Source: Escherichia coli (GTDB lineage: Bacteria; Pseudomonadota; Gammaproteobacteria; Enterobacterales; Enterobacteriaceae). Taken from it: DNA of 64,000 nucleotides. Positions 1 to 64,000 of this stretch are shown here, piece after piece. The notes under the pieces are model-generated. The model was not told where the DNA came from. It saw nothing but the letters and a program-made list of their open reading frames with translations, and made no database searches. Location of the stretch: assembly GCF_011045215.1 (NCBI RefSeq), contig NZ_CP049201.1; one strand, written 5' to 3'. Position 1 is the stretch's first letter; the number at the start of each line of letters is the position of its first letter. Made by a program: the position numbers and the translations under genes.

Positions 1-1311
1 CGGATGTGGACGAGAGTTCAGTATATGAAGCACATAACTATGAGTTTCACTGCCTATGTGCCCCGCCCATTCCAGAAGACGCTCTGGCGTCCAGGTGGCA
101 TGCTGTCGATGAGCTTCAGGCATGTGCTCGTTGCGGGTACTGTAGCCATAAGTACGCTTGCGCGGGTGCACAGCAACCTCCTGCCCCTGATTGAAGAGTC
201 TTACCAGTTCTCCGGAGATCCATGCTTCCAGTTGCTGGCCTAACAGCGAACATGGAACCGAGTAGTAATGTTTGTCGATTTCCACGTGGTAATCGGCATG
301 AACTCTGACTTTCTTCACCAGGGTGTAACTGTAACTGGCTTCAGGAAGAGGCTTCAGTGCGGGTTTATCAAGCTGGATGAAGAGTTCTGCACGTGAATAA
401 CCCAACTTCTGCATTATTTTGTTATTCAGTCTTTCCAGCAACTCCCGAATGCGCTGATTAAGCGATGCAAGGCTGTAGAAGATCTCATGCCTGATTCGGG
501 CCATGATCCAGCGTTCAACAACCTGAACGCCAACTTCAGCTTTGGCTTTATCTTTCGGTTTACGTGGCCGCGCAGGCAAAACTGCGACATTATAATGCTC
601 AAGCATCTGCTGGTAGGTAGGGTTAACGTCAGGATCATACTTACATGCCCTGGATGTGGCGCTTTTCAGATTGTCCGGAACAACAAGTTCAGGAACGCCA
701 CCCAACCACTGGAAGCAGCGAACATGACTCATCACCCAGTCTTCAAGCTGCTGAGACCAGGTGGCCTCTGCCCATGTGTAACTTGATGCCCCGAGAACAG
801 CTACGATGACCTGAGCAGTTCTTATTTCTCCGGTCTCAGGGTCGGTAACGCCAACGGTAGGTCCACAGTAATCAACGAAAAGTTTTTCGCCAGCTTTATG
901 TACCTGACGCATTGATGGTGAAGTGGTTTTGAGCCATTCACGGTACATCCGGCAGTAATGGTTATAGCTGTAAAAACCGCCTGGATTACGCTCACAGTAT
1001 TCTTCCCAGAGTAGCTGCAGCGTCACGCATTTATTACGCAGTTCCCGGTGTACTGTAGCCCAGTCAGGCAGAGAGTGCTTCTTCATCTTAACCTGGGTCT
1101 GAAGGAACGCATGTTTTAGTTTTGTATCATCCCATCCTGTAGGTAAGGGCCACTGCTTTATGCCAAGTTGAGCCGCCCGATTAGCATATCTGGATACAAC
1201 GGAAGGGGAGATTGCAAGACTACGACCAATTTGTCGATGGCTGAGTCCAACACCGTATTTAAGCCTAAGAATTTCTTTAAGTTTTCTCATAGAAATTGGA
1301 ACTGTTGGCAT
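1..1311 (-). CDS. istA: IS21-family transposase IstA, C-terminus truncated by window start
   Basis: Manual translation of minus strand: MPTVPISMRKLKEILRLKYGVGLSHRQIGRSLAISPSVVSRYANRAAQLG...VDYCGPTVGV...RPRKPKDKAKAEVGVQ...; N-terminal HTH plus IstA-type DDE integrase core, no stop through position 1. Confidence 0.8.
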   Translation of the reverse strand, partial: MPTVPISMRKLKEILRLKYGVGLSHRQIGRSLAISPSVVSRYANRAAQLGIKQWPLPTGWDDTKLKHAFLQTQVKMKKHSLPDWATVHRELRNKCVTLQLLWEEYCERNPGGFYSYNHYCRMYREWLKTTSPSMRQVHKAGEKLFVDYCGPTVGVTDPETGEIRTAQVIVAVLGASSYTWAEATWSQQLEDWVMSHVRCFQWLGGVPELVVPDNLKSATSRACKYDPDVNPTYQQMLEHYNVAVLPARPRKPKDKAKAEVGVQVVERWIMARIRHEIFYSLASLNQRIRELLERLNNKIMQKLGYSRAELFIQLDKPALKPLPEASYSYTLVKKVRVHADYHVEIDKHYYSVPCSLLGQQLEAWISGELVRLFNQGQEVAVHPRKRTYGYSTRNEHMPEAHRQHATWTPERLLEWAGHIGSETHSYVLHILNSRPHP

Positions 1312-1371
1312 AGGTATCCTTTACCGGAATGGCAAAAGATACAGATCAACACACCTGTGAAGTTCCAATAA
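1..1371 (-). mobile_element. IS21-family insertion sequence, partial (istA 5' part and left-end region; remainder off-window)
   Basis: Uninterrupted minus-strand frame from ATG at 1311-1309 to the window edge (absent from the ORF track because no stop lies in the window). Exact IS terminus not resolved. Confidence 0.6.
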
Positions 1372-2993
1372 CATTGATGGAGATCACTGAATAACAAAAT
1401 GAGTCAAAAGTGATCTCCATCGATGTTATCATATCCTTACCCATAAATCCGAGTGATGTTATTCTGTTGATAAATTAACCATAATTTAGAGGAACTATGG
1501 AAAACTGGGTTATTAAGGAGCTGGAATCTCTGAATGTTGGTGATATCAGGCTCGAAAAGCGAATAAAGCACGTTCTCAGTGTGCTTAGCCGTTCACCAAA
1601 GGAAAGTATTCCCGTATCCTGCCGTACCTGGAGTGAGACAAAAGCTGCTTATCGTTGCTTTTCCAGTGATAAAATTTCAGCCGATAAAATCATGGCTCCC
1701 CATAAGAAAAATATCATCGAAAGGACTAAACAGTTTAAACGGGCTCTGGTTTTACAGGATACGACTGAACTAAATTATTCTGGTCAAAAAAAGAAACAGG
1801 GCGTCGGTCCCAGACGACATGAAAATGAGCGAGATTTGTTTATTCACCCTCAATTGGTTATAAGTGATTCAGGTATTTGCTTAGGGGTTTATGATGATTA
1901 TCAATGGTTCAGAAAAGAACTCAAAACTCAGAAACAAAGTCGTAAAGAAATAACTAATGATTCACTTCACAGGAAACATATCAGTGAGAAAGAAACAGGA
2001 CGGTGGATAGAAGGATATAAAAAAGCAACAGAACTGGCTAGGTCCTGTCCTGATACCCAGATAATTTCTGTTTCAGACCGTGAAGGTGATATTTACGACC
2101 TCTTTGAGAGTGCAGAAAATGAAAGTGGGATAAAGGCTGACTGGCTCGTAAGAATGAAGAGCATTAACCGGGCTATACTGAATTCATCAGGAAAAAGAGA
2201 CTCATTACTCCTGAATGAAAAAATGATGCAGATTTTGCCACAGCAGATAATTGAGTTTACCCTTCCGGAAGGACGAGGACAACCTTCCCGCAAAGTCCAG
2301 CAGGAGCTACGCTTAGCAAGGTTGACGCTACATCCACCCACCGGTCGAAGAGGAAAGTTACGTTGTTCTCCGGTAACGGTAACTGTATTACTTGCAAAGG
2401 AAATAAATGCTCCAGAAAGTGTCCAGCCATTAGTATGGTGGCTAATGAGTAGTGTACCTCCAGAAAAGCTGACGGAACCCGCACAGCTTATTCAATGGTA
2501 TTTATTACGCTGGCAGATTGAAGTTTTCTTTAAGGTATTAAAAAGCGGATGTCAGGTTGAGAAATTACAACTTGAGACATTTGAACGCACAAGGAACTGT
2601 CTGGCCTTATACCTTATAATCTCATGGAGAATACTTTATCTTAGCTCATTGTATAAAATGGTTCCGGAGGAACCCTGTGATTTAATTTTCGAAAAGAAAG
2701 AATATGAGTATCTCTGGATATTGGTAGAGAATACGCCTCCACCTGAAAACATACCGAATATAAGAACGGCGGTTTTAATGCTTGCAAGATTAGGAGGATA
2801 TCTGGCAAGAAAAAATGATTCGCCTCCAGGCCCTAAGACTATATGGTCAGGATTAACACAATTAATGCTGTCAATTAATGCCATAGAAATAGCCCAGAAA
2901 ACTTGTGGGTAAGGGTATGCGATGTTATTCAGCGATCTGTTCAAATGTTATTACCCGATCTCGATGGAAGTTATTGAGTGATCTCCTTTCATG
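1372..2993 (+). mobile_element. IS4-family insertion sequence (IS50/Tn5-like transposase)
   Basis: 24-bp imperfect terminal inverted repeats: CATTGATGGAGATCACTGAATAAC (1372-1395) versus reverse complement of 2970-2993 CATGAAAGGAGATCACTCAATAAC (20/24 identical), bracketing the transposase ORF. Confidence 0.75.
1497..2912 (+). CDS. IS4-family DDE transposase (Tn5/IS50-like)
   Basis: 471 aa, ATG preceded by GAGGA; motifs LQDTTELNY, VSDREGDIYD, YLLRWQIEVFFK, ARLGGY match the Tn5 transposase catalytic regions. Confidence 0.85.
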   Translation: MENWVIKELESLNVGDIRLEKRIKHVLSVLSRSPKESIPVSCRTWSETKAAYRCFSSDKISADKIMAPHKKNIIERTKQFKRALVLQDTTELNYSGQKKKQGVGPRRHENERDLFIHPQLVISDSGICLGVYDDYQWFRKELKTQKQSRKEITNDSLHRKHISEKETGRWIEGYKKATELARSCPDTQIISVSDREGDIYDLFESAENESGIKADWLVRMKSINRAILNSSGKRDSLLLNEKMMQILPQQIIEFTLPEGRGQPSRKVQQELRLARLTLHPPTGRRGKLRCSPVTVTVLLAKEINAPESVQPLVWWLMSSVPPEKLTEPAQLIQWYLLRWQIEVFFKVLKSGCQVEKLQLETFERTRNCLALYLIISWRILYLSSLYKMVPEEPCDLIFEKKEYEYLWILVENTPPPENIPNIRTAVLMLARLGGYLARKNDSPPGPKTIWSGLTQLMLSINAIEIAQKTCG

Positions 2994-3271
2994 AAAATAC
3001 GCACCTCCTTCTCGCTCCTGAAAGATGGACAGTTTTGTATTCTTCGTTCATATTCACAGGTAACCTGCCCCAGAATATCCTCCGGCGGTGTCAGCCACTT
3101 ATTCCTGAGCAATACACTGGTTGATGAATGGCAGCAGGCTATTTCAGCAATAATTTCATGTAATATCTCCGGCCTGAATTTCTTCAGTTCATTGTGATGT
3201 TCCCGGGTAAAACCATGTTCATCGAACAAAAGCTGCCATATCATTGATATACTTCCTTTATTCATCATCAA
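2951..3271 (-). CDS. hypothetical protein (106 aa); 3' end overlaps the IS4 right inverted repeat
   Basis: ORF whose start overlaps the stop of the upstream PerC-like gene (ATGA overlap at 3268-3271). Last codons (RIFMKGDHSIT) are encoded by the IS terminal repeat, so the native C-terminus may be replaced. Confidence 0.3.
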   Translation of the reverse strand: MMMNKGSISMIWQLLFDEHGFTREHHNELKKFRPEILHEIIAEIACCHSSTSVLLRNKWLTPPEDILGQVTCEYERRIQNCPSFRSEKEVRIFMKGDHSITSIEIG

Positions 3272-3597
3272 TACCTGTTATCTGAATATCTACAGGTCAA
3301 TATACCTTTTCTGAATACCTCTCCGGACGGGCTGGCAATCCCCATTCGCCTCAGCGTGGCATCTGCAGCTTTTACCACTTCGCTGATATCCAGCTTTTCA
3401 GGTAGCGGCGGGGACGATATCTGCGTCAGGCAATAATTCCTGCGTAACAACAACCACTCCCGTTGTACTTCTGTACATTCAAAATTGCCCATAACAAATA
3501 GCCAGCGGGCAGAAGCTCTGCGCCAGTAACCTGCAGCCTCCAGTTTCTGTGCAACCGCGTCTTCCACAACCTCCGGGGTTCTCTTTTTCCTACTCAA
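3268..3597 (-). CDS. PerC-family transcriptional activator-like protein
   Basis: 109 aa; motif LEAAGYWRRASARW...QREWLLLRRNYCL resembles the conserved core of PerC/Pch regulators (from memory, not searched). Confidence 0.5.
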   Translation of the reverse strand: MSRKKRTPEVVEDAVAQKLEAAGYWRRASARWLFVMGNFECTEVQREWLLLRRNYCLTQISSPPLPEKLDISEVVKAADATLRRMGIASPSGEVFRKGILTCRYSDNRY

Positions 3598-4348
3598 AAC
3601 ATCAACTCACTGAAATAATACACATATCTGACGCTATCAGCGAACCGTCCATGCCAGGTTCAGTACCAATGCGTTCATCCGGCCAGCCCAGACGTGACAG
3701 GTCCCTGACAATATCAGGCATTGAGGTTATCTGATATTTTTCCTTTTCACTGCGTATTTAATCTACAGAATTTCCGGAACAGTCAGAAATTATAAGGTTA
3801 CGTGAAACGCTGCTCTAGATAACCTCTTCAGTAGTATTATCCTCTCATTATAAGTTACTATTTTTAACAACATTTTATCTCTGATTTACATGTTTATTTT
3901 AAAACATATAATATCTCTATATTGGTACTGAAACTGACAAAAACGAGACATGTTCTGACTACCGAACATCACCGGAATTTTCTCAGCAAATTTCCCATGT
4001 AGTCGAAAATGCCAAACTAAAGATGAGTTTATCTCTGCCATTAACCATGATTAATTGTGGATTTGTCTCTCCCCATGGATTTAAACACAATCATTATAAA
4101 CGTCTCGCAGTTATCTCCAGTTTGGTTGCCACTGTAACGGAATTATTTCCTGATAAATTTTATTCACTACGAAATTACTAACAACACCATTTTCTTTTAG
4201 CTATTGCGCAATAGCACTTATTTTATATGTCTCAGGAATATGCTGATGTGACTCAACTAAAGAAGTCTGTACCCATGGATTCCGTACAATAATATGAGCG
4301 CATTGTTCGAATCAGGTTTGTGTCTCCCGATACAATGTTTTTCAGACT

Positions 4349-7030
4349 TTAGCCCAACAGGCCTGACAGAAACGTTCCCAACTTCCCTTCTATATCACTG
4401 TCTATAGTACGTAATCTTAGCAATGGCAGGCCACATTTCTTCAGTATACTGTTTTTAAGTTCATCACGTTCAGCCTGAACACTGGTCAGATGATAACCTC
4501 CATCCACTTCAATAACCCCTAACGGAGCCTTCCCGACCTTATAGTAAACAACAAAGTCACAACTGGCACGGTTACGCATGAATAACTGTTCACGGTGTGT
4601 AAAATCCCCCCGCTCCAGCAACACCAACTGATTCAGCGCTATTTGTGAATGAAACATCATACTCCGATAACTATCCTGCGACAGGATATCCCGCAACAGG
4701 CAGGCCACAATCTGTTCTGACTTAAAGTGTGAATCATTTGAATTCAATCTACTATTCAGTCGTTCCAGTGATTTGTCATACTCACTGTACAGCAAATCAA
4801 ATGCTGATATGACCGGGCTCTCGAAAATCTCTCCGTCATCAGCGTAGTATTTGATGTAACGAATCAGCGCCGCAATATGTCCAGCGTGGCGTTCAAATAC
4901 ATCATTACCAGTCACCAGCGTAAATTTATTTCGGGCCCTTGAAACAGCGACATTCACCAGTTCAGGATTATCAACAAACGCGATGTTCCGACTTTGCTGG
5001 CTGCTGCGTTTCTTATCCAGCACAGTGGAAAACACAATTTCATCGCACTCCCGTCCCTGAAATTTATGCACCGTCGATTTCACAAAATCAGCAGGCAGCA
5101 CTTTTTCAGCCAGATTAACCTGTGCATTATATGGGGCAATGTATCCCCTGCTACTTTCTTCATCCCAGTAATGACCTTCCAGAGATTCAAGCTCCCTGAG
5201 ATTTGAAAAATTACGGGTATGGTTTCCTTTTGCCGTGATGACCAGAGATAATGAGGCTTCACCGGAATCAACCGTTAGCGGTATCAGAGCATTATCATAA
5301 AACTGCTTATTACAAAATTGAATGATTTTAGGATGACAGCGATAATGCTCTTTAAGAAGAGTTACTGGCACCATGTTCCTGAACAACATACAAACCGAAT
5401 CAAGTAGACTATATTTCTCACAATTATAGTATTCTGCCGGTGGAGATGGGCTGTTCGGGAGTAATACAGGAACATGTGGAAGTTGCTTACGATCCCCTAC
5501 AACGATTACATTACGGGCACATCCCAGTCCCAGAATGCCCGGAATAATATCCTGCTGTGAGGCTTCATCAATAATCACATAATCAAGAAGGGCACCCTTA
5601 CCGATTGAGTTAATAATCGAATGCGTGCTGCTACCAATAACCGGAAAACGCTTTATAAAATGGTCAAATTCATCCCTGTATGCTTCTGTCGAGAATGAAT
5701 TTCTTGTTGAAATATTTCTTCGCAGATGTTGCTTTAAATAAAGCATAGACCATGATATCAGGCGTTCCAGTAAAATTTTAAAATCAGATTCCTTTAATAC
5801 TTTCTCACATTCATTCAGAGAAAATTGCTTTTCCCGGATAGCTTTTTCATAATAAGAAAGCTGAAGAGAAGTAAATAGTGCCTGCCTTCTCTCCGGAATC
5901 ATCAATGGTTTGACTTTCAGTATCCTGAAGTTTAACAATAAATCAATTCTGTTTCTGAATCCAATCCGCCTGTCAGAAAGGTAATGAATATAAGCCATCA
6001 GGTCGGTTGTTTTTCGTGAGGAAAACCGATATTTGTGAGAAAAAAACTCCTCCGGTCGAAGATTCTGACTCTGCCATTGTTGCAGGTATTTATACTCAAT
6101 ACTCAGTTCATCAATTTCTGCTTTTAACGAAGCAACCTGGTTGATGGCATTCAGGTGTTTTTTCACTTGTTGAAGTACATCATCAATCGCATTTGCAGAC
6201 GGTGAATCAGATAAGGCTTCCTCAGAACGCGAAATCGACGTTGAAAAAAACTGTTGCCTGTTCTCCGTACTCCCCAGTCGTGCCACCACATATCCCAGTT
6301 GCTGTTTGTCCATCTTTTCATAAACATTACTGACAGCTGAGTTATTATTGGACAAAATTGCCACTGTTTTATTCTGAATTAATATATTAGCAACAATATT
6401 GAGTATAGTCTGTGTTTTACCTGTTCCAGGTGGTCCTTCAATAACTGAAATCTGTGAGGAAAATGCCCGTTCGACAGCCAGCAACTGACTTTCATTAAGA
6501 CCAAACGGAAAAATCAAACTCCATGGCGAATCACGTTTTTTACTCTGTCCTGAACAGTATGCATGCAAGGCGGTATCCGGATGAGGAACTATTTTCTTTA
6601 TCTGCCTAAGGATATTCTCATCGATATTTCGGTTATTACCACGAGCATAAAAAATACGTTCATTAGCCACCCTACACAAGTAATTAAACACGGCATGCTC
6701 TGTAAATGCTGAACACTGTTGAAAGTCAAGGCCGGTCGTTTTCATAATGTAGGGTCGTTCACCCTCGCGGTAATAAACAGCAGCATATTTATCACCATAT
6801 ATAATAACCCGTTCAGCCCGGGATGTTACAGCGTCCCCTTTCCTTTCGAGGAAAACATTTCGCAAATTTACAGTTGGCGTTATCTGACATACAGAAAGCG
6901 GACGAGTATATTTTTTCCCGCTGCGAAAATGACAGGTCAGCATAACCTCTCCGTCGTCATTTCCAGCCCACAGCGTCCAGTCGGTAATTTTATGAGTCTT
7001 ATTTTCACCGTCAACACAAATCGTGACCAT
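4349..7030 (-). CDS. SF1B (Upf1/DNA2-like) helicase fused to a C-terminal Vsr/DUF559/DUF2726-like endonuclease domain, with an uncharacterised ~180-aa N-terminal domain
   Basis: 893 aa; Walker A GPPGTGKT, Walker B IIDEASQ, VVGDRKQLP, HYRCHP, SRAR helicase motifs; C-terminal IEVDGGYH...ERDELK...GLPLLRL resembles PD-(D/E)xK Vsr-like nuclease folds. Confidence 0.75.
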   Translation of the reverse strand: MVTICVDGENKTHKITDWTLWAGNDDGEVMLTCHFRSGKKYTRPLSVCQITPTVNLRNVFLERKGDAVTSRAERVIIYGDKYAAVYYREGERPYIMKTTGLDFQQCSAFTEHAVFNYLCRVANERIFYARGNNRNIDENILRQIKKIVPHPDTALHAYCSGQSKKRDSPWSLIFPFGLNESQLLAVERAFSSQISVIEGPPGTGKTQTILNIVANILIQNKTVAILSNNNSAVSNVYEKMDKQQLGYVVARLGSTENRQQFFSTSISRSEEALSDSPSANAIDDVLQQVKKHLNAINQVASLKAEIDELSIEYKYLQQWQSQNLRPEEFFSHKYRFSSRKTTDLMAYIHYLSDRRIGFRNRIDLLLNFRILKVKPLMIPERRQALFTSLQLSYYEKAIREKQFSLNECEKVLKESDFKILLERLISWSMLYLKQHLRRNISTRNSFSTEAYRDEFDHFIKRFPVIGSSTHSIINSIGKGALLDYVIIDEASQQDIIPGILGLGCARNVIVVGDRKQLPHVPVLLPNSPSPPAEYYNCEKYSLLDSVCMLFRNMVPVTLLKEHYRCHPKIIQFCNKQFYDNALIPLTVDSGEASLSLVITAKGNHTRNFSNLRELESLEGHYWDEESSRGYIAPYNAQVNLAEKVLPADFVKSTVHKFQGRECDEIVFSTVLDKKRSSQQSRNIAFVDNPELVNVAVSRARNKFTLVTGNDVFERHAGHIAALIRYIKYYADDGEIFESPVISAFDLLYSEYDKSLERLNSRLNSNDSHFKSEQIVACLLRDILSQDSYRSMMFHSQIALNQLVLLERGDFTHREQLFMRNRASCDFVVYYKVGKAPLGVIEVDGGYHLTSVQAERDELKNSILKKCGLPLLRLRTIDSDIEGKLGTFLSGLLG

Positions 7031-7471
7031 ATTCTCACTCAGAAATTATCATTTAACTTACGGAAAATTGTTAAGGCACTCCCGATATTAGCTCCGGAGG
7101 ATTTTCCACAACCCCGGGACTGTTAACATATTTCTGCCTGCCATATATACATTGAATTCAGTCATAACAGTCAATACCAGAATTACAGGAACGCGATGCC
7201 GATACGCTCGTTATTGAATACAGATAGCCCTGGCACTAATTCATCACGATACTCTGTATTTACTATTTTCACTGCTTTTTACAACCATTCCCCCAGGTAA
7301 AAAAGTCCATTTATCATGCTCCTCTTTAACGCCTGTCAGCCTAATTTAAGAATGGATACCGTGGGTGGAATTAACAATACTTACTCAGGCCAATGCCATG
7401 TAACCGCCTCACTGAAAAAGCCAGATCAGCTAACCAGGCACAGACCAACATCGCAAAAATTACCATGCAGC

Positions 7472-7507
7472 ACGCGCGTATTTTCATGGAAGGAGATCAT
7501 CCAATAA
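7472..7507 (+). repeat. Solo copy of the IS4-element terminal repeat plus 9-bp outside flank
   Basis: 7484-7507 CATGGAAGGAGATCATCCAATAAC matches the IS right-end repeat 21/24; the preceding GCGTATTTT also matches the sequence just outside the IS right end (2994-3002, complementary strand). Confidence 0.6.
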
Positions 7508-7656
7508 CGGCGTTTTTCAAGGAAACGAATCTCTTTGATTATCTATGGTGTGTACATTCTTTTGGGTTTATTTTCCATTACCATGTTTTATCAGCCATTA
7601 TGGCTGCCTCACTGGTTTGCCAGCGTGTTCCACCTGATAACGATTAATCAACTGAT

Positions 7657-8874
7657 TCAGTGCCATTTCAGCCTGTTTTTGATGCTAAACACCTCCGTTT
7701 TCAGTTCACTGACCGTCATGTATTTTCCCCGCTGTTCATCCAGACGGTTCAGGCGCTCAGCCAGCTGCTGTAAGCGGGTCATGCCTTCGTTCCAGCCCGT
7801 CATTGCCTCTTCCGGGAGCGCACGACTCCTTATGCTCTTCTGCCAGTTATCCACCATTTCCTGAACACGGGGATTGCCGGGGAAAAGTCCCCTCAGTTGC
7901 TGCAGCAGCTGCGCACTGCGTTGCAGATTGTATGCCGGGGGTAATTGTGTCAGCCGCGTTATCTGCTGACCGGAAAGGGTTATCCACTCTGACGCATGAT
8001 TTAACAATGAGGATGTTCTGCTGAGCTGTGTCATCTGGTCTGCTGAAAGCACATCCGGTGGTGGTGTCAGCAGCGCCCTGAGTTGCTGCTCTGCCGGTGA
8101 TGACTGTGTCAGAAACTGCCATCCCGGAATGACCACGCTGACAGTCAGCAATGCCGCACAGACACCAGCCAAAAACGGCTTCAGAAACATGGACGGGAAT
8201 TTCTGAAGGGAGGGTGTGGGCTCTGTTTTTGTTTCAGAAACAACATACACCAGACGGGAGTGCGGCAGGGGCTGATGTTCCTGTACGTCCCGAGCATCAG
8301 ACCGGAGTGCCTGAGCCGGAAGGGTTACCGGAGACGACGCTTCGCCCTGTACAGGCTGGTTCTCCAGACGGGTGATATATCCCTTCACCATGGCTTCCGG
8401 CAACGCCACTTTACTGCTCTGTTTAAGTTCGTGCCGGGCCAGTGTGTCACTCAGTGCCTTCAGGAATGTTTCGGTCTGATACAGCAGGGGCAGATTGTCA
8501 CGGTCGTCCGGTGGCATGGCCCGGAGCGTTTTTTGCAGACGGTTGAACAGACCGGTAATAATTTCCAGCCGGGCATGGGTATTCAGCGGCCACATCACTG
8601 ACCAGTGATGCCGGGTCAGCGCCACAATCAGAGCCAGCCCTTCATTCAGGCCACTTAACCCTGTTGTATGCATCCGGGCAATGGTGTACCAGGATGCCGT
8701 CTGCAATTCCACGCCATTGTGTTCATACAGACGCAGGCAGAGCGTTTCCACGTAACGCCAGTCAACATCCGGGCGTGCCGGGTGGGTCAGTTTGCTGATT
8801 TCATCGCGCAGGGCAGCATAATCCGGTAATGACCGGGGGTCACCACCGGTTTTTAGTTTCACTTCAGAAGTCAT
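7657..8874 (-). CDS. ImpA_N-domain (TssA/VasL-like) protein with a central transmembrane helix
   Basis: 405 aa; N-terminal DWRYVETLCLRLYEHNGVELQTASWYTIARMHTTGLSGLNEGLALIVALTRHHWSVMWP follows the ImpA_N pattern; hydrophobic segment FLKPFLAGVCAALLTVSVVIPGW. Confidence 0.55.
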   Translation of the reverse strand: MTSEVKLKTGGDPRSLPDYAALRDEISKLTHPARPDVDWRYVETLCLRLYEHNGVELQTASWYTIARMHTTGLSGLNEGLALIVALTRHHWSVMWPLNTHARLEIITGLFNRLQKTLRAMPPDDRDNLPLLYQTETFLKALSDTLARHELKQSSKVALPEAMVKGYITRLENQPVQGEASSPVTLPAQALRSDARDVQEHQPLPHSRLVYVVSETKTEPTPSLQKFPSMFLKPFLAGVCAALLTVSVVIPGWQFLTQSSPAEQQLRALLTPPPDVLSADQMTQLSRTSSLLNHASEWITLSGQQITRLTQLPPAYNLQRSAQLLQQLRGLFPGNPRVQEMVDNWQKSIRSRALPEEAMTGWNEGMTRLQQLAERLNRLDEQRGKYMTVSELKTEVFSIKNRLKWH

Positions 8875-8928
8875 CGGCAGATTCAGTGTTGCTGTATTAA
8901 ATCATGATTAACAGTTACGGAAAGAATG

Positions 8929-9234
8929 TCAGTGTGATACCGGGACCCGGGAAAGGTATTCCACTGCACGGATGATTGCCGGTGTCACATCCCACCGCCG
9001 TTTCAGAACCGGTAACAGCTCATTAAGGTTTCTGATATAACGCTCAGTGAACAGCCGTTGTCCGTCCCGGGTTAAATGAAAACCTGACTGATTACAGGTA
9101 ATGGTGATATGACAGGTATCGTTGCCAATATATACGGCTTCCTGAGGTCTGAATCTGACATTCCAGTGCCAGGAGTACGGAGAGTGGTTCAGATAAAAAA
9201 GACGCATCTGAATATCGTTAAATAACGGGTTCAT
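8929..9234 (-). CDS. hypothetical protein (101 aa), same strand as and tightly spaced between its two neighbours
   Basis: ORF with 54-65 bp gaps to flanking genes; no recognisable motif. Confidence 0.4.
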   Translation of the reverse strand: MNPLFNDIQMRLFYLNHSPYSWHWNVRFRPQEAVYIGNDTCHITITCNQSGFHLTRDGQRLFTERYIRNLNELLPVLKRRWDVTPAIIRAVEYLSRVPVSH

Positions 9235-9299
9235 GGCGAATTAAATAAACCTGATAATAACAGTATGGTGAAAGCCCGGAATAAAGAAATAATCCGGTA

Positions 9300-11126
<1,827 letters not shown>

Positions 11127-11222
11127 ATTCCGTCTGAAGGGAATATGTCGAATACTTCATTAAAATACAAACATTCAGTAAACTTCACTACGCAAGTGCA
11201 ATTATCCAGTCCCGTCTAATGA

Positions 11223-11798
11223 TTAAAAACGATAACCAACTCCAACAGTAAATCCATTGACCGAATGTTTTCCATATATATCTGCTTTAGTTCCCTCATA
11301 CCCAACATTTACAGACATATTGCCCCACGGATTAATAATAACACCAGCTGCATAAGCAAAATCAGTGGATTTTTTTGATACAGACTCACTTAAATATCCA
11401 TCAGATTCATCAGCACCCACACTGTTTCTCCACTCATAATCTCCCTTCGCTTTAGTATGAGATATCCCCACCAAACCATAAAAACTGATATAGTCATTCA
11501 GACGATAAGCTGGGCCTGCGAGAAATGAATAATATTTAATATCAGCCTGCTGTCTGTAAAAATCGTCAGCTTCATCGCGATGACTGTCCGCCCAGTCACC
11601 TTTCATATACGAAAAACTCCCGACAACACTGACCGGAGAATCCCACTCATATCGATATTGCAGATTCACTCCTTTAATATTCTTAAAGTCCTGTACCTTA
11701 CTCTGAGCATAACCAGCCGATAGCGTATGATTATCAGCCAGTGTTGAACCACTCATAACAGATAATATCATTACTGAAATTATAACGAGTTTTTTCAT
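11223..11798 (-). CDS. Ail/Lom/PagC/OmpX-family outer-membrane beta-barrel protein
   Basis: 191 aa, signal peptide MKKLVIISVMILSVMSGSTLA, alternating aromatic beta-strand pattern, C-terminal GVGYRF. Confidence 0.8.
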   Translation of the reverse strand: MKKLVIISVMILSVMSGSTLADNHTLSAGYAQSKVQDFKNIKGVNLQYRYEWDSPVSVVGSFSYMKGDWADSHRDEADDFYRQQADIKYYSFLAGPAYRLNDYISFYGLVGISHTKAKGDYEWRNSVGADESDGYLSESVSKKSTDFAYAAGVIINPWGNMSVNVGYEGTKADIYGKHSVNGFTVGVGYRF

Positions 11799-12380
11799 TT
11801 AACCCTCCTTCATTAATAAATGATTTCTGAAAATCAAAAAGGACCACACATCACAAAACATTATTTGAAATCATCATCAAAAAACTATAAATATATCACC
11901 TGACGATTTGAACACACTGACAAAAAACCAGGCATGGTAATAAACCGAACTCCCCACAAACTTCTGTTGCCTCAGATACCACAGCCACTTTCCTCAGGTA
12001 TAAATGTTGTTCCATAACGAACCAGCCCTGTATCGTTAAATCCTGCCTCAGTGACATAATGTAACTCACCAGACTGAGTCTTCGCCTACATCATCATTTC
12101 AATACGCTTAATACATTATTCATAATATCCAGAATTTCCTATAGAATATTTACTTTGCTATATCAGTCGGTCCATAATCAGGCAAATCATTAATGCTTCC
12201 TGACTGAATATTTAAAATGCGTCACATGTTATCAAAAATTTAAAGAATACCCTATTCTTCTTCATTGGCCGGATTTAGCTCAATCTTGTCAACAAAACTA
12301 ATATAAAGCCGTTCATAAAGAGAAGGATGTAGCTTCGTTATTTATCTTTTACATGTAACAGTACCAGGGGATATTCCGCA

Positions 12381-12453
12381 CATCTCTGTGGCTATCATCC
12401 CCACCACATCGCCGGTGGCAGCACCTGCGGCACCAGCAAGAACGTTATTTCCC
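12381..12453 (-). other. Remnant of cdiA pretoxin-region sequence (second, degenerate orphan module)
   Basis: 73 bp about 89% identical to cdiA 14621-14693; encodes ...GNNVLAGAAGAATGDVVGMIAT then diverges and stops after about 15 codons. Confidence 0.7.
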
Positions 12454-12467
12454 AATGTCCGGATTAC

Positions 12468-12728
12468 TCAGGATCCTGACGAGGGCGTTTTTCGAGCCTT
12501 GCGTTCGTCCAATTTGGTGAAGATCCACGATCTAAATGCTGCTGCAGTTCCAACAATAACACTAGCAACTAAAATATTTTCAAGATCTGATTGCTTAATA
12601 TTCACTTCATGGCTAATAACAAACTTAACTACTATCAGAGTCAAGGAGAAGAATATTAAGCAGCAGAAAATCATGTACATAATACTTAGGAGCAGTAAAC
12701 CTACAGTAGCTTTATTTTTTCGTTCCAT
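12468..12728 (-). CDS. Orphan CdiI-type immunity protein (small two-TM membrane protein)
   Basis: 86 aa, two hydrophobic helices, overlaps the end of the orphan toxin ORF by 17 bp; position directly after a VENN-toxin module. Confidence 0.55.
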   Translation of the reverse strand: MERKNKATVGLLLLSIMYMIFCCLIFFSLTLIVVKFVISHEVNIKQSDLENILVASVIVGTAAAFRSWIFTKLDERKARKTPSSGS

Positions 12729-13314
12729 TTATCTCATCTTTAACTGCATTGCTGATAAATTCACCACCTATAGCACCAATAATATCACCTGAAGGCACTG
12801 AACCTGGACCTAAAACAGGGCTAAATACCGGCGGTGCAACTACTCCAACTACAGTACCGAATACCCAACCAGCTCCCGTACCAGCTAAAGCACCTTTATC
12901 TGGTCCATCAATAAATAGAGTTCCACCTGCCGCTATCCCTGCGTTCTGCCATATATTTCGACCTGGAGCCAGCGCTCCAGTAATGCCTGCCGAGGCACTT
13001 CCCCAGTAATCCCAGCTCTTGTTTTCATTGCCTGGTTTGCTCAAGTCGTACCACTGATACGTACCATTGGCAATGGCTGAGATGACTGCGCCACTGACTA
13101 CTTTACCTGTTGATGCTGCAGGTCCTAAATACCAGGCACCTGCAATCAATACGCCATCTTTATAGCCATCAACTATCACTTTACTTATATTGGCACCTTC
13201 AGGTAACTCACCTTTGGCAAGTTTATCCAGTCCTGCCTGCTTCTGTTCCGGGGTGAGATTATTGGCATCAGCATACTGATTCCATGAGGAAACCGCCTGA
13301 CCATAACTCACCAT
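12712..13314 (-). CDS. Orphan CdiA C-terminal toxin module (glycine-rich, membrane-active type)
   Basis: Reading frame opens just after the main cdiI stop; in-frame VVVENN (VENN at 13336-13347) precedes the first ATG (13314); Gly/Ala-rich hydrophobic segments as in the main CdiA-CT. Confidence 0.65.
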   Translation of the reverse strand: MVSYGQAVSSWNQYADANNLTPEQKQAGLDKLAKGELPEGANISKVIVDGYKDGVLIAGAWYLGPAASTGKVVSGAVISAIANGTYQWYDLSKPGNENKSWDYWGSASAGITGALAPGRNIWQNAGIAAGGTLFIDGPDKGALAGTGAGWVFGTVVGVVAPPVFSPVLGPGSVPSGDIIGAIGGEFISNAVKDEINGTKK

Positions 13315-13352
13315 TCCTGATGGCAGACTGAGCGCATTATTCTCAACAACAA

Positions 13353-13571
13353 CTATTTACGATAGTATCTTCGCATTTGTAGATAGAGTTGTAACCAAAT
13401 CCCAGCACCTCCCCATAAGCCAACTACTGCGCCAATTATTCCGTATTTTACATACACCTCAGAAGGTATTGGTTCCCGAGCTATAAACCAGATACTAACC
13501 ACTATTCCAATAGAGCAAGTAGCTATAGATATAAGTAACAACTTAATAAGAAGTAGTAGATGTTTTTTCAT
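13353..13571 (-). CDS. cdiI: CdiI immunity protein (72 aa, two TM helices)
   Basis: Start overlaps the cdiA stop (ATGA at 13568-13571); hydrophobic two-helix protein. Confidence 0.7.
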   Translation of the reverse strand: MKKHLLLLIKLLLISIATCSIGIVVSIWFIAREPIPSEVYVKYGIIGAVVGLWGGAGIWLQLYLQMRRYYRK

Positions 13572-16500
13572 TTTTTGTCTCCATCAACTTCTTTTTGCGT
13601 TGCGCTGCTTGCACCTTCTGATACGAATGAACCAACAAATCCACCAAATGTTCCTGGTATAGAACTCATTTGGCCGCCTTGATACATACCGTATCCGATA
13701 GACTTTTCCGAATATTGCAGTGAATATTTACTGGCGTCCATTCCCAGTTGATTTTTGATGTATTGAGCTTCTAACTTATTAGTAATTGAAGCGCCAATGT
13801 TATAGCCAAGGCCTGTACCAGCCATGCTACCCACTACTGATGCGGTACTGTCCTGGCCTTCAATCTGGCTGCTCATGTAAGCGCTACCGGCACCCAACAA
13901 CTGGTTAGCGTAATATCCTTTCCCGGCTGTACCTACACCAGTCAAGCCTGACATCATGAAACTGAGATAATCGAACTTATCACCGATATTTCCCGTACCA
14001 ATTTGTACCGCACCATTAGCCCCATAGCTCAGCCCGGCACTAACAAATTTTTCCGTCAGCGTGGCTGATGACGTTAACAACGAACCCGCTCCGGCAACCG
14101 TACCCCAGTAATTTTCCGGTTCCCCGAAGAAAGCCAGAGCCCTGTCACCCTTCGACGTATTACTGTTCAGATAATTCAGGTCGTAGCTGTTGCCTTCAGC
14201 CACGTAATCCTTCACCTCCTGATTAGTCAGTGAACCATACAGCCAGCTAGGTCGGCCCGCCGCGCTGAGCCCGCCCTCAATATTCCATTTATCTTCCCCG
14301 GACAGAGCCGTCAGAGGATCTGCGGCCACATCAATGTGTAATTTCTGTCGGTTCTCTGCGCTTAATACAGCATATTTATTCTGAATATCGCCGCAGTCTC
14401 CACCCGCTTTACGACAGGCCGTCATTTCTCTGTCAAAAGCATGCGCCTCGTCGTAGCTGAGGTAGTTATTCTCAACTGTTGTCTTACCTGACTGTGCGCC
14501 GGCTACCGCTGAAGCCCCCGAGTCGCCCACCAGACCACCGGCCAGGCCGGCAGCAACCGTTGCCAGCGTGGAGACCGTCTGTTTCTCTGTCTCACTCAGT
14601 TCACTCACCGGTTTATCGTACATCTGTGTGGCTATCATTCCCACCACCTCGCCGGTGGCTGCACCTGCAGCACCGGCAAGAGCATTATTTCCCTGTGCCA
14701 GAGACAGTGCGGCATTCACCACGGCATGGGCGGCCACATTTGCAGCCTTATTCACCTCACCTGTAACCGGGTCTGTGGTCATGGTTTTCACCACTTCAGC
14801 CAGATACGGTGCTGCACCACCTGCCAGGGCTGCACTCAGATTACCGCCGGCCAGCCCCTGTACTGCTGCCGTTGCGGCCTGTATCGCCTGCTGGTATTTG
14901 CCTCCCGTTCCAAAACCGGAGGCCGCCATACCGTTATTGTAAGCCCGCTGTGCCACATCCTGTTCCGTGAACGGTTTTCCTGCTGCCTCAAGCTCTGCAC
15001 GGGCCTGATTCAGTGCTGCCGGGTCCCGTTTCGCTTTCTCACCGGCTATCTGTCCTTCCGTTCTGGCAATATCTGCCACCTGGTTACCAATCTCACCAAT
15101 GAGTTGCGCCTGCTGCAACCGCTGCTGCTCTTTTTCCCTGTCAAAGATGGGGGACAGCGTCTGGTTTGCATGCGCAACGTCACGGTTCAGGTCTGCCACA
15201 TCCTGTTTCTGGCTCTGTGTATCCCGGATAGTGATATTCCCGGCAGACACAGCCGACTGCGTGGTACTGTCCGCATGGCCTTCATGATTTGCACCGACCA
15301 GCAGATTGTTTGCCATGTTCCCCAGGAAATTTCCGGCAACACTGCCACCGGTACTGAGCCCTGCACTCTGATGTTCCGTTTTAAAGTCAGCCCGGTTTTC
15401 AGTGTCACTGAAGCCCAGTGTGCCGGTATCCAGCCTGTTTTTATCTGCCGTTGCCGTGGACGCAATCACCGCACCGTTCAGTTGTGTATGCTGTCCGGTC
15501 GTGACATCAAACCCGCCCCTGCCGGCAAAAATCCCTGTCTGCTCCTGCACACTGTCGTGGTTACTGTGCATTTTATCCCGGCTGAGGCTCACACTCGCCG
15601 AACCGCTCATGGACCCGAAAGTGAAGCTGCCTCCGGCGCTGGCATTCTGCTGTTTACTGTCATAATGGTCACTGTCCTGCTCACTGGTCAGTGTCAGATG
15701 GCGACCGGCATCCACTTTCACGGTTTCTCCACTGGCCTGCGCCCCGGTAAGTGTGGTGTCACGCCCACTGATAATGGTCAGCTGTTTTCCCGCATCCACC
15801 GTGGTTTCTGTATGGGTGGTACCGTTGCCTTTTTCACTGCCCTTACCCTGGTTTGCGCTGGCTGACAGACTGAAACCAGGCCCTCCGGGCCCCACACCGA
15901 TACCGACACCCACGCTGCCACCACTGGATGTGTTCTTTCCTTCCAGCTTTGACGTGTTTTCTGCTGATACCAGATTCACGTCACGGTTTGCCTGCAGCAG
16001 AACGTTGTTCCCGGCCTTTATCTGACCGCCCTGTATCGTCAGGTCACCATCCACGCCCTTCACGCCGGAGCCGGTGGCCTGAATACTGAGGTTATTACCT
16101 GCGGTCAGTGTACTGCCCTTCGCCACCGTCTGCTCTGACTGCTGTTCTGATTTCGAAGACTGGCTGCCGTAAGAGAGGCTGATACCCACGGTATTGTTAT
16201 TCTCTTTCTGGTTGCCCTGTGCTTCTGCCAGTCGTCCGGCCTGCACGGCCTGAGCCCCCGAGAGCGCGGCCTTCACCCCCTGCAGGGCTTCAAGCCGGCT
16301 GTTTCCGGCAGATTTCGCCGCCTGTACGGTCTCCACCGTCGTGTTCAGGGCGCTGCCCGCTGTGCCGGACAGGGCAAGCGTCAGACCGGAGGTTTTCTGC
16401 TCCACCGTATGTGTCTGCACATGCCGGTCAGTGGCGGCGGTAATGCTGACCTCCTTACCACTGAGTGCCATGTCCCTGCCGGCAATCAGGTCAGAGCCGT

Positions 16501-19500
16501 TGACGGTCAACCGGTTACCTGCCTGAAGGGAAACATCACCGTGAACACTCCCCACCGTGCTGCCTTTCTGCGTGGTGTCTGTTGCGGTGTCCGTGACCTT
16601 CAGACTCTGGCTGCCCACGCTGAATCCCACACCTCCGGAGCTCATCAGTCCGGATTTTTTCTCCTGTTTCAGGTGTGTTTCACGGTTGCTTTCTGTCAGC
16701 GTTCCGATACTCAGGTTATTTCCGGCAGCCAGGGAGACACGGTTATCCCCGGCCACACTGCTGCCCGTGACGTTCAGATTATGTCCGGCACCGATACTGA
16801 CCGTATCCCCGTTCAGTTCACTGCCCGTCATGGTCCGGCGGTCAGTGACATCATGCGTGGTAGTGGTGGTTTTCGATAACATCCCGCTGTTGCCGGTCAC
16901 TTTATGGTATTCATCCAGCGAGCGGGTATTCTGTGCACCGGTCAGCGTCACGTCATGACCCGCCATCAGGGCCAGGCCTTTCTGAGCTGACAGCAATGCC
17001 GCCTGTGACGTCATATCCCGTCCGGCGGTCAGCGTGACATCACCGTTACCGGCAAGCGTGCTGCCCGTACTCTGTGTGACGCCCTGCGACAGACGATTAT
17101 TTTTATCCCAGATAATATTGTCCTGCGCGGATGTGGTCACTGTGGAGAATGTCATATCCCTGCCGGCACTGAGTTGCGTCAGACTGTCCTTACCCTGGTT
17201 CACCACCGTTGCTGCCGTCAGGTTTATGTCCCGTCCGGCCTGCAGCACCAGTCTGCCCTGGTCATTCTGCACATATACGCCAGCCACACTGTCGATGCTG
17301 GTACGTTCAAAATGGTTCTGTCCGGCGTCACTCTGTGCCGTACGGGTGGTGGTGGTCAGACTGATATCCCGTCCGGCCATCGCCAGCAGGCTGTCCGTGG
17401 CCTGCAGCAGCCCGCCGGTACTGTTAATATCCGTCCGGGCCGTCAGGCTGACATTTGCTCCCTGAATGGTGCCGGCCTGGTTGTGAATGTTTTCTGCACT
17501 GAGCTGCACGGCCTGCTTCCCGGCCAGTTTACCGCTGTTAAACAGGTCACCATCCAGCTTCATCACCATGTCCCTGCCGGCAATCAGCGCACCGGCACTG
17601 TTCACATCACCGGGTTTTACACGGGCATACACCTGAGGTACCTGAACCGTCTGCGTGCTGCCGTCCGGCAGTGTCACCGTGGTGTTAACCAGCCAGACAA
17701 TATCACCGGTCAGTAACGCCATCTGCTCAGCAGTCAGCGCCACACCTGGTGTCAGGTTGTATTGCTTACCAAATGCAATACCCGCATCCATTAACGCCTT
17801 AAACTGCTCTTCATCATTACTGTATCCGTCCAGGTACCGTTGCCCGGTCAGAGCGACAACCTGCTCACGAATCAGACGCTGTTCGTAAAAACCATCCCCC
17901 AGGCGTTTGAGCATGTTATCCCCGTTCTGAGAAAACGCCTTCTGCATGTAATCACTGCCCAGCCACGTCTTCTGGTTCGTAAAACGCGGGTCCGTTTCAA
18001 CCAGATATGGCACATTCACTGCCGGATTTGTTTTAAACAGGCTGCTGTCCGGCAGACGGGTATCCGGCCCGGCAACATGGATACTGCCCTGAGGTGCGCT
18101 GACTTCAAACTGCTGCCCCGGCAACAGAATGACCGGTTCACCGGCTGACACCACCGGGCGAAGCGGTATCCGGTCAGTAACGGCTACTGTCGCATCCACA
18201 TTTCCGGTCAGTCCTGTCTGTACATCCGTTCCCTGTGGCTTCAGGGGAGAAAGCGTGACCTGGCTGCCCTGAACCTGTCCGTGGCTGGTGAGCTCTCCCG
18301 GCTTCAGCGTGATGGTCTGAATGACGGGGGGCGGCTCGTAAGGGGAAATTCTTTCCCCCTGCCTGTCATTTTTATTTTTTCTTTTTATCCGGTAATAATA
18401 TGTGGATGTCCCTTTATCAGTAACATGGCGCTCTCCGCTGACACTGACGTTTTCCACATCACCGGCCTGCATATCCAGCAGACCACCTGCAACCACCTGG
18501 CTCTTGTCATTAAGCAGTTTGTCTGCCACAACCGTCATGCCGGCACCGGACAGTATTTTCCCCGGGTCGGAGTCTTTTACCCGGGTTTCCTCCACGGTAC
18601 GGGTGTATTCATATTTTGTGAACCGGTCGTTGTTATGTCCGGTATCATCCGGCGTGTTCAGGTTCAGCAGTCCATCAGAGGAGTTGTTATCAATGAACAC
18701 CCCCTCATCTTTTGCATTCCAGCGGACATCTGACCCGCGATGCTGATACTCAGTCACCTTTTCCGTGGAAACCACCACGCGCTCCGTGGTGAAATGGTCA
18801 TTGACGTTATTGATTTGTCCGGCACTCAGTACCAGATATCCGGCGGCTTCAATAGTGGCACTGTGATTATTCAGTACACCGGTTTTACCTGTGGCGGTGC
18901 CATTCGCATCCAGCGTGCCACCGATATGCATATCACCTGCACTGTAAATCAGGCTGTGCGTCCGGTTATTCAGGGTCTGTACCCCCAAGTCCACACGCTC
19001 ACGCCCGGCCAGCGTCGCCGCCACGCCATTTTCTTCCAGATTATTAAATGTGGCAGCACTGACACCAACAGCATCGCCGTAGATTCGCCCGGTACCGGAA
19101 TTCGTCAGGGTGTTCGCCTGAAGATGCGTATATTTCCCGTCAATCAGCCCACGGTTCAGCAGTGTGTCCGTCACGTTAAGCCAGGTCTGCCCGGCACTGA
19201 TTTCACCTTTCCCGGTGTTTTCAAGGCGGATGCTGTTCAGGTCAAGTCGGCTGCCTGCCAGCAGGCTGCCGGTATTAGAGACATCGCCATTAACGGAAAG
19301 CGTAAGGTTTCCGTTCGCAATAGTCTGACCACTGTTACTGAACGCTGTGTTACTTTTCAGCGTTATATCGCCCGGGGAAAGCAGTTTCCCGTCACCACCG
19401 AGCTGACCGGCATCCACAGAGACTGACTGCCCGGCCTTAACCACACCGTCACGGTTCGAAAACGCCAGCTGACGGCCACTGACAGACAATGTCGCGCCGG

Positions 19501-22500
19501 AAGAGAGCACGCCATCATTATTACTGAGCGTCCTGTCTGCCATAACCGTAAGCGCCCTGTCTGCCAGAATACTGCCCTCCTGGTTATCAAGGTCCTGCGT
19601 CGTGATGTGTATTGTCTGCGCTTCCAGCCCCTGGCCGGTATTCTGCGTGTGGCGATTGATAAACTGCAGGGCGTTCAGCGTAATGGCAGAACCACTGCGA
19701 ATCAGACCAGAGACGTTGTCCACAACGCCCCGTACACTGTCGAACAGAATGTCGCCCACAGACTGTATCTGTCCGTGGCTGTTCTGCAGGCCTCCCGTAT
19801 GCAGACGGAGTTCACCTTCACTGACCAGCCGGCCACCCTCACGGTTATCCAGCGAGGTGGTGCTCAGGTCAGCTGTCGTTTTCGCCCCCACGGTCCCGCC
19901 CCGGTTATCCATTGCTCCGGTACTGACAGTCAGTTCCTGCAGGCTGTTCAGCGTACCCCCTCTGTTATCCAGCGTCCGGCCTGCGCTATTAATGCTGATG
20001 CCTTTCCCCTGAATAAGACCGGACTGATTGTTCAGCGCCAGACTGTTCCGGCCGGGCAGACCGGTCGCCACAATCTGACCATTCGCCACCACCTGACCGG
20101 ATGTATTGTTAACCACGCCTGCAGTCAGGGACAGCGCATCTCCCGACAAAAGCACACCGGCAGTGCTGTCCAGTGTGCCGGCATTCAGCGTCATCGGGCC
20201 CTGACTGATAACCCCGCCCCGGTCACCACTGTTACGGTTGCTCAGTGTGTCAGCACGGAGATTCAGTGTGGCACCGCTCTGTATCAGACCACCTGCATCA
20301 TTGCTGATATCCGTCGAGGAAAGGGTCAGTGACTGCTGTGCCACCAGTCTGCCGCCCTGATTATCAGAGCGGGTGACATCCAGCCTGCTGTTACCGTTGC
20401 TGACCACCGTCCCCTGCTGATTTTCCAGCACATTCAGGTGCGCATTCAGGTCCCCGCCGGCGGCAAGCGTCCCTTCCTGATTACTGACATCGCCACCACT
20501 CAGCAACATATCCGTCCCGGCCTTCAGTGCGCCTTTCTGGTTCATCAGCGTACCTGACGATATCTGTAATGACGCCTGACTCCCCAGCACGCCCTGACGG
20601 TTATCGAGCGTTCCGGCGTTCAGGGTCATATCCTTCTGACCCGCCATAAATCCCTGCTGGTTATTCAGCATACCGGCCCGTACTGTCAGGGTACCGGCGC
20701 TGCTGATACCACCCCGTGTTTTCGTGTTCCGGTTACTGAGAACCCCGTCCTGTACATCCAGCGTCATGTCACTGCCGGACTGAATCAGACCATCATCAGA
20801 GACCAGTTCGCTGCCTGACACAGACAGCGTTTTCTGTGAAAGCAGTCTGCCGGACGTATTATCCAGCGCACCATCCAGCGTCACGGACAGCCCGTCAGAC
20901 ACCACCGTACCCTGGTGGTTATTCAGACTCCCTGCCGAAATATCCAGCCTGCCGGCGGACTCCATTCGTCCCTCAGTATTGCTGACAGCCTGCTGTGTTT
21001 TTATCCTGCCCGTTCCGGCAGCAGCTGAAATCAGTCCGTTGTCGTTATTCAGTGCCTGTGTATTAATCAGGATGTCACGGCTGGCAATCAGACTTCCCTG
21101 CTGGTTATCCACGGCGCCGGTTGTCCTCACCTGCAGACTACCTGACTGCGCCGCCTGCACTTTCCCCCTGCGATTATCAAGGCTCAGTGCATCCAGGCGC
21201 ACCGCGCCATTTGCCGCAAGCAGCCCTTCCCGGTTATCCACGCTTCCCGGCAGACTCAGCGAAAAATCCCCTGTTCCCGTCTGAATCAGACTGCCTTTAC
21301 GATTTGACAGGCTCTGTGCCGATATCTGCAGTGTGTCGGCATTTACCGTGCCACCATTATTGCTGAACTGCCCGGCAGTCCGGGCGGAAAGCGTACCGGC
21401 ACTCAGTTGTGCATTCTGTGTGGACAGATTTCCGCTGCCTGCATCCAGCTCAGTATGTTGTCCCTGTATCCGGCTGTTGCTTAAATCCAGCCCCTGCCCC
21501 TTCAGTTGCATGTCCCCACCGGACAGAACCTGTCCGTGTGCCGCCAGTTCGCCGGTGGTACTGACAGTCAGGTTGCCCGCTGCCGCCAGACGTCCGTCAT
21601 CTTTCACCCCGGCGGCCAGCAGACTCCGCTCACCGCCGGTCAGACGCGCTGTCTGAATCCGGGTGTTGCGGCGTGATGCCACAGAGCCTGTATGGGTGAA
21701 TGCACCATCACTCTGTATCTGCGTATCCTGCCCCGCATAAACAGAACCACTGTTATGCAGCTCCCGGGTTGTCGCCAGATGCACATCCGTTTTCGCACTG
21801 ATACTGCCACTGTTTTCAATACGTCCGTCAGCCGTCAGGGTAACCGCCCCTGCCTGCGCACCAATATGACCGGCGTTACGAACCCCCACCCCCGTTTCCG
21901 TACCGACAAGGCGAATTTTTCCGGCATACATTCCACCAAGGCTGGACACATCCAGCGCCACCTGTGGCTGCGAAGAGGCATCAGCGGCTTTTTTCTCAGT
22001 CTGCCCGTGTGCAATATCCACATTGTTACGTCCGGTGGTCACTTTCAGGTCCTGCGCCCAGATACCCGCATTAATCTTCACAGACCGGGCAATGATATCG
22101 GTATAATCCGTGCGCGAGGCATCCATCCCTTTGCCCGTAATCTGAATCTCACCACGTTCAACACTGAATCCGGTCAGACTGCCGTTTTTCATCTGAGGCT
22201 GCCCCGTGGTCAGCGTGGCCCGGTTCGCATTAATAAAACCGCACCCGTCGCAACTGATGCCGGCCGGGTTCGCAATCACCACCTGCGCCTTTTTCCCGGC
22301 AACCTCAACAAAACCGTTCAACTGGCTGGGATTGCGACTGTTCACTTCATTAAGAATGATTCGGGCCTCTCCCTTCGCCAGCCACGGGTTACCGGCAACC
22401 ATGCCGCCCAGTTGGGTCTGCACATTTTTATGCGAGTTATTCAGAATGACACCCTGATGACTGACATCAAACTGACTGTAAGTATTGTGCGATACCCCAC

Positions 22501-22804
22501 CTGCAGAAGGTGTCTGGATATTGACCTGAGGAATGCCGCTGGCTGTCTGCGTAATCGTGGGCTGCTGATGCCCCGGTGCGCCATGGTCTGCGACAATGCC
22601 TGCAGCACTGACAGAATGCACCATCCCCGAGGCCAGCCACAGGGAGAATGCAAGCGATGTGACACGGCAGATACGTTGCCTGCGTGGATATCCTGTACGG
22701 GAGGAGGGTGATGCACCGGCGCGACCGGAACGGGCAATATCTGCCACCACCATCAGCATTCCCCGGGCTTTGTTAAAAATAATGCGGTAACAATTTTTGT
22801 TCAT
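13568..22804 (-). CDS. cdiA: CdiA contact-dependent inhibition toxin / TpsA exoprotein (3078 aa)
   Basis: Extended signal peptide MNKNCYRIIFNKARGMLMVVADIARS, TPS domain, long filamentous-haemagglutinin repeat region, VENN motif at 14465-14476 followed by a 298-aa Gly-rich C-terminal toxin domain. Confidence 0.95.
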   Translation of the reverse strand: MNKNCYRIIFNKARGMLMVVADIARSGRAGASPSSRTGYPRRQRICRVTSLAFSLWLASGMVHSVSAAGIVADHGAPGHQQPTITQTASGIPQVNIQTPSAGGVSHNTYSQFDVSHQGVILNNSHKNVQTQLGGMVAGNPWLAKGEARIILNEVNSRNPSQLNGFVEVAGKKAQVVIANPAGISCDGCGFINANRATLTTGQPQMKNGSLTGFSVERGEIQITGKGMDASRTDYTDIIARSVKINAGIWAQDLKVTTGRNNVDIAHGQTEKKAADASSQPQVALDVSSLGGMYAGKIRLVGTETGVGVRNAGHIGAQAGAVTLTADGRIENSGSISAKTDVHLATTRELHNSGSVYAGQDTQIQSDGAFTHTGSVASRRNTRIQTARLTGGERSLLAAGVKDDGRLAAAGNLTVSTTGELAAHGQVLSGGDMQLKGQGLDLSNSRIQGQHTELDAGSGNLSTQNAQLSAGTLSARTAGQFSNNGGTVNADTLQISAQSLSNRKGSLIQTGTGDFSLSLPGSVDNREGLLAANGAVRLDALSLDNRRGKVQAAQSGSLQVRTTGAVDNQQGSLIASRDILINTQALNNDNGLISAAAGTGRIKTQQAVSNTEGRMESAGRLDISAGSLNNHQGTVVSDGLSVTLDGALDNTSGRLLSQKTLSVSGSELVSDDGLIQSGSDMTLDVQDGVLSNRNTKTRGGISSAGTLTVRAGMLNNQQGFMAGQKDMTLNAGTLDNRQGVLGSQASLQISSGTLMNQKGALKAGTDMLLSGGDVSNQEGTLAAGGDLNAHLNVLENQQGTVVSNGNSRLDVTRSDNQGGRLVAQQSLTLSSTDISNDAGGLIQSGATLNLRADTLSNRNSGDRGGVISQGPMTLNAGTLDSTAGVLLSGDALSLTAGVVNNTSGQVVANGQIVATGLPGRNSLALNNQSGLIQGKGISINSAGRTLDNRGGTLNSLQELTVSTGAMDNRGGTVGAKTTADLSTTSLDNREGGRLVSEGELRLHTGGLQNSHGQIQSVGDILFDSVRGVVDNVSGLIRSGSAITLNALQFINRHTQNTGQGLEAQTIHITTQDLDNQEGSILADRALTVMADRTLSNNDGVLSSGATLSVSGRQLAFSNRDGVVKAGQSVSVDAGQLGGDGKLLSPGDITLKSNTAFSNSGQTIANGNLTLSVNGDVSNTGSLLAGSRLDLNSIRLENTGKGEISAGQTWLNVTDTLLNRGLIDGKYTHLQANTLTNSGTGRIYGDAVGVSAATFNNLEENGVAATLAGRERVDLGVQTLNNRTHSLIYSAGDMHIGGTLDANGTATGKTGVLNNHSATIEAAGYLVLSAGQINNVNDHFTTERVVVSTEKVTEYQHRGSDVRWNAKDEGVFIDNNSSDGLLNLNTPDDTGHNNDRFTKYEYTRTVEETRVKDSDPGKILSGAGMTVVADKLLNDKSQVVAGGLLDMQAGDVENVSVSGERHVTDKGTSTYYYRIKRKNKNDRQGERISPYEPPPVIQTITLKPGELTSHGQVQGSQVTLSPLKPQGTDVQTGLTGNVDATVAVTDRIPLRPVVSAGEPVILLPGQQFEVSAPQGSIHVAGPDTRLPDSSLFKTNPAVNVPYLVETDPRFTNQKTWLGSDYMQKAFSQNGDNMLKRLGDGFYEQRLIREQVVALTGQRYLDGYSNDEEQFKALMDAGIAFGKQYNLTPGVALTAEQMALLTGDIVWLVNTTVTLPDGSTQTVQVPQVYARVKPGDVNSAGALIAGRDMVMKLDGDLFNSGKLAGKQAVQLSAENIHNQAGTIQGANVSLTARTDINSTGGLLQATDSLLAMAGRDISLTTTTRTAQSDAGQNHFERTSIDSVAGVYVQNDQGRLVLQAGRDINLTAATVVNQGKDSLTQLSAGRDMTFSTVTTSAQDNIIWDKNNRLSQGVTQSTGSTLAGNGDVTLTAGRDMTSQAALLSAQKGLALMAGHDVTLTGAQNTRSLDEYHKVTGNSGMLSKTTTTTHDVTDRRTMTGSELNGDTVSIGAGHNLNVTGSSVAGDNRVSLAAGNNLSIGTLTESNRETHLKQEKKSGLMSSGGVGFSVGSQSLKVTDTATDTTQKGSTVGSVHGDVSLQAGNRLTVNGSDLIAGRDMALSGKEVSITAATDRHVQTHTVEQKTSGLTLALSGTAGSALNTTVETVQAAKSAGNSRLEALQGVKAALSGAQAVQAGRLAEAQGNQKENNNTVGISLSYGSQSSKSEQQSEQTVAKGSTLTAGNNLSIQATGSGVKGVDGDLTIQGGQIKAGNNVLLQANRDVNLVSAENTSKLEGKNTSSGGSVGVGIGVGPGGPGFSLSASANQGKGSEKGNGTTHTETTVDAGKQLTIISGRDTTLTGAQASGETVKVDAGRHLTLTSEQDSDHYDSKQQNASAGGSFTFGSMSGSASVSLSRDKMHSNHDSVQEQTGIFAGRGGFDVTTGQHTQLNGAVIASTATADKNRLDTGTLGFSDTENRADFKTEHQSAGLSTGGSVAGNFLGNMANNLLVGANHEGHADSTTQSAVSAGNITIRDTQSQKQDVADLNRDVAHANQTLSPIFDREKEQQRLQQAQLIGEIGNQVADIARTEGQIAGEKAKRDPAALNQARAELEAAGKPFTEQDVAQRAYNNGMAASGFGTGGKYQQAIQAATAAVQGLAGGNLSAALAGGAAPYLAEVVKTMTTDPVTGEVNKAANVAAHAVVNAALSLAQGNNALAGAAGAATGEVVGMIATQMYDKPVSELSETEKQTVSTLATVAAGLAGGLVGDSGASAVAGAQSGKTTVENNYLSYDEAHAFDREMTACRKAGGDCGDIQNKYAVLSAENRQKLHIDVAADPLTALSGEDKWNIEGGLSAAGRPSWLYGSLTNQEVKDYVAEGNSYDLNYLNSNTSKGDRALAFFGEPENYWGTVAGAGSLLTSSATLTEKFVSAGLSYGANGAVQIGTGNIGDKFDYLSFMMSGLTGVGTAGKGYYANQLLGAGSAYMSSQIEGQDSTASVVGSMAGTGLGYNIGASITNKLEAQYIKNQLGMDASKYSLQYSEKSIGYGMYQGGQMSSIPGTFGGFVGSFVSEGASSATQKEVDGDKK

Positions 22805-22819
22805 TCTGATAAACCTGAC

Positions 22820-23347
22820 TTATCTCTCCGGCACATCCACAGCAAGCGGGTGCTGCACACGCCACTGGCGCGCCTCTTCACGACTGACCTGTGCACCCCG
22901 GAAATTCATCACCCGCAACCCGGTCTGCTGCCCACGGTGGTACAGCGAACGCCAGCACAGACGGGGAAAAATATCCTGCCGGACAAGACGACTCATATCC
23001 GGGGTATGTCCAAAAGGGGCAATCCAGTCACAGACCCACATCCGGTCGCCGCTGTTCCAGTCCGACTGAGGCATGAGAATTGCCGGCTGCGTAAGATAAC
23101 GCGCCTCTGCCTCCGGGCTGAGCCAGGCCTGGCTCATGAAGAAAACCGGTCGCCCCTGCTCTGTTGCCACCACATACTGTCGGTGCTTAATCACCGGCAG
23201 CAGCAGGTCCGGCAGGGTATGCAGTGGCGCATCACGATGCAGGGGGGAGTGCATCCACAACCAGACGGCCGCCCCCAGAACTTCCGCCTCATTGACCGGC
23301 TCACCGGAATACAGGGGACTCAGAACGTCATATTTCCCGTTACGCAT
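22820..23347 (-). CDS. cdiC: CdiC, HlyC-family toxin-activating lysine acyltransferase
   Basis: 175 aa; VWLWMHSPLHR and SGDRMWVCDWIAPFGH match HlyC/CyaC acyltransferase motifs; sits between cdiB and cdiA. Confidence 0.85.
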   Translation of the reverse strand: MRNGKYDVLSPLYSGEPVNEAEVLGAAVWLWMHSPLHRDAPLHTLPDLLLPVIKHRQYVVATEQGRPVFFMSQAWLSPEAEARYLTQPAILMPQSDWNSGDRMWVCDWIAPFGHTPDMSRLVRQDIFPRLCWRSLYHRGQQTGLRVMNFRGAQVSREEARQWRVQHPLAVDVPER

Positions 23348-23356
23348 GAAATTTTC

Positions 23357-25096
23357 TCAGAAATCCCGGAACAGATTAAAACCGGCTGTCACATCACTCG
23401 TCATAAAACCCGCCGGTTTTGAAAACGGACGACCGATGAAAACGTCATAATCCGTACTGAACAGTTGCCCCCTCAGCCCCACAACACCACCGGCCAGATG
23501 ACGTCCCACCAGGTATTCACTGCCGGCTCCCCCCACCTCGCCGTAATCCATTCCCAGATATAACGCCTGCTCCGGCAGTGGCGTACGCCAGGCCAGGTCG
23601 TTGCGGATATACCAGCCGTTACTGGCATTCAGCGTTCGCTCCCCGTCAAAACCACGAACCGTCCAGCGGTTACCGATGGCAAACTGTTCCTGTGGGGTCA
23701 GCGGGGTATTGCTCAGCTGGCGCTGATACCGGAAGGAATAACTGAAGGGCTGCCCTGCAAGGGTAAAGGGCAGATTAAAGGATGCATTCAACTGCAGGAT
23801 CTTACTGAGCGCCGTTGCCTCACCGAACGTTTCTTCCGGCGCCGGCTGTGCACCAAACCAGCGGGTTCCCCGTTGCCAGCTGACACCAGCATCCAGTGTG
23901 GCCTGAGAAATATAATGACGGTGCTGCAGCCCAAGTCGCCAGGCCGCTGTCTGCCGGCGCTGCACCTGGATTTCCGTATCATTAATGTAGTTACGCGACC
24001 TGCGGGCCTGAACATCGTAGGTCAGCACCGTTTTCTGCGTCCCGTTACGGTGCAGTACCCGGCTCAGCTGCATACCCAGATTCTGACTCTCGCCACTGTA
24101 CTGGTAATCCTCAACCGCACCAGCTACCGTCTGATGGTAATCGTAATCACTGGCGGTGACGGAAAACTGCCAGTAGCCGAAAGGCACAGAGTAATGGGCC
24201 GTGTAGTTTTTACTGCCCTTACCCCCGTAATGTGGAAAATTACGGGTGGCAGAAACATACAGCAGGTCACTCAGGGAAAAAGGATTATCCAGAGAAAATG
24301 TTATACCACCGAGATAACGCCCTGTGCTGCGGGTACCTGAATCATCAAGCGAAAACCCCAGTCGCCAGTATTTGTCCTGTTTGCGGGTAATAAGAATGTC
24401 ACTTTCCCCTGGCTGCTCACCGGGTACAATTTCCATATCAGCCTGCACACCCGGCAGTCGTTGCATATTCTCCAGCCCCTGCTCAATGTCCCGTAAATCC
24501 AGCAGAGAACCTTCGTGTGCCGGGAATGAGGAATACAACTGAATATAGTCATCACTGTCCGGTGTCAGACGCACATGTCGCACAACACCGGGAATAACAA
24601 CCAGCCGGAGGATACCGCTTTTTAAATCCTGCGAAGGTGCCAGAACACGGGTGGTGACATAACCATGATCGACCAGACGGTTCTGCAATGTACTCATCAG
24701 CAGATTAATTCCTTTCGCCCCCAGGCAATGCCCGACCGCCCCGTTGGCGATTTTTTGTAAAGGCAGCCAGTGTGGTAACGCATCAGCCCCCTCCAGTTCC
24801 GTCTGTTTAATCTGAAAACAGGGCGTTTCAACAGGAAAATTAATCTTACGGGCAAAAGAGCCAGGTGCAGAAAGGCGAACATCAGGGGCTGAAGGCGTCA
24901 GTTGTTGCTCAAGGGCTTCCTGACGCTGCTGCTGAATGATAAATGCATTATCTCCGCTACGCCGGACATCCGCGGCCTGAAGAGATAAAGGCGATAATAA
25001 AACAGACATCAGTGTCAGTGACAGCAAGGACGGACAGCGCCGGAATACGCTTTGTTCCTCAGCCCTCTCGTTCCTGCAACATAATTTTCCAGTCAA
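23357..25096 (-). CDS. cdiB: CdiB, TpsB/ShlB-family outer-membrane transporter
   Basis: 579 aa, signal peptide, POTRA plus beta-barrel, C-terminal aromatic residue; 9 bp upstream of cdiC. Confidence 0.9.
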
Positions 25097-25687
25097 ACGA
25101 AAAACCTTTTATTCATGTCATACCAACAATCACCAGCCTCCTGACGATACCTCCCACCATGTTTTGCGATGGTACGCTACCGCCCTTCCGGTATTTACCC
25201 GCATCAACCGGTACCAGAATGTTGAGTAATAAATTTGTCAACTCTGAATTGGTTTAATTTTGATCATTATAGAATGAAGATCTGAAAATTCTCAATATTG
25301 CAGACATATCGATCGATATGTAGTTATCACGTAGTTATTTATTCCAACTAATATCGCAAAAGCAGCATATTGCAAAACTTATAACCACGGAGAACAAAAA
25401 ACGACAGAAAATTATTCCGTAAGATGCTTCAAATACAGCCAGTCAACACTGAAAAAAGTGATTTTTGATTAAAATCATTGAAGTTTATGCAGTACAGAAT
25501 CTGAGCGGTTCTCAGCGAAAGTCAGAAGAAAGGGAGGTGAGGTAAAAGGCAGAAATCAGAGTGACAGGAATGCACAAAAAGCAAAAAAAAATCAACAAAA
25601 CAATAAATTAACATACCCCGAAAAAGCATCCGCAACGTACCGGGTAATAACAACAATATCGTGTAAAACAACATTGTTCCGGAAGTT

Positions 25688-25879
25688 ATGTCTGAAGATA
25701 TCCCGTTACCCAAAGTCGGTCAGCGATACAGAGACGATCATGGTGCGCTTGTCACCGTAACCAGTGTTGAGGAAACCCGGGTGGTATTTATGCGGGACGG
25801 CTATCCACATCCCTGTATGCGGCCAATGTACAACTTTCCAGGAAAATTCAAACCCGAACCCCGGGAAGAAACAGAATAA
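25688..25879 (+). CDS. hypothetical small protein (63 aa)
   Basis: ORF only; vaguely DUF1653-like pattern. Confidence 0.3.
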   Translation: MSEDIPLPKVGQRYRDDHGALVTVTSVEETRVVFMRDGYPHPCMRPMYNFPGKFKPEPREETE

Positions 25880-25931
25880 AACGAAATTCCTGCCGGCAAT
25901 CACACTGCCTGATGGCAGCATAATCCACTTT

Positions 25932-26165
25932 TTAATTCTCATCCCCGAAGACAAGCCCAGAAAACCACTCCGGGTGTTCACTGTATGCCGTGTTCAGCGC
26001 ATCCCAGGAAACGTTTATATAAAAGCTGTCCTGCAATCTGCGGGTAACAACTTCTGCCAGGCGATTCCGGTTATCCGCCAGTCCGGCATAACCTCTCTCT
26101 GCCAGCCACTCATTCAGTTCATGTTCCAGAGACAGATTGATAATATCGTAATCGGACCTTGCCAT
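25932..26165 (-). CDS. hypothetical small protein (77 aa)
   Basis: ORF only. Confidence 0.3.
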   Translation of the reverse strand: MARSDYDIINLSLEHELNEWLAERGYAGLADNRNRLAEVVTRRLQDSFYINVSWDALNTAYSEHPEWFSGLVFGDEN

Positions 26166-26251
26166 TCCCGTTTCCTTAGCACATGTTTTCAGGCACGGGT
26201 AAAAGTATAAAGAATGTCATACTGCTGCCAGAGCCCCCCCTGATGGTCGTA

Positions 26252-26911
26252 TCAGAGATGGTATGCCGGCACTTTGCGGGTTGTTCCCGTCAGGTTATCG
26301 TGCACCTCCACATTCGTTGTCACTACCGGCATTCCGCTCTGTCTTAATCTCAGGACATCAGCCGCAATACGCTGACTGCCAGACCAGAACAGCCCGTCCA
26401 GTGCGGTCACCAGTAAACCTGCTTCCAGCGCATACTTCAGCCGTTCACGGGACGCTTTCACTTCCCGGGCAACCTGCTGATATGGCAATGATGTGTTTTC
26501 ATTCCCAACCACGCGACGAATACGGTGAGACAGATGATACCGGAATGTATCTGGCACACCCGAAAGGCTGGCCTTCAGGCTGTACACGCAGCCAAAGCGT
26601 TTATCGTTAAACACCACATTTTTCTGGCTGATGCCCCATTCTTCACGCAGCGCGGCAATCAATTGCGGTGTCCGGGTAAGCAGCAAGCGAAAAGGCAGTT
26701 CAAAACTGGTGACGTAATCCACATTCAGCAGTGCAATACGCAGCCGTTCTTCTGGCCCGGCCTCTGTCTGCCGACACTCCTCCAGAACATCCTGCCACTG
26801 CCGGCGAAGACGGAGGGATTCGTTCCGTTCTGTAAAACAGTATTTATCCGCCAGATAGTCAACTCGTGTACGCATACTGAAAAGAATTCCGTATAAAAAT
26901 TCATCTGACAA
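26252..26911 (-). CDS. hypothetical protein (219 aa)
   Basis: ORF only, no recognised motif. Confidence 0.4.
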   Translation of the reverse strand: MSDEFLYGILFSMRTRVDYLADKYCFTERNESLRLRRQWQDVLEECRQTEAGPEERLRIALLNVDYVTSFELPFRLLLTRTPQLIAALREEWGISQKNVVFNDKRFGCVYSLKASLSGVPDTFRYHLSHRIRRVVGNENTSLPYQQVAREVKASRERLKYALEAGLLVTALDGLFWSGSQRIAADVLRLRQSGMPVVTTNVEVHDNLTGTTRKVPAYHL

Positions 26912-27932
26912 AACTTTATCAGTCCATAAAAATCAACGGAAGCACAGATGATTCACTCGTCCATTACCAACGGATTTTGCCAATAACCCTGGCGTTGACA
27001 ACGGGTAACATAAAAGACAAAGACTGAACAACTGTTTTTAACGGCGATACTGCATGATTTCATCGCCATCCGTCACCGTCATATCCACCAGATGAAACAA
27101 CTCTGTGCAGGTTTTATCCGCAATTTCCGGATTATCAAAACACGTCGGTCAGTTCATGTTGTACGGGGACGGGCTGCGCTCCCCATGACAGAACATTATC
27201 GATATCACCAGCATACGTGCCACTCAAAGTGTTACGGCATCGTACGGCGTGGTCATGTTCTTCTCTTTTTCCTGTTCACAATAACCTGCTTAACGGTCAG
27301 AAGGCATTTTCACCAGGATTATATTCACCTGTACAACCATGTTCAGCCATGACCGCTGATAAGTGAACATCCGGAGTATATTATTCTGCCGCTGTTGAAT
27401 TGCCAGTAAGCTCCCGGTCCTTTGCTCCGGCACACTGTTTTTGTTCCTGGCTCTCTGTCTGAGGTGAAACCTTCCAGGTATGTCGCCCCATTTTTGTTCG
27501 TCTCCATTTTTTTAAGAAGTGCTCAAGTGAAAAACTTTTTACCTCTCCGGGAGTTGTCGTATTTGCTGATATTGTTCGTTTGTTTAAAGAACCTGCTGGT
27601 CTTGCCATTAATATTACCTGCTGATTGCTTCACGCCCGGGCTCCTCGCACTGTGCGCGGGTTATTGTTTCGTTTTCAGTCCCGGGGGCGCCAGGACTCTG
27701 TTTGCAGACCATAACGGCCTGACCTGTACTGTTTCTTCGGCTCTTTGATGCCCGTTTACGCCATTTGTTCCCTGCCCCTCTGTCTGATAACGAATACGCT
27801 CACTACGCACAGCACTGAACAATACCGGCAACAGCATGTCTTACATGACATTCGCTGTGCCATCCACCGGAAAACATTTTCAGATACCGGATGAGGTACC
27901 ACTTCCATTAACAGCACGAGGTAACAATACTG

Positions 27933-28409
27933 ATGGTAACGCTGGCCATTAACCGTAAACCGCAGGGTATTTTCAGTAAGTCACCGGCAACGCCGCTGCA
28001 GGATAAAACGAACACAGTACACAACGAGAAGCCTCTTCGGGTGAGGAATCAAACACCATGGCGACATATGACAAAACGCCAGCGCAAAAACCGTAAGCGT
28101 ATAAATCGTCTTGTGGAACTCTGGCCTGAGTTATTCAACCGGGAAAAACCAAAACCGCTTAAAGTGGGGATACCTGACGACCTGATACAGGATATCGCCA
28201 TCAGAAAACTGGCGTTTGGCGCAGGTACATTACGCGCGGCAGTGGCGTCTTATGTGCAGTCTCCGCGCTATTACCGTACGTTAATGGCAGGTGGCGCCCG
28301 TTACGACCTGAAGGGGCAACCGTGCGGAGAGGTGACACCACATGAACAGAAAGAGGCAGAGAGCCGTTTAATGATGCTGAATGACCGACGAAAAGCCAGA
28401 AAGCGCTGA
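27933..28409 (+). CDS. ProQ/FinO-family RNA-binding protein
   Basis: LVELWPELFN...KPLKVGIPDDL...YVQSPRYYRTL...ARYDLKGQPCGEVTPHEQKEAESRL aligns closely with the ProQ N-terminal FinO domain; true start may be an internal Met. Confidence 0.8.
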   Translation: MVTLAINRKPQGIFSKSPATPLQDKTNTVHNEKPLRVRNQTPWRHMTKRQRKNRKRINRLVELWPELFNREKPKPLKVGIPDDLIQDIAIRKLAFGAGTLRAAVASYVQSPRYYRTLMAGGARYDLKGQPCGEVTPHEQKEAESRLMMLNDRRKARKR

Positions 28410-28410
28410 T

Positions 28411-28959
28411 TCACTGAGCTGTAATCAATGTACAGCGCTGTACCGGACGATGGATAATGGCGGTCACAACCGGTAACCCCAGAGACAATGCGACTGTTTT
28501 TAACGCAACATACTGGCCGGATGTATCACCCCGGGCAACCCGAAAACACTTTTCCACCCGGCATTGTCCGCCAGCGCTTATCACCTGCCAGGTCTGTTGT
28601 AGTAAATCCACCAGTTGTGAACATTCTTCATCAACTGTCACACTGGCTCGCGGATGGCAAATGCTCGTCTGGCTGAGCAGCAACAGGCATCGCATTGTTG
28701 CTCCTCCATGTTGTTCCCGCAACCAGCGTAATACCAGCGGCGATGATGGACTGGCCGTGTGATTACGCTCAGTAATACGTTCGTGCACCTGTCGATAAAA
28801 GGAAGTACAGAATGTCTGAACCTGTTGTCCGTTGATGTTTCCTTCAGCCGAATGGAGCGTGAAGTGGACTGCCAGCAGACGCGGCCAGTGGTCCACCGCC
28901 TGCTGAACAAAACGCCGGATGTCTCCCGGCTCTGAAAGTAATACTTCGGTTATTTGCAC
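28411..28959 (-). CDS. hypothetical protein (182 aa)
   Basis: ORF convergent with the ProQ-like gene. Confidence 0.4.
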   Translation of the reverse strand: MQITEVLLSEPGDIRRFVQQAVDHWPRLLAVHFTLHSAEGNINGQQVQTFCTSFYRQVHERITERNHTASPSSPLVLRWLREQHGGATMRCLLLLSQTSICHPRASVTVDEECSQLVDLLQQTWQVISAGGQCRVEKCFRVARGDTSGQYVALKTVALSLGLPVVTAIIHRPVQRCTLITAQ

Positions 28960-29225
28960 GAAATGTTCCTTTTCGAATCCTGTTGAATTTTACTGATCCG
29001 GTACAGACACGCAGGAAAACACGCCTGCACCGGTGTAATGCCAGTTACAAACAATAAGAACGGAAGGACGAATCAGTCAGGAAATGATGACAAACCGTTC
29101 ACTGACCGGAGGATACCACCAGGAAGGTTAACGGGAGAGTAACCGGTACCAGGGACAGGGCCGGGTTCCACAATACCAGCGCCGGCATTTCGCACATTGC
29201 CAGCGTACCGGCATCCCAACACGTT

Positions 29226-29459
29226 TCATGCTGCTGACCCTCGTGATTCTTCGATTCGCTGCTGCATCCACTGCTCCACTTCGCTTTTGTACCAGCGGCT
29301 GCTGCGACCCAGTTTGATGGGTTTAGGAAAATGGCCTTCACTGATCAGCCTGTAAAACCATTTATCGGTCATGCCGGTGAAACTGGTGATGTAGTTCATG
29401 TCGATCAGGGGATCGTCGGCACGCAGCAACACGCTGTCGTGGCTTATTGTGGTCAACAT
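29226..29459 (-). CDS. alpA: AlpA-family phage/island transcriptional regulator
   Basis: ITSFTGMTDKWFYRLISEGHFPKPIKLGRSSRWYKSEVEQWM matches the AlpA HTH core. Confidence 0.7.
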   Translation of the reverse strand: MLTTISHDSVLLRADDPLIDMNYITSFTGMTDKWFYRLISEGHFPKPIKLGRSSRWYKSEVEQWMQQRIEESRGSAA

Positions 29460-29527
29460 GGTCAGAATATCCTCTGTAAGATTTATGAAGGTTGTGCGAA
29501 TGCGGGGAAAGATGCTGAGCCGTGTTT

Positions 29528-30133
29528 TCAGAACGGCCCTGCAGATCCGGGATACCCGGGATTACCGGCGAGGCAACGGGCTTCCGGATCGCACACATCA
29601 CGACGAGCGCGGGCGAAATCACTGAACGCCCAGATAAGGTCTTTAAACAGGGCTTCGCAGTCCGGTGACCGGCGATCCAGTACCACATCCCGGGTGATCT
29701 GCTTCTGGTACGGCTTTGCTTCACCTGGTGACGCGAAGCCCAGCACGTTACTCCAGGCATCCAGAATCAACCGATCCAGCTCAGGGCCATCGAAATACTC
29801 CTGTCTGACGCACAGCACCACGTGGTATTCCGGTTTTTCAGGATGACGGGTCAGGAGCCAGCAGAGGTCACGTCCGGGTGTTGCATTCATCAGCGCACTG
29901 ACGGTTTCGATAAAATCCATACCAAACCAGGTCTTTCTGCTGCTGAAGGTATTGTCATATTCACACGGCAGACGAAGCAGGATCCGCCGTATCCGGGAGC
30001 CGGACTGCTCACGCAGCGCACGCTCAAGGACACCGATAACTTTGCTCTGATAAGATGGCCAGAAAGGTGCCAGGCTATAGTCGAAATAAGGGATAGTATT
30101 CATAAGATATGCTCCGTTATGCGCAGCCCACAA
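29528..30133 (-). CDS. Inovirus Gp2-like / YfjJ-YagK family protein (putative HUH Rep-like)
   Basis: 201 aa; RILLRLPCEYDN and EYHVVLCV (HxH-like) motifs. Confidence 0.45.
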   Translation of the reverse strand: MWAAHNGAYLMNTIPYFDYSLAPFWPSYQSKVIGVLERALREQSGSRIRRILLRLPCEYDNTFSSRKTWFGMDFIETVSALMNATPGRDLCWLLTRHPEKPEYHVVLCVRQEYFDGPELDRLILDAWSNVLGFASPGEAKPYQKQITRDVVLDRRSPDCEALFKDLIWAFSDFARARRDVCDPEARCLAGNPGYPGSAGPF

Positions 30134-30360
30134 TGCGTCCTGCCCATGAATGAGCTGACGTGTTATAGCTTGCGGATGGGGTTGATGGAATAAGTGAAGA
30201 ACCGAAGCAGAACGGAAAGATCAGGTCACCGACAAGGGACAGAACACTGGATATGGTTCAGGGCGAATAATCTCCGTTGACTTCAGTTCACATCATTAAG
30301 CAAGGTGGTAAGGTTTTACCGACGGAATGTTTCCAGGACAGGAAGCTCAGGATTTAAGTT

Positions 30361-30927
30361 TCAGAAGTGAGGCTTACGAGGACGCCCTGCAGCAGGTCGT
30401 TCAGGAACTTCATTGCAGCCGTAGGCGCACAGCCCGTCTTTTTGTTCTTCTTTCGCCAGATAATGCAGGACACCGCGAATATTATCGATGCTCCCGGGAT
30501 CGTTATGACGCACGGGGATGTTGATGTTGTATGTATAATGCGGCTGATATGTACAACGGTGCACCGAACCGCTGTTATGCGTAATAGACCGCCAGCATTC
30601 CGTAATCCGCTCCGCAAAGGGATATACTTTTTTAACCCTCTGACGATCGATCCAGAAAACCGCATGCGCATGAAAACCATGATCAACCGTCCATTCAATC
30701 ACCCAGAAGAAGCCAACCATATTTTCAAATTGTTCCGCCTGCTCCAGCAGCATACGTAACTGTAATTCAAGCCAACGATGATCAGGTTGTAAGAAATCAG
30801 GCGTATCTTTCCTGTAGAAGAAATCCATGCGTAAGGCCCGCAGGCAGGAATAGCGTGCTATCATTTGATTGATGTGATTGTCAAATAAAGCGGTAAAAAA
30901 CCAGTTTGGTGTGTAAGATTTAGGCAT
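30361..30927 (-). CDS. Inovirus Gp2-like / YfjJ-YagK family protein, second paralogue
   Basis: 188 aa; LRMDFFYRKD and HGFHAHAVFW (HUH-like) motifs. Confidence 0.45.
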   Translation of the reverse strand: MPKSYTPNWFFTALFDNHINQMIARYSCLRALRMDFFYRKDTPDFLQPDHRWLELQLRMLLEQAEQFENMVGFFWVIEWTVDHGFHAHAVFWIDRQRVKKVYPFAERITECWRSITHNSGSVHRCTYQPHYTYNINIPVRHNDPGSIDNIRGVLHYLAKEEQKDGLCAYGCNEVPERPAAGRPRKPHF

Positions 30928-32516
30928 GCTGATGACTCCTGAAAGTTAATGACGTTTTAAGTGCTGTAAGCGAATTAATGCTTTCGCTCATAATCAGATC
31001 TAAAACGGTAATAACTTACAGACGGTATTTATCAGGCATGCTGTAACAGAATGGATACGTCGGTTATTAACGACACGCAACGTTGTGCTGAAGGGAATGG
31101 GTCATCTGATGGCATTGACTAAAGAAATGAGATAAACGAGGAGTAAAAAAATACAGATTCAATAAAACACAATGAAACACTGCAAAATACGCAATAAACC
31201 CCCACTACCAGGAGATTAAGAAACATATTACGACCAATAACATCATAAACTACAAACTTGCTCTCAGTGAGTCTGAAAAAACGTGTACAAGGCCAACACA
31301 TATCTGTAACCTGATAAAATCATACACTCTCATTTAATCTGTTAAAAACAACTCATGTTCAAGATATGAACGTTAACGGGTACACGGTACCAGAATGAAA
31401 CATACCATTGATGGATAATTTTCATTTTGTTTAACATAAAAGATAATCAGAAACGAACAGACATAATCAGGAATTCACCCTGTTAATTTCATTGTTTATC
31501 CTGCGCTGTTAAACATGACGGAATCATAGACACCTTATCAAAGAGTAAACATTCAGTTAATCAGTGATGACAGAAGAATTGATGTTCACCAGAATAGTTA
31601 AAACACTTCAGATAAACAATTATTGTTAAACAATGATAACGCATGACGGACAAGATTAAAATCAATTACTGTCTCACTGAACATGAGAACAGATGAATAT
31701 CTGTCAGTAGAATGGTAGAGAATACACCTGAATATCATATGAGTTACAATCGTCATGATTGAGATATGGATGGAGAGGATATTGTTATAATAGTGACAGT
31801 GAAGACTGGAGAAGGACATGAGTGAGTATAACTGGATGAAAATAATAGTAATGGAATGTGTAAAGATAGAGAGGAGAGATGAATGACAAAGATGGATAGA
31901 AAATAAAGAGACAGATATTAATTATAGTAATAAACCTAAATTAAAATTATCCATATCTGATGAGTAAAAATAAGAAATCCTACGTCCTGAATACAAGCCT
32001 AAGAAAAACATTCTCTTACAGAAAAAGATCAAATCGTTTTTCTTCAATCTCCCATTGAAACCTGAACAGCATCTCTTGCCAGTAACAGACTGATAACCAT
32101 TCATTATTCATAATAGAGACCAACATCGTCATATACGCCGGCACTCATCACGACAAGAATCAAAAAAAGTTATATATAAAAACTCACATAATATGGTTAT
32201 ATGATTAGCTTCAGACATGTTAAAAATAGCATTTCTGTTCACTTTCTTTTTATAAAAAACGAAAGCCATTCTTCCACCAGTGCGCACACTCCTGTATTCA
32301 ACCAACTCTGACAGCAGGTCATTATGAAAACAAAATCAAATCACATATATAGTGCATGTGCTGCTACTGTTGCTACCGTAGCGATTTTTTCAGAGAAATT
32401 TTCGTTCATGCCCCATAGATGGTGAACATTTGCACAGATGCGGGATATGCAAAACGCCTTACCACCAACCTTCGAATGAAGGTTGATTTTTTTCGTTTTA
32501 TCTGTGTTAGTTTATT

Positions 32517-34142
32517 TCAAAATAAGCCATGGGTTGAAAAAGGTAACGCAAATGGCGGAATTAATTCCGGTGGAATATTAACGTGATATGTTTTCGCATT
32601 ATGGCTATTCTCGGGTGGAATAATCTCAAATGATTCGTAAGACATTGCGCCAAAAGGAGGGATGCAACCATTATTATAACGAACAGAAACATAAAGTGTC
32701 TGATGCGTTCGCATTCTGATGATACATAAATACCCCTGACAGATTAACTGATTGAGCACAGGTGTAAGTTTTTCTGCTCTTCTCAGACGATTGGGACCAT
32801 ATCTTTCAATGTCTGTTTTCCTGATAGCACACCAGTTATTCTGTCTGATTCGGGTCATAATCCATGTATACAGCTCACGGCTATCCTGTTCAAACTGGCA
32901 TCGTTCAGACATGGGATAAAATATTGTGCTCGCTTCCTCCAGATACCAGTCCATGAGATGCATAGCTTTAAAAAGCGCAATTGATTCAATTTCCTCAGCA
33001 TCTTTATAGCAATAGCAGGTGAATAAACCCGCTATCCTCAGTATATTAGAACCTGCTTTCAGCACAATATCTCTGATGTGTTCCCACTCCCCTCCTGCAA
33101 GCGTTTTTCTTTCAATTTTAATCTGGTTTTCCTGCCACTCTCCCAACGCTTTCTTCGAAAGTTTTAATGTCTTCCTTTCGCTTCTCATTCCGGGGGAATT
33201 AATGCTATGGCTTGACAGAAACCCGTTAATCTTTTTATGAAACTCCACTAGGGTTGGTATTGTTACGAACTCGCCTTTCCTATAATCACGTACCCGGGAA
33301 GAGCCTCCAACCTGACTGTAAAGAAAACGGGAAAGAAATCCGCTTCCCCATGCCAGTACATCATTTTTATTTATATAATCCATAAAAACATTCGGCTGAG
33401 ACATTAATGAAAATGTCAGGCGTGGAGTAATATGATATTTTTCGTCTGCTCTCCCAAAATCAAACGGTTGTCCACTCCATGCTTTATTCAACAGACCCGG
33501 ATTATTTTTCAGATAGCTTCTGAAAAAAGTTACCGCTTCATCAGAAATAATCCCTGCCTCCAGATGTTCGTTGAGTCCTTCCGCAAGCGCTTTAAGCGAA
33601 ACATCTTCATAGATAAAATTCGGTCGAACCGGACGTGTCGGTTTATTTCTTTCGTGATTACGCAGTGCCTCTTCTTCCTGTTCCCCCGGATACCCCCGGT
33701 TAACAGCCTTTCTTAAATTGGCAGCAAGCGCTTTCTGCCGGGTATTCCAGATCTGTAGTTCAGTCTTATAATCTTTGTTTCTCTCTTCGTATTGTTGAAT
33801 GAGTCGATCAGCAAATTCGTAACAGGGGTTCATCACCAGTCTGTTTATCGTTGTTTTTCCCGCGCCTGGCTCTGCGATTGCCAACAGATAAAGTGAGCAG
33901 GGCTCCGGCATGTTGGTGTGAGGATGAACAACGTCAACCAATGACTGACAGGAGAGTGAGAGCGTTGCCAGTACAGTATTAAAAATGAGCTCCAGCGGAA
34001 GTTGGGTACTTTCATATAAGTCGTCAATAAGATATGCAAGCTCACTAGGAAATAATCTGTAGGTTAAATCAGTTGGGAAGTGGTGGGATGTCTGCAAGGA
34101 TTGCACATAATCGGGATTCATTGTAATGGACCTCCTTCGCAT
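32517..34142 (-). CDS. YfjI-like DUF3987 P-loop protein
   Basis: 541 aa; Walker A AEPGAGKTT. Confidence 0.5.
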   Translation of the reverse strand: MRRRSITMNPDYVQSLQTSHHFPTDLTYRLFPSELAYLIDDLYESTQLPLELIFNTVLATLSLSCQSLVDVVHPHTNMPEPCSLYLLAIAEPGAGKTTINRLVMNPCYEFADRLIQQYEERNKDYKTELQIWNTRQKALAANLRKAVNRGYPGEQEEEALRNHERNKPTRPVRPNFIYEDVSLKALAEGLNEHLEAGIISDEAVTFFRSYLKNNPGLLNKAWSGQPFDFGRADEKYHITPRLTFSLMSQPNVFMDYINKNDVLAWGSGFLSRFLYSQVGGSSRVRDYRKGEFVTIPTLVEFHKKINGFLSSHSINSPGMRSERKTLKLSKKALGEWQENQIKIERKTLAGGEWEHIRDIVLKAGSNILRIAGLFTCYCYKDAEEIESIALFKAMHLMDWYLEEASTIFYPMSERCQFEQDSRELYTWIMTRIRQNNWCAIRKTDIERYGPNRLRRAEKLTPVLNQLICQGYLCIIRMRTHQTLYVSVRYNNGCIPPFGAMSYESFEIIPPENSHNAKTYHVNIPPELIPPFALPFSTHGLF

Positions 34143-34558
34143 ACTGTAATCAACGCAAAACTTAACTGTTCAGTTCAGAAACATACCGACATCGTGAGTA
34201 TGTTCGCTAACGTCGATAATAAAATGGCTTGTATCCATTCACCAGTCCCGGCGCATTTATGATGCTGACAAAAGTAAAACAACATGTGTGCACCCAGAAG
34301 TCTGGCATCGCAGCGACAAATGATGGATGCATGAAAAACAGGGAACATTACGCACCAGAGCATTGAGAGTCTTCCCCCGTGCCCAATACGAAAGTCATCT
34401 CAATCCACCAGTCTTCACTCTCTGGGATGGTTGTTTTATGAACAGAGTAAAAGTTTGAAGCAAAGCTGAGAACCTCTGTTTCCACGTAAAGGTCCGCTAT
34501 GAAGAAAAATGGGAGTTTACATGCTCAACTGATTTACCTGTAGCTGCTTGTTACGTGG

Positions 34559-35557
34559 TTATTCAACAATCCCACAAATATCCTGCATCAGATTACGGGC
34601 TGTCTGGCTAATTCCGCCAAGCTGGAAAAAACCGTGAATGACACCGAGGTAACGCTGGGCGGTACAATTTACTCCTTGTTGAATCATACGGGAAAACAGT
34701 TCCTCACCTTCATCGCGTAATGGGTCATATTCCGCTGTGATGATATGAACAGGTGGTAACCCATTGAAATCATTCCTGAATAATGGACTGGCTTCCGGAT
34801 GTTCTAAATCCAGACCGGAAAAATAAGCCTCATAACCACTAAGAAACGTGTCTTCTGTCAGCACATAATCACTACCGTTTAATTTGTAACTATCGCATGA
34901 TGCTGTTGCATCCAGCATAGGGTAAATAAGTATTAATTTTCGTGGTAACCACTGACCGATGTTTTTCACCCTCAGTGCTGTTATCAGTGCAAGATGTCCC
35001 CCTGCGCTATCCCCCATTAACGTTATTCTGTTGCGATCAACTTTCAACATTTCTGCGTGTTGCCACACAATATTAGCGGCATGTTCAGCATCGTCATGTG
35101 CCGCAGGATAAATATGTTCCGGCGCTAATCGATATTGTACAGCAATGACACGACAGCCGCTCAGGAAAGCAAGCTGTCGCAACTGATTATCATGGGTTAC
35201 AAAACCACCACTGACAAAACAGCCACCATGATAATAGACAATTGTGGATGACTCCCCATCATCGTTTAACGGCGAAAATATACGCAATAAAACATCGTCA
35301 ATAATCACATCACTGATGTTTACACGGGTTTCTGTATCGCCGGCCAGAGCAGTACTTTCTATATATCCGGCACGGCGTTCATCAAAGGTCTGGTCACGAC
35401 TGGATGGACGACCAGCCGCAACAAACTCGTTTACAAGGTTCGCGATTTCCTGTTCAAGAGCCATACGAATCATTTCCGGACGATCATATTTAAACAATCC
35501 TCTTGGAAGTATAAATACGCTGCTCAAAAAATAAAAGATGAATAACCATAGTTTCAA
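34559..35557 (-). CDS. alpha/beta-hydrolase esterase/lipase (HSL family)
   Basis: HGGG-type YYHGGCF oxyanion motif and GDSAGG nucleophile elbow; true start probably an internal Met. Confidence 0.8.
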   Translation of the reverse strand: MKLWLFIFYFLSSVFILPRGLFKYDRPEMIRMALEQEIANLVNEFVAAGRPSSRDQTFDERRAGYIESTALAGDTETRVNISDVIIDDVLLRIFSPLNDDGESSTIVYYHGGCFVSGGFVTHDNQLRQLAFLSGCRVIAVQYRLAPEHIYPAAHDDAEHAANIVWQHAEMLKVDRNRITLMGDSAGGHLALITALRVKNIGQWLPRKLILIYPMLDATASCDSYKLNGSDYVLTEDTFLSGYEAYFSGLDLEHPEASPLFRNDFNGLPPVHIITAEYDPLRDEGEELFSRMIQQGVNCTAQRYLGVIHGFFQLGGISQTARNLMQDICGIVE

Positions 35558-35709
35558 CAGGTGTAATACTGGTACTTATGGTACATAGCAGCAATAAATT
35601 CTTTATTTTCCTGAATGTTAAGGAGGTTCCTGCTCTTAGGGACTTGCGGCAAGCGATACCCGGAACAGAATTATGTTTACGGTCTGGTTTGATATTGGAT
35701 TCAATATAA

Positions 35710-36162
35710 TTAAAGCGTTCTCAAAAGTCTGACCGGATTACCCGCATACACGCCTTTTACCAGCACAGGCTTTATAACCACACTACCAGCACCAATCACT
35801 GCTCCACTGCAAATTTCTGTTGTTAAAATGGTCGCTCCGCTACCCACTGTTACAGTGTTACCTAATACGATGCGTATCCAGCTTTCTGCAGAGGCATCGG
35901 GACCACCACACTTAAAAAGATCATTAGCAAAAGTTACGCCATGACCGATGAAACAGCCATCACCTAAAATGACGTTCTCACAGATGAAACTGTGGGACTG
36001 AATTCGGCTCCGGTTGCCAATGATACATCCCTTCTGTATTTCCACAAAGGGACCGATAAAAACATCATCCCCCAGTTCACATTCATAGAGGTTTACTGGC
36101 ATGACGACTTTCACATTTTCACCAAATTTCACATCACGAATGCGGCTGTCAATAACGTTCAT
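35710..36162 (-). CDS. hexapeptide-repeat (LbH) acetyltransferase
   Basis: 150 aa with repeated [LIV]G-x4 hexapeptide pattern. Confidence 0.75.
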   Translation of the reverse strand: MNVIDSRIRDVKFGENVKVVMPVNLYECELGDDVFIGPFVEIQKGCIIGNRSRIQSHSFICENVILGDGCFIGHGVTFANDLFKCGGPDASAESWIRIVLGNTVTVGSGATILTTEICSGAVIGAGSVVIKPVLVKGVYAGNPVRLLRTL

Positions 36163-36671
36163 ATCCGTTGTATCCTCCCTCAGGATGATTCTTATCAGAA
36201 CATTTCACCTGTCAGAATATTCCCGGTAATGTGATACAAGAGCCTGTCTCACCGGGTACCACGTGTTATTGCCCGTATCCTTTTGCCCGTTACGAGTGTA
36301 CAACCGGTTTTATATTTTGCAATCCAGGCCTGTTACACCAGAGCATCCTCTCACTGCCCCCTCACTGGTCAATCCGGGATTCAAAGTCATCCTCCAGCAC
36401 TAAACCCCATACCAGTCCTGAACCTTCCCTCGCCAGCAGCCAGACTCCTACTGTTCACCACAATCCTCTTCCGTGAATGGCCGTAAGTGCGCAGCACCAA
36501 AATAAATCGGTACTTCCGATGACAGACAGTGAAAGCGTCAGAGAAATATGAACATGAGAATGGAAGCAGATACATGACTTCAGGACGACTTTTTCAGAAA
36601 ACGAGCTAAGGGCGTCAGCCAACGACCTTACCGTGGTATACGCTCAGGCGCCGGATGCCGTTTTACCCGGT

Positions 36672-37412
36672 TCACCTGCCATCCAGCAAACGCCCCGGCC
36701 CACGACTGCAACCATAATTACGTTGCCCGGAACCGTCATGCTGCTTCGTCTCATATTTCACGAGATAACTGGCTCTGTTCCGAGCTTTCTGCATCGCTTC
36801 CACATCACCACGCTTGATCCAGAGAACAGCGGCTTCACCAGACTTTTTGTCTGAAGCCTTCCTGGTTTCAGAACATTCACCAGGCACAGGCGTATCATCG
36901 GAAGAAGGGCGAGCATCAGATGATGTCGGTTTACGGAAAGGCGTTGACAGCGTCCGCCTGGAAAAATGAACCAGTCCATTACCCTGCCAAGGCTCAAGAT
37001 GCAGAGCACTGCACCATGCCAGTTGGATCAGCGTCGCCAGCGAAGAAGGAACGGTGAAATCCCCTGGCGAGCACCAGGTATCTTTGTTGAGCAGTAATAT
37101 CACGTGATAATGTTTCCTGCCTTTTTCCTTGCCAAACTCCCGACACCAGAAATAACGCAGAGTGGTTGCGCGCACACGCTTGTTGGCACGTCGTTTTTTC
37201 CGCTGGTAAGCCTGAATTTTTGCTTTCAGGGATTCGAAAAAACGAGAAATCACCGCTGAATCTAAATCGGTATCCATGATGGTGGCAGGCATATACTCAG
37301 GAAAACGTAAATCCACCCGAATTAACGAGACGGCACGGTGTTGCGCCAGGGCACTGTTGAGAATGCTTTCAAAACGGGATAACCAGTAAGCATTGTGTAT
37401 TGGTTGATTCAT
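36672..37412 (-). CDS. Inovirus Gp2-like / YfjJ-YagK family protein, third paralogue
   Basis: 246 aa; SLIRVDLRFPEY and HYHVILLLNKD (HUH-like). Confidence 0.45.
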   Translation of the reverse strand: MNQPIHNAYWLSRFESILNSALAQHRAVSLIRVDLRFPEYMPATIMDTDLDSAVISRFFESLKAKIQAYQRKKRRANKRVRATTLRYFWCREFGKEKGRKHYHVILLLNKDTWCSPGDFTVPSSLATLIQLAWCSALHLEPWQGNGLVHFSRRTLSTPFRKPTSSDARPSSDDTPVPGECSETRKASDKKSGEAAVLWIKRGDVEAMQKARNRASYLVKYETKQHDGSGQRNYGCSRGPGRLLDGR

Positions 37413-38289
37413 GATGAGAGATCTCCGTTGATTTGGATTGACTTCACATCATTAATCACTGTGGTAAAACTTTACGGCATCCCGCCATTGAGCAACGCCA
37501 ATGGCTCCTGATTAAAACAGAATGAATCCCCCACGAAGAAAAGATAAACCTACACGCAGAGTGAAACACACAACAACGGCATAAATGGTTTTTAAAAACT
37601 ACAAAGCCTGAAGGGAAACGGATCAACAAAACGTGCAAACAAAACGTCAGAAACGCAATCAGAACGCTTTCTGGCTCTGTAAATCAACAACAACACCAAA
37701 ACCTACAGCTTAACCACACAACTCAATCACAGAGCCGAATAGCGCGCTTAAAACCTGTTTACAGATAACCCCGCCACAAGAACAAAAACCACCAATATCA
37801 GAATCGATTTTCTTATCCTGAAAACGTTACTTTTCAACACACCATAAAAACGATTAACCATCAATAACGTAAATCTCATCTGAATCAAAACACCAGAACC
37901 AATCATCACGCTTTTCCTGAAAAGAGCCTTATGATGAAGATAATCACCTTGCGCTGAGAAAAAACACCAGGGCCAGTTAATCATCTCATCAATCTCATTG
38001 CTACAAAATCATCTATAAAACCATTTAACAAAATCATCGTAAGCACACAGTAAATCACGCCAGGTTATCTCAGCCGGATTTGCGTTTTACATAAAAACAC
38101 TTGTCTCAGGTTAACGACTAAAAACACGAAAACTCATAAAAGGTTAAATGTAACATCAGTAAAATCGAATAGCATATTGACTGCTTAAACAGGACAGGGA
38201 GTTTTGTAGTGACGTTAACTGATTTTAGTTAGCGTAAAGATTTACTAAACTGGATGTGTTTCAGACAAAGCAATGTGTATAACAATGCT

Positions 38290-38415
38290 TAATGAAAACA
38301 CTTGTAGAATTGTTTATGAAAACACGTGCATGTCTGGTAAAACACTTAGTAGAAAATACGTGTATAACACTTACTGAAATGCTTAGTAAAAATACTGAGT
38401 AAAATACGTGTATAT
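38290..38415. repeat. Degenerate direct-repeat (iteron-like) array
   Basis: Five or more copies of GAAAA(C/T)AC(T/G)T(G/A)(T/C)A spaced about 15-25 bp apart (38294, 38317, 38337, 38352, 38400) in an ORF-free AT-rich region. Confidence 0.4.
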
Positions 38416-39378
38416 AGTATCATACCGACATTCTCAACATCTTCAGACATCCATGCAGACTGAGTGTTGATTTCAGTTTTTCACGGCCAGCATGGATCTT
38501 TACTGGTCAAAAAACAGACAGATTTACTCTGGAATTATTTTTCCAGGCCTCCCTGAAAAGACCATCCGGAGCACCCCGTTCGTCAGCTTCCATGTTGTCT
38601 TTTACCCCCGGAAAGTGATCGCATTTTCCAGCCAGAATGACAGCCATACTGATTATGACGTCTCTCCGGCCCCTTCACATATAACATTCATGTCAGTCAT
38701 TTCTACTGTCTCACTCACCGAAATTCTCCATGCCGGATGAAGCAATTGTTCTGAACTGAGCAGAAGCATAACAGCACACACAAGGAAACGACTGTGCCAT
38801 AGATCCCGGAATCAGGATCTTAATGTCAGGAAAACAGTGACGACCGGGGATAACTAACAACAACCTGAGTACAGAAGAAAGCTTTCCCGCGCACGCCACC
38901 ATCTTATGTAAGAGGATATGATGCCCCCACCTCAGAAGAACCGTCTCCGGGAGAACTTCACTGCATCAAAAATCCTTTTGCTGAGTTCTCATTCCCCATC
39001 ATGGCAGCTACAGACATGCCCTGACAGAGCGTATGCGCATTGAGAGAAATAACCATAAATGATGAGAAGACACTCTATATGACGACAGCATGTTGAGGTA
39101 TAAAAAATATTCATCTAAATATTTTAAGAATATTTTTTATTGCAAATTACATGAAATAACATGATGTCAATATAATTTTGTCAAATGCGTGAGATTAATC
39201 ACATTGTAATTTTATGTATTTTTATGTAAATAAGAGAAAATGATCCATGAGCGTTATTGCATTTTTTCTGATGTATGGATAAAAGGGGGATTCAGGCAAA
39301 ATTTACTGACAGAGGAGATGATAAGAGGGGGTTAAAGAGTTCTATAGAGTTGGTTGTGCATTTATACCCAGGGAGTTC

Positions 39379-40233
39379 ATGTCTGTGCATTCACCAGATG
39401 AATCTGCTCATGTTTTTAGTAGGATGGAATATGAATATCACCGACATAACGATAAATTACGTTCTGTTAATGCTGATAATGCAGGCAGAGACGTTGTTCC
39501 GGAGTGGGTGCAAAAAGACCCTGTAGCCGCATTCTGGGTATGGATGTTTATATATCATGTTCCTGACAGTATTGTCCGACTCTCAGGTGAGCGATATGCA
39601 GATTACGGAACTTCCTGTCTGTATTCCAGACTGTTCGCTGCTGAAGCACTTCCGGTTGAGCATCAGGCAAGGATTAGTGTGACGAGAAAATGGCTACAGG
39701 AACTTAAAAGGCTAACCGGAACAGAAAATGTATCTGACTTCTTGTATGCCGTTCATTTTTTATGGTCATATGCTGAAAAAGTGAACCCCATGACATGGCT
39801 TGGTTCCCGGCGGATACATATCAAATGGGCATGGGCGTATCTGCAGAAACATTGCACTGACGAAGAACGTCACTGTCCTGATATTTCAGAATTTAAAGCT
39901 TCAGGGGAGTCCCGTCTGTTCATAATAGCTTATGTGCGCTGTGTCTTCATGAAAATCTATTCTGTCGGTACTGAACCTCAAAAGTTAAAAGAATTAGTTC
40001 ATCAGCAGAATGATTTTCTCAGGCGCATGAAGTGCTCATACCAGAAAATGTTCCGGTATGAGAAAACCGATTCCCGGGTACAGATAAGTGCCCTGATTTC
40101 TCCGGAAGCCAGGAATGCACTCCGGAAAATGGCAAAAAAGAATAATCTGACTCAGGCTGAAATACTGGATAAACTCATCTTATCAGCTGATCGTCTGTTT
40201 ATGCAGAAAACAACCGGGGATTATTCCCGTTAA
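39379..40233 (+). CDS. hypothetical protein (284 aa) with a possible C-terminal ribbon-helix-helix-like segment
   Basis: ORF only; C-terminal EARNALRKMAKKNNLTQAEILDKLI. Confidence 0.4.
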   Translation: MSVHSPDESAHVFSRMEYEYHRHNDKLRSVNADNAGRDVVPEWVQKDPVAAFWVWMFIYHVPDSIVRLSGERYADYGTSCLYSRLFAAEALPVEHQARISVTRKWLQELKRLTGTENVSDFLYAVHFLWSYAEKVNPMTWLGSRRIHIKWAWAYLQKHCTDEERHCPDISEFKASGESRLFIIAYVRCVFMKIYSVGTEPQKLKELVHQQNDFLRRMKCSYQKMFRYEKTDSRVQISALISPEARNALRKMAKKNNLTQAEILDKLILSADRLFMQKTTGDYSR

Positions 40234-41237
40234 TGAGTTCCACCAGAACCGTTTTTCTTTTTGCTGCTGTTTTTGCGTTTATGCTGTTCGTACCTTTCTT
40301 TTGACGTACAAAGGAATCTTCCATAAACATTGCGGATATATGAGTTGATACACTCCAGCATTCTCTCTTTTCGTGATTTCCCTTTTTCCTTCGAATCTTC
40401 ACTTTGAACATTAATGTTCATCAGTTCTTTTATAAACTTATCCAGATTTTCCATGTCATAAAGCAGCATGAAAAACATCACATTTCCCAGTGATTCCAGT
40501 AACTGAGATTCAACCCTGTACCCATATTTTCTGAAACTTAGCCCTGTTAAAAACTGTTCAAACATTACCCCTGATTCAAAAAGAGATTTTAATCCCAGTC
40601 GCTTATATTCCAGGTAAAAAAGTTCAAACGTCGGGGATGCTGAACGGCAAATAAACGAAGACAGCGCCCATGGATCAAAATATGTAACACGCTTCCCCTC
40701 CCGCACTTCCTGCGGTGTCAGCGGCGGTTCAGCAAACCAGGCGTCCAGCTCAGCCGAATCGCTGTCCCTGCTCAAAACCTCATACAAACTGCCCGTGAAC
40801 GGTTGAGGCGGATTTTTGGTTGCTTCATCTTCTGATTGTCTGGATTGTCTGAATCCGTCCACTTTTCTCCGGATATTACGCGGGATCAGCATAAAAGGCG
40901 GGACATTAAGTGATAAATGTTTACCCGTCATGCGATACCATTGCCCCACCTCAACCTTAATCCGTGTATCTGGCCTTAGCTCAAGTGCTATTATGTTAAG
41001 CAGGTACAGATAACGCACCGTATAACAGTCAAAATGTTTCTCCGGATCAAACGGCTCTGACCCTTCTCTGCACACGAGTCCTCTGCGCTTCAGTATTCGC
41101 TGGGTATCTTTCCAGGCCTTACTCTGAAGAATGGTGGTAACTCTGGCCTTATTAACAATATCACGCAGTGCATCACCTTGTTGTGCCGTCATCCAACACC
41201 TCCCGCACTCTGTCACTCCAGATTTTTTCACGCCCAT
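40230..41237 (-). CDS. hypothetical protein (335 aa)
   Basis: ORF convergent with 39379-40233, 3' ends overlap by 4 bp; lysine-rich C-terminus. Confidence 0.4.
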   Translation of the reverse strand: MGVKKSGVTECGRCWMTAQQGDALRDIVNKARVTTILQSKAWKDTQRILKRRGLVCREGSEPFDPEKHFDCYTVRYLYLLNIIALELRPDTRIKVEVGQWYRMTGKHLSLNVPPFMLIPRNIRRKVDGFRQSRQSEDEATKNPPQPFTGSLYEVLSRDSDSAELDAWFAEPPLTPQEVREGKRVTYFDPWALSSFICRSASPTFELFYLEYKRLGLKSLFESGVMFEQFLTGLSFRKYGYRVESQLLESLGNVMFFMLLYDMENLDKFIKELMNINVQSEDSKEKGKSRKERMLECINSYIRNVYGRFLCTSKERYEQHKRKNSSKKKNGSGGTH

Positions 41238-41299
41238 ATTACCTGAATGATAAGCCGGATTAGTGTGATCCGGTTAGGTAAAATCAACAGGATACCGGT

Positions 41300-42184
41300 A
41301 TGTTATTCAGCCATTCTTCCCTCTCCGCGCAAGTGAAATCACATCTGACGTTTCTTCCTGAAGAAATTCGCCAGAAAATCCTTGAACATCTCCACAGCGT
41401 TATTCATTACGAGCCCGTGATTGGCATTATGGGTAAATCCGGCACAGGCAAAAGCAGTCTGTGTAATGCCATTTTTCAGTCCCGTATCTGCGCCACGCAT
41501 CCCCTGAACGGCTGCACCCGCCAGGCTCATCGCCTCTCCCTGCAGATTGGTGAACGCAGAATGACGCTGGTCGATCTGCCCGGCATTGGTGAAACACCGC
41601 AGCATGATCAGGAATACCGGGAGCTTTACCGTCAGTTACTGCCGGAACTGGATCTGATTATCTGGATCCTGCGGGCTGATGAACGTGCGTATGCTGCCGA
41701 TATTGCCATGCATCAGTTTTTACTGAATGAAGGCGCAGATCCCTCGCGTTTTCTGTTTGTTCTCAGCCATGCCGATCGCGTATTTCCTGCTGAAGAATGG
41801 AACGACACAGAAAAATGCCCGTCCCGTCAGCAGGAACTCTCACTGGCAACAGTAACAGCCCGGGTGGTAACCCTGTTCCCTTCATCATTTCCGGTACTCT
41901 CCGTTGCCGCACCTGTCGGCTGGAACCTTCCGGCATTTGTGTCGCTGATGATCCACGCACTGCCACCACAGGCAACCAGCGCGGTGTATTCACATATCCG
42001 GGGGGAAAACCGCTCTGAACAGGCCCGGAAACACGCACAACAGACTTTTGGTGAAACCATCGGGAAAAGTTTTGACGACGCCGTTGCCCGTTTCAGTTTT
42101 CCGGCCTGGATGTTACAGCTTCTGCGCAAAACCCGGGACCGCATTATCCGCCTGCTGGTCACACTGTGGGATCACCTGTTCTGA
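41300..42184 (+). CDS. YfjP/YkfA/YeeP-family GTPase
   Basis: 294 aa; G1 motif GIMGKSGTGKSSL, DLPG switch motif. Confidence 0.75.
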   Translation: MLFSHSSLSAQVKSHLTFLPEEIRQKILEHLHSVIHYEPVIGIMGKSGTGKSSLCNAIFQSRICATHPLNGCTRQAHRLSLQIGERRMTLVDLPGIGETPQHDQEYRELYRQLLPELDLIIWILRADERAYAADIAMHQFLLNEGADPSRFLFVLSHADRVFPAEEWNDTEKCPSRQQELSLATVTARVVTLFPSSFPVLSVAAPVGWNLPAFVSLMIHALPPQATSAVYSHIRGENRSEQARKHAQQTFGETIGKSFDDAVARFSFPAWMLQLLRKTRDRIIRLLVTLWDHLF

Positions 42185-42302
42185 GCGCCCCGGAGTCCCC
42201 CGTGGCAACCGTATACCTTTACACGACAACGGATTACGGTAACCACTGCCGTATACCGTCTGTCATTATCAATAACACGCTCTTTAATTTCAGAGGTCAG
42301 TC

Positions 42303-42980
42303 ATGAATACCAGAATTCTTTTTCCCCTGCTGTTCACTGTGGCATCCTTCTCCGCCTCCGCCGGTAACTGGGCTGTCAAAAACGGCTGGTGTCAGACCAT
42401 GACGGAAGATGGTCAGGCGCTGGTAATGCTGAAAAATGGCACGATTGGTATTATCGGCCTGATGCAGGGATGTCCGAATGGCGTACAGACGCTCCTGGGC
42501 AGCCGTATCAGTATTAACGGTAACCTGATCCCCACATCACAAATGTGTAATCAGCAGACGGGATTCAGGGCTGTTGAGGTGGAAATCGGACAGGCGCCGG
42601 AAATGGTCAAAAAAGCCGTTCACTCCATAGCAGAGCGTGATGTGTCCGTTTTACAGGCATTTGGTGTACGAATGGAATTCACCCGCGGTGATATGCTGAA
42701 GGTCTGTCCGAAATTTGTCACATCACTTGCCGGTTTTTCCCCGAAACAGACGACCACTATTAATAAAGACTCCGTACTGCAGGCTGCCCGACAGGCATAC
42801 GCCCGGAAATACGACGAGGAAACAACAGAAACCGCTGATTTTGGCTCTTACGAAGTAAAAGGCAATAAGGTTGAGTTTGAAGTGTTCAATCCTGAAGACC
42901 GTGCGTACGACAAAGTGACCGTCACGGTTGGTGCTGACGGTAATGCCACCGGCGCCAGCGTTGAATTTATCGGAAAATAG
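42303..42980 (+). CDS. hypothetical secreted protein (225 aa)
   Basis: Signal peptide [20 protein letters not shown]. Confidence 0.5.
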
Positions 42981-42985
42981 CCGGT

Positions 42986-43219
42986 ATGTCGGACTGCCAC
43001 CCTGTTTTATTGCCCGAAGGCCCTTTCTCACGCGAACAGGCGGTTGCCGTCACAACAGCTTACCGCAATGTGCTTATTGAAGATGACCAGGGAACGCATT
43101 TCCGGCTGGTTATCCGCAATGCCGAAGGGCAGCTACGCTGGCGGTGCTGGAATTTTGAACCTGATGCCGGAAAACAGCTAAATTCGTATCTCGCCAGTGA
43201 GGGAATTCTCAGGCAATAA
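42986..43219 (+). CDS. DUF905 (YkfF-like) protein
   Basis: 77 aa, position and size typical of the CP4-type module. Confidence 0.5.
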
Positions 43220-43317
43220 ACGTCTTCATTTCATCCATCAGGCCGCGTCTTCTCCGGGAGACGTGGCTTTTTCATTTATTACACCAGTAAATCTTAACCA
43301 CCGATAAGGAGCAAATT

Positions 43318-44136
43318 ATGCGACTAGCCAGTCGTTTTGGTTATGCGAACCAGATACGCCGTGACCGTCCGCTGACACACGAAGAACTGATGCACTATGT
43401 GCCGGGGATTTTCGGGGAAGAGAAACACACGTCCCGAAGCCAGAACTATACGTACATCCCCACCATCACCGTACTGGAAAGCCTGCAGCGGGAAGGCTTT
43501 CAGCCATTCTTCGCCTGCCAGACCCGTGTGCGCGACCCGGGCCGCCGGGGATACACCAAACACATGCTGCGTCTGCGGCGGGCCGGAGAGATAACCGGTC
43601 AGCATGTGCCTGAAATTATTCTGCTCAACTCCCATGACGGTACCTCCAGCTACCAAATGTTACCCGGATATTTTCGTGCCATTTGTACCAATGGCCTGGT
43701 CTGCGGTCAGTCACTGGGAGAAGTGCGTGTACCTCACCGGGGAAATGTGGTGGACAGGGTCATCGAAGGTGCTTACGAGGTGGTAGGCGTTTTTGACCGG
43801 ATTGAGGAAAAGCGTGATGCCATGCAGTCGCTGGTTCTGCCGCCACCGGCACGTCAGGCACTGGCACAGGCGGCGCTGACTTACCGTTATGGTGATGAAC
43901 ATCAACCCGTCACCACTGCCGACATTCTGACACCACGACGCCGGGAGGATTACGGTAAGGACCGGTGGAGCGCATATCAGACCATCCAGGAGAATATGCT
44001 GAAAGGCGGGATTTCCGGTCGCAGTGCAAAAGGAAAACGTATCCATACCCGTGCCATTCACAGTATCGACACCGACATCAAGCTCAATCGCGCATTGTGG
44101 GTGATGGCGGAAACGCTGCTGGAGAGCATGCGCTGA
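43318..44136 (+). CDS. DUF932 (YfjQ/YafZ-like) protein
   Basis: 272 aa, conserved position after the GTPase. Confidence 0.6.
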   Translation: MRLASRFGYANQIRRDRPLTHEELMHYVPGIFGEEKHTSRSQNYTYIPTITVLESLQREGFQPFFACQTRVRDPGRRGYTKHMLRLRRAGEITGQHVPEIILLNSHDGTSSYQMLPGYFRAICTNGLVCGQSLGEVRVPHRGNVVDRVIEGAYEVVGVFDRIEEKRDAMQSLVLPPPARQALAQAALTYRYGDEHQPVTTADILTPRRREDYGKDRWSAYQTIQENMLKGGISGRSAKGKRIHTRAIHSIDTDIKLNRALWVMAETLLESMR

Positions 44137-44227
44137 TGCTGTTTCCCTGAAAGTGCAGCCCTGACTCACGTCTGTACCAGTCCCCAGGCATTCTTCCATT
44201 CATTTGCTTTTTATAAGGAATAATCTC

Positions 44228-44713
44228 ATGACAACCTCTTCGCATAATTCCACCACACCTTCTGTTTCCGTAACAACTGCATCAGGGAATAACCAGTCTC
44301 AACTGGTTGCCACTCCCGTCCCTGATGAACAGCGCATCAGTTTCTGGCCGCAGCATTTTGGCCTCATTCCACAGTGGGTGACCCTGGAGCCCCGTATCTT
44401 CGGCTGGATGGACCGTCTGTGTGAAGACTACTGCGGTGGTATCTGGAATCTGTACACCCTGAACAACGGTGGCGCATTTATGGCACCCGAACCGGATGAC
44501 GATGATGACGAAACATGGGTGCTGTTTAACGTCATGAACGGTAACCGCGCTGAAATGAGCCCGGAAGCCGCCGGCATTGCCGCCTGTCTGATGGCGTACA
44601 GCCATCACGCCTGTCGTACAGAGAATTATGCCATGACGGTTCATTATTACCGGCTGCGGGATTATGCCCTGCAGCATCCGGAATGCAGCGCCATTATGCG
44701 CATCATTGACTGA
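44228..44713 (+). CDS. KlcA/ArdB-family antirestriction protein (YfjX-like)
   Basis: ORF track start is TTG at 44204; ATG at 44228 has AAGGA upstream. Confidence 0.6.
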   Translation: MTTSSHNSTTPSVSVTTASGNNQSQLVATPVPDEQRISFWPQHFGLIPQWVTLEPRIFGWMDRLCEDYCGGIWNLYTLNNGGAFMAPEPDDDDDETWVLFNVMNGNRAEMSPEAAGIAACLMAYSHHACRTENYAMTVHYYRLRDYALQHPECSAIMRIID

Positions 44714-44728
44714 ATGGAGGCAGGGACA

Positions 44729-45205
44729 ATGCAGCAGCTTTCCTTTCTGCCCGGCGCGATGACGCCCGGCGAGCGCAACCTCATTCAGCGGGCCCTGAAA
44801 ACCCTGGACCGCCATCTTCATGAACCCGGCGTGGCCTTCACCTCCACCCGTGCGGCACGGGAATGGCTGATTCTGAACATGGCGGGACTGGAGCGTGAAG
44901 AATTCCGGGTGCTGTATCTGAACAACCAGAATCAGCTGATTGCCGGTGAAACCCTCTTCACCGGCACCATCAACCGCACGGAAGTCCATCCCCGGGAAGT
45001 GATTAAACGCGCCCTGTACCACAATGCCGCTGCCGTGGTACTGGCACACAATCACCCGTCCGGTGAAGTCACACCCAGTAAGGCAGACCGGCTTATTACG
45101 GAACGTCTGGTACAGGCACTGGGCCTGGTGGACATCCGGGTGCCGGACCATCTGATAGTCGGTGGCAGCCAGGTTTTCTCCTTTGCCGAACACGGTCTGC
45201 TTTAA
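44729..45205 (+). CDS. RadC-like JAB-domain protein (YfjY/YeeS-like)
   Basis: JAMM-like HNHPSGE motif; GGAGG upstream of ATG at 44729. Confidence 0.7.
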   Translation: MQQLSFLPGAMTPGERNLIQRALKTLDRHLHEPGVAFTSTRAAREWLILNMAGLEREEFRVLYLNNQNQLIAGETLFTGTINRTEVHPREVIKRALYHNAAAVVLAHNHPSGEVTPSKADRLITERLVQALGLVDIRVPDHLIVGGSQVFSFAEHGLL

Positions 45206-45273
45206 CCTGTCACCACCACAATCACATCACACCTGTTTTCACTTTTATCTTCTGTCTTCAGAGGCATCACACT

Positions 45274-45495
45274 ATGAAAATCATCACCCGTGGTGAAGCC
45301 ATGCGTATTCACCAACAGCATCCTGCATCCCGTCTTTTTCCGTTCTGTACCGGCAAATACCGCTGGCACGGCAGTGCCGGGGCGTATACCGGTCGTGAAG
45401 TACAGGATATTCCCGGTGTGCTGGCCGTGTTTGCTGAACGCCGTAAGGACAGTTTTGGCCCGTATGTCCGGCTGATGAGCGTAACACTGAACTGA
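45274..45495 (+). CDS. DUF987 (YeeT/YpjJ-like) protein
   Basis: 73 aa, conserved position before the toxin-antitoxin pair. Confidence 0.5.
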   Translation: MKIITRGEAMRIHQQHPASRLFPFCTGKYRWHGSAGAYTGREVQDIPGVLAVFAERRKDSFGPYVRLMSVTLN

Positions 45496-45570
45496 ATCAG
45501 GGCATTCAGATGAGCAGAATTATCGCCACCATCGAACCATTCTTAACTGATTTTTTGTGAGGATTTTATC

Positions 45571-64000: not shown

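What the first reader, a model, noticed from the sequence alone, without database searches (positions are those of the whole stretch)
29528..37412. Three paralogous inovirus-Gp2/YfjJ-type HUH Rep-like genes in one island
ORFs at 29528-30133, 30361-30927 and 36672-37412 each carry an N-terminal R-x-D-L-R/F-x-P-like motif and an HxH-type motif (EYHVVL, HAHAVF, HYHVIL). This suggests relaxase/replication-initiator ancestry. Three copies on the same strand suggests fusion of several CP4-type elements or repeated internal duplication.
Basis: partly seen in the sequence, partly recalled or inferred. Interest (0 to 1): 0.4.

Follow-up and report, generated by a model that had tools for sequence, protein, structure and literature searches.

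The report
Four diverged YfjJ-type Rep-like genes
An E. coli genomic island carries four (not three) very old, highly diverged copies of a replication-initiator-like gene family; only two still have the residues needed to cut DNA, and the whole arrangement is a common backbone of such islands, not a peculiarity of this genome.

Summary
The three ORFs exist as described, all on the minus strand, and the quoted peptides are present. Only ORF3 (36672-37412) passes Pfam thresholds (YagK_YfjJ_C 7e-37; REP_ORF2-G2P 2.7e-10). ORF2 (30361-30927) is sub-threshold but its relatives carry both domains. ORF1 (29528-30103) has no database annotation.

Profile-profile comparison links each family to the ORF3/YfjJ family (E about 1e-6 to 1e-9; reversed controls 0.015 or worse).

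Catalytic signature:
- ORF3 and ORF2 keep HUH plus YxxK.
- ORF1 has E-Y-H, with Asp in place of the Tyr.
- ORF4 has neither motif.

Both degenerate copies are still under purifying selection (dN/dS 0.10 and 0.32).

The genes are not recent duplicates, since pairwise BLASTP is not significant. The block ORF3...YfjI-ORF2-ORF1-AlpA-ORF4 occurs in about a third of complete E. coli genomes. Paired arrangements around alpA recur in Serratia and in further assemblies whose organism I did not identify.

Most likely this is an excision/replication backbone module: AlpA, a DUF3987 helicase, two active Rep-like nickases and two non-catalytic paralogs. Function is inferred, not shown. This is an ordinary, mostly annotated feature. 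The modest novelty is ORF1's assignment to the family and the two pseudo-enzyme copies.

The parts
36672..37412 (-). ORF3, 246 aa: canonical YagK/YfjJ ('inovirus Gp2 family') protein. It has an intact motif I (R32-V-D34), HUH (H101-Y-H103) and YxxK (Y216..K219). It carries a ~50-aa Ser/Pro/Asp-rich insertion relative to its 190-200-aa relatives.
   Evidence: Pfam PF11726 7e-37 and PF23343 2.7e-10. PHROG replication-initiation families, best 2e-7. Alignments. RefSeq calls its E. coli homologues 'inovirus Gp2 family protein'.
30361..30927 (-). ORF2, 188 aa: short-type Rep-like paralog with intact R33-x-D35, H86-A-H88 and Y156-L-A-K159. It lies directly downstream of yfjI.
   Evidence: Pfam sub-threshold: PF23343 22.9 bits against a 27.8 cut-off, and PF11726 18.9 against 25.8. 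Homologues at 50-60% identity carry PF11726/PF23343 and are named inovirus-type Gp2 or rolling-circle replication-associated protein. hhalign to the ORF3 family: 85-90% probability, E 2e-6 to 6e-6 over 161-166 columns including both motifs. Catalytic columns conserved in 9/9 family members.
29528..30103 (-). HUH is E92-Y-H94, the motif-I Asp is Leu42, the Tyr position is Asp162, and Lys is replaced by Arg165. It sits immediately upstream of alpA.
28411..28959 (-). It belongs to the UCP030791 (PF27752) family and has the YagK/YfjJ-like fold, but neither HUH (T88-M-R90) nor Tyr/Lys (S159, L162). It lies immediately downstream of alpA.
   Evidence: hhalign to the ORF3 family: 96-97% probability, E 1.9e-10 to 1.9e-9. 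The ORF4-family HMM hits ORF3 at 2.5e-6. An intermediate Serratia protein (L005) hits both HMMs, 1.6e-43 and 4.4e-16. Precomputed Pfam on relatives: PF27752 plus PF11726. RefSeq names some copies 'YagK/YfjJ domain-containing protein'. AF2 pLDDT 91.6. dN/dS 0.32.
29226..29459 (-). alpA-type small HTH regulator/excisionase-like gene, lying between ORF1 and ORF4.
   Evidence: Pfam Phage_AlpA 1.2e-10. It is the only copy in the window. It is syntenic with YfjJ-type genes in all related loci.
32517..34142 (-). yfjI-type DUF3987 protein (541 aa), a putative replicative helicase, directly upstream of ORF2.
   Evidence: Pfam DUF3987 4.4e-73. PHROG 'DNA helicase' 1.9e-42. A PriCT-DUF3987 protein has been shown to be a 5'-3' helicase (PMC11724360).
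27933..28409 (+). ProQ/FinO-domain gene, convergent with ORF4 and abutting it. It is part of the conserved block.
   Evidence: Pfam ProQ 3.7e-23. The same neighbour is present in E. coli relatives.
37421..37475 (-). A ~55-nt element immediately upstream of ORF3, ending in the Shine-Dalgarno sequence and ATG. A second copy lies upstream of ORF1.
   Evidence: Repeat family D1. blastn 41/55 identical, E 2e-6. Conserved in the L001 E. coli island at both positions.
30270..30319 (-). Second copy of the ~55-nt element, in the ORF2-ORF1 spacer. The position equivalent to ORF3's ATG reads CTG here, and ORF1's actual ATG lies ~160 nt further downstream.
38236..38422 (+). Conserved non-coding stretch containing an iteron-like array of AAAAYACNT repeats, all in one orientation, ~900 bp upstream of ORF3. 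It is a candidate cis site (origin or operator); its function is unknown.
   Evidence: Repeats; sequence. 20 matches in the window against 6.1 expected, five of them within 38295-38409. The array is also present in L001. 88-100% identity to L019, whose upstream region overall is only 80% identical.
34559..36162 (-). Variable cargo inserted between ORF3 and yfjI: an alpha/beta hydrolase and a hexapeptide acyltransferase. It is absent from most related E. coli islands.
   Evidence: Pfam Abhydrolase_3 and Hexapep. Most E. coli matches cover only ~75% of 27000-38000.

Best explanation
The region carries four ancient, strongly diverged paralogs of the YagK/YfjJ ('inovirus Gp2-type') HUH-fold Rep-like family. 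They are embedded in the conserved backbone of an AlpA/YfjI-type (CP4-57-like) genomic island whose right end abuts the setC-yicL-nlpA genes.

ORF3 and ORF2 retain the complete Rep-class signature: R-x-D on strand 1, the HUH metal site, and a C-terminal YxxK nucleophile.

Inferred mechanism: after AlpA-promoted excision, one or both of these proteins nick a specific site on the circular island. Together with the adjacent DUF3987 helicase YfjI they then drive rolling-circle-type replication, or possibly single-strand mobilisation.

ORF1 (E-Y-H, with Asp for Tyr) and ORF4 (no HUH, no Tyr) keep the fold and are under purifying selection, but they cannot form the covalent Tyr-DNA intermediate. They are inferred to be non-catalytic DNA-binding or regulatory partners.

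The multiplicity is old and is the normal architecture of this island family, not a recent event in this genome.

Basis: homology, motif status, selection and synteny are shown here. Nicking, replication and the roles of ORF1 and ORF4 are inferred.
For: Family membership:
- ORF3 passes Pfam.
- PHROG replication-initiation hits for ORF3 and a DNA-helicase hit for YfjI.
- hhalign shows a star topology with the ORF3 family as hub: ORF2 1.8e-6, ORF1 3.3e-6, ORF4 1.9e-9. Twelve reversed controls all score 0.015 or worse.
- Cross-family HMM hits through intermediate sequences.

Catalytic columns: R/D/H/H/Y/K are conserved in 13/13 ORF3-type and 9/9 ORF2-type sequences. They read E/H/D/R in 6/6 ORF1-type sequences and are not conserved in ORF4-type.

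Fold: the ORF1 model's top matches are HUH nickases.

Selection: dN/dS is 0.10 (ORF1), 0.15 (ORF2), 0.32 (ORF4) and 0.38 (ORF3).

Synteny:
- ORF3-type -> AlpA (-> Zn-ribbon genes -> ORF4-type) in loci L007-L012.
- AlpA -> ORF2-type -> ... -> ORF4-type in L002-L006 (L005/L006 hold the Serratia protein P0105).
- alpA -> yfjI -> yfjJ in K-12.

Prevalence in 5,426 complete E. coli genomes: ORF1 2,514 places, ORF3 2,513, ORF2 1,954, ORF4 4,034.

Literature: DUF3987 helicase activity (PMC11724360). A Gp2-like gene is a core gene of intY/alpA islands in Pseudomonas (bioRxiv 10.1101/2024.08.29.610337).
Against: - No experiment on any YagK/YfjJ protein was found; the literature lists them as of unknown function.
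- No origin or nick site has been identified. The iteron-like array and the 55-nt element are only candidates.
- The profile-profile probabilities for ORF1 and ORF2 are 85-90%, not >95%, and the ORF1 family alignment is very shallow (Neff 1.2).
- Both AF2 alignments included YfjJ-family rows, so the models are not independent of the hypothesis.
- Many database copies of ORF1 and ORF3 are frameshifted. This suggests the module is often decaying.
- No PDB relative is detectable by sequence.
Confidence: 0.6

Rival explanations
1. Composite island. The multiple copies exist because two or three CP4-type elements, each with its own YfjJ-type gene, fused or accreted in tandem. For example, [ORF3 ...] + [yfjI-ORF2] + [ORF1-alpA-ORF4].
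For: Other elements usually carry one or two paralogs, and an ORF3-type gene normally sits directly upstream of alpA. That is the slot ORF1 occupies here. ORF1 and ORF3 share a 55-nt upstream element, as if two copies of one module start were present. Variable cargo sits between ORF3 and yfjI.
Against: There is only one alpA and one yfjI, with no remnants of others detectable by tblastn. I found no tRNA and no integrase among the window ORFs I scanned, and none of the repeats found in 26.9-41.4 kb looked like an attachment site. ORF1 and ORF3 occur at practically identical numbers of places in E. coli (2,514 vs 2,513), so the block behaves as one unit. If a fusion happened it is ancient and not specific to this window. 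This rival is compatible with the main explanation.
Confidence: 0.25
2. Recent internal tandem duplication of one Rep-like gene within this island.
For: Same strand and similar lengths.
Against: Pairwise BLASTP is not significant: best E 0.04 over 48 residues, the others above 0.5. Identity in the merged alignment is 9-21%. Each paralog has its own orthologous family, and the ORF2, ORF3 and ORF4 families extend to other enterobacterial genera.
Confidence: 0.02
3. ORF1 is not a family member at all. Its EYHVVL/RILLRLP resemblance and weak profile hits are chance, and it is an unrelated small island protein.
For: No curated library recognises it: Pfam 12.1 bits, E 0.18. The family is narrow (E. 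coli in every source name given) and nearly invariant, so the profile is weak. hhalign probability is only 88-90%. The key catalytic residues are absent.
Against: The hhalign E of about 2e-6 over 114-120 columns is in register with all secondary-structure elements, against 0.015 or worse for controls. The reciprocal hit of K-12 YfjJ. The positional equivalence with YfjJ-type genes upstream of alpA. The upstream element shared with ORF3. The invariant Trp117 of the superfamily. HUH-type top fold matches.
Confidence: 0.1
4. The family no longer works in DNA nicking or replication in these islands. All four are domesticated DNA/RNA-binding regulators, or interference factors. For example, they might act against ssDNA phages or competing elements, or work with the adjacent ProQ/FinO protein.
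For: Two of the four have lost the active site yet are conserved. The islands are mostly regarded as cryptic. A ProQ/FinO gene is a fixed neighbour. The islands are rich in defence cargo.
Against: HUH and YxxK are strictly conserved in the ORF2 and ORF3 types across genera, which is hard to explain without catalysis. There is linkage to a helicase gene. No PADLOC model matches.
Confidence: 0.2

Closest known systems
E. coli K-12 YfjJ (CP4-57) and YagK (CP4-6); Pfam PF11726 YagK_YfjJ_C (formerly Inovirus_Gp2 / DUF3296)
   Same: ORF3 is a full-length member (7e-37), and K-12 YfjJ scores 1.2e-57 against the ORF3-family HMM. The island context is the same: alpA, yfjI/DUF3987, then the GTPase/DUF932/antirestriction/RadC block.
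   Different: ORF3 carries a ~50-aa disordered insertion. In K-12 the order is alpA-yfjI-yfjJ with a single copy. Here four paralogs surround one alpA and one yfjI. ORF2, ORF1 and ORF4 are separate, far more diverged subfamilies.
Replication initiators G2P/ORF2 of filamentous ssDNA phages (Pfam PF23343 REP_ORF2-G2P) and other phage 'replication initiation' PHROGs
   Same: The core is shared around the HUH strand. ORF3 scores 40.9 bits against a 27.8 cut-off, and E 2e-7 to 2e-4 against PHROGs 3584, 942, 2969 and 713. The motif order is that of the Rep class (HUH, then Tyr).
   Different: The proteins here are only 180-250 aa, i.e. a nuclease-domain-sized protein. They are encoded in an AlpA-type island with no filamentous-phage genes seen among the ORFs examined. 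The matches cover only ~50-60 residues.
HUH nickase/origin-binding domains with solved structures: bocavirus, B19 and MVM NS1, AAV5 Rep, SIRV1 ORF119
Pfam PF27752 UCP030791 (uncharacterised conserved protein family)
   Same: ORF4's relatives carry this domain in precomputed annotations.
   Different: The family has no assigned function. Here it is shown to be a HUH-less and Tyr-less branch of the YagK/YfjJ fold. It is typically found a few genes downstream of alpA and of a catalytically intact paralog.
'Inovirus Gp2-like' core gene of the intY/alpA/RadC genomic islands of Pseudomonas (bioRxiv 10.1101/2024.08.29.610337)
   Same: A Gp2-like gene is listed there together with alpA, RadC and an HTH protein as likely core element functions.
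   Different: That study concerns a different genus and integrase, and it gives no analysis of paralog number or catalytic status. The islands there move by jumbo-phage transduction, which has not been shown for this island.

Membership tests
YagK/YfjJ (PF11726) / REP_ORF2-G2P (PF23343) | Score above Pfam's curated gathering cut-off | tested here: inconclusive
   ORF3 meets it: 127.4 bits against 25.8, and 40.9 against 27.8. ORF2 does not: 18.9 against 25.8, and 22.9 against 27.8. ORF1 does not: 12.1 bits. ORF4 has no hit in the local Pfam copy. Relatives of ORF2 and ORF4 carry precomputed PF11726/PF23343 hits.
YagK/YfjJ (PF11726) / REP_ORF2-G2P (PF23343) | Detectable homology to bona fide members by profile-profile comparison | tested here: met
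   hhalign against the ORF3/YfjJ family: ORF2 family 85-90% probability (E 1.8e-6 to 6e-6), ORF1 family 88-90% (1.6e-6 to 3.3e-6), ORF4 family 96-97% (1.9e-10 to 1.9e-9). Reversed controls score 0.015 or worse. The non-hub pairs (ORF1-ORF2, ORF1-ORF4, ORF2-ORF4) are not directly detectable.
HUH endonuclease superfamily, Rep class (as an active enzyme) | HUH metal-binding motif (His-hydrophobic-His) on the central strand | tested here: inconclusive
   Met in ORF3 (H101-Y-H103) and ORF2 (H86-A-H88). Partial in ORF1 (E92-Y-H94, invariant in 6/6 sequences). Not met in ORF4 (T88-M-R90, and this column is variable across the family).
HUH endonuclease superfamily, Rep class (as an active enzyme) | Catalytic Tyr in a helix C-terminal to HUH (YxxK) | tested here: inconclusive
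   Met in ORF3 (Y216..K219) and ORF2 (Y156..K159); conserved in 13/13 and 9/9 family members. Not met in ORF1 (D162..R165, and there is no Tyr anywhere in that helix). Not met in ORF4 (S159..L162).
HUH endonuclease superfamily, Rep class (as an active enzyme) | HUH-nuclease fold (five-stranded antiparallel sheet with flanking helices) | tested here: inconclusive
HUH endonuclease superfamily, Rep class (as an active enzyme) | Site-specific ssDNA nicking with a covalent 5'-phosphotyrosine intermediate at a cognate origin | not testable with these tools
   No biochemical data were found for any YagK/YfjJ protein. No origin has been identified. Candidate cis elements lie at 38236-38422 and at 37421-37475 / 30270-30319.
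Conjugative/mobilisation relaxases (MOB families) | Catalytic Tyr N-terminal to the His-rich motif, plus a linked oriT and coupling functions | tested here: not met
   In ORF2 and ORF3 the Tyr lies C-terminal to HUH, which is the Rep-class order. The order rule itself comes from established knowledge of the HUH superfamily. No relaxase, T4CP or T4SS domain was seen among the window ORFs scanned.
Filamentous phage (inovirus) prophage | Gp2 replication gene together with inovirus morphogenesis and coat genes | tested here: not met
   The neighbours are alpA, a DUF3987 helicase, ProQ/FinO, cargo enzymes, and a GTPase/DUF932/antirestriction/RadC block. No phage structural or morphogenesis family was found among the ORFs scanned. 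Not every small ORF was scanned.
CP4-57/CP4-6-type integrative island backbone | alpA + yfjI (DUF3987) + yfjJ-type gene, with a distal GTPase-DUF932-antirestriction-RadC block, inserted at a tRNA/tmRNA locus | tested here: met
   All the backbone genes are present; compare K-12 CP4-57. The right end abuts setC-yicL-nlpA, which is 99.9% identical to E. coli core sequence. The integrase and the tRNA lie outside the window, so the attachment site itself was not seen.

The most novel reading that the evidence does not exclude
These islands may encode a Rep/pseudo-Rep system. Two HUH-fold paralogs have lost the nucleophile Tyr and part or all of the metal site: ORF1, and ORF4 (= UCP030791). They are nevertheless kept under purifying selection in fixed positions flanking alpA. 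They would act as dedicated non-catalytic partners of the two intact Rep-like nickases and the YfjI helicase, for example as origin-recognition subunits, repressors or antagonists that gate replication of the excised island. Their target might be the conserved iteron-like array ~900 bp upstream of ORF3.
Probability: 0.3. Interest if true: 0.5.

Novelty: new member of a known kind. Interest (0 to 1): 0.3.

Why it matters
YagK/YfjJ-type genes are among the most common unexplained genes of E. coli islands. Each of the four paralogs occurs in 29-50% of complete genomes, sometimes in several copies, and K-12 YfjJ and YagK are still listed as function unknown.

Three results make the question experimentally tractable:
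- The backbone carries two catalytically intact and two catalytically dead HUH-fold paralogs next to a helicase and AlpA.
- A widespread 'hypothetical protein' (ORF1) is assigned to the family.
- Candidate cis sites are identified.

The question is whether these so-called cryptic islands replicate or mobilise after excision, and how.

As a discovery it is modest. The family and the island type are known, and most of the copies are already annotated.

Tried and rejected
Searches that found nothing or too little:
- Pairwise BLASTP among the three ORFs: no significant similarity, so direct comparison cannot settle paralogy.
- NCBIfam: nothing for any of the four.
- PADLOC: nothing for the four, YfjI or the neighbours, so there is no support for a known defence system.
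- Rfam at gathering and at E <= 1: nothing credible.
- PDB sequence search with the ORF3-family profile: no hit even at E <= 10.
- AlphaFold-database fold search: the library was unavailable.

Tests of the fusion idea:
- tblastn for second copies or remnants of alpA, yfjI or the paralogs in the window: none.
- tRNA scan: none in the window.

Sequence features that did not hold up:
- Promoter and terminator consensus scans were not above shuffled expectation.
- A GTAAA-N4-TTACC palindrome pattern did not capture the shared element and was not above chance. On reading the sequence, the arms are only 4-5 bp, so I do not claim an operator.
- Exact-word search for the 55-nt element in distant loci found it only in the E. 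coli relative L001.

Other dead ends:
- Extra context look-ups for distant ORF4 relatives gave contigs too short to read (L014, L015) or a decayed remnant (L016/L017).
- The O104:H4 copy is a truncated remnant beside microcin cargo.
- Literature searches for YfjJ, YagK, Inovirus_Gp2, DUF3296, PF11726 and UCP030791 found only annotation-level mentions.

Full report
**Observation**

For the first, homologues and RefSeq annotation start at the ATG at 30103, giving 191 aa. I call them ORF1, ORF2 and ORF3.

The quoted peptides are real: EYHVVL, HAHAVF and HYHVIL. The N-terminal motif is RVDLRFP in ORF3, RMDFFYR in ORF2 and RILLRLP in ORF1. ORF1 therefore lacks both the Asp and the first His.

**Context**

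- The right part of the window is E. coli core DNA (setC-yicL-nlpA), 99.9% identical to strain PapM-32-1.
- Everything to the left of about 48.1 kb is island DNA. It is about 90% identical to the best E. coli relatives.
- There is no tRNA in the window and no integrase among the ORFs I scanned.
- Reading along the minus strand, the local gene order is: ORF3, a hexapeptide acyltransferase, an alpha/beta hydrolase, YfjI (DUF3987, 4.4e-73), ORF2, ORF1, AlpA (1.2e-10), and a 182-aa ORF at 28411-28959 (ORF4). A convergent ProQ/FinO gene follows.
- To the right, on the plus strand, lies the usual GTPase / DUF932 / antirestriction / RadC / DUF4942 block of CP4-type islands.
- K-12 CP4-57 has intA, yfjH, alpA, yfjI and yfjJ.

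**Family membership**

- At Pfam's curated thresholds only ORF3 is a member (YagK_YfjJ_C 7e-37; REP_ORF2-G2P 2.7e-10).
- ORF2 is sub-threshold on both models.
- ORF1 has a 12-bit, E 0.18 hit.
- ORF4 has no hit.
- NCBIfam and PADLOC recognise none of the four.
- PHROGs links ORF3 to four 'replication initiation' families (best E 2e-7) and YfjI to a DNA helicase family (1.9e-42).
- Pairwise BLASTP among the three ORFs is not significant.

I collected homologues for each ORF:

- ORF2 has a broad enterobacterial family. Many members carry PF11726/PF23343 and are named inovirus-type Gp2 or rolling-circle replication-associated protein.
- ORF3 is a typical 'inovirus Gp2 family protein'.
- ORF1 has only close relatives. 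Every source name given is E. coli, and all are annotated 'hypothetical protein'.
- ORF4 has relatives down to about 25% identity. Precomputed annotation places them in PF27752 (UCP030791), in several cases together with a weak PF11726 hit.

Profile-profile comparison gives a star topology with the ORF3/YfjJ family at the centre:

| Family compared with ORF3 family | Probability | E-value |
|---|---|---|
| ORF2 family | 85-90% | 1.8e-6 to 6e-6 |
| ORF1 family | 88-90% | 1.6e-6 to 3.3e-6 |
| ORF4 family | 96-97% | 1.9e-10 to 1.9e-9 |

Twelve reversed-sequence controls gave E of 0.015 or worse. The non-hub pairs are not directly detectable.

Independent links:

- The ORF3-family HMM ranks ORF2 and ORF1 second and third among 704 window ORFs, and the ORF4-family HMM hits ORF3 at 2.5e-6.
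- A Serratia ORF4-type protein hits both the ORF4-family HMM (1.6e-43) and the ORF3-family HMM (4.4e-16). An ORF3-type protein from locus L010 hits the ORF4-family HMM at 1.2e-13. K-12 YfjJ hits the ORF1-family HMM at 0.001.

There are thus four paralogs, not three. No further copies were found in the window.

**Catalytic status**

In a merged alignment I read the columns equivalent to ORF3's R32, D34, H101, H103, W133, Y216 and K219.

| Subfamily | Motif I (R-x-D) | HUH | Y..K |
|---|---|---|---|
| ORF3-type (13/13) | R, D kept | H-U-H kept | Y, K kept |
| ORF2-type (9/9) | R, D kept | H-U-H kept | Y, K kept |
| ORF1 family (6/6) | R40, L42 | E92-Y-H94 | D162, R165 |
| ORF4 family | not conserved | not conserved (window: T88-M-R90) | not conserved (window: S159, L162) |

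The Trp is kept in the ORF3, ORF2 and ORF1 types and in 11 of 13 ORF4-type sequences, where it is the only one of these residues conserved. In ORF1 there is no Tyr anywhere in the helix that normally carries the nucleophile.

HUH preceding YxxK is the Rep-class order, not the relaxase order. That rule comes from established knowledge of the HUH superfamily.

**Structure**

- AlphaFold2 of ORF1, using the merged alignment, gives pLDDT 73.5 and pTM 0.74 with a beta-alpha-beta-beta-alpha-beta-beta-alpha layout.
- In BFVD, every named hit is a parvoviral NS1 or a microvirus/rudivirus replication protein (E 6e-5 to 2e-3).
- Both AF2 input alignments contained YfjJ-type rows, so the models are not fully independent evidence.

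**Selection and prevalence**

Against the ~90%-identical E. coli island L001, dN/dS is 0.10 for ORF1, 0.15 for ORF2, 0.32 for ORF4 and 0.38 for ORF3. For comparison, AlpA is 0.06 and YfjI 0.30. The degenerate copies are therefore maintained genes, not pseudogenes.

Among 5,426 complete E. coli genomes:

| Gene | Genomes | Places |
|---|---|---|
| ORF1 | 1,885 | 2,514 |
| ORF3 | 1,878 | 2,513 |
| ORF2 | 1,570 | 1,954 |
| ORF4 | 2,735 | 4,034 |

The near-equal counts for ORF1 and ORF3 indicate a fixed block.

**Synteny elsewhere**

- Loci L007-L012 (organisms not identified): ORF3-type -> AlpA, with or without two Zn-ribbon genes followed by an ORF4-type gene.
- Loci L002-L006 (L005/L006 hold the Serratia protein P0105): AlpA -> ORF2-type -> small genes -> ORF4-type.
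- K-12: alpA -> yfjI -> yfjJ (ORF3-type).

ORF1 therefore sits in the slot normally held by an ORF3-type gene, just upstream of alpA. ORF4 sits in the normal UCP030791 slot downstream of alpA.

**Origin of the multiplicity**

Recent duplication is excluded by the divergence.

An old accretion of modules is possible:

- The window has more paralogs than the other architectures.
- ORF1 and ORF3 share a ~55-nt upstream element (41/55 identical, E 2e-6). At ORF3 it runs into the Shine-Dalgarno sequence and the ATG.
- Variable cargo separates ORF3 from yfjI.

Against a simple fusion:

- There is only one alpA and one yfjI, with no remnants of others.
- No repeat found in 26.9-41.4 kb looked like an internal attachment site.
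- The block is a stable unit across E. coli.

**Mechanism (inferred)**

AlpA-type regulators trigger int/xis expression and excision in CP4-57; this is established knowledge. DUF3987 proteins are helicases: a PriCT-DUF3987 protein unwinds DNA 5'->3' (PMC11724360).

The most economical reading is a post-excision replication or mobilisation module. In it, ORF2 and/or ORF3 nick the circular island and YfjI unwinds it. ORF1 and ORF4 cannot form the phosphotyrosine intermediate, so they would act as non-catalytic DNA-binding or regulatory partners.

No origin is known. One candidate is a conserved non-coding stretch at 38236-38422:

- It carries five to eight same-orientation AAAAYACNT repeats. The window holds 20 matches against 6.1 expected, with five inside 115 bp.
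- It is also present in L001.
- It is 88-100% identical to L019, whose flanking non-coding DNA is only about 80% identical overall.

**Literature**

YfjJ and YagK remain uncharacterised, and 'inovirus Gp2 family proteins' of pheU/pheV/selC islands are listed as function unknown. A Gp2-like gene is noted as a likely core function of intY/alpA islands in Pseudomonas.

**Verdict**

The Rep-like ancestry is supported. The duplication idea is rejected and the fusion idea is unproven. The feature is a common, largely annotated island backbone. The modest novelty is the assignment of ORF1 to the family and the recognition of conserved pseudo-enzyme paralogs.

Noticed in passing
window 37421-37475 and 30270-30319: A ~55-nt element (GTAAA..TTACCAC..TGATTAATGATGTGAA..TCAACGGAGAT) is shared upstream of ORF3 and ORF1, although the two proteins are about 18% identical in the merged alignment. 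At ORF3 it ends in the Shine-Dalgarno sequence and the ATG. At ORF1 the equivalent ATG reads CTG, and the real start lies ~160 nt further on. The element is also present at both positions in E. coli island L001.
   Followed up: partly
window 38236-38422 (also 38094, 38121): An iteron-like array of same-orientation AAAAYACNT repeats lies in a 2-kb ORF-poor region ~900 bp upstream of ORF3. It is a conservation island: 88-100% identical to L019, where the surrounding non-coding DNA is about 80% identical. The first ~1.1 kb upstream of ORF3 is conserved and mostly unannotated in about 1,876 E. coli genomes. It could be an origin, an operator array or an unannotated RNA.
   Followed up: partly
window 36672-37412 (ORF3 residues ~150-200): The E. 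coli ORF3 clade has a ~50-aa Ser/Pro/Asp-rich, probably disordered insertion between the sheet and the Tyr helix, which is absent from the 190-200-aa relatives in other genera. Many database copies are 214-aa frameshift variants that lose the Tyr motif. ORF3 has the highest dN/dS of the four (0.38).
   Followed up: partly
window 30928-32516: A 1.6-kb AT-rich (GC about 0.40, positive AT skew) stretch between yfjI and ORF2 has no ORF over 73 aa. It is also unannotated in the E. coli relative L001. It contains many short inverted repeats but no clear iterons.
   Followed up: partly
window 27933-28409 (+) and 28411-28959 (-): A ProQ/FinO-domain gene is convergent with ORF4, with only one base between the two stop codons. 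The same pairing occurs in related E. coli islands. An RNA-chaperone-like protein as a fixed neighbour of a pseudo-Rep is unexplained.
   Followed up: no
window 13568-25096: A contact-dependent-inhibition-type two-partner secretion locus with high GC (0.55-0.58). It comprises a ShlB/FhaC-type transporter (579 aa), an HlyC-like acyltransferase (175 aa), and a 3,078-aa TPS/FHA-repeat protein with a PT-VENN pre-toxin domain.
   Followed up: partly
window 4349-7030 and 9300-11126: Two helicase genes that look like defence cargo. One is an 893-aa AAA_11/AAA_12 helicase with C-terminal DUF2726, whose best PADLOC hit is MkoA (5.5e-44). The other is a NERD+UvrD protein matching PADLOC candidate C3a187 (2.7e-141). 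Between them lies an orphan T6SS ImpA_N/VasL gene (7657-8874) and beside them an Ail/Lom porin (11223-11798). A Tn5-like transposase lies at 1497-2912.
   Followed up: no
window ~48100-51900: The island's right boundary abuts setC-yicL-nlpA. From my own knowledge of K-12 gene order (not checked here), that is the neighbourhood of the selC tRNA gene. These core genes are 99.9% identical to E. coli PapM-32-1, while the island backbone is only about 90% identical to its best E. coli match. This is a diverged variant of a common island type.
   Followed up: partly
window 39379-40233 (+) and 40230-41237 (-): Two sizeable ORFs (284 and 335 aa) lie between the non-coding region and the GTPase gene. 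They have no Pfam or PADLOC hits and only marginal PHROG hits. Comparable 320-365-aa unannotated genes occupy this position in distant islands (L002, L007, L010).
   Followed up: no

Follow-up and report, generated by a model that had tools for sequence, protein, structure and literature searches.

The stretch of Escherichia coli DNA analysed here (64,000 nucleotides, hereafter the window) contains a purine-biased, C-depleted tract for which the most fitting description is a low-complexity, hypervariable segment in the leader of an island module common in E. coli. The tract lies in a gap of 1.59 kb between a yfjI-type and a yfjJ-type gene, both encoded on the minus strand, and it is neither a new RNA gene nor a pseudogene. 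A comparison of its homologous copies shows a purine/pyrimidine segment of low complexity that evolves fast and forms the distal end of the ~1-kb untranslated region accompanying the yfjJ-type gene. It changes mostly as purine-rich units, a 9-bp variable-number tandem repeat (VNTR) included, are inserted, deleted or duplicated. Regarding its function, we tentatively favor a slippage-generated leader segment that may act as a Rho entry site (rut), a possibility well short of even odds; functionless low-complexity DNA is nearly as likely.

Composition of the tract

The plus strand of positions 31761-31935 (175 nt) consists of 79 A, 7 C, 49 G and 40 T. Its purine share (73%) is the highest in the window (mean 48%, sd 6%), and its C content lies at the extreme low of all 175-nt segments of the 64 kb, the absolute minimum being the six C of the segment that starts at 31755. 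The C-poor run itself spans about 31755-31934 on the plus strand with six C in all, and none of the 175-nt segments of the 64 kb shows a depletion of G comparable to this depletion of C. Against the 17-19% C of the gap around it as background, the binomial probability of finding seven C or fewer is 6e-8 to 4e-9. Simulations gave the same picture: throughout 100 sequences of 64 kb generated by an order-1 Markov model every base occurred at least 15 times per 175 nt, and in a simulation of the gap only (n = 2000) the minimum of any base per 175 nt was 9 or more. The purine-biased, C-depleted tract first noticed in a sequence-only reading of this DNA is real (7 C in 175 nt, 73% purine, chance P ~1e-8), and the anomaly is statistically extreme. 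Read as RNA from the minus strand, the tract is composed of ~45% U, ~28% C, ~23% A and ~4% G. H-DNA or triplex formation was considered and rejected, since the longest unbroken purine run reaches only ~12 nt (by eye).

Genomic island context

The island that surrounds the tract is a CP4-57-like E. coli genomic island whose gene set is the conserved island backbone, and a flanking type III secretion region shares 99.9% identity with E. coli chromosomes. The genes around the gap and the features within it are listed in Table 1. The order of yfjJ, the 201-aa hypothetical gene and the gene of the 77-aa HTH protein is the same in the annotated E. coli loci that keep those genes, and in one locus (L007) IS elements replace the genes downstream of yfjJ. 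The TIGR01764 excisionase match of the 77-aa protein falls under its curated cut-off, as do the Pfam REP_ORF2-G2P and YagK_YfjJ_C matches of the yfjJ-type gene.

Table 1. Features of the yfjJ module and its neighbors in the window
Feature	Position	Strand	Basis
77-aa AlpA/excisionase-type HTH protein	29226-29459	-	Pfam Phage_AlpA, synteny
201-aa hypothetical protein, downstream of yfjJ	29528-30133	-	Synteny
yfjJ/YagK-family 'inovirus-type Gp2' gene, 188 aa	30361-30927	-	Annotation in homologous records
Remainder of the ~1-kb untranslated upstream region	30928-31760	-	Travels with yfjJ in BLAST matches
Conserved inverted repeat/hairpin, ends at the yfjJ Shine-Dalgarno sequence	30939-31021	-	Inverted repeat search, RNAalifold
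Hypervariable tract, purine-rich (+) / pyrimidine-rich and G-poor (-)	31761-31915	-	Composition, indel-rich alignment
Position homologous to the 9-bp VNTR (GGAGAAGGT)n	31766-31781		Comparison with other copies; no perfect unit in the window
Best 78-nt rut-like segment, 23 C and 1 G, regularly spaced C	31834-31911	-	RhoTermPredict RUT criteria, re-implemented
Nearly invariant AT-rich motif (ATTAATTATAGTAATAAACCTAAATTAAAATTATCCAT...)	31916-31959		Alignment of 12 BLAST-derived E. coli loci
YfjI-family DUF3987 gene, 541 aa	32517-34142	-	Pfam DUF3987 E 4e-73, homologue annotation

Of 5426 complete E. coli genomes, 1566 carry a match to the gap sequence (1567 records), some of them in as many as five copies, and the copies in these genomes total roughly 1900; strain C5 (NZ_CP010122, 96.7% identical) is one of the carriers. 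The sequence is also found on a few plasmids that bear island fragments and has no match in a phage collection. In E. coli K-12 the yfjI-yfjJ spacing amounts to only 152 bp and the gap region is missing, and yagK likewise lacks it. A YfjJ protein search of species-representative genomes returned two loci only, and nothing was found in the literature on yfjJ, yagK and yfjI that covers the present intergenic region. The gap, which has 30-40% GC along its whole 1.6 kb, had been described as ORF-free. This is roughly right, as no ORF exceeds 73 aa in 30928-32516 and all 14 annotated homologous records are gene-free over this interval, but 32324-32495 on the plus strand holds a conserved ORF of 33 aa (32324-32425) together with a terminator of its own. 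A second Gp2-family gene is present in the window (36672-37412), with a gene-free region of ~2 kb upstream of it (37413-39378). A parallel architecture of this second gap was considered and discarded, for it has no comparable tract, its C-poor segments (39124-39370) being a T-rich promoter region beside a plus-strand gene.

The intergenic origin upstream of Ff gene II and the origins located 3' of rep in phage-inducible chromosomal islands offer an analogy by which the tract might belong to a replication or transfer origin for the DUF3987 (helicase-like) and Gp2/Rep-like proteins. The tract does have a DUF3987 gene on one side and on the other a gene similar to Rep_ORF2-G2P / YagK_YfjJ, and as in the Ff intergenic origin a long non-coding region directly precedes an inovirus Gp2-type gene, an arrangement that the second Gp2-family gene also shows. 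Additionally, there are three intergenic sites (31583, 32421 and 36452) with the P4 alpha-type octamer TGTTCACC. On the other hand, this octamer is not enriched (3 vs 2.6 expected) and never falls inside the tract, the gap holds no iteron arrays or tandem repeats, the two gene-free gaps share no sequence, and the Pfam matches of yfjJ are those under cut-off. An initiator site should moreover keep its sequence, which is just what the tract, the most variable segment, does not do, and unlike the Ff gene II origin the tract area is hypervariable and has no conserved hairpin set or nick-site-like element. On this evidence an origin appears very unlikely.

Variation among homologous copies

Around 100 homologues entered the comparison, some from E. 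coli genomes and plasmids and others from gut metagenomes: the window and 11 E. coli loci in a BLAST-derived alignment, and 80 further metagenomic loci fetched with the motif ATAGTAATAARCCTAAATTAAAA. The tract is the least conserved and most indel-rich segment upstream of yfjJ (pairwise identity 0.1-0.5). Its 35 distinct variants measure 72-201 nt, and all of them have 2-5.6% C and 72-78% purine. The sequence-only reading had named an absence of conservation as what would speak against its proposal; such an absence is found for the sequence and not for the composition, as C-depletion recurs in every variant. A 9-bp tandem unit, GGAGAAGGT, is present once, three, six or seven times in 17 of the 97 copies, and length steps of 9 bp are seen in certain lineages; the other differences between variants are block duplications and deletions of purine-rich units. 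The locus therefore has the head-to-tail units in strain-variable number that characterize a VNTR locus, and the window copy does not: TRF finds no tandem array in it, its autocorrelation stays inside the shuffle range, and the direct repeats of the gap are just short two-copy families of a type that often represents chance matches.

The tract thus resembles bacterial VNTR or simple-sequence contingency loci in the 9-bp unit, which has 1-7 copies among otherwise near-identical loci, and in the block duplications and deletions of the remaining tract. It differs from them in that most of the tract, the window copy included, forms no perfect tandem array, and in its position ~850 nt from the start codon, where no simple frame or spacing switch is apparent.

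The indels also bear on the proposal that the tract is a decayed remnant of a protein-coding gene. Short ORFs overlap it, for instance one of 73 aa at 31598-31819 on the minus strand, and one frame of 15-19 codons is common to the window and the L003 and L004 variants (by eye). However, no ORF is kept across the variants, and most length differences are not multiples of three. In the shared frame ~10 of 15 aligned codons differ in amino acid (by-hand translation), an open stretch of 19 codons has an estimated P of ~0.13 at the composition of the tract, and no ORF in the gap has a Pfam match. A coding remnant is the least probable of the explanations considered here.

RNA structure and protein binding

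A non-coding RNA had been suggested as well, with a covariance-model scan as a check. Rfam gave no match over the tract even at E<=5 and no gathering-level match anywhere in the 64 kb; the matches in the gap (E 0.7-2.9) are at chance level and none covers the tract core, and a scan for tRNA and tmRNA found none. RNAalifold on 16 diverse copies predicted no conserved secondary structure over the tract, with a consensus energy of 0 on either strand (z undefined). These results argue against a discrete structured RNA. The tract would most plausibly be transcribed as part of an untranslated leader or of read-through RNA.

A purine-rich RNA from the plus strand, such as a CsrA sponge rich in GGA or a transcript antisense to the leader, would agree with the nine GGA triplets of the window copy, a richness in GGA that recalls CsrB and CsrC, and with the weak sigma-70-like plus-strand sites at 31567-31595 and 31633-31662. 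Nevertheless, the number of GGA triplets follows from composition (211 observed vs 182 expected over the 35 variants, most P>0.3), their positions vary among copies and no hairpins present them, promoter-like sites are not above chance (6 vs 8.3 expected), and no plus-strand terminator follows the tract. The tract is therefore unlike CsrB and CsrC, having neither GGA stem-loops nor a promoter/terminator frame nor an Rfam match; a CsrA sponge was rejected, there being no stable structure and a GGA number that composition explains, and a plus-strand RNA of any of these kinds is most unlikely.

Nucleoid-protein binding, the remaining proposal of the sequence-only reading, would suit the gap and not the tract. 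In its broader form this explanation holds that the tract acts at the DNA level, either as an AT-rich block bound by H-NS/StpA (or IHF/Fis) or as a VNTR spacer that sets the length between the adjacent AT-rich motif and downstream sites. The long, gene-poor gap in a CP4-57-like island, with its low GC content, is like H-NS-silenced island regions and fits H-NS-type silencing of island DNA; H-NS family genes lie near some copies of the module, and the 9-bp length steps of some lineages would suit a spacer. The tract itself, however, has the same GC as its flanks and is not AT-richer. The H-NS motif TCGWTAAATT is absent from 31761-31915 within 2 mismatches and is not enriched in the window (130 vs 128 expected), and phased repeats were not detected (autocorrelation in the shuffle range). 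Unlike H-NS sites, the tract is strand-asymmetric and has no nucleation motif, and since binding to the duplex predicts no purine/pyrimidine asymmetry between strands, it leaves that asymmetry unexplained. We consider a DNA-level element unlikely.

The upstream region and its edge

About 1.0-1.08 kb upstream of yfjJ is kept with the gene in BLAST matches, including those in which the rest of the island has been truncated or replaced, and positions 30928-31750 show 77-96% pairwise identity. The inverted repeat that ends at the yfjJ Shine-Dalgarno sequence gives the strongest conserved-structure signal upstream of the gene (z -11 to -12.5 on either strand). Pairing of a CUCC anti-Shine-Dalgarno motif with the yfjJ ribosome-binding site was rejected, as the motifs vary among homologues (by eye). 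For yfjJ itself, 400 pairwise comparisons of copies gave medians of 0.015 (dN) and 0.10 (dS); against this dS the divergence of the upstream region is 0.07 in its proximal and 0.15 in its distal part. The upstream 1 kb is thus conserved about as much as synonymous sites, so its conservation alone is no evidence of function, and the constraint on 30928-31760 that these rates suggest is weak at best. The tract diverges by ~0.47 over aligned columns, 3-5 times faster than the synonymous sites of yfjJ, a rate that would be consistent with slippage together with alignment ambiguity.

Directly beside the tract lies the AT-rich motif of Table 1, whose ~40 bp are invariant or nearly so in the 12 BLAST-derived loci, a set chosen without regard to the motif. 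Within ~15-45 nt to its right the copies cease to be homologous and continue in at least six unrelated contexts, which places the upstream edge of the shared yfjJ module at the motif. It contains the palindromic -10-like sequence TATAATTATA, so the direction of the -10 is ambiguous: the minus-strand hexamer, TATAAT at 31926-31921, is TATAAT or TATTAT across all variants, and the plus-strand hexamer is TATAAT in ~80% of variants and ATTAAT in the window. No -35 is recognisable, and owing to this poor -35 the promoter scan did not call the motif. A promoter reading of the motif is accordingly weak and would come mainly from its coincidence with the module boundary, as expected of a promoter's upstream edge.

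A putative Rho entry site

If the tract is a Rho entry site, the following sequence of events may be proposed. Minus-strand transcripts would start at the TATAAT of the motif or read through from yfjI and would carry 70-200 nt of U/C-rich, almost G-free RNA that is unable to fold. Such an untranslated, unstructured and G-poor RNA would be an ideal rut site at which Rho could load and then end transcription inside the leader. Termination, together with H-NS-type silencing, might in this way keep the yfjJ, hypothetical and AlpA-like excisionase genes silent, or shield them from transcription that arrives from upstream. As only composition counts for Rho binding, sequence and length would be free to drift. 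It is well established that Rho and H-NS jointly silence AT-rich foreign DNA in E. coli.

The composition of the minus strand points in this direction. A C/G ratio of 8 is reached over 150 nt and one of 23 in the best 78-nt segment, the top values of both strands in the 64 kb; elsewhere on the minus strand of the window no region attains a C/G of 4. RhoTermPredict defines a RUT as 78 nt with C/G>1 and a C every 11-13 nt, and a C/G of 3 or more is found in just 37 of ~4500 validated predictions (PMC6407284). The window copy has a segment of this kind, as do 67 of the 69 distinct homologues (median C/G 7.7). The minus strand carries 40 YC dimers in 175 nt, and its RNA (31761-31935) has a minimum free energy of -2.6 kcal/mol over the 175 nt, which with the consensus energy of 0 and the lack of a conserved ORF describes an unstructured and untranslated segment. 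Additionally, with both flanking genes on the minus strand, the pyrimidine-rich, G-poor side of the tract is the sense strand. The adjoining motif offers its -10-like hexamer on that strand in every variant, and the composition persists in all 35 variants although their sequences diverge by roughly half.

Against a Rho entry site stand the modest share of C (only 28%, with U dominant at 45%), the weak and directionally ambiguous promoter reading of the motif, the transition counts given below, which lie close to the ratio of sites, and the distal upstream region, which diverges about as fast as synonymous sites. Within 150 nt downstream of the tract a pause element GGN8YG is absent in the window and present in 6 of 69 homologues, and no conserved hairpin that could serve as a pause site is predicted over that distance.

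Known rut sites and Rho-dependent leader attenuators (lambda tR1 with rutA/rutB, the mgtA and corA leaders of Salmonella, the E. coli rho leader) provide a close comparison. The tract is like them in being untranslated over at least 78 nt and unstructured, with C far in excess of G and a regular spacing of C, in keeping its composition and not its sequence, and in its leader position on the sense strand of the putatively regulated genes. It is unlike them in being U-rich, with C at ~28%, in having no pause element that could be found, in a length that is polymorphic by slippage, and in its position at the point where the putative transcript would begin.

Two further proposals concern the genes downstream. 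Slippage, including that of the 9-bp VNTR, might tune the length of the rut and with it premature termination, which would make expression of the yfjJ, hypothetical and AlpA-like excisionase genes, and hence excision or stability of the island, heritably variable; this extension of the Rho entry site is highly speculative. A tract tunable in this manner would be a contingency locus that works through transcription termination and not through promoter spacing or reading frame. AlpA-type processive antitermination on the leader was dropped, the 77-aa excisionase-type HTH protein being unlike P. aeruginosa AlpA, which is larger, with functional residues up to 142, and has the binding element GGGACG (PMC9371919).

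Functionless low-complexity DNA as an alternative

The alternative to a Rho entry site is that purine-rich simple sequence arose once and, in island DNA evolving neutrally, then grew, shrank and diverged by replication slippage, so that the C-depletion is inherited and not selected and leaves expression unaffected. Neutral origin of this kind is only slightly less probable than a Rho entry site. It is in line with the rate of the tract relative to yfjJ synonymous sites, with the transition counts, which are without significant avoidance of C, and with a distal upstream region that shows no clear constraint. The observed length range (72-201 nt) and the true 9-bp VNTR also agree with it, and a C content of 2-5.6% would be about what neutral point mutation of a C-free ancestor yields at such divergence.

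The column counts in the tract show A/G variation in 37 of 85 purine columns and C/T variation in 6 of 27 pyrimidine columns (Fisher P=0.07), and among ungapped allele groups the 46 A<->G and 12 T<->C differences come near the 73:27 ratio of sites. On the other hand, a flank-calibrated test found new C alleles at half of the expected number (13 vs 25, P=0.007), solely when scaled for the variability of the tract, a scaling that is confounded in that misalignment inflates this variability. Neutral low-complexity DNA also does not explain why the tract always directly adjoins the element that is best conserved in this region. Moreover, if the minus strand is transcribed, an unstructured RNA of 70-200 nt with C/G >7 is expected to bind Rho whether selected or not.

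Implications

Under either of the two leading explanations the tract would belong to known kinds of element, a rut-like leader segment or a VNTR-containing spacer. If it is neutral, the compositional anomaly amounts to a slippage-driven hypervariable spacer; its surrounding 1 kb is no more conserved than synonymous sites, and the case counsels caution against over-reading such a spacer or its flank as an ncRNA gene. If it is a Rho entry site, the motif, the G-poor tract and the leader would together constitute an unannotated cis-regulatory unit upstream of an excisionase-type regulator gene, and they would provide a concrete silencing mechanism for an island module that is very widespread in E. 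coli (1566 of 5426 genomes).

Non-coding and repeated elements around yfjJ

The 1.6-kb gap between yfjI and yfjJ had been described as ORF-free in the sequence-only reading, which holds only roughly, since an ORF encoding 33 aa lies within it on the plus strand and, together with a terminator, forms a unit at 32324–32495 (see table). The ORF is convergent with yfjI, and 12 of the 13 distinct homologues, with nucleotide identities as low as about 85%, preserve its length and frame. It carries no annotation in any record seen; searches of its product against Pfam, NCBIfam and PADLOC gave no significant match. A weak Rfam match to OmrA-B (32412–32490) overlaps the terminator and is probably nothing other than the terminator itself.

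Features located in the island and its surroundings
Feature	Coordinates	Strand	Remarks
3078-aa ORF	13568–22804	−	Part of island cargo
579-aa ORF	23357–25096	−	Part of island cargo; adjacent to 3078-aa ORF
Inverted repeat	30939–31021		21 nt, 81% complementary, 41-nt loop; stops at the yfjJ Shine-Dalgarno sequence
33-aa ORF, MKTKSNHIYSACAATVATVAIFSEKFSFMPHRW	32324–32425	+	Inside the supposedly ORF-free gap
Intrinsic terminator, good	stem 32466–32485, then T-run	+	3' of 33-aa ORF
Other Gp2-family gene	36672–37412	−	Pfam YagK_YfjJ_C, E 7e-37
Second gene-free gap, ~2 kb	37413–39378		Upstream of other Gp2-family gene
SipB/YopB-type translocon gene (type III secretion system)	53411–56335		Just outside island

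The inverted repeat next to yfjJ gives the top conserved-structure signal of the upstream region of this gene (alifold z-scores between about −11 and −12.5 for each strand), and the segment 30928–31060 is, at 96–100%, better conserved than the beginning of the coding region of yfjJ. Further upstream, 31411–31432 is a 22-nt inverted partial copy of the conserved boundary motif (86% complementary to 31933–31954, 500 nt away). Two sharply different haplotypes were found at 31293–31450, one in the window and the homologous copies L001 and L003–L005, the other in copies L006–L012. The left repeat copy is confined to one of these haplotypes, a pattern that indicates mosaic recombination within the yfjJ leader.

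The octamer TGTTCACC, the type I iteron bound by the phage P4 alpha protein, occurs at 31583 (+), 32421 (−) and 36452 (+); all three sites are intergenic and flank the DUF3987 gene yfjI, and their total in the 64-kb window is not above chance (3 found, 2.6 expected).

Other island regions and strain variation

The second gap shares no sequence with the first. The plus strand of its proximal part (~37500–38150) is strongly A+C-rich, and the homologous islands L001 and L003 harbor a comparable unannotated gap of roughly 1.3–1.75 kb. At the position matching the two cargo ORFs, the related locus L003 encodes a two-partner secretion activator of the ShlB/FhaC family, as well as a fragment of a filamentous haemagglutinin. 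The translocon gene shows 99.9% identity to E. coli strain PapM-32-1 and was found in only 738 of 5426 genomes.

Finally, a 9-bp unit, GGAGAAGGT, varies in tandem copy number (1, 3, 6 or 7) at the equivalent of window ~31766–31781 among otherwise near-identical loci (L004, L022, L037 and related copies). The array is a strain-variable VNTR and could be used as a typing marker.

Follow-up and report, generated by a model that had tools for sequence, protein, structure and literature searches.

The esterase gene and the left-handed beta-helix (LbH) acyltransferase gene that lie side by side in a genomic island of Escherichia coli are best explained as independent cargo modules, one encoding an ordinary esterase and the other an orphan amino-sugar acetyltransferase, with no common substrate. 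This explanation is considered fairly probable. Both genes are real, conserved and under purifying selection, and their adjacency is not beyond chance. They would be two single-gene modules that came to abut by chance in a variable slot of the island. The genes were analysed within a window, the whole stretch of DNA at its full length of 64,000 nucleotides. The initial annotation had read them as a module for modification and de-modification. Profile searches confirmed the two enzyme families named there, while the module lacked any conserved linkage.

The island

Both genes are found on the minus strand and inside an island, as first described, and the flanking genes show the island to be of CP4-57 type. 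These flanks include genes for DUF3987/YfjI, YagK/YfjJ (Gp2-type), a YfjP-like GTPase, DUF932, antirestriction, RadC and CbtA/CbeA. On the right, E. coli chromosome with 98.8% identity makes up the flank (48.5-64 kb). The pair occupies a variable slot between yfjI and the Gp2/YagK-type gene, and the island cargo in the window also includes CDI, HlyC and ProQ. The island is a mosaic with many IS elements. It shares backbone genes (YfjI, YagK/YfjJ-Gp2, YfjP, CbtA/CbeA) and a mosaic architecture of module swapping with the CP4-57 / selC-pheV-pheU-type islands of E. coli described for STEC (PMC6174562). The esterase/LbH pair is not mentioned for those islands, and the variant with the esterase is a rare one, at 3 of 5426 complete genomes.

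A 2.2-kb segment with both genes (34350..36572) is missing as a block from the otherwise collinear E. coli GF43 island, as shown by blastn, junction alignment and repeat search. Compared with the GF43 and 042-type islands, blastn breakpoints were found at 34349/34350, 35567-35706 and 36572/36573. The junction alignment and repeat search gave short imperfect microhomology only at the segment edges, without the signature of an IS, an attC site or a target-site duplication. An origin of the indel as a cassette or through an integron or IS was rejected on this ground. No copy of the segment was found in a phage collection.

An Rfam scan of 33.9-39.4 kb (E<=1) gave two chance-level matches and no known riboswitch or leader in the intergenic regions, and the folding of a 141-bp stretch common to plasmids was no better than that of shuffles (z = -0.67). 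PADLOC had no match for the esterase, the LbH protein or six nearby island genes, except that the GTPase gene gave a weak, partial match of LeoBC type; a reading of the two genes as a defence system was rejected. The PHROGs matches were limited to a generic esterase family and an LbH family of unknown function. Literature searches by accession and keyword found no study of either protein.

The esterase

The esterase gene (34559..35464, minus strand) encodes a carboxylesterase of the HSL family (family IV, Abhydrolase_3) of 301 amino acids that is predicted to be cytoplasmic. The assignment to an HSL-family alpha/beta-hydrolase in the initial annotation is borne out. The mechanical open reading frame, 34559-35557, matches Pfam Abhydrolase_3 at 2.4e-67 (227.2 bits, cut-off 25) over profile positions 1-209 of 210, and the frame 34559-35464 finds 2yh2, an HSL-family esterase of known structure, at 5e-52 (180 bits) with the motifs aligned. 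The mechanical frame would give 332 amino acids from a TTG start. The true coding sequence is 34559-35464, because PGAP and the gene callers start at the internal ATG at 35464, and alignments of orthologues from other genera begin at residue 1 of the 301-residue form. The 5' extension of the mechanical frame (35465..35557, minus strand), which would encode a hydrophobic peptide, is probably an untranslated leader outside the esterase protein.

The catalytic set is intact in the window and consists of Ser153 (the nucleophile in GDSAG), Asp247 (in DPLRDEG) and His277 (in HGF), each aligned with 2yh2 and each kept in 50 of 51 aligned sequences. The oxyanion motif HGG (H79-G80-G81, followed by C82) is kept in 48-51 of the 51 and aligns with YYHGGGF of 2yh2. 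The textbook HSL oxyanion motif is HGGG, and the window protein differs from it in having Cys as the fourth residue (HGGC). With the HSL family IV esterases of known structure (the archaeal/metagenomic 2yh2, Est8 4ypv, EST2 1evq and E. coli Aes 4krx) it otherwise shares the Abhydrolase_3 fold match, the four motifs HGG, GDSAG, DPLRDEG and HGF, a size of about 300 amino acids and the lack of a signal peptide. It is nevertheless distant from these enzymes, the match at 5e-52 being to its best solved relative, and it falls below all three NCBIfam equivalog cut-offs (LipP1 234.3 against 350; chloramphenicol hydrolase 159.5 against 500; Aes 142.1 against 389). Some HSL-family enzymes cleave amides, and going by the sequence a deacetylase role for the esterase is, strictly, conceivable.

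In about 20-27 species the esterase is a chromosomal gene between fdoGHI-fdhE and yiiD-dtd-yihY-yihX, and on Pantoea plasmids it stands alone. The island gene would be a horizontally acquired copy of this ordinary cytoplasmic carboxylesterase of the Enterobacterales. The enzyme most likely cleaves short-chain acyl or acetyl esters, by means of Ser153, Asp247 and His277 together with the HGG oxyanion hole.

The LbH acyltransferase

The second gene (35710..36162, minus strand) encodes a left-handed beta-helix (hexapeptide-repeat) acyltransferase of 150 amino acids. The proposed family holds, with a match to Pfam Hexapep at 2.5e-17 (62.2 bits, cut-off 27) in two stretches. A good Shine-Dalgarno sequence, GAGGGAGGA, is found upstream of the ATG. 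The region further upstream (36163..36572, minus strand), delimited by the breakpoints against the GF43 and 042-type islands, moves with the gene. It contains a weak promoter-like site at 36215-36188, in a scan that found no more sites than in shuffles.

The closest solved relatives in the PDB are QdtC (5e-10), WlbB (2e-9), an FdtD-like protein (7e-9) and VioB (1e-8). The substrates of QdtC, WlbB and FdtD-type enzymes are nucleotide-linked 3-amino sugars. The N-acetyltransferases of this type (3fs8, 3mqg, 4mzu; also 7s3u) are the best solved-structure matches, at 5e-10 to 1e-7 and with low similarity, and share with the window protein a left-handed beta-helix core and, after it, a C-terminal turn. 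The 165 residues of 7s3u give a precedent for its single-domain size. In the weak PDB match to QdtC, residues E62, N80 and D81 align with E141, N159 and D160, which are presumably the sugar-binding residues of QdtC, and they are kept across 20 family members. Nucleotide-sugar, O-antigen or S-layer glycan genes were found neither beside the LbH gene of the window nor in the more than 13 contexts examined. Membership of the NeuD/PglB/VioB class I gave 58.2 bits with TIGR03570 against a cut-off of 160.8, C-terminal profile positions 154-202 alone matching, and the N-terminal nucleotide-binding domain of that class is absent from the window protein in the profile comparison.

The AF2 monomer model (30-sequence alignment) has a mean pLDDT of 66; residues 20-80 form regular short beta-strands with a beta-helix-like arrangement and pLDDT 80-87. 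Foldseek with this pLDDT-66 model against the PDB returned generic beta-helix matches, all with E > 0.1 and none significant. The protein is most likely an orphan, acetyl-CoA-dependent amino-sugar N-acetyltransferase that lies beside an unrelated esterase.

The kanosamine-type gene cluster

The conserved partner of the LbH family is a different set of genes. In five independent lineages LbH paralogues, 66-70% identical, lie convergent to a cluster encoding an NtdA-like aminotransferase, a HAD phosphatase, a Gfo/Idh/MocA dehydrogenase, a SemiSWEET transporter and an FMO-like flavoenzyme. The convergent six-gene unit occurs on E. coli IncF plasmids and one Rahnella plasmid, on the chromosome of E. 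amylovora, on a Plesiomonas-like contig and in Pantoea vagans, its flanks differing from case to case. The carriers of the cluster include E. coli IncF and virulence plasmids, Erwinia, Pantoea and Rahnella. The E. amylovora copy has truncated or split LbH and FMO genes. The best matches of the aminotransferase are 7kz3 (4e-91) and NtdA (3e-88), the next family following at 1e-50, and its homologues carry the names KabA, NtdA or 3-oxo-glucose-6-P:glutamate aminotransferase in their source records. A region of the E. coli pAA plasmid has been annotated as ntdABC with an N-acetyltransferase (PMC5320562), and the enzymology of the kanosamine pathway has been described (PMC8788734).

The ntdABC-like/SemiSWEET/FMO cluster would encode a pathway of kanosamine type. 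It has the three enzyme families of Bacillus NtdABC / KabABC (glucose-6-P 3-dehydrogenase, PLP aminotransferase and phosphatase), in the order aminotransferase, HAD phosphatase, Gfo/Idh/MocA dehydrogenase, and differs from the Bacillus systems by the addition of the SemiSWEET transporter, the FMO-like flavoenzyme and the convergent LbH gene. The LbH family also differs from the QdtC, WlbB and FdtD type in that the product of its conserved partner would be a kanosamine-type free sugar or sugar phosphate, not a dTDP- or UDP-sugar.

No ntdA-like gene or other cluster gene was found in the window, where the LbH gene is an orphan. In a neighbour-joining tree the window protein belongs to an orphan clade that is sister to the cluster-linked clade, at 66-70% identity. 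The cluster-linked copies are identical at 48 of the 50 family-invariant residues, and G75N and N102D are the only fixed differences between the clades. The substrate of the window protein could, given the orphan clade, the 68-70% identity and these two substitutions, differ from that of the cluster-linked clade. The most likely reaction of the LbH protein is N-acetylation of a 3-amino sugar, for instance kanosamine or one of its derivatives, and this acetylation possibly neutralises the amino sugar.

A more far-reaching suggestion is that LbH is an orphan self-protection gene. The adjacent cluster would produce and export an antimetabolite derived from kanosamine, which the cluster-linked copies would N-acetylate and so neutralise. 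The stand-alone copies on islands, in plasmid leading regions and on chromosomes, among them the window copy that about 9% of E. coli carry, would confer a cheater-type immunity to this compound in inter-bacterial competition, in which the esterase has no part. This is put forward tentatively and is rather unlikely.

Gene integrity and selection

The possibility was considered that either gene, or both, is a decaying passenger that no longer has a function in this strain. In its favour are the mosaic, IS-rich island, the frameshift in the esterase of L001, one of the three complete genomes with the pair, and the broken LbH and FMO genes of E. amylovora. Against decay, both reading frames in the window are intact with full catalytic motifs, and dN/dS against homologues is within 0.09-0.30 for the two genes (0.09-0.20 for the esterase). 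The LbH gene is intact and full length, with 95-99% identity, in all 508 of the genomes in which it is found among 5426 complete E. coli genomes (about 9%), and in every row listed its annotation is that of an intact acyltransferase. Decay is accordingly judged improbable.

The LbH gene and the island backbone

A slightly less probable explanation, also doubtful, is that LbH belongs to the island backbone, with a function linked to that of the neighbouring Gp2/YagK-type gene (such as replication or maintenance of the island, or anti-defence), and that the esterase is incidental cargo. The LbH gene is directly downstream of the Gp2/YagK-family gene in every island context seen, and the homology block 35666-36572 found with blastn, comprising the gene and its upstream region, moves as one module. 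The GF43 island, however, has neither the esterase nor the LbH gene and keeps the Gp2 gene, and the orphan-clade LbH genes outside islands are stand-alone chromosomal or megaplasmid genes with no Gp2 neighbour. The lack of a PADLOC match also speaks against such a role, as does the character of the protein, a small-molecule acetyltransferase without an obvious function in replication.

Linkage between the two genes

The initial annotation proposed that the two enzymes modify and de-modify one sugar, antibiotic or surface polymer. In its fullest form this is a functional acetylation/de-acetylation module co-transcribed from the LbH promoter. The genes are on the same strand, separated by a 245-bp spacer (35465..35709, minus strand), so that there is no overlap and no translational coupling. 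The promoter/terminator scan found no terminator-like hairpin in the spacer, with sites no more frequent than in shuffles, and on this basis co-transcription in this island is conceivable. Also in keeping with a module are the joint absence of both genes from GF43 as one clean 2.2-kb block, their equal GC content (0.446) and the arrangement, which is the same in about 26 draft-assembly blocks.

The distribution of the genes does not agree with a module. Their adjacency is limited to a single variant of the island, which 3 of the 5426 complete genomes carry in addition to the draft-assembly blocks. Among the LbH-bearing complete E. coli genomes the esterase accompanies the LbH gene in 3 of 508 and is missing from 505, and in other contexts the LbH gene is followed downstream by a pseudouridine/nucleoside cluster, by H-NS/HTH remnants or by an IS. 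At the 68 esterase loci examined in other species, no LbH gene was found within 4 kb. Nor is an orthologous esterase found near the LbH homologues of Mixta, Mangrovibacter, Edwardsiella, Buttiauxella and Erwinia (0 of 5 contexts). Mixta calida was tried as a second case of the pair and rejected: its Abhydrolase_3 gene is 3 kb away, 24% identical and on the opposite strand, with two genes between.

Recombination junctions were mapped with blastn to about 35567, 35666 and 35706, just past the LbH stop codon and within the spacer, and in L001, one of the three pair-bearing genomes, the spacer is partly replaced and the esterase frameshifted. The partner that is conserved with the LbH family is the ntdABC-like cluster and not the esterase. 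The chemistry probably does not match either, the relatives and gene partners of LbH pointing to amino-sugar N-acetylation, which forms an amide, and the esterase being a carboxyl-ester hydrolase. A functional module is therefore very unlikely, and independent cargo remains the preferred explanation.

Least likely of all is antibiotic-resistance cargo, with LbH as a xenobiotic (Vat/CatB-type) O-acetyltransferase and the esterase as a chloramphenicol or macrolide-type hydrolase: the Vat and CatB models match the C-terminal 50 or so residues weakly and partially (Vat_ABCDEFH about 1e-8, residues 98-148 only; CatB about 3e-6, on a 70%-identical plasmid paralogue) and the chloramphenicol hydrolase model gives 159 bits on the esterase, but the scores are far under the curated cut-offs (33.1 against 300, 26.8 against 350 and 159.5 against 500), the 150 residues of LbH are much shorter than the Vat/CatB profiles (201-219 positions) and lack most of their length, the best solved LbH relatives are sugar N-acetyltransferases, and no resistance-gene context or integron/IS signature was found.

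Implications

The pair shows that plausible enzyme neighbours in an island slot can be unrelated cargo, and linkage should be checked before a module is named. For the LbH family, a gene with no annotation beyond "acyltransferase", present in about 9% of complete E. coli genomes and carried by hundreds of plasmids, gains a substrate hypothesis, according to which it would act on a 3-amino sugar of kanosamine type. The uncharacterised six-gene kanosamine-type unit, carried by E. coli IncF plasmids and by plant-associated Enterobacterales, is flagged for study.

Gene calls and genomic setting

The ORF list contains two minus-strand ORFs, at 34559-35557 (332 aa, TTG start) and 35710-36162 (150 aa, ATG start). 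Their assignment in the initial annotation to an HSL-family hydrolase (the esterase) and a hexapeptide-repeat acetyltransferase (LbH) is correct; the Pfam profiles Abhydrolase_3 (2.4e-67) and Hexapep (2.5e-17), respectively, were matched well over the gathering score. The esterase ORF is over-extended. Both PGAP, in related E. coli genomes, and the assembly collection's gene callers place the start at an internal ATG (window 35464), for a protein of 301 aa, and alignments with orthologues from other genera begin at the residue encoded by this ATG, so the hydrophobic stretch of 31 residues ahead of it is probably untranslated. The LbH gene has a strong ribosome-binding site, GAGGGAGGA. Both genes have a GC of 0.446 and are under purifying selection (dN/dS 0.09-0.30).

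The region from 48.5 to 64 kb is E. coli chromosome (98.8% identity to strain A16, eilA/air/setC locus) and the part to the left of 48.5 kb is a CP4-57-type island. The pair is indeed located in the island, with CP4-57-type backbone genes around it. The island genes include DUF3987/YfjI, two YagK/YfjJ (inovirus Gp2-type) genes, a YfjP-like GTPase and DUF932, as well as antirestriction, RadC, CbeA/CbtA and DUF4942 genes, and farther left a cdiB/HlyC-like/cdiA contact-dependent inhibition (CDI) locus, helicase/NERD genes and a Tn5-type transposase. The STEC selC, pheU and pheV islands are very similar, and the pair is not mentioned there (PMC6174562).

The CDI locus (12712-25096, minus strand) has the gene order cdiB (23357-25096, ShlB/POTRA), HlyC-like acyltransferase (22820-23347) and CdiA (13568-22804, 3078 aa with a TPS domain, FHA repeats and PT-VENN). 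Its GC is 0.54-0.59 compared with ~0.43 for the remaining island. A 200-aa minus-strand ORF without a Pfam match just downstream of CdiA (12712-13314) could be the CDI immunity gene. On the left side of the island, three minus-strand genes could be defence-type cargo: an SF1 helicase carrying DUF2726 at its C-terminus (4349-7030), an ImpA_N/VasL-type (T6SS-associated) gene (7657-8874) and a NERD-plus-UvrD helicase (9300-11126). The island backbone has no ORF of at least 100 aa across 30928-32516 (1.6 kb, very AT-rich with GC 0.34) and 37413-39378 (2 kb). The blastn blocks show both stretches to be conserved in other E. coli islands, and an Rfam scan of part of them gave no match. The ORFs at 39379-40233 (plus strand, 284 aa) and 40230-41237 (minus strand, 335 aa) lack a solid family match; the former has weak matches to RepA/RepB-type replication-regulator models (NCBIfam 2.6e-4; 'RepB-RCR_reg (weak)').

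Genomic linkage of the two genes

The pair had been proposed to form a modification and de-modification module for a sugar, antibiotic or surface polymer. The linkage of the genes does not bear this out, whether followed from the esterase or from LbH. Of 5426 complete E. coli genomes, 508 have a full-length LbH coding sequence with 95-99% identity, and only three of these have the esterase beside it (CP148318, where it is frameshifted, CP100500 and CP172185). Downstream of LbH, other islands have a pseudouridine kinase/glycosidase/NupC cluster or H-NS/HTH remnants, and in Salmonella an IS is found there. Outside E. coli, none of 68 esterase loci (one genome scanned per species) had an LbH homologue within 4 kb, and the LbH homologues of Mixta, Mangrovibacter, Edwardsiella, Buttiauxella and Erwinia persicina stand alone in five different contexts. 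An Abhydrolase_3 gene 3 kb from LbH in Mixta is just 24% identical to the esterase of the window and was rejected as its counterpart.

In strain GF43, whose island is otherwise collinear, yfjI directly adjoins the Gp2 gene and both genes are absent. The edges of this 2.2-kb indel show only short imperfect microhomology, and no IS, attC or duplication signature was found there by repeat search and junction alignment. Pairwise blastn placed breakpoints at 34349/34350, 35567-35706 and 36572/36573, which divide the segment into two separate recombination modules, one with the esterase (34350-35665) and one with LbH (35666-36572). In E. coli Z1323MEC0001 (locus L001) the spacer part 35568-35665 is swapped for 306 bp of unrelated sequence, and at 12256-13199 of this locus the esterase carries an annotated frameshift and LbH is intact. 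This locus shows that the esterase module decays and turns over while LbH remains intact. Identical copies of the esterase protein were found in ~26 draft-assembly blocks, each time in the order Gp2-LbH-esterase-YfjI, and these are one variant rather than repeated independent pairing.

An N-acetyltransferase, which makes an amide, has no natural partner in a carboxylesterase, in agreement with the absent genomic linkage. The two genes may be co-transcribed in this island, as they lie on one strand and the spacer showed no terminator; this would be a consequence of juxtaposition and not evidence of shared function. The observation of the pair is confirmed. Its interpretation as a functional module is not supported, and the two genes do not constitute a system.

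The esterase

The top solved relatives of the esterase are HSL-family (family IV) carboxylesterases, namely 2yh2 (5e-52), Est8, EST2 and E. coli Aes. The motifs H79-G80-G81, Ser153 (GDSAG), Asp247 (DPLRDEG) and His277 (HGF) are kept in ~50 homologues. None of the NCBIfam equivalog cut-offs for LipP1, chloramphenicol hydrolase and Aes was reached, and judged by sequence the protein is a generic member of the family, outside the curated equivalogs tested. It would be a cytoplasmic serine carboxylesterase in which Ser153 attacks the ester, the HGG backbone amides steady the tetrahedral intermediate and Asp247/His277 form the charge relay; the substrates are probably short acyl or acetyl esters.

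An orthologue is chromosomal between fdoGHI-fdhE and yiiD-dtd-yihY-yihX in ~20-27 species, including Kluyvera, Buttiauxella, Enterobacter and Superficieibacter. The nearest relatives (74-81% identity) have unrelated gene contexts, and the copies on Pantoea plasmids are stand-alone genes. GNAT-type acetyltransferases recur near esterase relatives (comparison loci L012 3218-6003, L011 5966-6631 and ~24 loci such as L022 5305-6294). In Citrobacter amalonaticus two of them flank the relative, in Erwinia persicina there is one at a distance of 1 kb, and in the conserved fdhE-yiiD context the esterase adjoins YiiD (GNAT plus thioesterase). This proximity is probably coincidence since GNATs are abundant.

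LbH and the kanosamine-type cluster

LbH is a member of the hexapeptide acyltransferase superfamily. Its top solved relatives are QdtC (5e-10), WlbB (2e-9), an FdtD-like WxcM protein (7e-9) and VioB (1e-8), and the 165-aa proteins 7s43/7s3u match at 1e-7. All are amino-sugar N-acetyltransferases, most of them acting on 3-amino sugars. LbH resembles the QdtC/WlbB-type enzymes but lies outside their gene context, and it belongs to neither the Vat/CatB nor the NeuD/PglD class; matches to Vat/CatB xenobiotic acetyltransferases are restricted to the last ~50 residues and far under the cut-offs. Foldseek with a mediocre AlphaFold2 model (pLDDT 66) gave no significant match.

On E. coli IncF plasmids an LbH copy with 70% identity is convergent to, and 32 bp from, a cluster of five genes encoding a DegT-type aminotransferase, a HAD-IIB hydrolase, a Gfo/Idh/MocA oxidoreductase, a SemiSWEET transporter and an FMO-like FAD oxidoreductase. 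This six-gene unit (L098 6001-11353, L101 8013-13367, L103 7001-12349, L104 338-5678 and L106 7001-12349) occurs with different flanks on E. coli IncF plasmids, a Rahnella aceris plasmid, the Erwinia amylovora chromosome and a Plesiomonas-like contig and in Pantoea vagans. It is partly decayed in E. amylovora (LbH C-terminally truncated, FMO gene split), the P. vagans aminotransferase is only 65% identical, and a Xenorhabdus copy is IS-degraded and lacks the distal end of the cluster. The aminotransferase matches 7kz3 (4e-91) and B. subtilis NtdA (3e-88), the next family being far weaker (WbpE, 1e-50). A dehydrogenase, aminotransferase and phosphatase triad constitutes the NtdC/NtdA/NtdB pathway to kanosamine, 3-amino-3-deoxy-D-glucose (PMC8788734), and "ntdABC plus an N-acetyltransferase" was annotated earlier on an EAEC pAA plasmid (PMC5320562). 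The unit looks like a cluster for a kanosamine-derived metabolite.

In the NJ tree the cluster-linked LbH copies form one clade. The LbH of the window belongs to a sister, orphan clade with copies from a Salmonella IncFII plasmid, a Pantoea megaplasmid, Mixta, Buttiauxella, Mangrovibacter and Rahnella pRAHAQ02, and the window has no ntdA-like gene. Every cluster-linked copy keeps the same 48 of the 50 family-invariant residues, and only G75N and N102D are fixed differences between the clades. Its family and the cluster linkage of the sister clade suggest that LbH probably N-acetylates a kanosamine-type 3-amino sugar, and it would do so as a trimeric acetyl-CoA-dependent enzyme. Kanosamine is an antimetabolite that, once phosphorylated, inhibits GlcN-6-P synthase (PMC9272926). 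A protective role, in which the orphan LbH would give immunity to a kanosamine-derived compound, is unlikely and would be moderately interesting if true.

By tblastn the LbH family is found on 442 plasmids, 305 of them from Escherichia. The 141 bp upstream of LbH at 36360-36500 have ~95% identical copies on several conjugative E. coli plasmids, near IS3 elements and without an annotated feature; the RNA fold of this stretch is no better than shuffles (z = -0.67).

The esterase and LbH are well-known kinds of protein. The only somewhat novel element, a by-product of analysing the pair, is the kanosamine-type six-gene unit, conserved in Enterobacterales and apparently uncharacterised, together with the widely spread orphan copies of the acetyltransferase.

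Follow-up and report, generated by a model that had tools for sequence, protein, structure and literature searches.

What is the function of a cluster of short direct repeats that lies in a long intergenic region of an Escherichia coli island, upstream of a gene for a Rep-like protein? The window analyzed here is a stretch of 64,000 nucleotides from contig NZ_CP049201.1. The repeat array (38282-38410, + strand) sits in a divergent intergenic region of 1966 bp, between a gene of the Gp2 family on the left (- strand) and a 284-aa ORF on the right. PGAP annotation places nothing on the array, and a literature search returned no publication that assigns a function to the Gp2 family or to the array region.

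The repeat array and its conserved surroundings

The array is composed of nine units with up to two mismatches to the 10-nt core AAAAYACKTR, all on the + strand. They start at 38282, 38295, 38319, 38339, 38353, 38364, 38376, 38389 and 38401, with successive spacings of 13, 24, 20, 14, 11, 12, 13 and 12 nt, 11-14 bp being the commonest. Five exact matches to the core lie in 38295-38410; the remaining three to four units are degenerate. The sequence-only reading had reported at least five copies of a longer motif, GAAAA(C/T)AC(T/G)T(G/A)(T/C)A. Its location was right, but this 13-mer as written matches exactly only three times (38294, 38318 and 38352), and it is the 10-nt core that occurs five times.

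Across the 64-kb window, both strands included, AAAAYACKTR is found seven times against 1.47 expected, a number reached in none of 100 shuffles. Under a local first-order Markov model, five exact copies in 130 bp were never obtained in 2000 simulations (mean 0.03-0.06 copies), and neither were the nine relaxed copies, for which the maximum was eight. The enrichment is therefore not an effect of local composition, and the repeats are more frequent than expected in AT-rich DNA. In GC content, the array (31-35%) is below the wider region (~40%).

An isolated copy of the core, AAAACACTTG, is present upstream at 38094-38103 (+ strand), with one or two changes in homologues. The first unit has an inverted-repeat setting (38281-38316) with the flanks AACAATGCT/AGAATTGTT: the unit and its inverted copy (AAACACTT-gtag-AAGTGTTT) match perfectly in copies L010 and L015 and with one mismatch in the window, and the pair is also perfect in L014, where the spacer reads ctac instead of gtag. 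A DnaA box, TGTGTATAA, was considered at 38275; the match is perfect, but it is absent as a conserved feature in the homologues. Furthermore, no winged-helix initiator of the Rep_3, pi or RepA type, as would accompany an iteron origin of a theta plasmid, was found among the scanned flanking ORFs.

The array belongs to a conserved non-coding module of 1.13 kb (37413-38543) that adjoins the Gp2 start codon. This module was detected in 1877 of 5426 complete E. coli genomes (~35%), at 3307 places and up to eight times per genome. Identity among the copies is roughly 75-92%, and almost every place is without annotation. Plasmid matches are limited to three records. The module has no match in the phage DNA collection searched, which may not include P4, and the sole match of a protein search for phage relatives is an unverified contig of 4.5 kb.

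For alignment, the window was combined with 18 retrieved homologous island copies. The Gp2 start codon adjoins the module in 18/18 of them, with an insertion intervening in two; the sub-core 37875-38542 is kept in both copies where the insertion parts the module from Gp2. The array is present in 19/19 E. coli copies examined, which confirms its conservation in homologous islands, and is always located between the anchors ATGTGTA and TATAGT. Its copy number varies from 4 to 12, and the indels are whole units.

Between the Gp2 gene and the array, a strand-asymmetric leader (37500-38100) is A+C-rich on the + strand and conserved across homologues, with an AT skew up to +0.49 and a GC skew down to -0.50. 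By its composition, a Gp2-sense RNA from this leader would be G/U-rich and C-poor and hence probably a poor substrate for Rho; a plus-strand RNA would have the opposite composition. Closer to the array, the block CGTAAAGATTTACTAAACTG (38233-38252) is near-invariant (97% column conservation), and part of it is tandemly duplicated in L001, L012 and L013. The region 37420-39370 had been described as lacking ORFs of 60 aa or more. This is not strictly correct: five mechanical ORFs of 60-83 aa occur there, at 37456-37638, 37748-37984 and 38711-38902 (- strand) and at 38492-38740 and 39275-39526 (+ strand). None is conserved as an ORF: the homologues differ by indels whose lengths are not divisible by three.

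The CORE and END motifs and the cargo junction

The last repeat is directly abutted by a 17-nt motif, CORE (TATAGTATCATACCGAC, 38413-38429, + strand), which contains a -10-like hexamer. In E. coli, this hexamer reads TATAGT in all copies except L017, where it is TATAAT; across lineages it is TATAGT, TATAAT or TATATT, and position 5 alone varies. Since the variation is confined to this position, a sigma-70 -10 element fits better than a nick site. A conserved CCGACA follows TATAGT at a fixed distance of 7 nt. No -35 element was found for the hexamer on the + strand. On the - strand, CORE lies within a possible leftward promoter, TTGAGA-N17-TATACA (38410-38437). A consensus promoter scan called neither of these signals at CORE.

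In K-12, the homologous region is the yagK-yagL spacer, to which the RNA polymerase sigma-70 holoenzyme was bound in vitro in genomic SELEX; the same study predicted a yagK promoter, TTTAGA-N16-TATAAT, and found H-NS bound at this spacer (PMC3946193). Weaker sigma-32 and sigma-E signals and RcdA clones have also been reported there. The predicted promoter overlaps the K-12 CORE. Given this coincidence and the hexamer variation at position 5 only, it is very likely that CORE belongs to the promoter of the Gp2 gene, and this promoter may be active in both directions. In the leftward direction, the repeats would be placed just downstream of the start site, which is the position of the iterons in geminivirus Rep promoters. 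A CRESS-type nonanucleotide in CORE was also considered: some lineages do carry TATATTAC, but the bases at the supposed cleavage point are not constant (TAC, TAT, TAA), and the -10 hexamer was judged the better reading.

Outward from Gp2, the order is leader, array, CORE, an AT-rich spacer of ~50-95 nt, a second motif named END, and variable cargo. END (ACTCTGGAATTATTT, 38526-38540, + strand) starts 113 nt after the start of CORE. Directly behind it is a homology junction (38541-38545), and many BLAST matches end at 38541-38543. The right flanks of the 19 E. coli copies form three unrelated classes, beginning 2-5 nt after END, and the mean pairwise identity drops across the junction from 0.87 to 0.70, with 38% of the pairs below 0.6. 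Because the homology of the E. coli islands stops 2-5 nt after END, this motif marks the junction between backbone and cargo. Past it, the window has the 284-aa ORF as cargo, while other copies have ORFs of ~376-407 aa on the minus strand.

Two other readings of END were rejected. A small protein encoded across it (E. coli frame ...QIYSGIIF) meets a stop immediately upstream in L027, L030 and L032 and is broken in L015 and L016, and an intrinsic terminator would have stems of just 4-5 bp, which are unconserved. No conserved hairpin was found around CORE or END, and the folding z-scores of the spacer (-2.2 to +1.8) show no excess. Strong inverted repeats are seen 30-60 nt after END in L030, as a stem of 14-15 bp (CGCGATTAGTTGCGA...TCGCAACTATCGCG), and in L032, as nested TGCGATT/AATCGCA repeats; they have no E. 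coli equivalent.

In four lineages, END contains the octamer TGATATTA, which spans the gene A cleavage site in the phiX174 record (CAACTTG^ATATTAATAAC, with ^ at the cut; origin at 4306) and recalls the nick site of the phiX174/pC194 type (CTTG^ATA). The E. coli END has TGGAATTA instead, and the bases after the putative cut differ by lineage (TG^ATA, TG^GAA, TG^CAA, TT^AAA). The likeness is only a lead, because of the different E. coli sequence and because the next two bases vary. The probability that such an AT-rich 8-mer would match by chance is estimated at a few per cent. Moreover, the phiX174 protein A has two tyrosines, whereas Gp2 has one catalytic Tyr motif (YxxK).

Both motifs recur far outside E. 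coli. Distant loci were collected by protein searches and from IMG/VR, and come from Brenneria, Providencia, Morganellaceae and eight IMG/VR contigs; a scan of one genome per species with the Gp2 protein gave only two loci. The Gp2 homologues of these loci are only 35-42% identical, and their intergenic regions are unalignable with those of E. coli. CORE is present in 9 of the 11 loci, once per locus and always upstream of and divergent from Gp2, in the forms TATATTACTATACCGAC, TATAATACTATACCAAC, TATAATAACTATCCGAC, TATATTACTATATCCGAC and close variants. END is present in 8 of the 11 (ACTCTGATATTAGTT and variants), in the same orientation and 66-113 nt past CORE, start to start. In block shuffles of these loci, 0.05 CORE and 0.27 END matches are expected in total, the regular expressions being derived partly from the same sequences on which they were counted. 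Where the loci reach far enough, Gp2 is divergent from an arm with GTPase, antirestriction and DUF932 genes, with an AlpA gene coming directly behind it.

Several of these lineages have repeats of their own. Providencia has AAACACATAG three times on the Gp2 side of CORE, with the core AAACAC in common with E. coli. On the same side, L032 carries a 22-nt unit three to four times, and half of CORE is duplicated in L030. In the Brenneria locus L021 (2760-2870), four direct repeats AAAATGTGT, resembling the E. coli unit AAAATACGTGT, are found directly before the first right-arm gene, ~500 nt from CORE.

K-12 itself carries the element in the yagK-yagL spacer of CP4-6 (L035 7040-7215; 293,040-293,215 of the record). 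CORE (TATAATACCTATCCAAC) and END (ACTCTGCAATTAGCT) are 69 nt apart there, and toward yagK they are accompanied by a perfect 10-bp inverted repeat, TACTCTTACT/AGTAAGAGTA. Degenerate forms of both motifs are recognizable upstream of yfjJ.

The Gp2 protein and the surrounding island

The Gp2 gene (36672-37412, - strand) codes for a Rep-like HUH endonuclease of 246 aa, of the YagK/YfjJ ("inovirus Gp2") family (Pfam PF11726, E 7e-37). The HUH motif reads HYHVILLL and the catalytic Tyr motif SYLVKYETK; the HUH, Glu, Tyr and Lys residues are invariant among the family sequences compared. The family comprises 1432 clusters at 50% identity. A confident structural model has a Rep-type nuclease fold, and its nearest structural neighbors are HUH Rep nucleases, among them several that bind direct repeats. 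The matches are to the nuclease domains of MVM and B19 NS1 (7.7 and 7.0), the HUH domain of Helraiser (7.4), AAV5 Rep (6.4) and the origin-binding domain of RepB of pMV158 on its direct repeats (6.2). Foldseek against the PDB returns the same families, weakly, and no solved structure was found for any sequence relative of Gp2.

The E. coli protein has a Ser/Pro/Asp-rich insertion of ~45 aa before the catalytic-Tyr helix; the members of ~195 aa in other genera are without it. Several family members in the databases are frameshifted pseudogenes. According to a preprint (bioRxiv 10.1101/364505), E. coli Nissle gained copies of an integrase and of a Gp2 family gene in the course of gut passage. 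Array type and Gp2 sequence do not co-vary within E. coli: L001 and L004 have identical Gp2 proteins and different arrays, and L017 has a divergent array with an ordinary Gp2. Between genera, the repeats differ as the Gp2 proteins differ.

A second, paralogous ORF-poor module of ~1 kb (30928-31975), also conserved, is located upstream of a weak Gp2-like gene (30361-30927, - strand). It contains RAAAYAC four times at 31148-31190, and this mini-array falls in one of only three RAAAYAC-enriched 500-bp bins of the window. AAAACACTTC and the palindrome AACAATtATTGTT are found near 31600-31630, together with variable purine-rich repeats. TATAGTAATAAACC, with a TATAGT box, is at ~31923, ~1 kb from the start of the Gp2-like gene and thus as far away as in the first module, and the homology between islands stops abruptly after ATCTGATGAGTAAAAATAA. 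Two further ORFs on the - strand, 28411-28959 and 29528-30133, give weak matches to the Gp2 profile (hmmsearch E 4.5e-5 and 5.5e-4). To judge by these sequences, the island may hold up to four diverged HUH-like paralogues. The ORF at 29099-29341 has no Pfam AlpA match.

On the right, the 284-aa ORF (39379-40233) resembles RHH/CopB-type repressors weakly at its C-terminus (residues ~225-270; NF010256, E 2.6e-4). Upstream of it, a perfect 13-bp inverted repeat, ATAAAAAATATTC/GAATATTTTTTAT, is found at 39100-39140 in DNA of 24% GC, and may be the own operator of this ORF. Farther right are a 335-aa ORF (- strand), a YfjP/YeeP-like GTPase, DUF932, RadC and CbeA/CbtA, a gene set that is the backbone of CP4-57-type islands. 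Also encoded in the window are a DUF3987 helicase-like protein, a member of the ProQ/FinO family and a two-partner secretion system. The locus of the latter (13568-25096) has an exoprotein ORF of 3078 aa, a ShlB/FhaC-type transporter and a HlyC-type acyltransferase; a Tn5-type transposase, two helicase/nuclease genes and a T6SS VasL/ImpA-like ORF are situated farther left.

Possible roles of the array

Among the functions initially put forward for the repeats, that of binding sites of a regulatory or Rep-like protein appears best supported by the sequence, since the array is conserved, varies by whole units, is abutted by CORE and is linked to a HUH gene. In this general form, in which the Gp2 promoter has a functional array of protein-binding sites, we consider the reading likely. 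The more specific proposal, that the array is a cis-acting iteron/operator set of a Gp2 promoter-origin region and is probably bound by the HUH protein, stands in our view at about an even chance. The array with its conservation and variable copy number, CORE and END, the linkage to the gene, the HUH fold and the cargo junction are observations; the binding protein, the direction of the promoter and any nicking are our inferences. A Gp2-like protein would bind the phased repeats through its origin-binding/nuclease domain, in the manner of RepB of pMV158, AAV Rep and geminivirus Rep at their direct repeats, and thereby regulate the adjacent promoter. Bound at the repeats, it would be positioned to nick a nearby conserved site, END being the better candidate and CORE the alternative, and such a nick would be the starting point from which the excised island replicates as a rolling circle, is transferred or recombines. 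The idea of a vestigial origin does not agree with a module kept at 75-92% identity in 1877/5426 genomes, nor with the survival of CORE and END across genera.

Comparison with known HUH-Rep origins supports a Gp2-bound array in several respects. At the origins of pMV158, geminiviruses, circoviruses and AAV, as here, a HUH gene adjoins phased direct repeats, and the fold of these Reps matches the Gp2 model. The origin of pMV158 combines proximal and distal direct repeats for RepB with a nic locus, those of geminiviruses and circoviruses have iterons and a conserved nonanucleotide, and that of AAV a Rep binding element and trs. An adjacent gene with the metal-binding HUH and catalytic Tyr motifs and at least three direct repeats near that gene, conserved in relatives, are both found at this locus. 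HUH Rep origins classically pair a conserved core with variable repeats, and a conserved short motif with lineage-differing repeats is also seen here in several lineages. The layout is that of geminiviruses, with the repeats between the Rep gene and the promoter box and a conserved site beyond. There are, however, differences. The element is chromosomal and part of an integrative island of the tRNA type. Hairpin loops harbor many of the HUH nick sites, whereas no stem-loop is conserved at the candidate nick site here, and the array is 0.9-1 kb from the E. coli gene. Instead of one nonanucleotide, two conserved motifs are present ~100 nt apart. Gp2 is ~195-246 aa long and has no helicase domain, and replication from this element is a prediction.

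The oriT of mobilizable elements offers a second comparison, as the candidate nick region is likewise located between a divergent HUH gene and an arm with antirestriction, DUF932 and RadC genes, which we take to resemble plasmid leading-region genes. Unlike oriT relaxases, Gp2 is Rep-like and belongs to no MOB family, and the analysis identified no gene for a coupling protein, a T4SS or an accessory relaxosome component. A literature check on leading regions yielded nothing of use. A bolder extension of the Gp2 proposal regards END as the cleavage/joining site of a domesticated HUH endonuclease by which cargo is exchanged at one constant junction. From its position on the iterons, Gp2 would nick END and capture or swap cassettes (defence genes, toxins, enzymes) by rolling-circle or strand-transfer chemistry. 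This would be similar to gene capture by ISCR/IS91 or Helitron elements, but anchored inside an integrative island. We regard this extension as improbable.

The binder could instead be another island regulator. According to this alternative, which we consider possible but rather unlikely, the array is the operator set of an AlpA/Vis-type winged-helix, small HTH or WYL protein that controls the divergent promoters separating the Gp2-AlpA arm from the GTPase-antirestriction arm, a role played by Cox, Apl and Vis in P2, 186 and P4, and the HUH protein is uninvolved. Phased direct repeats are bound by Xis, Cox and Apl proteins and by activators of the PhoB type, and can take the place of a -35 element; the units here are spaced by 11-14 bp, about one helical turn as in the Cox/Apl/Vis/Xis operators of P2, 186 and P4-like elements, and abut a -10-like hexamer without a -35. 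The AlpA and DUF3987 alpha-like proteins are P4-like traits of the island, and in distant relatives the intergenic region is a divergent control region with AlpA next after Gp2. Repeats placed directly before the first right-arm gene in Brenneria (AAAATGTGT, four times) are also in line with such an operator, and the array types that change without Gp2 in E. coli favor it. Against this alternative, the array of the window is linked to Gp2 and not to AlpA: the AlpA-like gene is ~8 kb away, behind cargo and the second module, and each module is paired with its own Gp2-like gene. K-12 keeps CORE and END by yagK and yfjJ though no right arm follows, and the 284-aa RHH-like ORF, considered and rejected as a binder, is missing from many loci that retain the array. 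The repeats are presumably also unrelated to cox boxes.

A role in RNA had been suggested as well, in the form of a promoter-operator region of a small RNA. The conserved -10-like hexamer after the last repeat agrees with this suggestion, but the accompanying features of a small RNA are missing. Two versions were considered, a GU-rich motif in the 5' leader of the Gp2 mRNA and the upstream region of a plus-strand small RNA of ~120 nt, running from CORE to the T-run after END. CCGACA at its fixed distance from TATAGT, T-rich tracts after END in several examined lineages, the C-poor Gp2-sense leader RNA with its presumed resistance to Rho and the ProQ/FinO-family gene of the island would all suit an RNA. 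So would an 8-bp inverted repeat, ATCCATGC/GCATGGAT (38449-38497, + strand), with its arms at 38449-56 and 38490-97, 33 nt apart: over 11 variants, 91% of cells are paired and two pairs are changed on both sides (modest covariation), and the A-U to U-G changes favor a plus-strand RNA. However, Rfam gave nothing meaningful, either for the whole window at gathering thresholds or for the region at E up to 1. The folding z-score (MFE) is ~-1 on both strands, and the RNAalifold consensus reaches only -5 kcal/mol. No terminator was called in 38282-38545 on either strand, which leaves the T-run without a preceding terminator hairpin. No RNA structure is shared across lineages, and the spacer between CORE and END is unstructured in Providencia, L028 and L032. 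A variation of 4-12 units would be unusual for a structured RNA. The region thus has neither the terminator nor the conserved structure or family membership of a bacterial small RNA, and a structured small RNA is unlikely, since there is no Rfam match, folding and consensus energy are weak and the spacer is unstructured. The small RNA PapR was considered and dropped, as its publication gives no usable location. An action of the repeats in RNA, in either version, seems improbable to us.

The repeats might also have no function and be a by-product of slippage in horizontally acquired, H-NS-bound, AT-rich DNA that hitch-hikes with the island. The variable unit number, the AT-rich composition of the region and the H-NS reported at the homologous K-12 spacer (PMC3946193) are compatible with this. 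Against it, the same two conserved anchors enclose the array in 19/19 copies, and the motif core is kept although the overall identity is 75-92%. A related AAACAC core is found in Providencia at the same place relative to CORE, and a related mini-array in the second module. A mere by-product is therefore very unlikely.

The Gp2 family lies in cryptic prophage-like islands, two of them in E. coli K-12, together with virulence, toxin-antitoxin and anti-phage genes. It now has a defined cis-element with exact coordinates, made of the repeat array, CORE and END, and the yagK copy makes this element testable in a standard laboratory strain. If the HUH protein acts here, this would explain the replication, movement or cargo exchange of supposedly defective islands, and also why their cargo differs exactly at one junction. 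If cargo exchange in particular is true, CP4-57-type islands would be HUH-driven platforms for cargo shuffling, and the two units of this island would be two exchangeable cargo bays.

What the first reader, a model, noticed from the sequence alone, without database searches (positions are those of the whole stretch)
39379..41237. Convergent, 3'-overlapping pair of uncharacterised ORFs in an AT-rich island segment
A 284-aa ORF with a possible ribbon-helix-helix-like C-terminus and a 335-aa ORF converge and overlap by 4 bp, flanked by long ORF-free AT-rich DNA. Neither matched a family I recognise. Such isolated pairs in islands are often toxin-antitoxin or abortive-infection modules.
Basis: inference. 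Interest (0 to 1): 0.4.

Follow-up and report, generated by a model that had tools for sequence, protein, structure and literature searches.

The report
Conserved regulator-like gene pair in island
Two uncharacterised, tail-to-tail genes are a real, always-together component of a family of enterobacterial genomic islands; one encodes a probable DNA-binding repressor and the other a protein with no recognisable relatives, and they look more like the island's own control module than a toxin-antitoxin pair.

Summary
ORF A (39379-40233, +, 284 aa) and ORF B (40230-41237, -) converge and share a 4-bp TTAA stop overlap. B most likely starts at 41192 (320 aa). Long ORF-poor AT-rich DNA lies only on the A side.

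Both are real genes (dN/dS 0.3-0.65). They were neighbours in all 14 distinct related loci examined (Escherichia, Citrobacter, Serratia, Lelliottia and others). In 5,426 complete E. coli genomes, A-like and B-like places number 819 and 820. The pair always sits between the AlpA/YagK-YfjJ (Rep-like) arm and the GTPase/DUF932/antirestriction/RadC/CbtA arm of CP4-type islands.

A ends in a CopB/CopG-like ribbon-helix-helix domain; the hits are weak but seen in 11 of 13 members. B has a confident AlphaFold model (pLDDT 82.5) with no match in PDB or BFVD and no family hit. A, its upstream repeats and the 3' third of B form a hypervariable allelic cassette inside a conserved backbone.

Best reading (about 0.4): an island-specific regulatory or "immunity" module. 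A toxin-antitoxin, Abi or defence role is not supported by architecture or databases, but it is not excluded. In K-12 CP4-57 the same slot holds AbpAB and RnlAB.

The parts
39379..40233 (+). ORF A, 284 aa (pI 9.2): a novel Trp-rich N-terminal region of about 220 aa plus a C-terminal ribbon-helix-helix domain
   Evidence: dN/dS 0.28-0.53
40066..40188 (+). Region of A encoding the CopB/CopG-like RHH motif (aa ~230-270: RVQISALIS-PEARNALRKMAKKNN-LTQAEILDKLI)
   Evidence: NF010256 (IncFII RepA2/CopB type) hits 11/13 family members, best E 2e-4. RepC_IncLM hits 6/13. PF01402 RHH_1 hits 5/13 and PF10723 hits 4/13. hhalign against CopG gives probability 65%, E 6e-5, in register. All hits are below curated cut-offs.
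40230..41192 (-). ORF B, 320 aa from the likely start (the maximal ORF reaches 41237): basic N-terminal alpha/beta region, acidic helical middle, basic C-terminal tail; no known family or fold
   Evidence: AF2 model pLDDT 82.5, pTM 0.81. No fold match.
40230..40233 (.). TTAA shared by the two stop codons (4-bp convergent overlap)
   Evidence: Conserved in the E. coli alleles and L011, but not in more distant relatives.
38700..40500 (.). Hypervariable allelic cassette: about 700 bp upstream of A, plus A, plus the 3' third of B. It is unalignable between island types, while the flanks are 85-99% identical. Boundaries are approximate.
   Evidence: sliding-window identity; B N-terminal part 71-89% aa identity against 34-39% for the C-terminal part
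39100..39140 (.). Perfect 13-nt inverted repeat ATAAAAAATATTC-N15-GAATATTTTTTAT, 240-280 bp upstream of A; candidate type-specific operator
   Evidence: Other A types carry different repeats at the equivalent place, for example 4 x 11-bp GAATAG repeats in L004/L008/L023. Binding is inferred, not shown.
39203..39230 (-). Best sigma-70-like match in the region (TTTACA-16-TACAAT, 10/12). It points leftward into the ORF-poor gap towards yagK. Possible divergent partner of the A promoter.
   Evidence: a consensus match only
41255..41273 (.). Palindrome CCGGAT-N7-ATCCGG in the 107-bp B/GTPase divergent intergenic region, next to a conserved GGTAATAT (-10-like) element for B
   Evidence: The palindrome is conserved in all E. 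coli types and replaced by different palindromes at the same place in L011 and L015.
38094..38410 (+). Iteron-like array of AAAAYACKTR (6 copies, all on one strand) in the conserved part of the yagK-A intergenic region
   Evidence: 7 matches in the window against 1.47 expected, 6 of them here. The array is present at the same place in L002-L009.
36672..37412 (-). Flanking YagK/YfjJ (inovirus Gp2 / Rep-like) gene, divergent from A
   Evidence: PF11726 E 7e-37, PF23343 E 2.7e-10
41300..42184 (+). Flanking YeeP/YkfA/YfjP-type GTPase gene, divergent from B; first gene of the DUF932/antirestriction/RadC/CbtA arm
   Evidence: PF01926 E 5e-15; synteny

Best explanation
A and B are a conserved, fast-evolving two-gene control module of a family of Enterobacterales integrative islands. 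The islands are CP4-57/CP4-44-like, with an AlpA + YagK/YfjJ Rep-like arm on one side and a GTPase-DUF932-antirestriction-RadC-CbtA/CbeA arm on the other.

A is a DNA-binding protein. A CopB/CopG-type ribbon-helix-helix domain is fused to the C-terminus of a novel domain of about 220 aa. A sits divergently from the yagK/alpA arm. It most likely represses its own promoter, and probably a leftward promoter, through type-specific repeats 150-280 bp upstream of its start. This is how CopB and CopG repress rep genes and how mobile-element repressors hold excision and replication genes silent.

B is a basic protein of unrecognised fold. It is transcribed from its own conserved promoter and palindrome, divergently from the GTPase arm. 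It acts with A: its C-terminal third is exchanged together with A and A's operator region as one allelic cassette, which resembles a phage immunity region or a plasmid incompatibility determinant.

Shown: gene reality, strict co-occurrence, synteny, mosaic cassette, RHH similarity, and no known fold for B. Inferred: DNA binding by A to the repeats, repression of the neighbouring arm, any A-B contact, and any role for B.
For: Co-occurrence and synteny. B homologues have a convergent A homologue next to them in all 14 distinct loci examined. All partners end in the same RHH motif. In complete E. coli genomes, A-like places number 202 + 617 = 819 and B-like places 820. A is always divergent from alpA or yagK. 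B is divergent from the GTPase or WYL arm in most loci.

RHH. PGAP names some alleles 'replication regulatory RepB family protein'.

Selection. dN/dS is 0.3-0.65 for A and B, against 0.18-0.29 for the neighbours.

Allelic cassette. It includes A's upstream region and B's 3' third.

Repeats. Type-specific direct or inverted repeats occur only upstream of A.

B promoter region. A conserved -10-like element and a positionally conserved palindrome lie upstream of B.

Other. Both proteins are basic. The family is absent from phages and nearly absent from plasmids; the annotated plasmid case (H83) carries B, A, the gap and yagK together.
Confidence: 0.4

Rival explanations
1. Toxin-antitoxin, abortive-infection or other anti-phage defence pair. 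A is an RHH-bearing antitoxin or sensor, and B is a toxin or effector of novel fold.
For: A carries a DNA-binding domain typical of type II antitoxins. In K-12 CP4-57 the slot between yfjJ and the GTPase gene yfjP carries the anti-phage abpAB and the rnlAB TA system. The genes are AT-rich, fast-evolving and allelic. The co-variation of A with B's C-terminal third would fit cognate neutralisation.
Against: The genes are convergent, with bidirectional terminator-like hairpins between them in some relatives (L017, L018), so they are not an operon. No PADLOC hit was found for any of the 21 B or 13 A family members. No enzymatic or toxin domain is present and B has no fold match. The pair has one fixed context in one bacterial order, with no presence in phages and only 2 of 72,556 plasmids. 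It has co-diverged with the island backbone instead of moving as a cassette.
Confidence: 0.2
2. Replication, transfer or segregation accessory proteins of the island. A acts as an RHH origin-binding, relaxosome or centromere-binding factor (like TraY, VirC2 or ParG) working with the Rep-like YagK/YfjJ at the iteron-like array. B is its partner.
For: A Rep/Gp2-like gene and an iteron-like array lie next to A, and similar repeat arrays lie upstream of yagK in L013 and L018. A's RHH is most similar to plasmid replication-control proteins. In L013 the pair abuts conjugation genes (TraG P-loop). When the island fragment was captured by a plasmid, the pair stayed linked to yagK.
Against: The iteron array lies in the conserved backbone and is shared by islands with unrelated A types and different RHH recognition strands, so it is unlikely to be A's site. 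No NTPase partner or relaxase motif is recognisable in B.
Confidence: 0.15
3. Two unrelated, independently acting island genes that are neighbours only by descent, or decaying remnants without function.
For: They are separate transcription units. Frameshifted, truncated or IS-disrupted copies exist.
Against: Adjacency is kept in 14 of 14 loci despite 22-36% protein identity and turnover of the other neighbours. dN/dS is below 1. Place counts in 5,426 genomes are equal.
Confidence: 0.07

Closest known systems
CopB (RepA2) of IncFII plasmids, RepC of IncL/M, and CopG of pMV158 (small RHH repressors of rep genes)
   Same: A's last ~60 aa align in register with these proteins: beta-strand, helix, an N-cap Thr (where classical RHH proteins have G-x-S/T/N; the Gly is absent in A), helix. 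As in those replicons, the gene lies beside a Rep-like gene and repeats.
   Different: A is 284 aa, with a novel Trp-rich domain of about 220 aa in front of the RHH. Scores are far below family cut-offs. The adjacent Rep-like protein is of the YagK/YfjJ (Gp2) type. The element is a chromosomal island, not a plasmid.
Immunity regions of temperate phages and master repressors of satellites and ICEs (lambda cI/operators, SaPI Stl, ICEBs1 ImmR)
   Same: A regulator gene sits divergent from the excision/replication genes. Regulator and operator are extremely allelic inside a conserved backbone. A large, fast-evolving non-DNA-binding domain is present. This is a comparison by analogy, from my own knowledge.
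   Different: The DNA-binding domain is an RHH at the C-terminus, not an N-terminal HTH. A second, convergent gene (B) is part of the variable cassette. No inducer or anti-repressor is known.
Type II toxin-antitoxin modules with RHH antitoxins (ParDE, CcdAB, HicAB with C-terminal RHH HicB)
   Same: Two adjacent genes on a mobile element, one with an RHH domain.
   Different: Convergent rather than operonic. Both products are about 300 aa. There is no recognisable toxin fold and no spread across contexts.
AbpAB and RnlAB of E. coli K-12 CP4-57
   Same: They occupy the same slot, between the YfjJ-family gene and the GTPase gene, of a related island.
   Different: No sequence or domain similarity. 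Those systems have helicase, RNase or other recognisable domains.

Membership tests
Ribbon-helix-helix (MetJ/Arc/CopG) DNA-binding superfamily (A, C-terminal domain) | Sequence profile match to RHH families | tested here: inconclusive
   PF01402 hits 5/13 members (best E 6.7e-4). PF10723 hits 4/13. NF010256 hits 11/13 (best E 2e-4). All are below curated cut-offs. hhalign against CopG gives probability 65%. Profile searches of PDB sequences find no RHH protein.
Ribbon-helix-helix (MetJ/Arc/CopG) DNA-binding superfamily (A, C-terminal domain) | Beta-strand with alternating polar/hydrophobic residues, helix 1, a G-x-S/T/N-type N-cap, then helix 2 | tested here: met
   RVQIsAlIS / VQINvKIS strand, then the conserved A/K..L..(M/L) helix, then an invariant T-Q (T258, Q259 in the E. 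coli set) starting helix 2, then ..L/I..LI. The Gly of the classical turn is replaced by N, K or D.
Ribbon-helix-helix (MetJ/Arc/CopG) DNA-binding superfamily (A, C-terminal domain) | Dimeric fold and DNA binding | not testable with these tools
CopB/RepA2 family proper (NF010256 / PF10723) | Whole-protein score above the curated cut-off; small (~85 aa) stand-alone repressor in a plasmid replicon | tested here: not met
   21 bits against a cut-off of 87. A is 284 aa and chromosomal. Only 1 plasmid in 72,556 carries an A homologue.
Type II toxin-antitoxin system | Co-directional, co-transcribed bicistronic operon | tested here: not met
   Convergent in all 14 loci. Terminator-like hairpins lie between the genes in some relatives (L017, L018).
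Type II toxin-antitoxin system | Recognisable toxin family or fold | tested here: not met
   No Pfam, NCBIfam, PHROG or PADLOC hit for B. No fold match.
Type II toxin-antitoxin system | Toxicity of one partner, neutralised by the other | not testable with these tools
   Requires expression experiments.
Known anti-phage defence systems (PADLOC-DB v2) | HMM match of any component | tested here: not met
   0 hits for 21 B-family and 13 A-family members.
GntR/FadR-type regulators (considered for B) | Winged-HTH plus helical effector domain, with a significant structural match | tested here: not met

The most novel reading that the evidence does not exclude
A-B is a previously unrecognised two-component system in which a protein of genuinely new fold (B) is the effector and an RHH-fused sensor (A) is its allele-specific partner. 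It would act either as a new anti-phage/abortive-infection system occupying the same island hotspot as AbpAB and RnlAB, or as an inter-island 'immunity/incompatibility' switch that lets several related islands coexist in one genome. It is present in about 14% of complete E. coli genomes.
Probability: 0.15. Interest if true: 0.65.

Novelty: new variant of a known kind. Interest (0 to 1): 0.35.

Why it matters
CP4-type islands are among the commonest mobile elements of E. coli and carry virulence, defence and toxin-antitoxin cargo. How they are kept silent or activated is poorly understood beyond AlpA. A strictly paired, hypervariable module sits exactly between the two arms of the island and occurs in 741 of 5,426 complete genomes, which makes it a concrete candidate for that control. 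One partner also appears to have a fold not represented in the PDB. If the pair turned out to be a defence or addiction system instead, it would be a new one with no similarity to catalogued systems.

Tried and rejected
- Pfam, NCBIfam, PHROGs and PADLOC on the two proteins and on all family members gave only sub-threshold RHH/CopB hits for A and nothing for B.
- PDB sequence searches with full-length and C-terminal profiles found nothing meaningful.
- The first AF2 run for B, with a shallow alignment, was unusable (pLDDT 47.5). A deeper alignment, built from an exhaustive HMMER search, fixed this.
- hhalign shows that A and B are not paralogues.
- Rfam searches of the region and of related loci found nothing.
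With the narrower one it yielded only one extra locus, in Hafnia.
- Literature searches by gene names, accession numbers and island keywords found no description of these genes.
- The idea that the 4-bp overlap, and mutual antisense through it, is central was dropped, because distant relatives separate the genes with terminator-like hairpins.
- The idea that A binds the iteron-like array was set aside, because the array is shared by islands with unrelated A types.
- A single conserved operator motif across all loci was not found.

Full report
**Observation**

The window has ORF A at 39379..40233 (+, 284 aa) and ORF B at 40230..41237 (-, 335 aa). Their stop codons share TTAA at 40230-40233. B's likely start is the ATG at 41192. 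It is preceded by GGAGG, is used by PGAP in the nearest relative, and is the start of all homologues. That gives 320 aa.

The segment is AT-rich. A is 42.9% GC, B 43.6% and the upstream gap 38.9%, against 50-59% for neighbouring genes. Long ORF-poor DNA (37413-39378) lies only on the A side. On the other side B is 107 bp from a GTPase gene.

**Context**

The surroundings are a CP4-type enterobacterial island:
- a YagK/YfjJ (inovirus Gp2/Rep-like) gene at 36672-37412 (-);
- the gap, then A and B;
- a YeeP/YkfA/YfjP-type GTPase gene (41300-42184);
- then DUF932, antirestriction, RadC and, in the annotated nearest relative, DUF987, CbeA/CbtA, DUF5983 and DUF4942.

The closest annotated genome is APEC strain BEN5202, at 98.8% identity. 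There A is named 'replication regulatory RepB family protein' and B 'hypothetical protein'.

**Are the genes real, and are they conserved together?**

Both families are small and essentially confined to Enterobacterales.
- A word-indexed search of 5.8 billion proteins found 8-14 clusters for A and 66 for B.
- An exhaustive HMMER search of 1.84 billion representatives with a B profile found only 48 proteins, about 17 of them full-length distant relatives at 22-30% identity.
- Named sources include Citrobacter, Serratia, Lelliottia, Enterobacter and Hafnia.

In every locus I could read, a B homologue is followed by a convergent ORF of about 256-320 aa (one copy is cut by a contig end). This holds for the E. 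coli types L002, L004, L008 and L009, the plasmid-captured fragment L023, and the distant loci L011, L013, L015-L019, L021 and L022. Each partner ends in the same beta-alpha-alpha motif. The E. coli type-2 partner is only 27% identical to A (E 4e-26).

Counts in 5,426 complete E. coli genomes:

| Query | Places | Genomes |
|---|---|---|
| A allele of this window | 202 | 195 |
| Type-2/3 A alleles | 617 | 561 |
| B family | 820 | 741 |

A-like places therefore total 819, against 820 for B.

dN/dS is 0.28-0.53 for A and 0.37-0.68 for B. The GTPase and YagK genes give 0.18-0.29. Both are therefore selected protein-coding genes that evolve faster than their neighbours. Against distant islands, A is 24-29% and B 32-36% identical, while the GTPase is 52-71%, DUF932 65-74% and RadC 49-56%.

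The family is absent from 50,697 phage records. It occurs in 2 of 72,556 plasmids. In the annotated case, B, A, the gap and yagK were captured together.

**What the proteins are**

*A.* No family reaches its curated threshold, but the C-terminal ~60 aa give consistent weak hits to RHH repressors:
- NF010256 (IncFII RepA2/CopB type) in 11 of 13 members, best E 2e-4;
- RepC_IncLM in 6 of 13;
- Pfam RHH_1 in 5 of 13 and RepB-RCR_reg in 4 of 13;

The motif RVQISALIS-PEARNALRKMAKKNN-LTQAEILDKLI has the expected strand, helix, N-cap Thr and helix pattern. The first ~220 aa form a Trp-rich region with no detectable relatives.

B's N-terminal 125 aa and C-terminal 55 aa are basic (pI about 10) and the middle is acidic. 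Invariant residues include W27, K110 (in the IRRK motif), Y137 (GSLY), E195 and F241. A and B are not paralogues.

**Anatomy that bears on mechanism**

1. *Orientation.* A is always divergent from the alpA/yagK arm. B is divergent from the GTPase (or WYL-regulator) arm in most loci. So two convergent genes sit back-to-back between the two arms of the island.

2. *Independent transcription units.* E. coli alleles and L011 have the 4-bp overlap and L016 a 26-bp overlap. Other relatives have gaps of roughly 15-120 bp. In L017 and L018 these gaps carry clear bidirectional terminator-like hairpins. The overlap itself is therefore not the conserved feature.

3. *A hypervariable cassette.* Sliding-window comparison of island types shows a backbone at 85-99% identity. 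This backbone covers yagK, the gap up to about 38600, the 5' two-thirds of B, and the GTPase gene. It is interrupted by an unalignable stretch from about 38700 to 40500: the ~700 bp upstream of A, A itself, and the 3' third of B. A further breakpoint lies inside A.

4. *Type-specific repeats upstream of A.*
   - This window has a perfect 13-nt inverted repeat at 39100-39140.
   - Type 2 has four 11-bp GAATAG repeats.
   - Type 3 has two such repeats.
   - L011 and L013 have inverted ATAGTT-type repeats.

   These motifs were found post hoc and are not universal.

5. *Elements upstream of B.* A GGTAATAT element and a palindrome (41255-41273, CCGGAT-N7-ATCCGG) are conserved in all E. coli types. 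Different palindromes occupy the same position in L011 and L015.

6. *An iteron-like array.* The conserved part of the gap holds six AAAAYACKTR copies on one strand at 38094-38410. The window has 7 matches against 1.47 expected. The array is shared by islands with unrelated A types. It is therefore probably the site of a conserved protein such as the Rep-like YagK, not of A.

**Interpretation**

The best-supported reading (about 0.4) is an island-specific control module. A is a CopB/CopG-like RHH repressor with a novel, rapidly diversifying N-terminal domain. It would autoregulate, and possibly control a leftward promoter towards yagK/alpA, through its type-specific repeats. B is a new-fold basic protein with its own conserved promoter and palindrome. 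It would work with A, since its C-terminal third is inherited with A as one allelic cassette. This resembles phage immunity regions, SaPI Stl or plasmid incompatibility determinants.

Only gene reality, co-occurrence, synteny, the cassette, the RHH similarity and the lack of a known fold are shown. DNA binding, the targets and any A-B contact are inferred.

Points against:
- the convergent, non-operonic layout;
- the size of both products;
- the lack of any toxin or defence-model hit;
- the single, co-diverging genomic context.

Points for:
- the RHH domain;
- the rapid allelic evolution;
- the slot itself. In K-12 CP4-57 the stretch between yfjJ and the GTPase gene yfjP carries abpAB and rnlAB. 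This also shows the pair is dispensable for an island of this type.

I give this reading about 0.2. A replication/transfer accessory role gets about 0.15. Neighbours without a joint function gets about 0.07.

**Novelty and interest**

Neither family is described in the searched literature. Under the best reading this is a new variant of a known kind: a mobile-element repressor/immunity module with an unusual architecture and a partner of unrecognised fold. It is not surprising enough to rank high, but it is a clean, testable candidate for how CP4-type islands are controlled. Interest 0.35.

Noticed in passing
window 38094-38410: Iteron-like array: six copies of AAAAYACKTR on one strand at roughly 14-48 bp spacing, in the conserved part of the yagK-A intergenic gap. 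It is present at the same place in related E. coli islands whatever their A type. It may be an origin or binding array for the Rep-like YagK/YfjJ protein.
   Followed up: partly
L011:7968-8046, L016:2207-2285, L021:11998-12075, L022:12457-12545, L015:8669-8760: In distant relatives the ~80 nt before alpA form a conserved leader with two predicted hairpins. The second pairs CTCCCG with the alpA Shine-Dalgarno CGGGAG, and L022 has the compensatory CTCCTG/CAGGAG. There is no Rfam family and the element is not present in this window. It may provide translational control of alpA.
   Followed up: partly
L024 (E. coli K-12 NC_000913.3 2761351-2767355): In CP4-57 the slot between yfjJ and the GTPase gene yfjP holds abpB-abpA, yfjM and rnlA-rnlB instead of the A-B pair. 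The same position is therefore a cargo or defence hotspot in a sister island.
   Followed up: yes
window 40230-41192 (B), breakpoint near 40500-40600: A recombination breakpoint lies inside B. The N-terminal ~195 aa are 71-89% identical between island types, while the C-terminal ~125 aa are only 34-39% identical. A second breakpoint lies inside A: window and L002 share both ends of A but not codons ~45-205.
   Followed up: yes
L013:1-5341: In one metagenomic relative the pair abuts ICE-type conjugation genes (TraG P-loop PF19044 and four large unannotated ORFs) instead of the GTPase arm. This hints that CP4-type islands derive from, or exchange modules with, a conjugative element.
   Followed up: partly
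window 41255-41273: Palindrome CCGGAT-N7-ATCCGG between the divergent B and GTPase genes. It is conserved in E. coli and replaced by other palindromes at the same position in L011 and L015. It is a candidate operator for an unknown regulator.
   Followed up: partly
window 40234-40275 and 40190-40229: Immediately after each stop codon the transcript would form a short 4-bp hairpin followed by a T-run. The T-run after A's stop is the antisense of B's Lys-rich tail codons. These may be weak terminators embedded in the partner's coding sequence.
   Followed up: partly
window 13568-25096: A 3078-aa ORF (13568-22804, -) is followed by 175-aa and 579-aa ORFs on the same strand, in a GC-rich (55-59%) block. 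This is a very large gene cluster elsewhere in the window and was not examined.
   Followed up: no
L009:1-176 and L001:1819-2253: Relatives of this island carry a TIR-domain protein gene next to the Gp2-family gene, and an H-NS paralogue. The literature describes these as features of ROD21-like (EARL) islands, which suggests mosaicism between island families.
   Followed up: no
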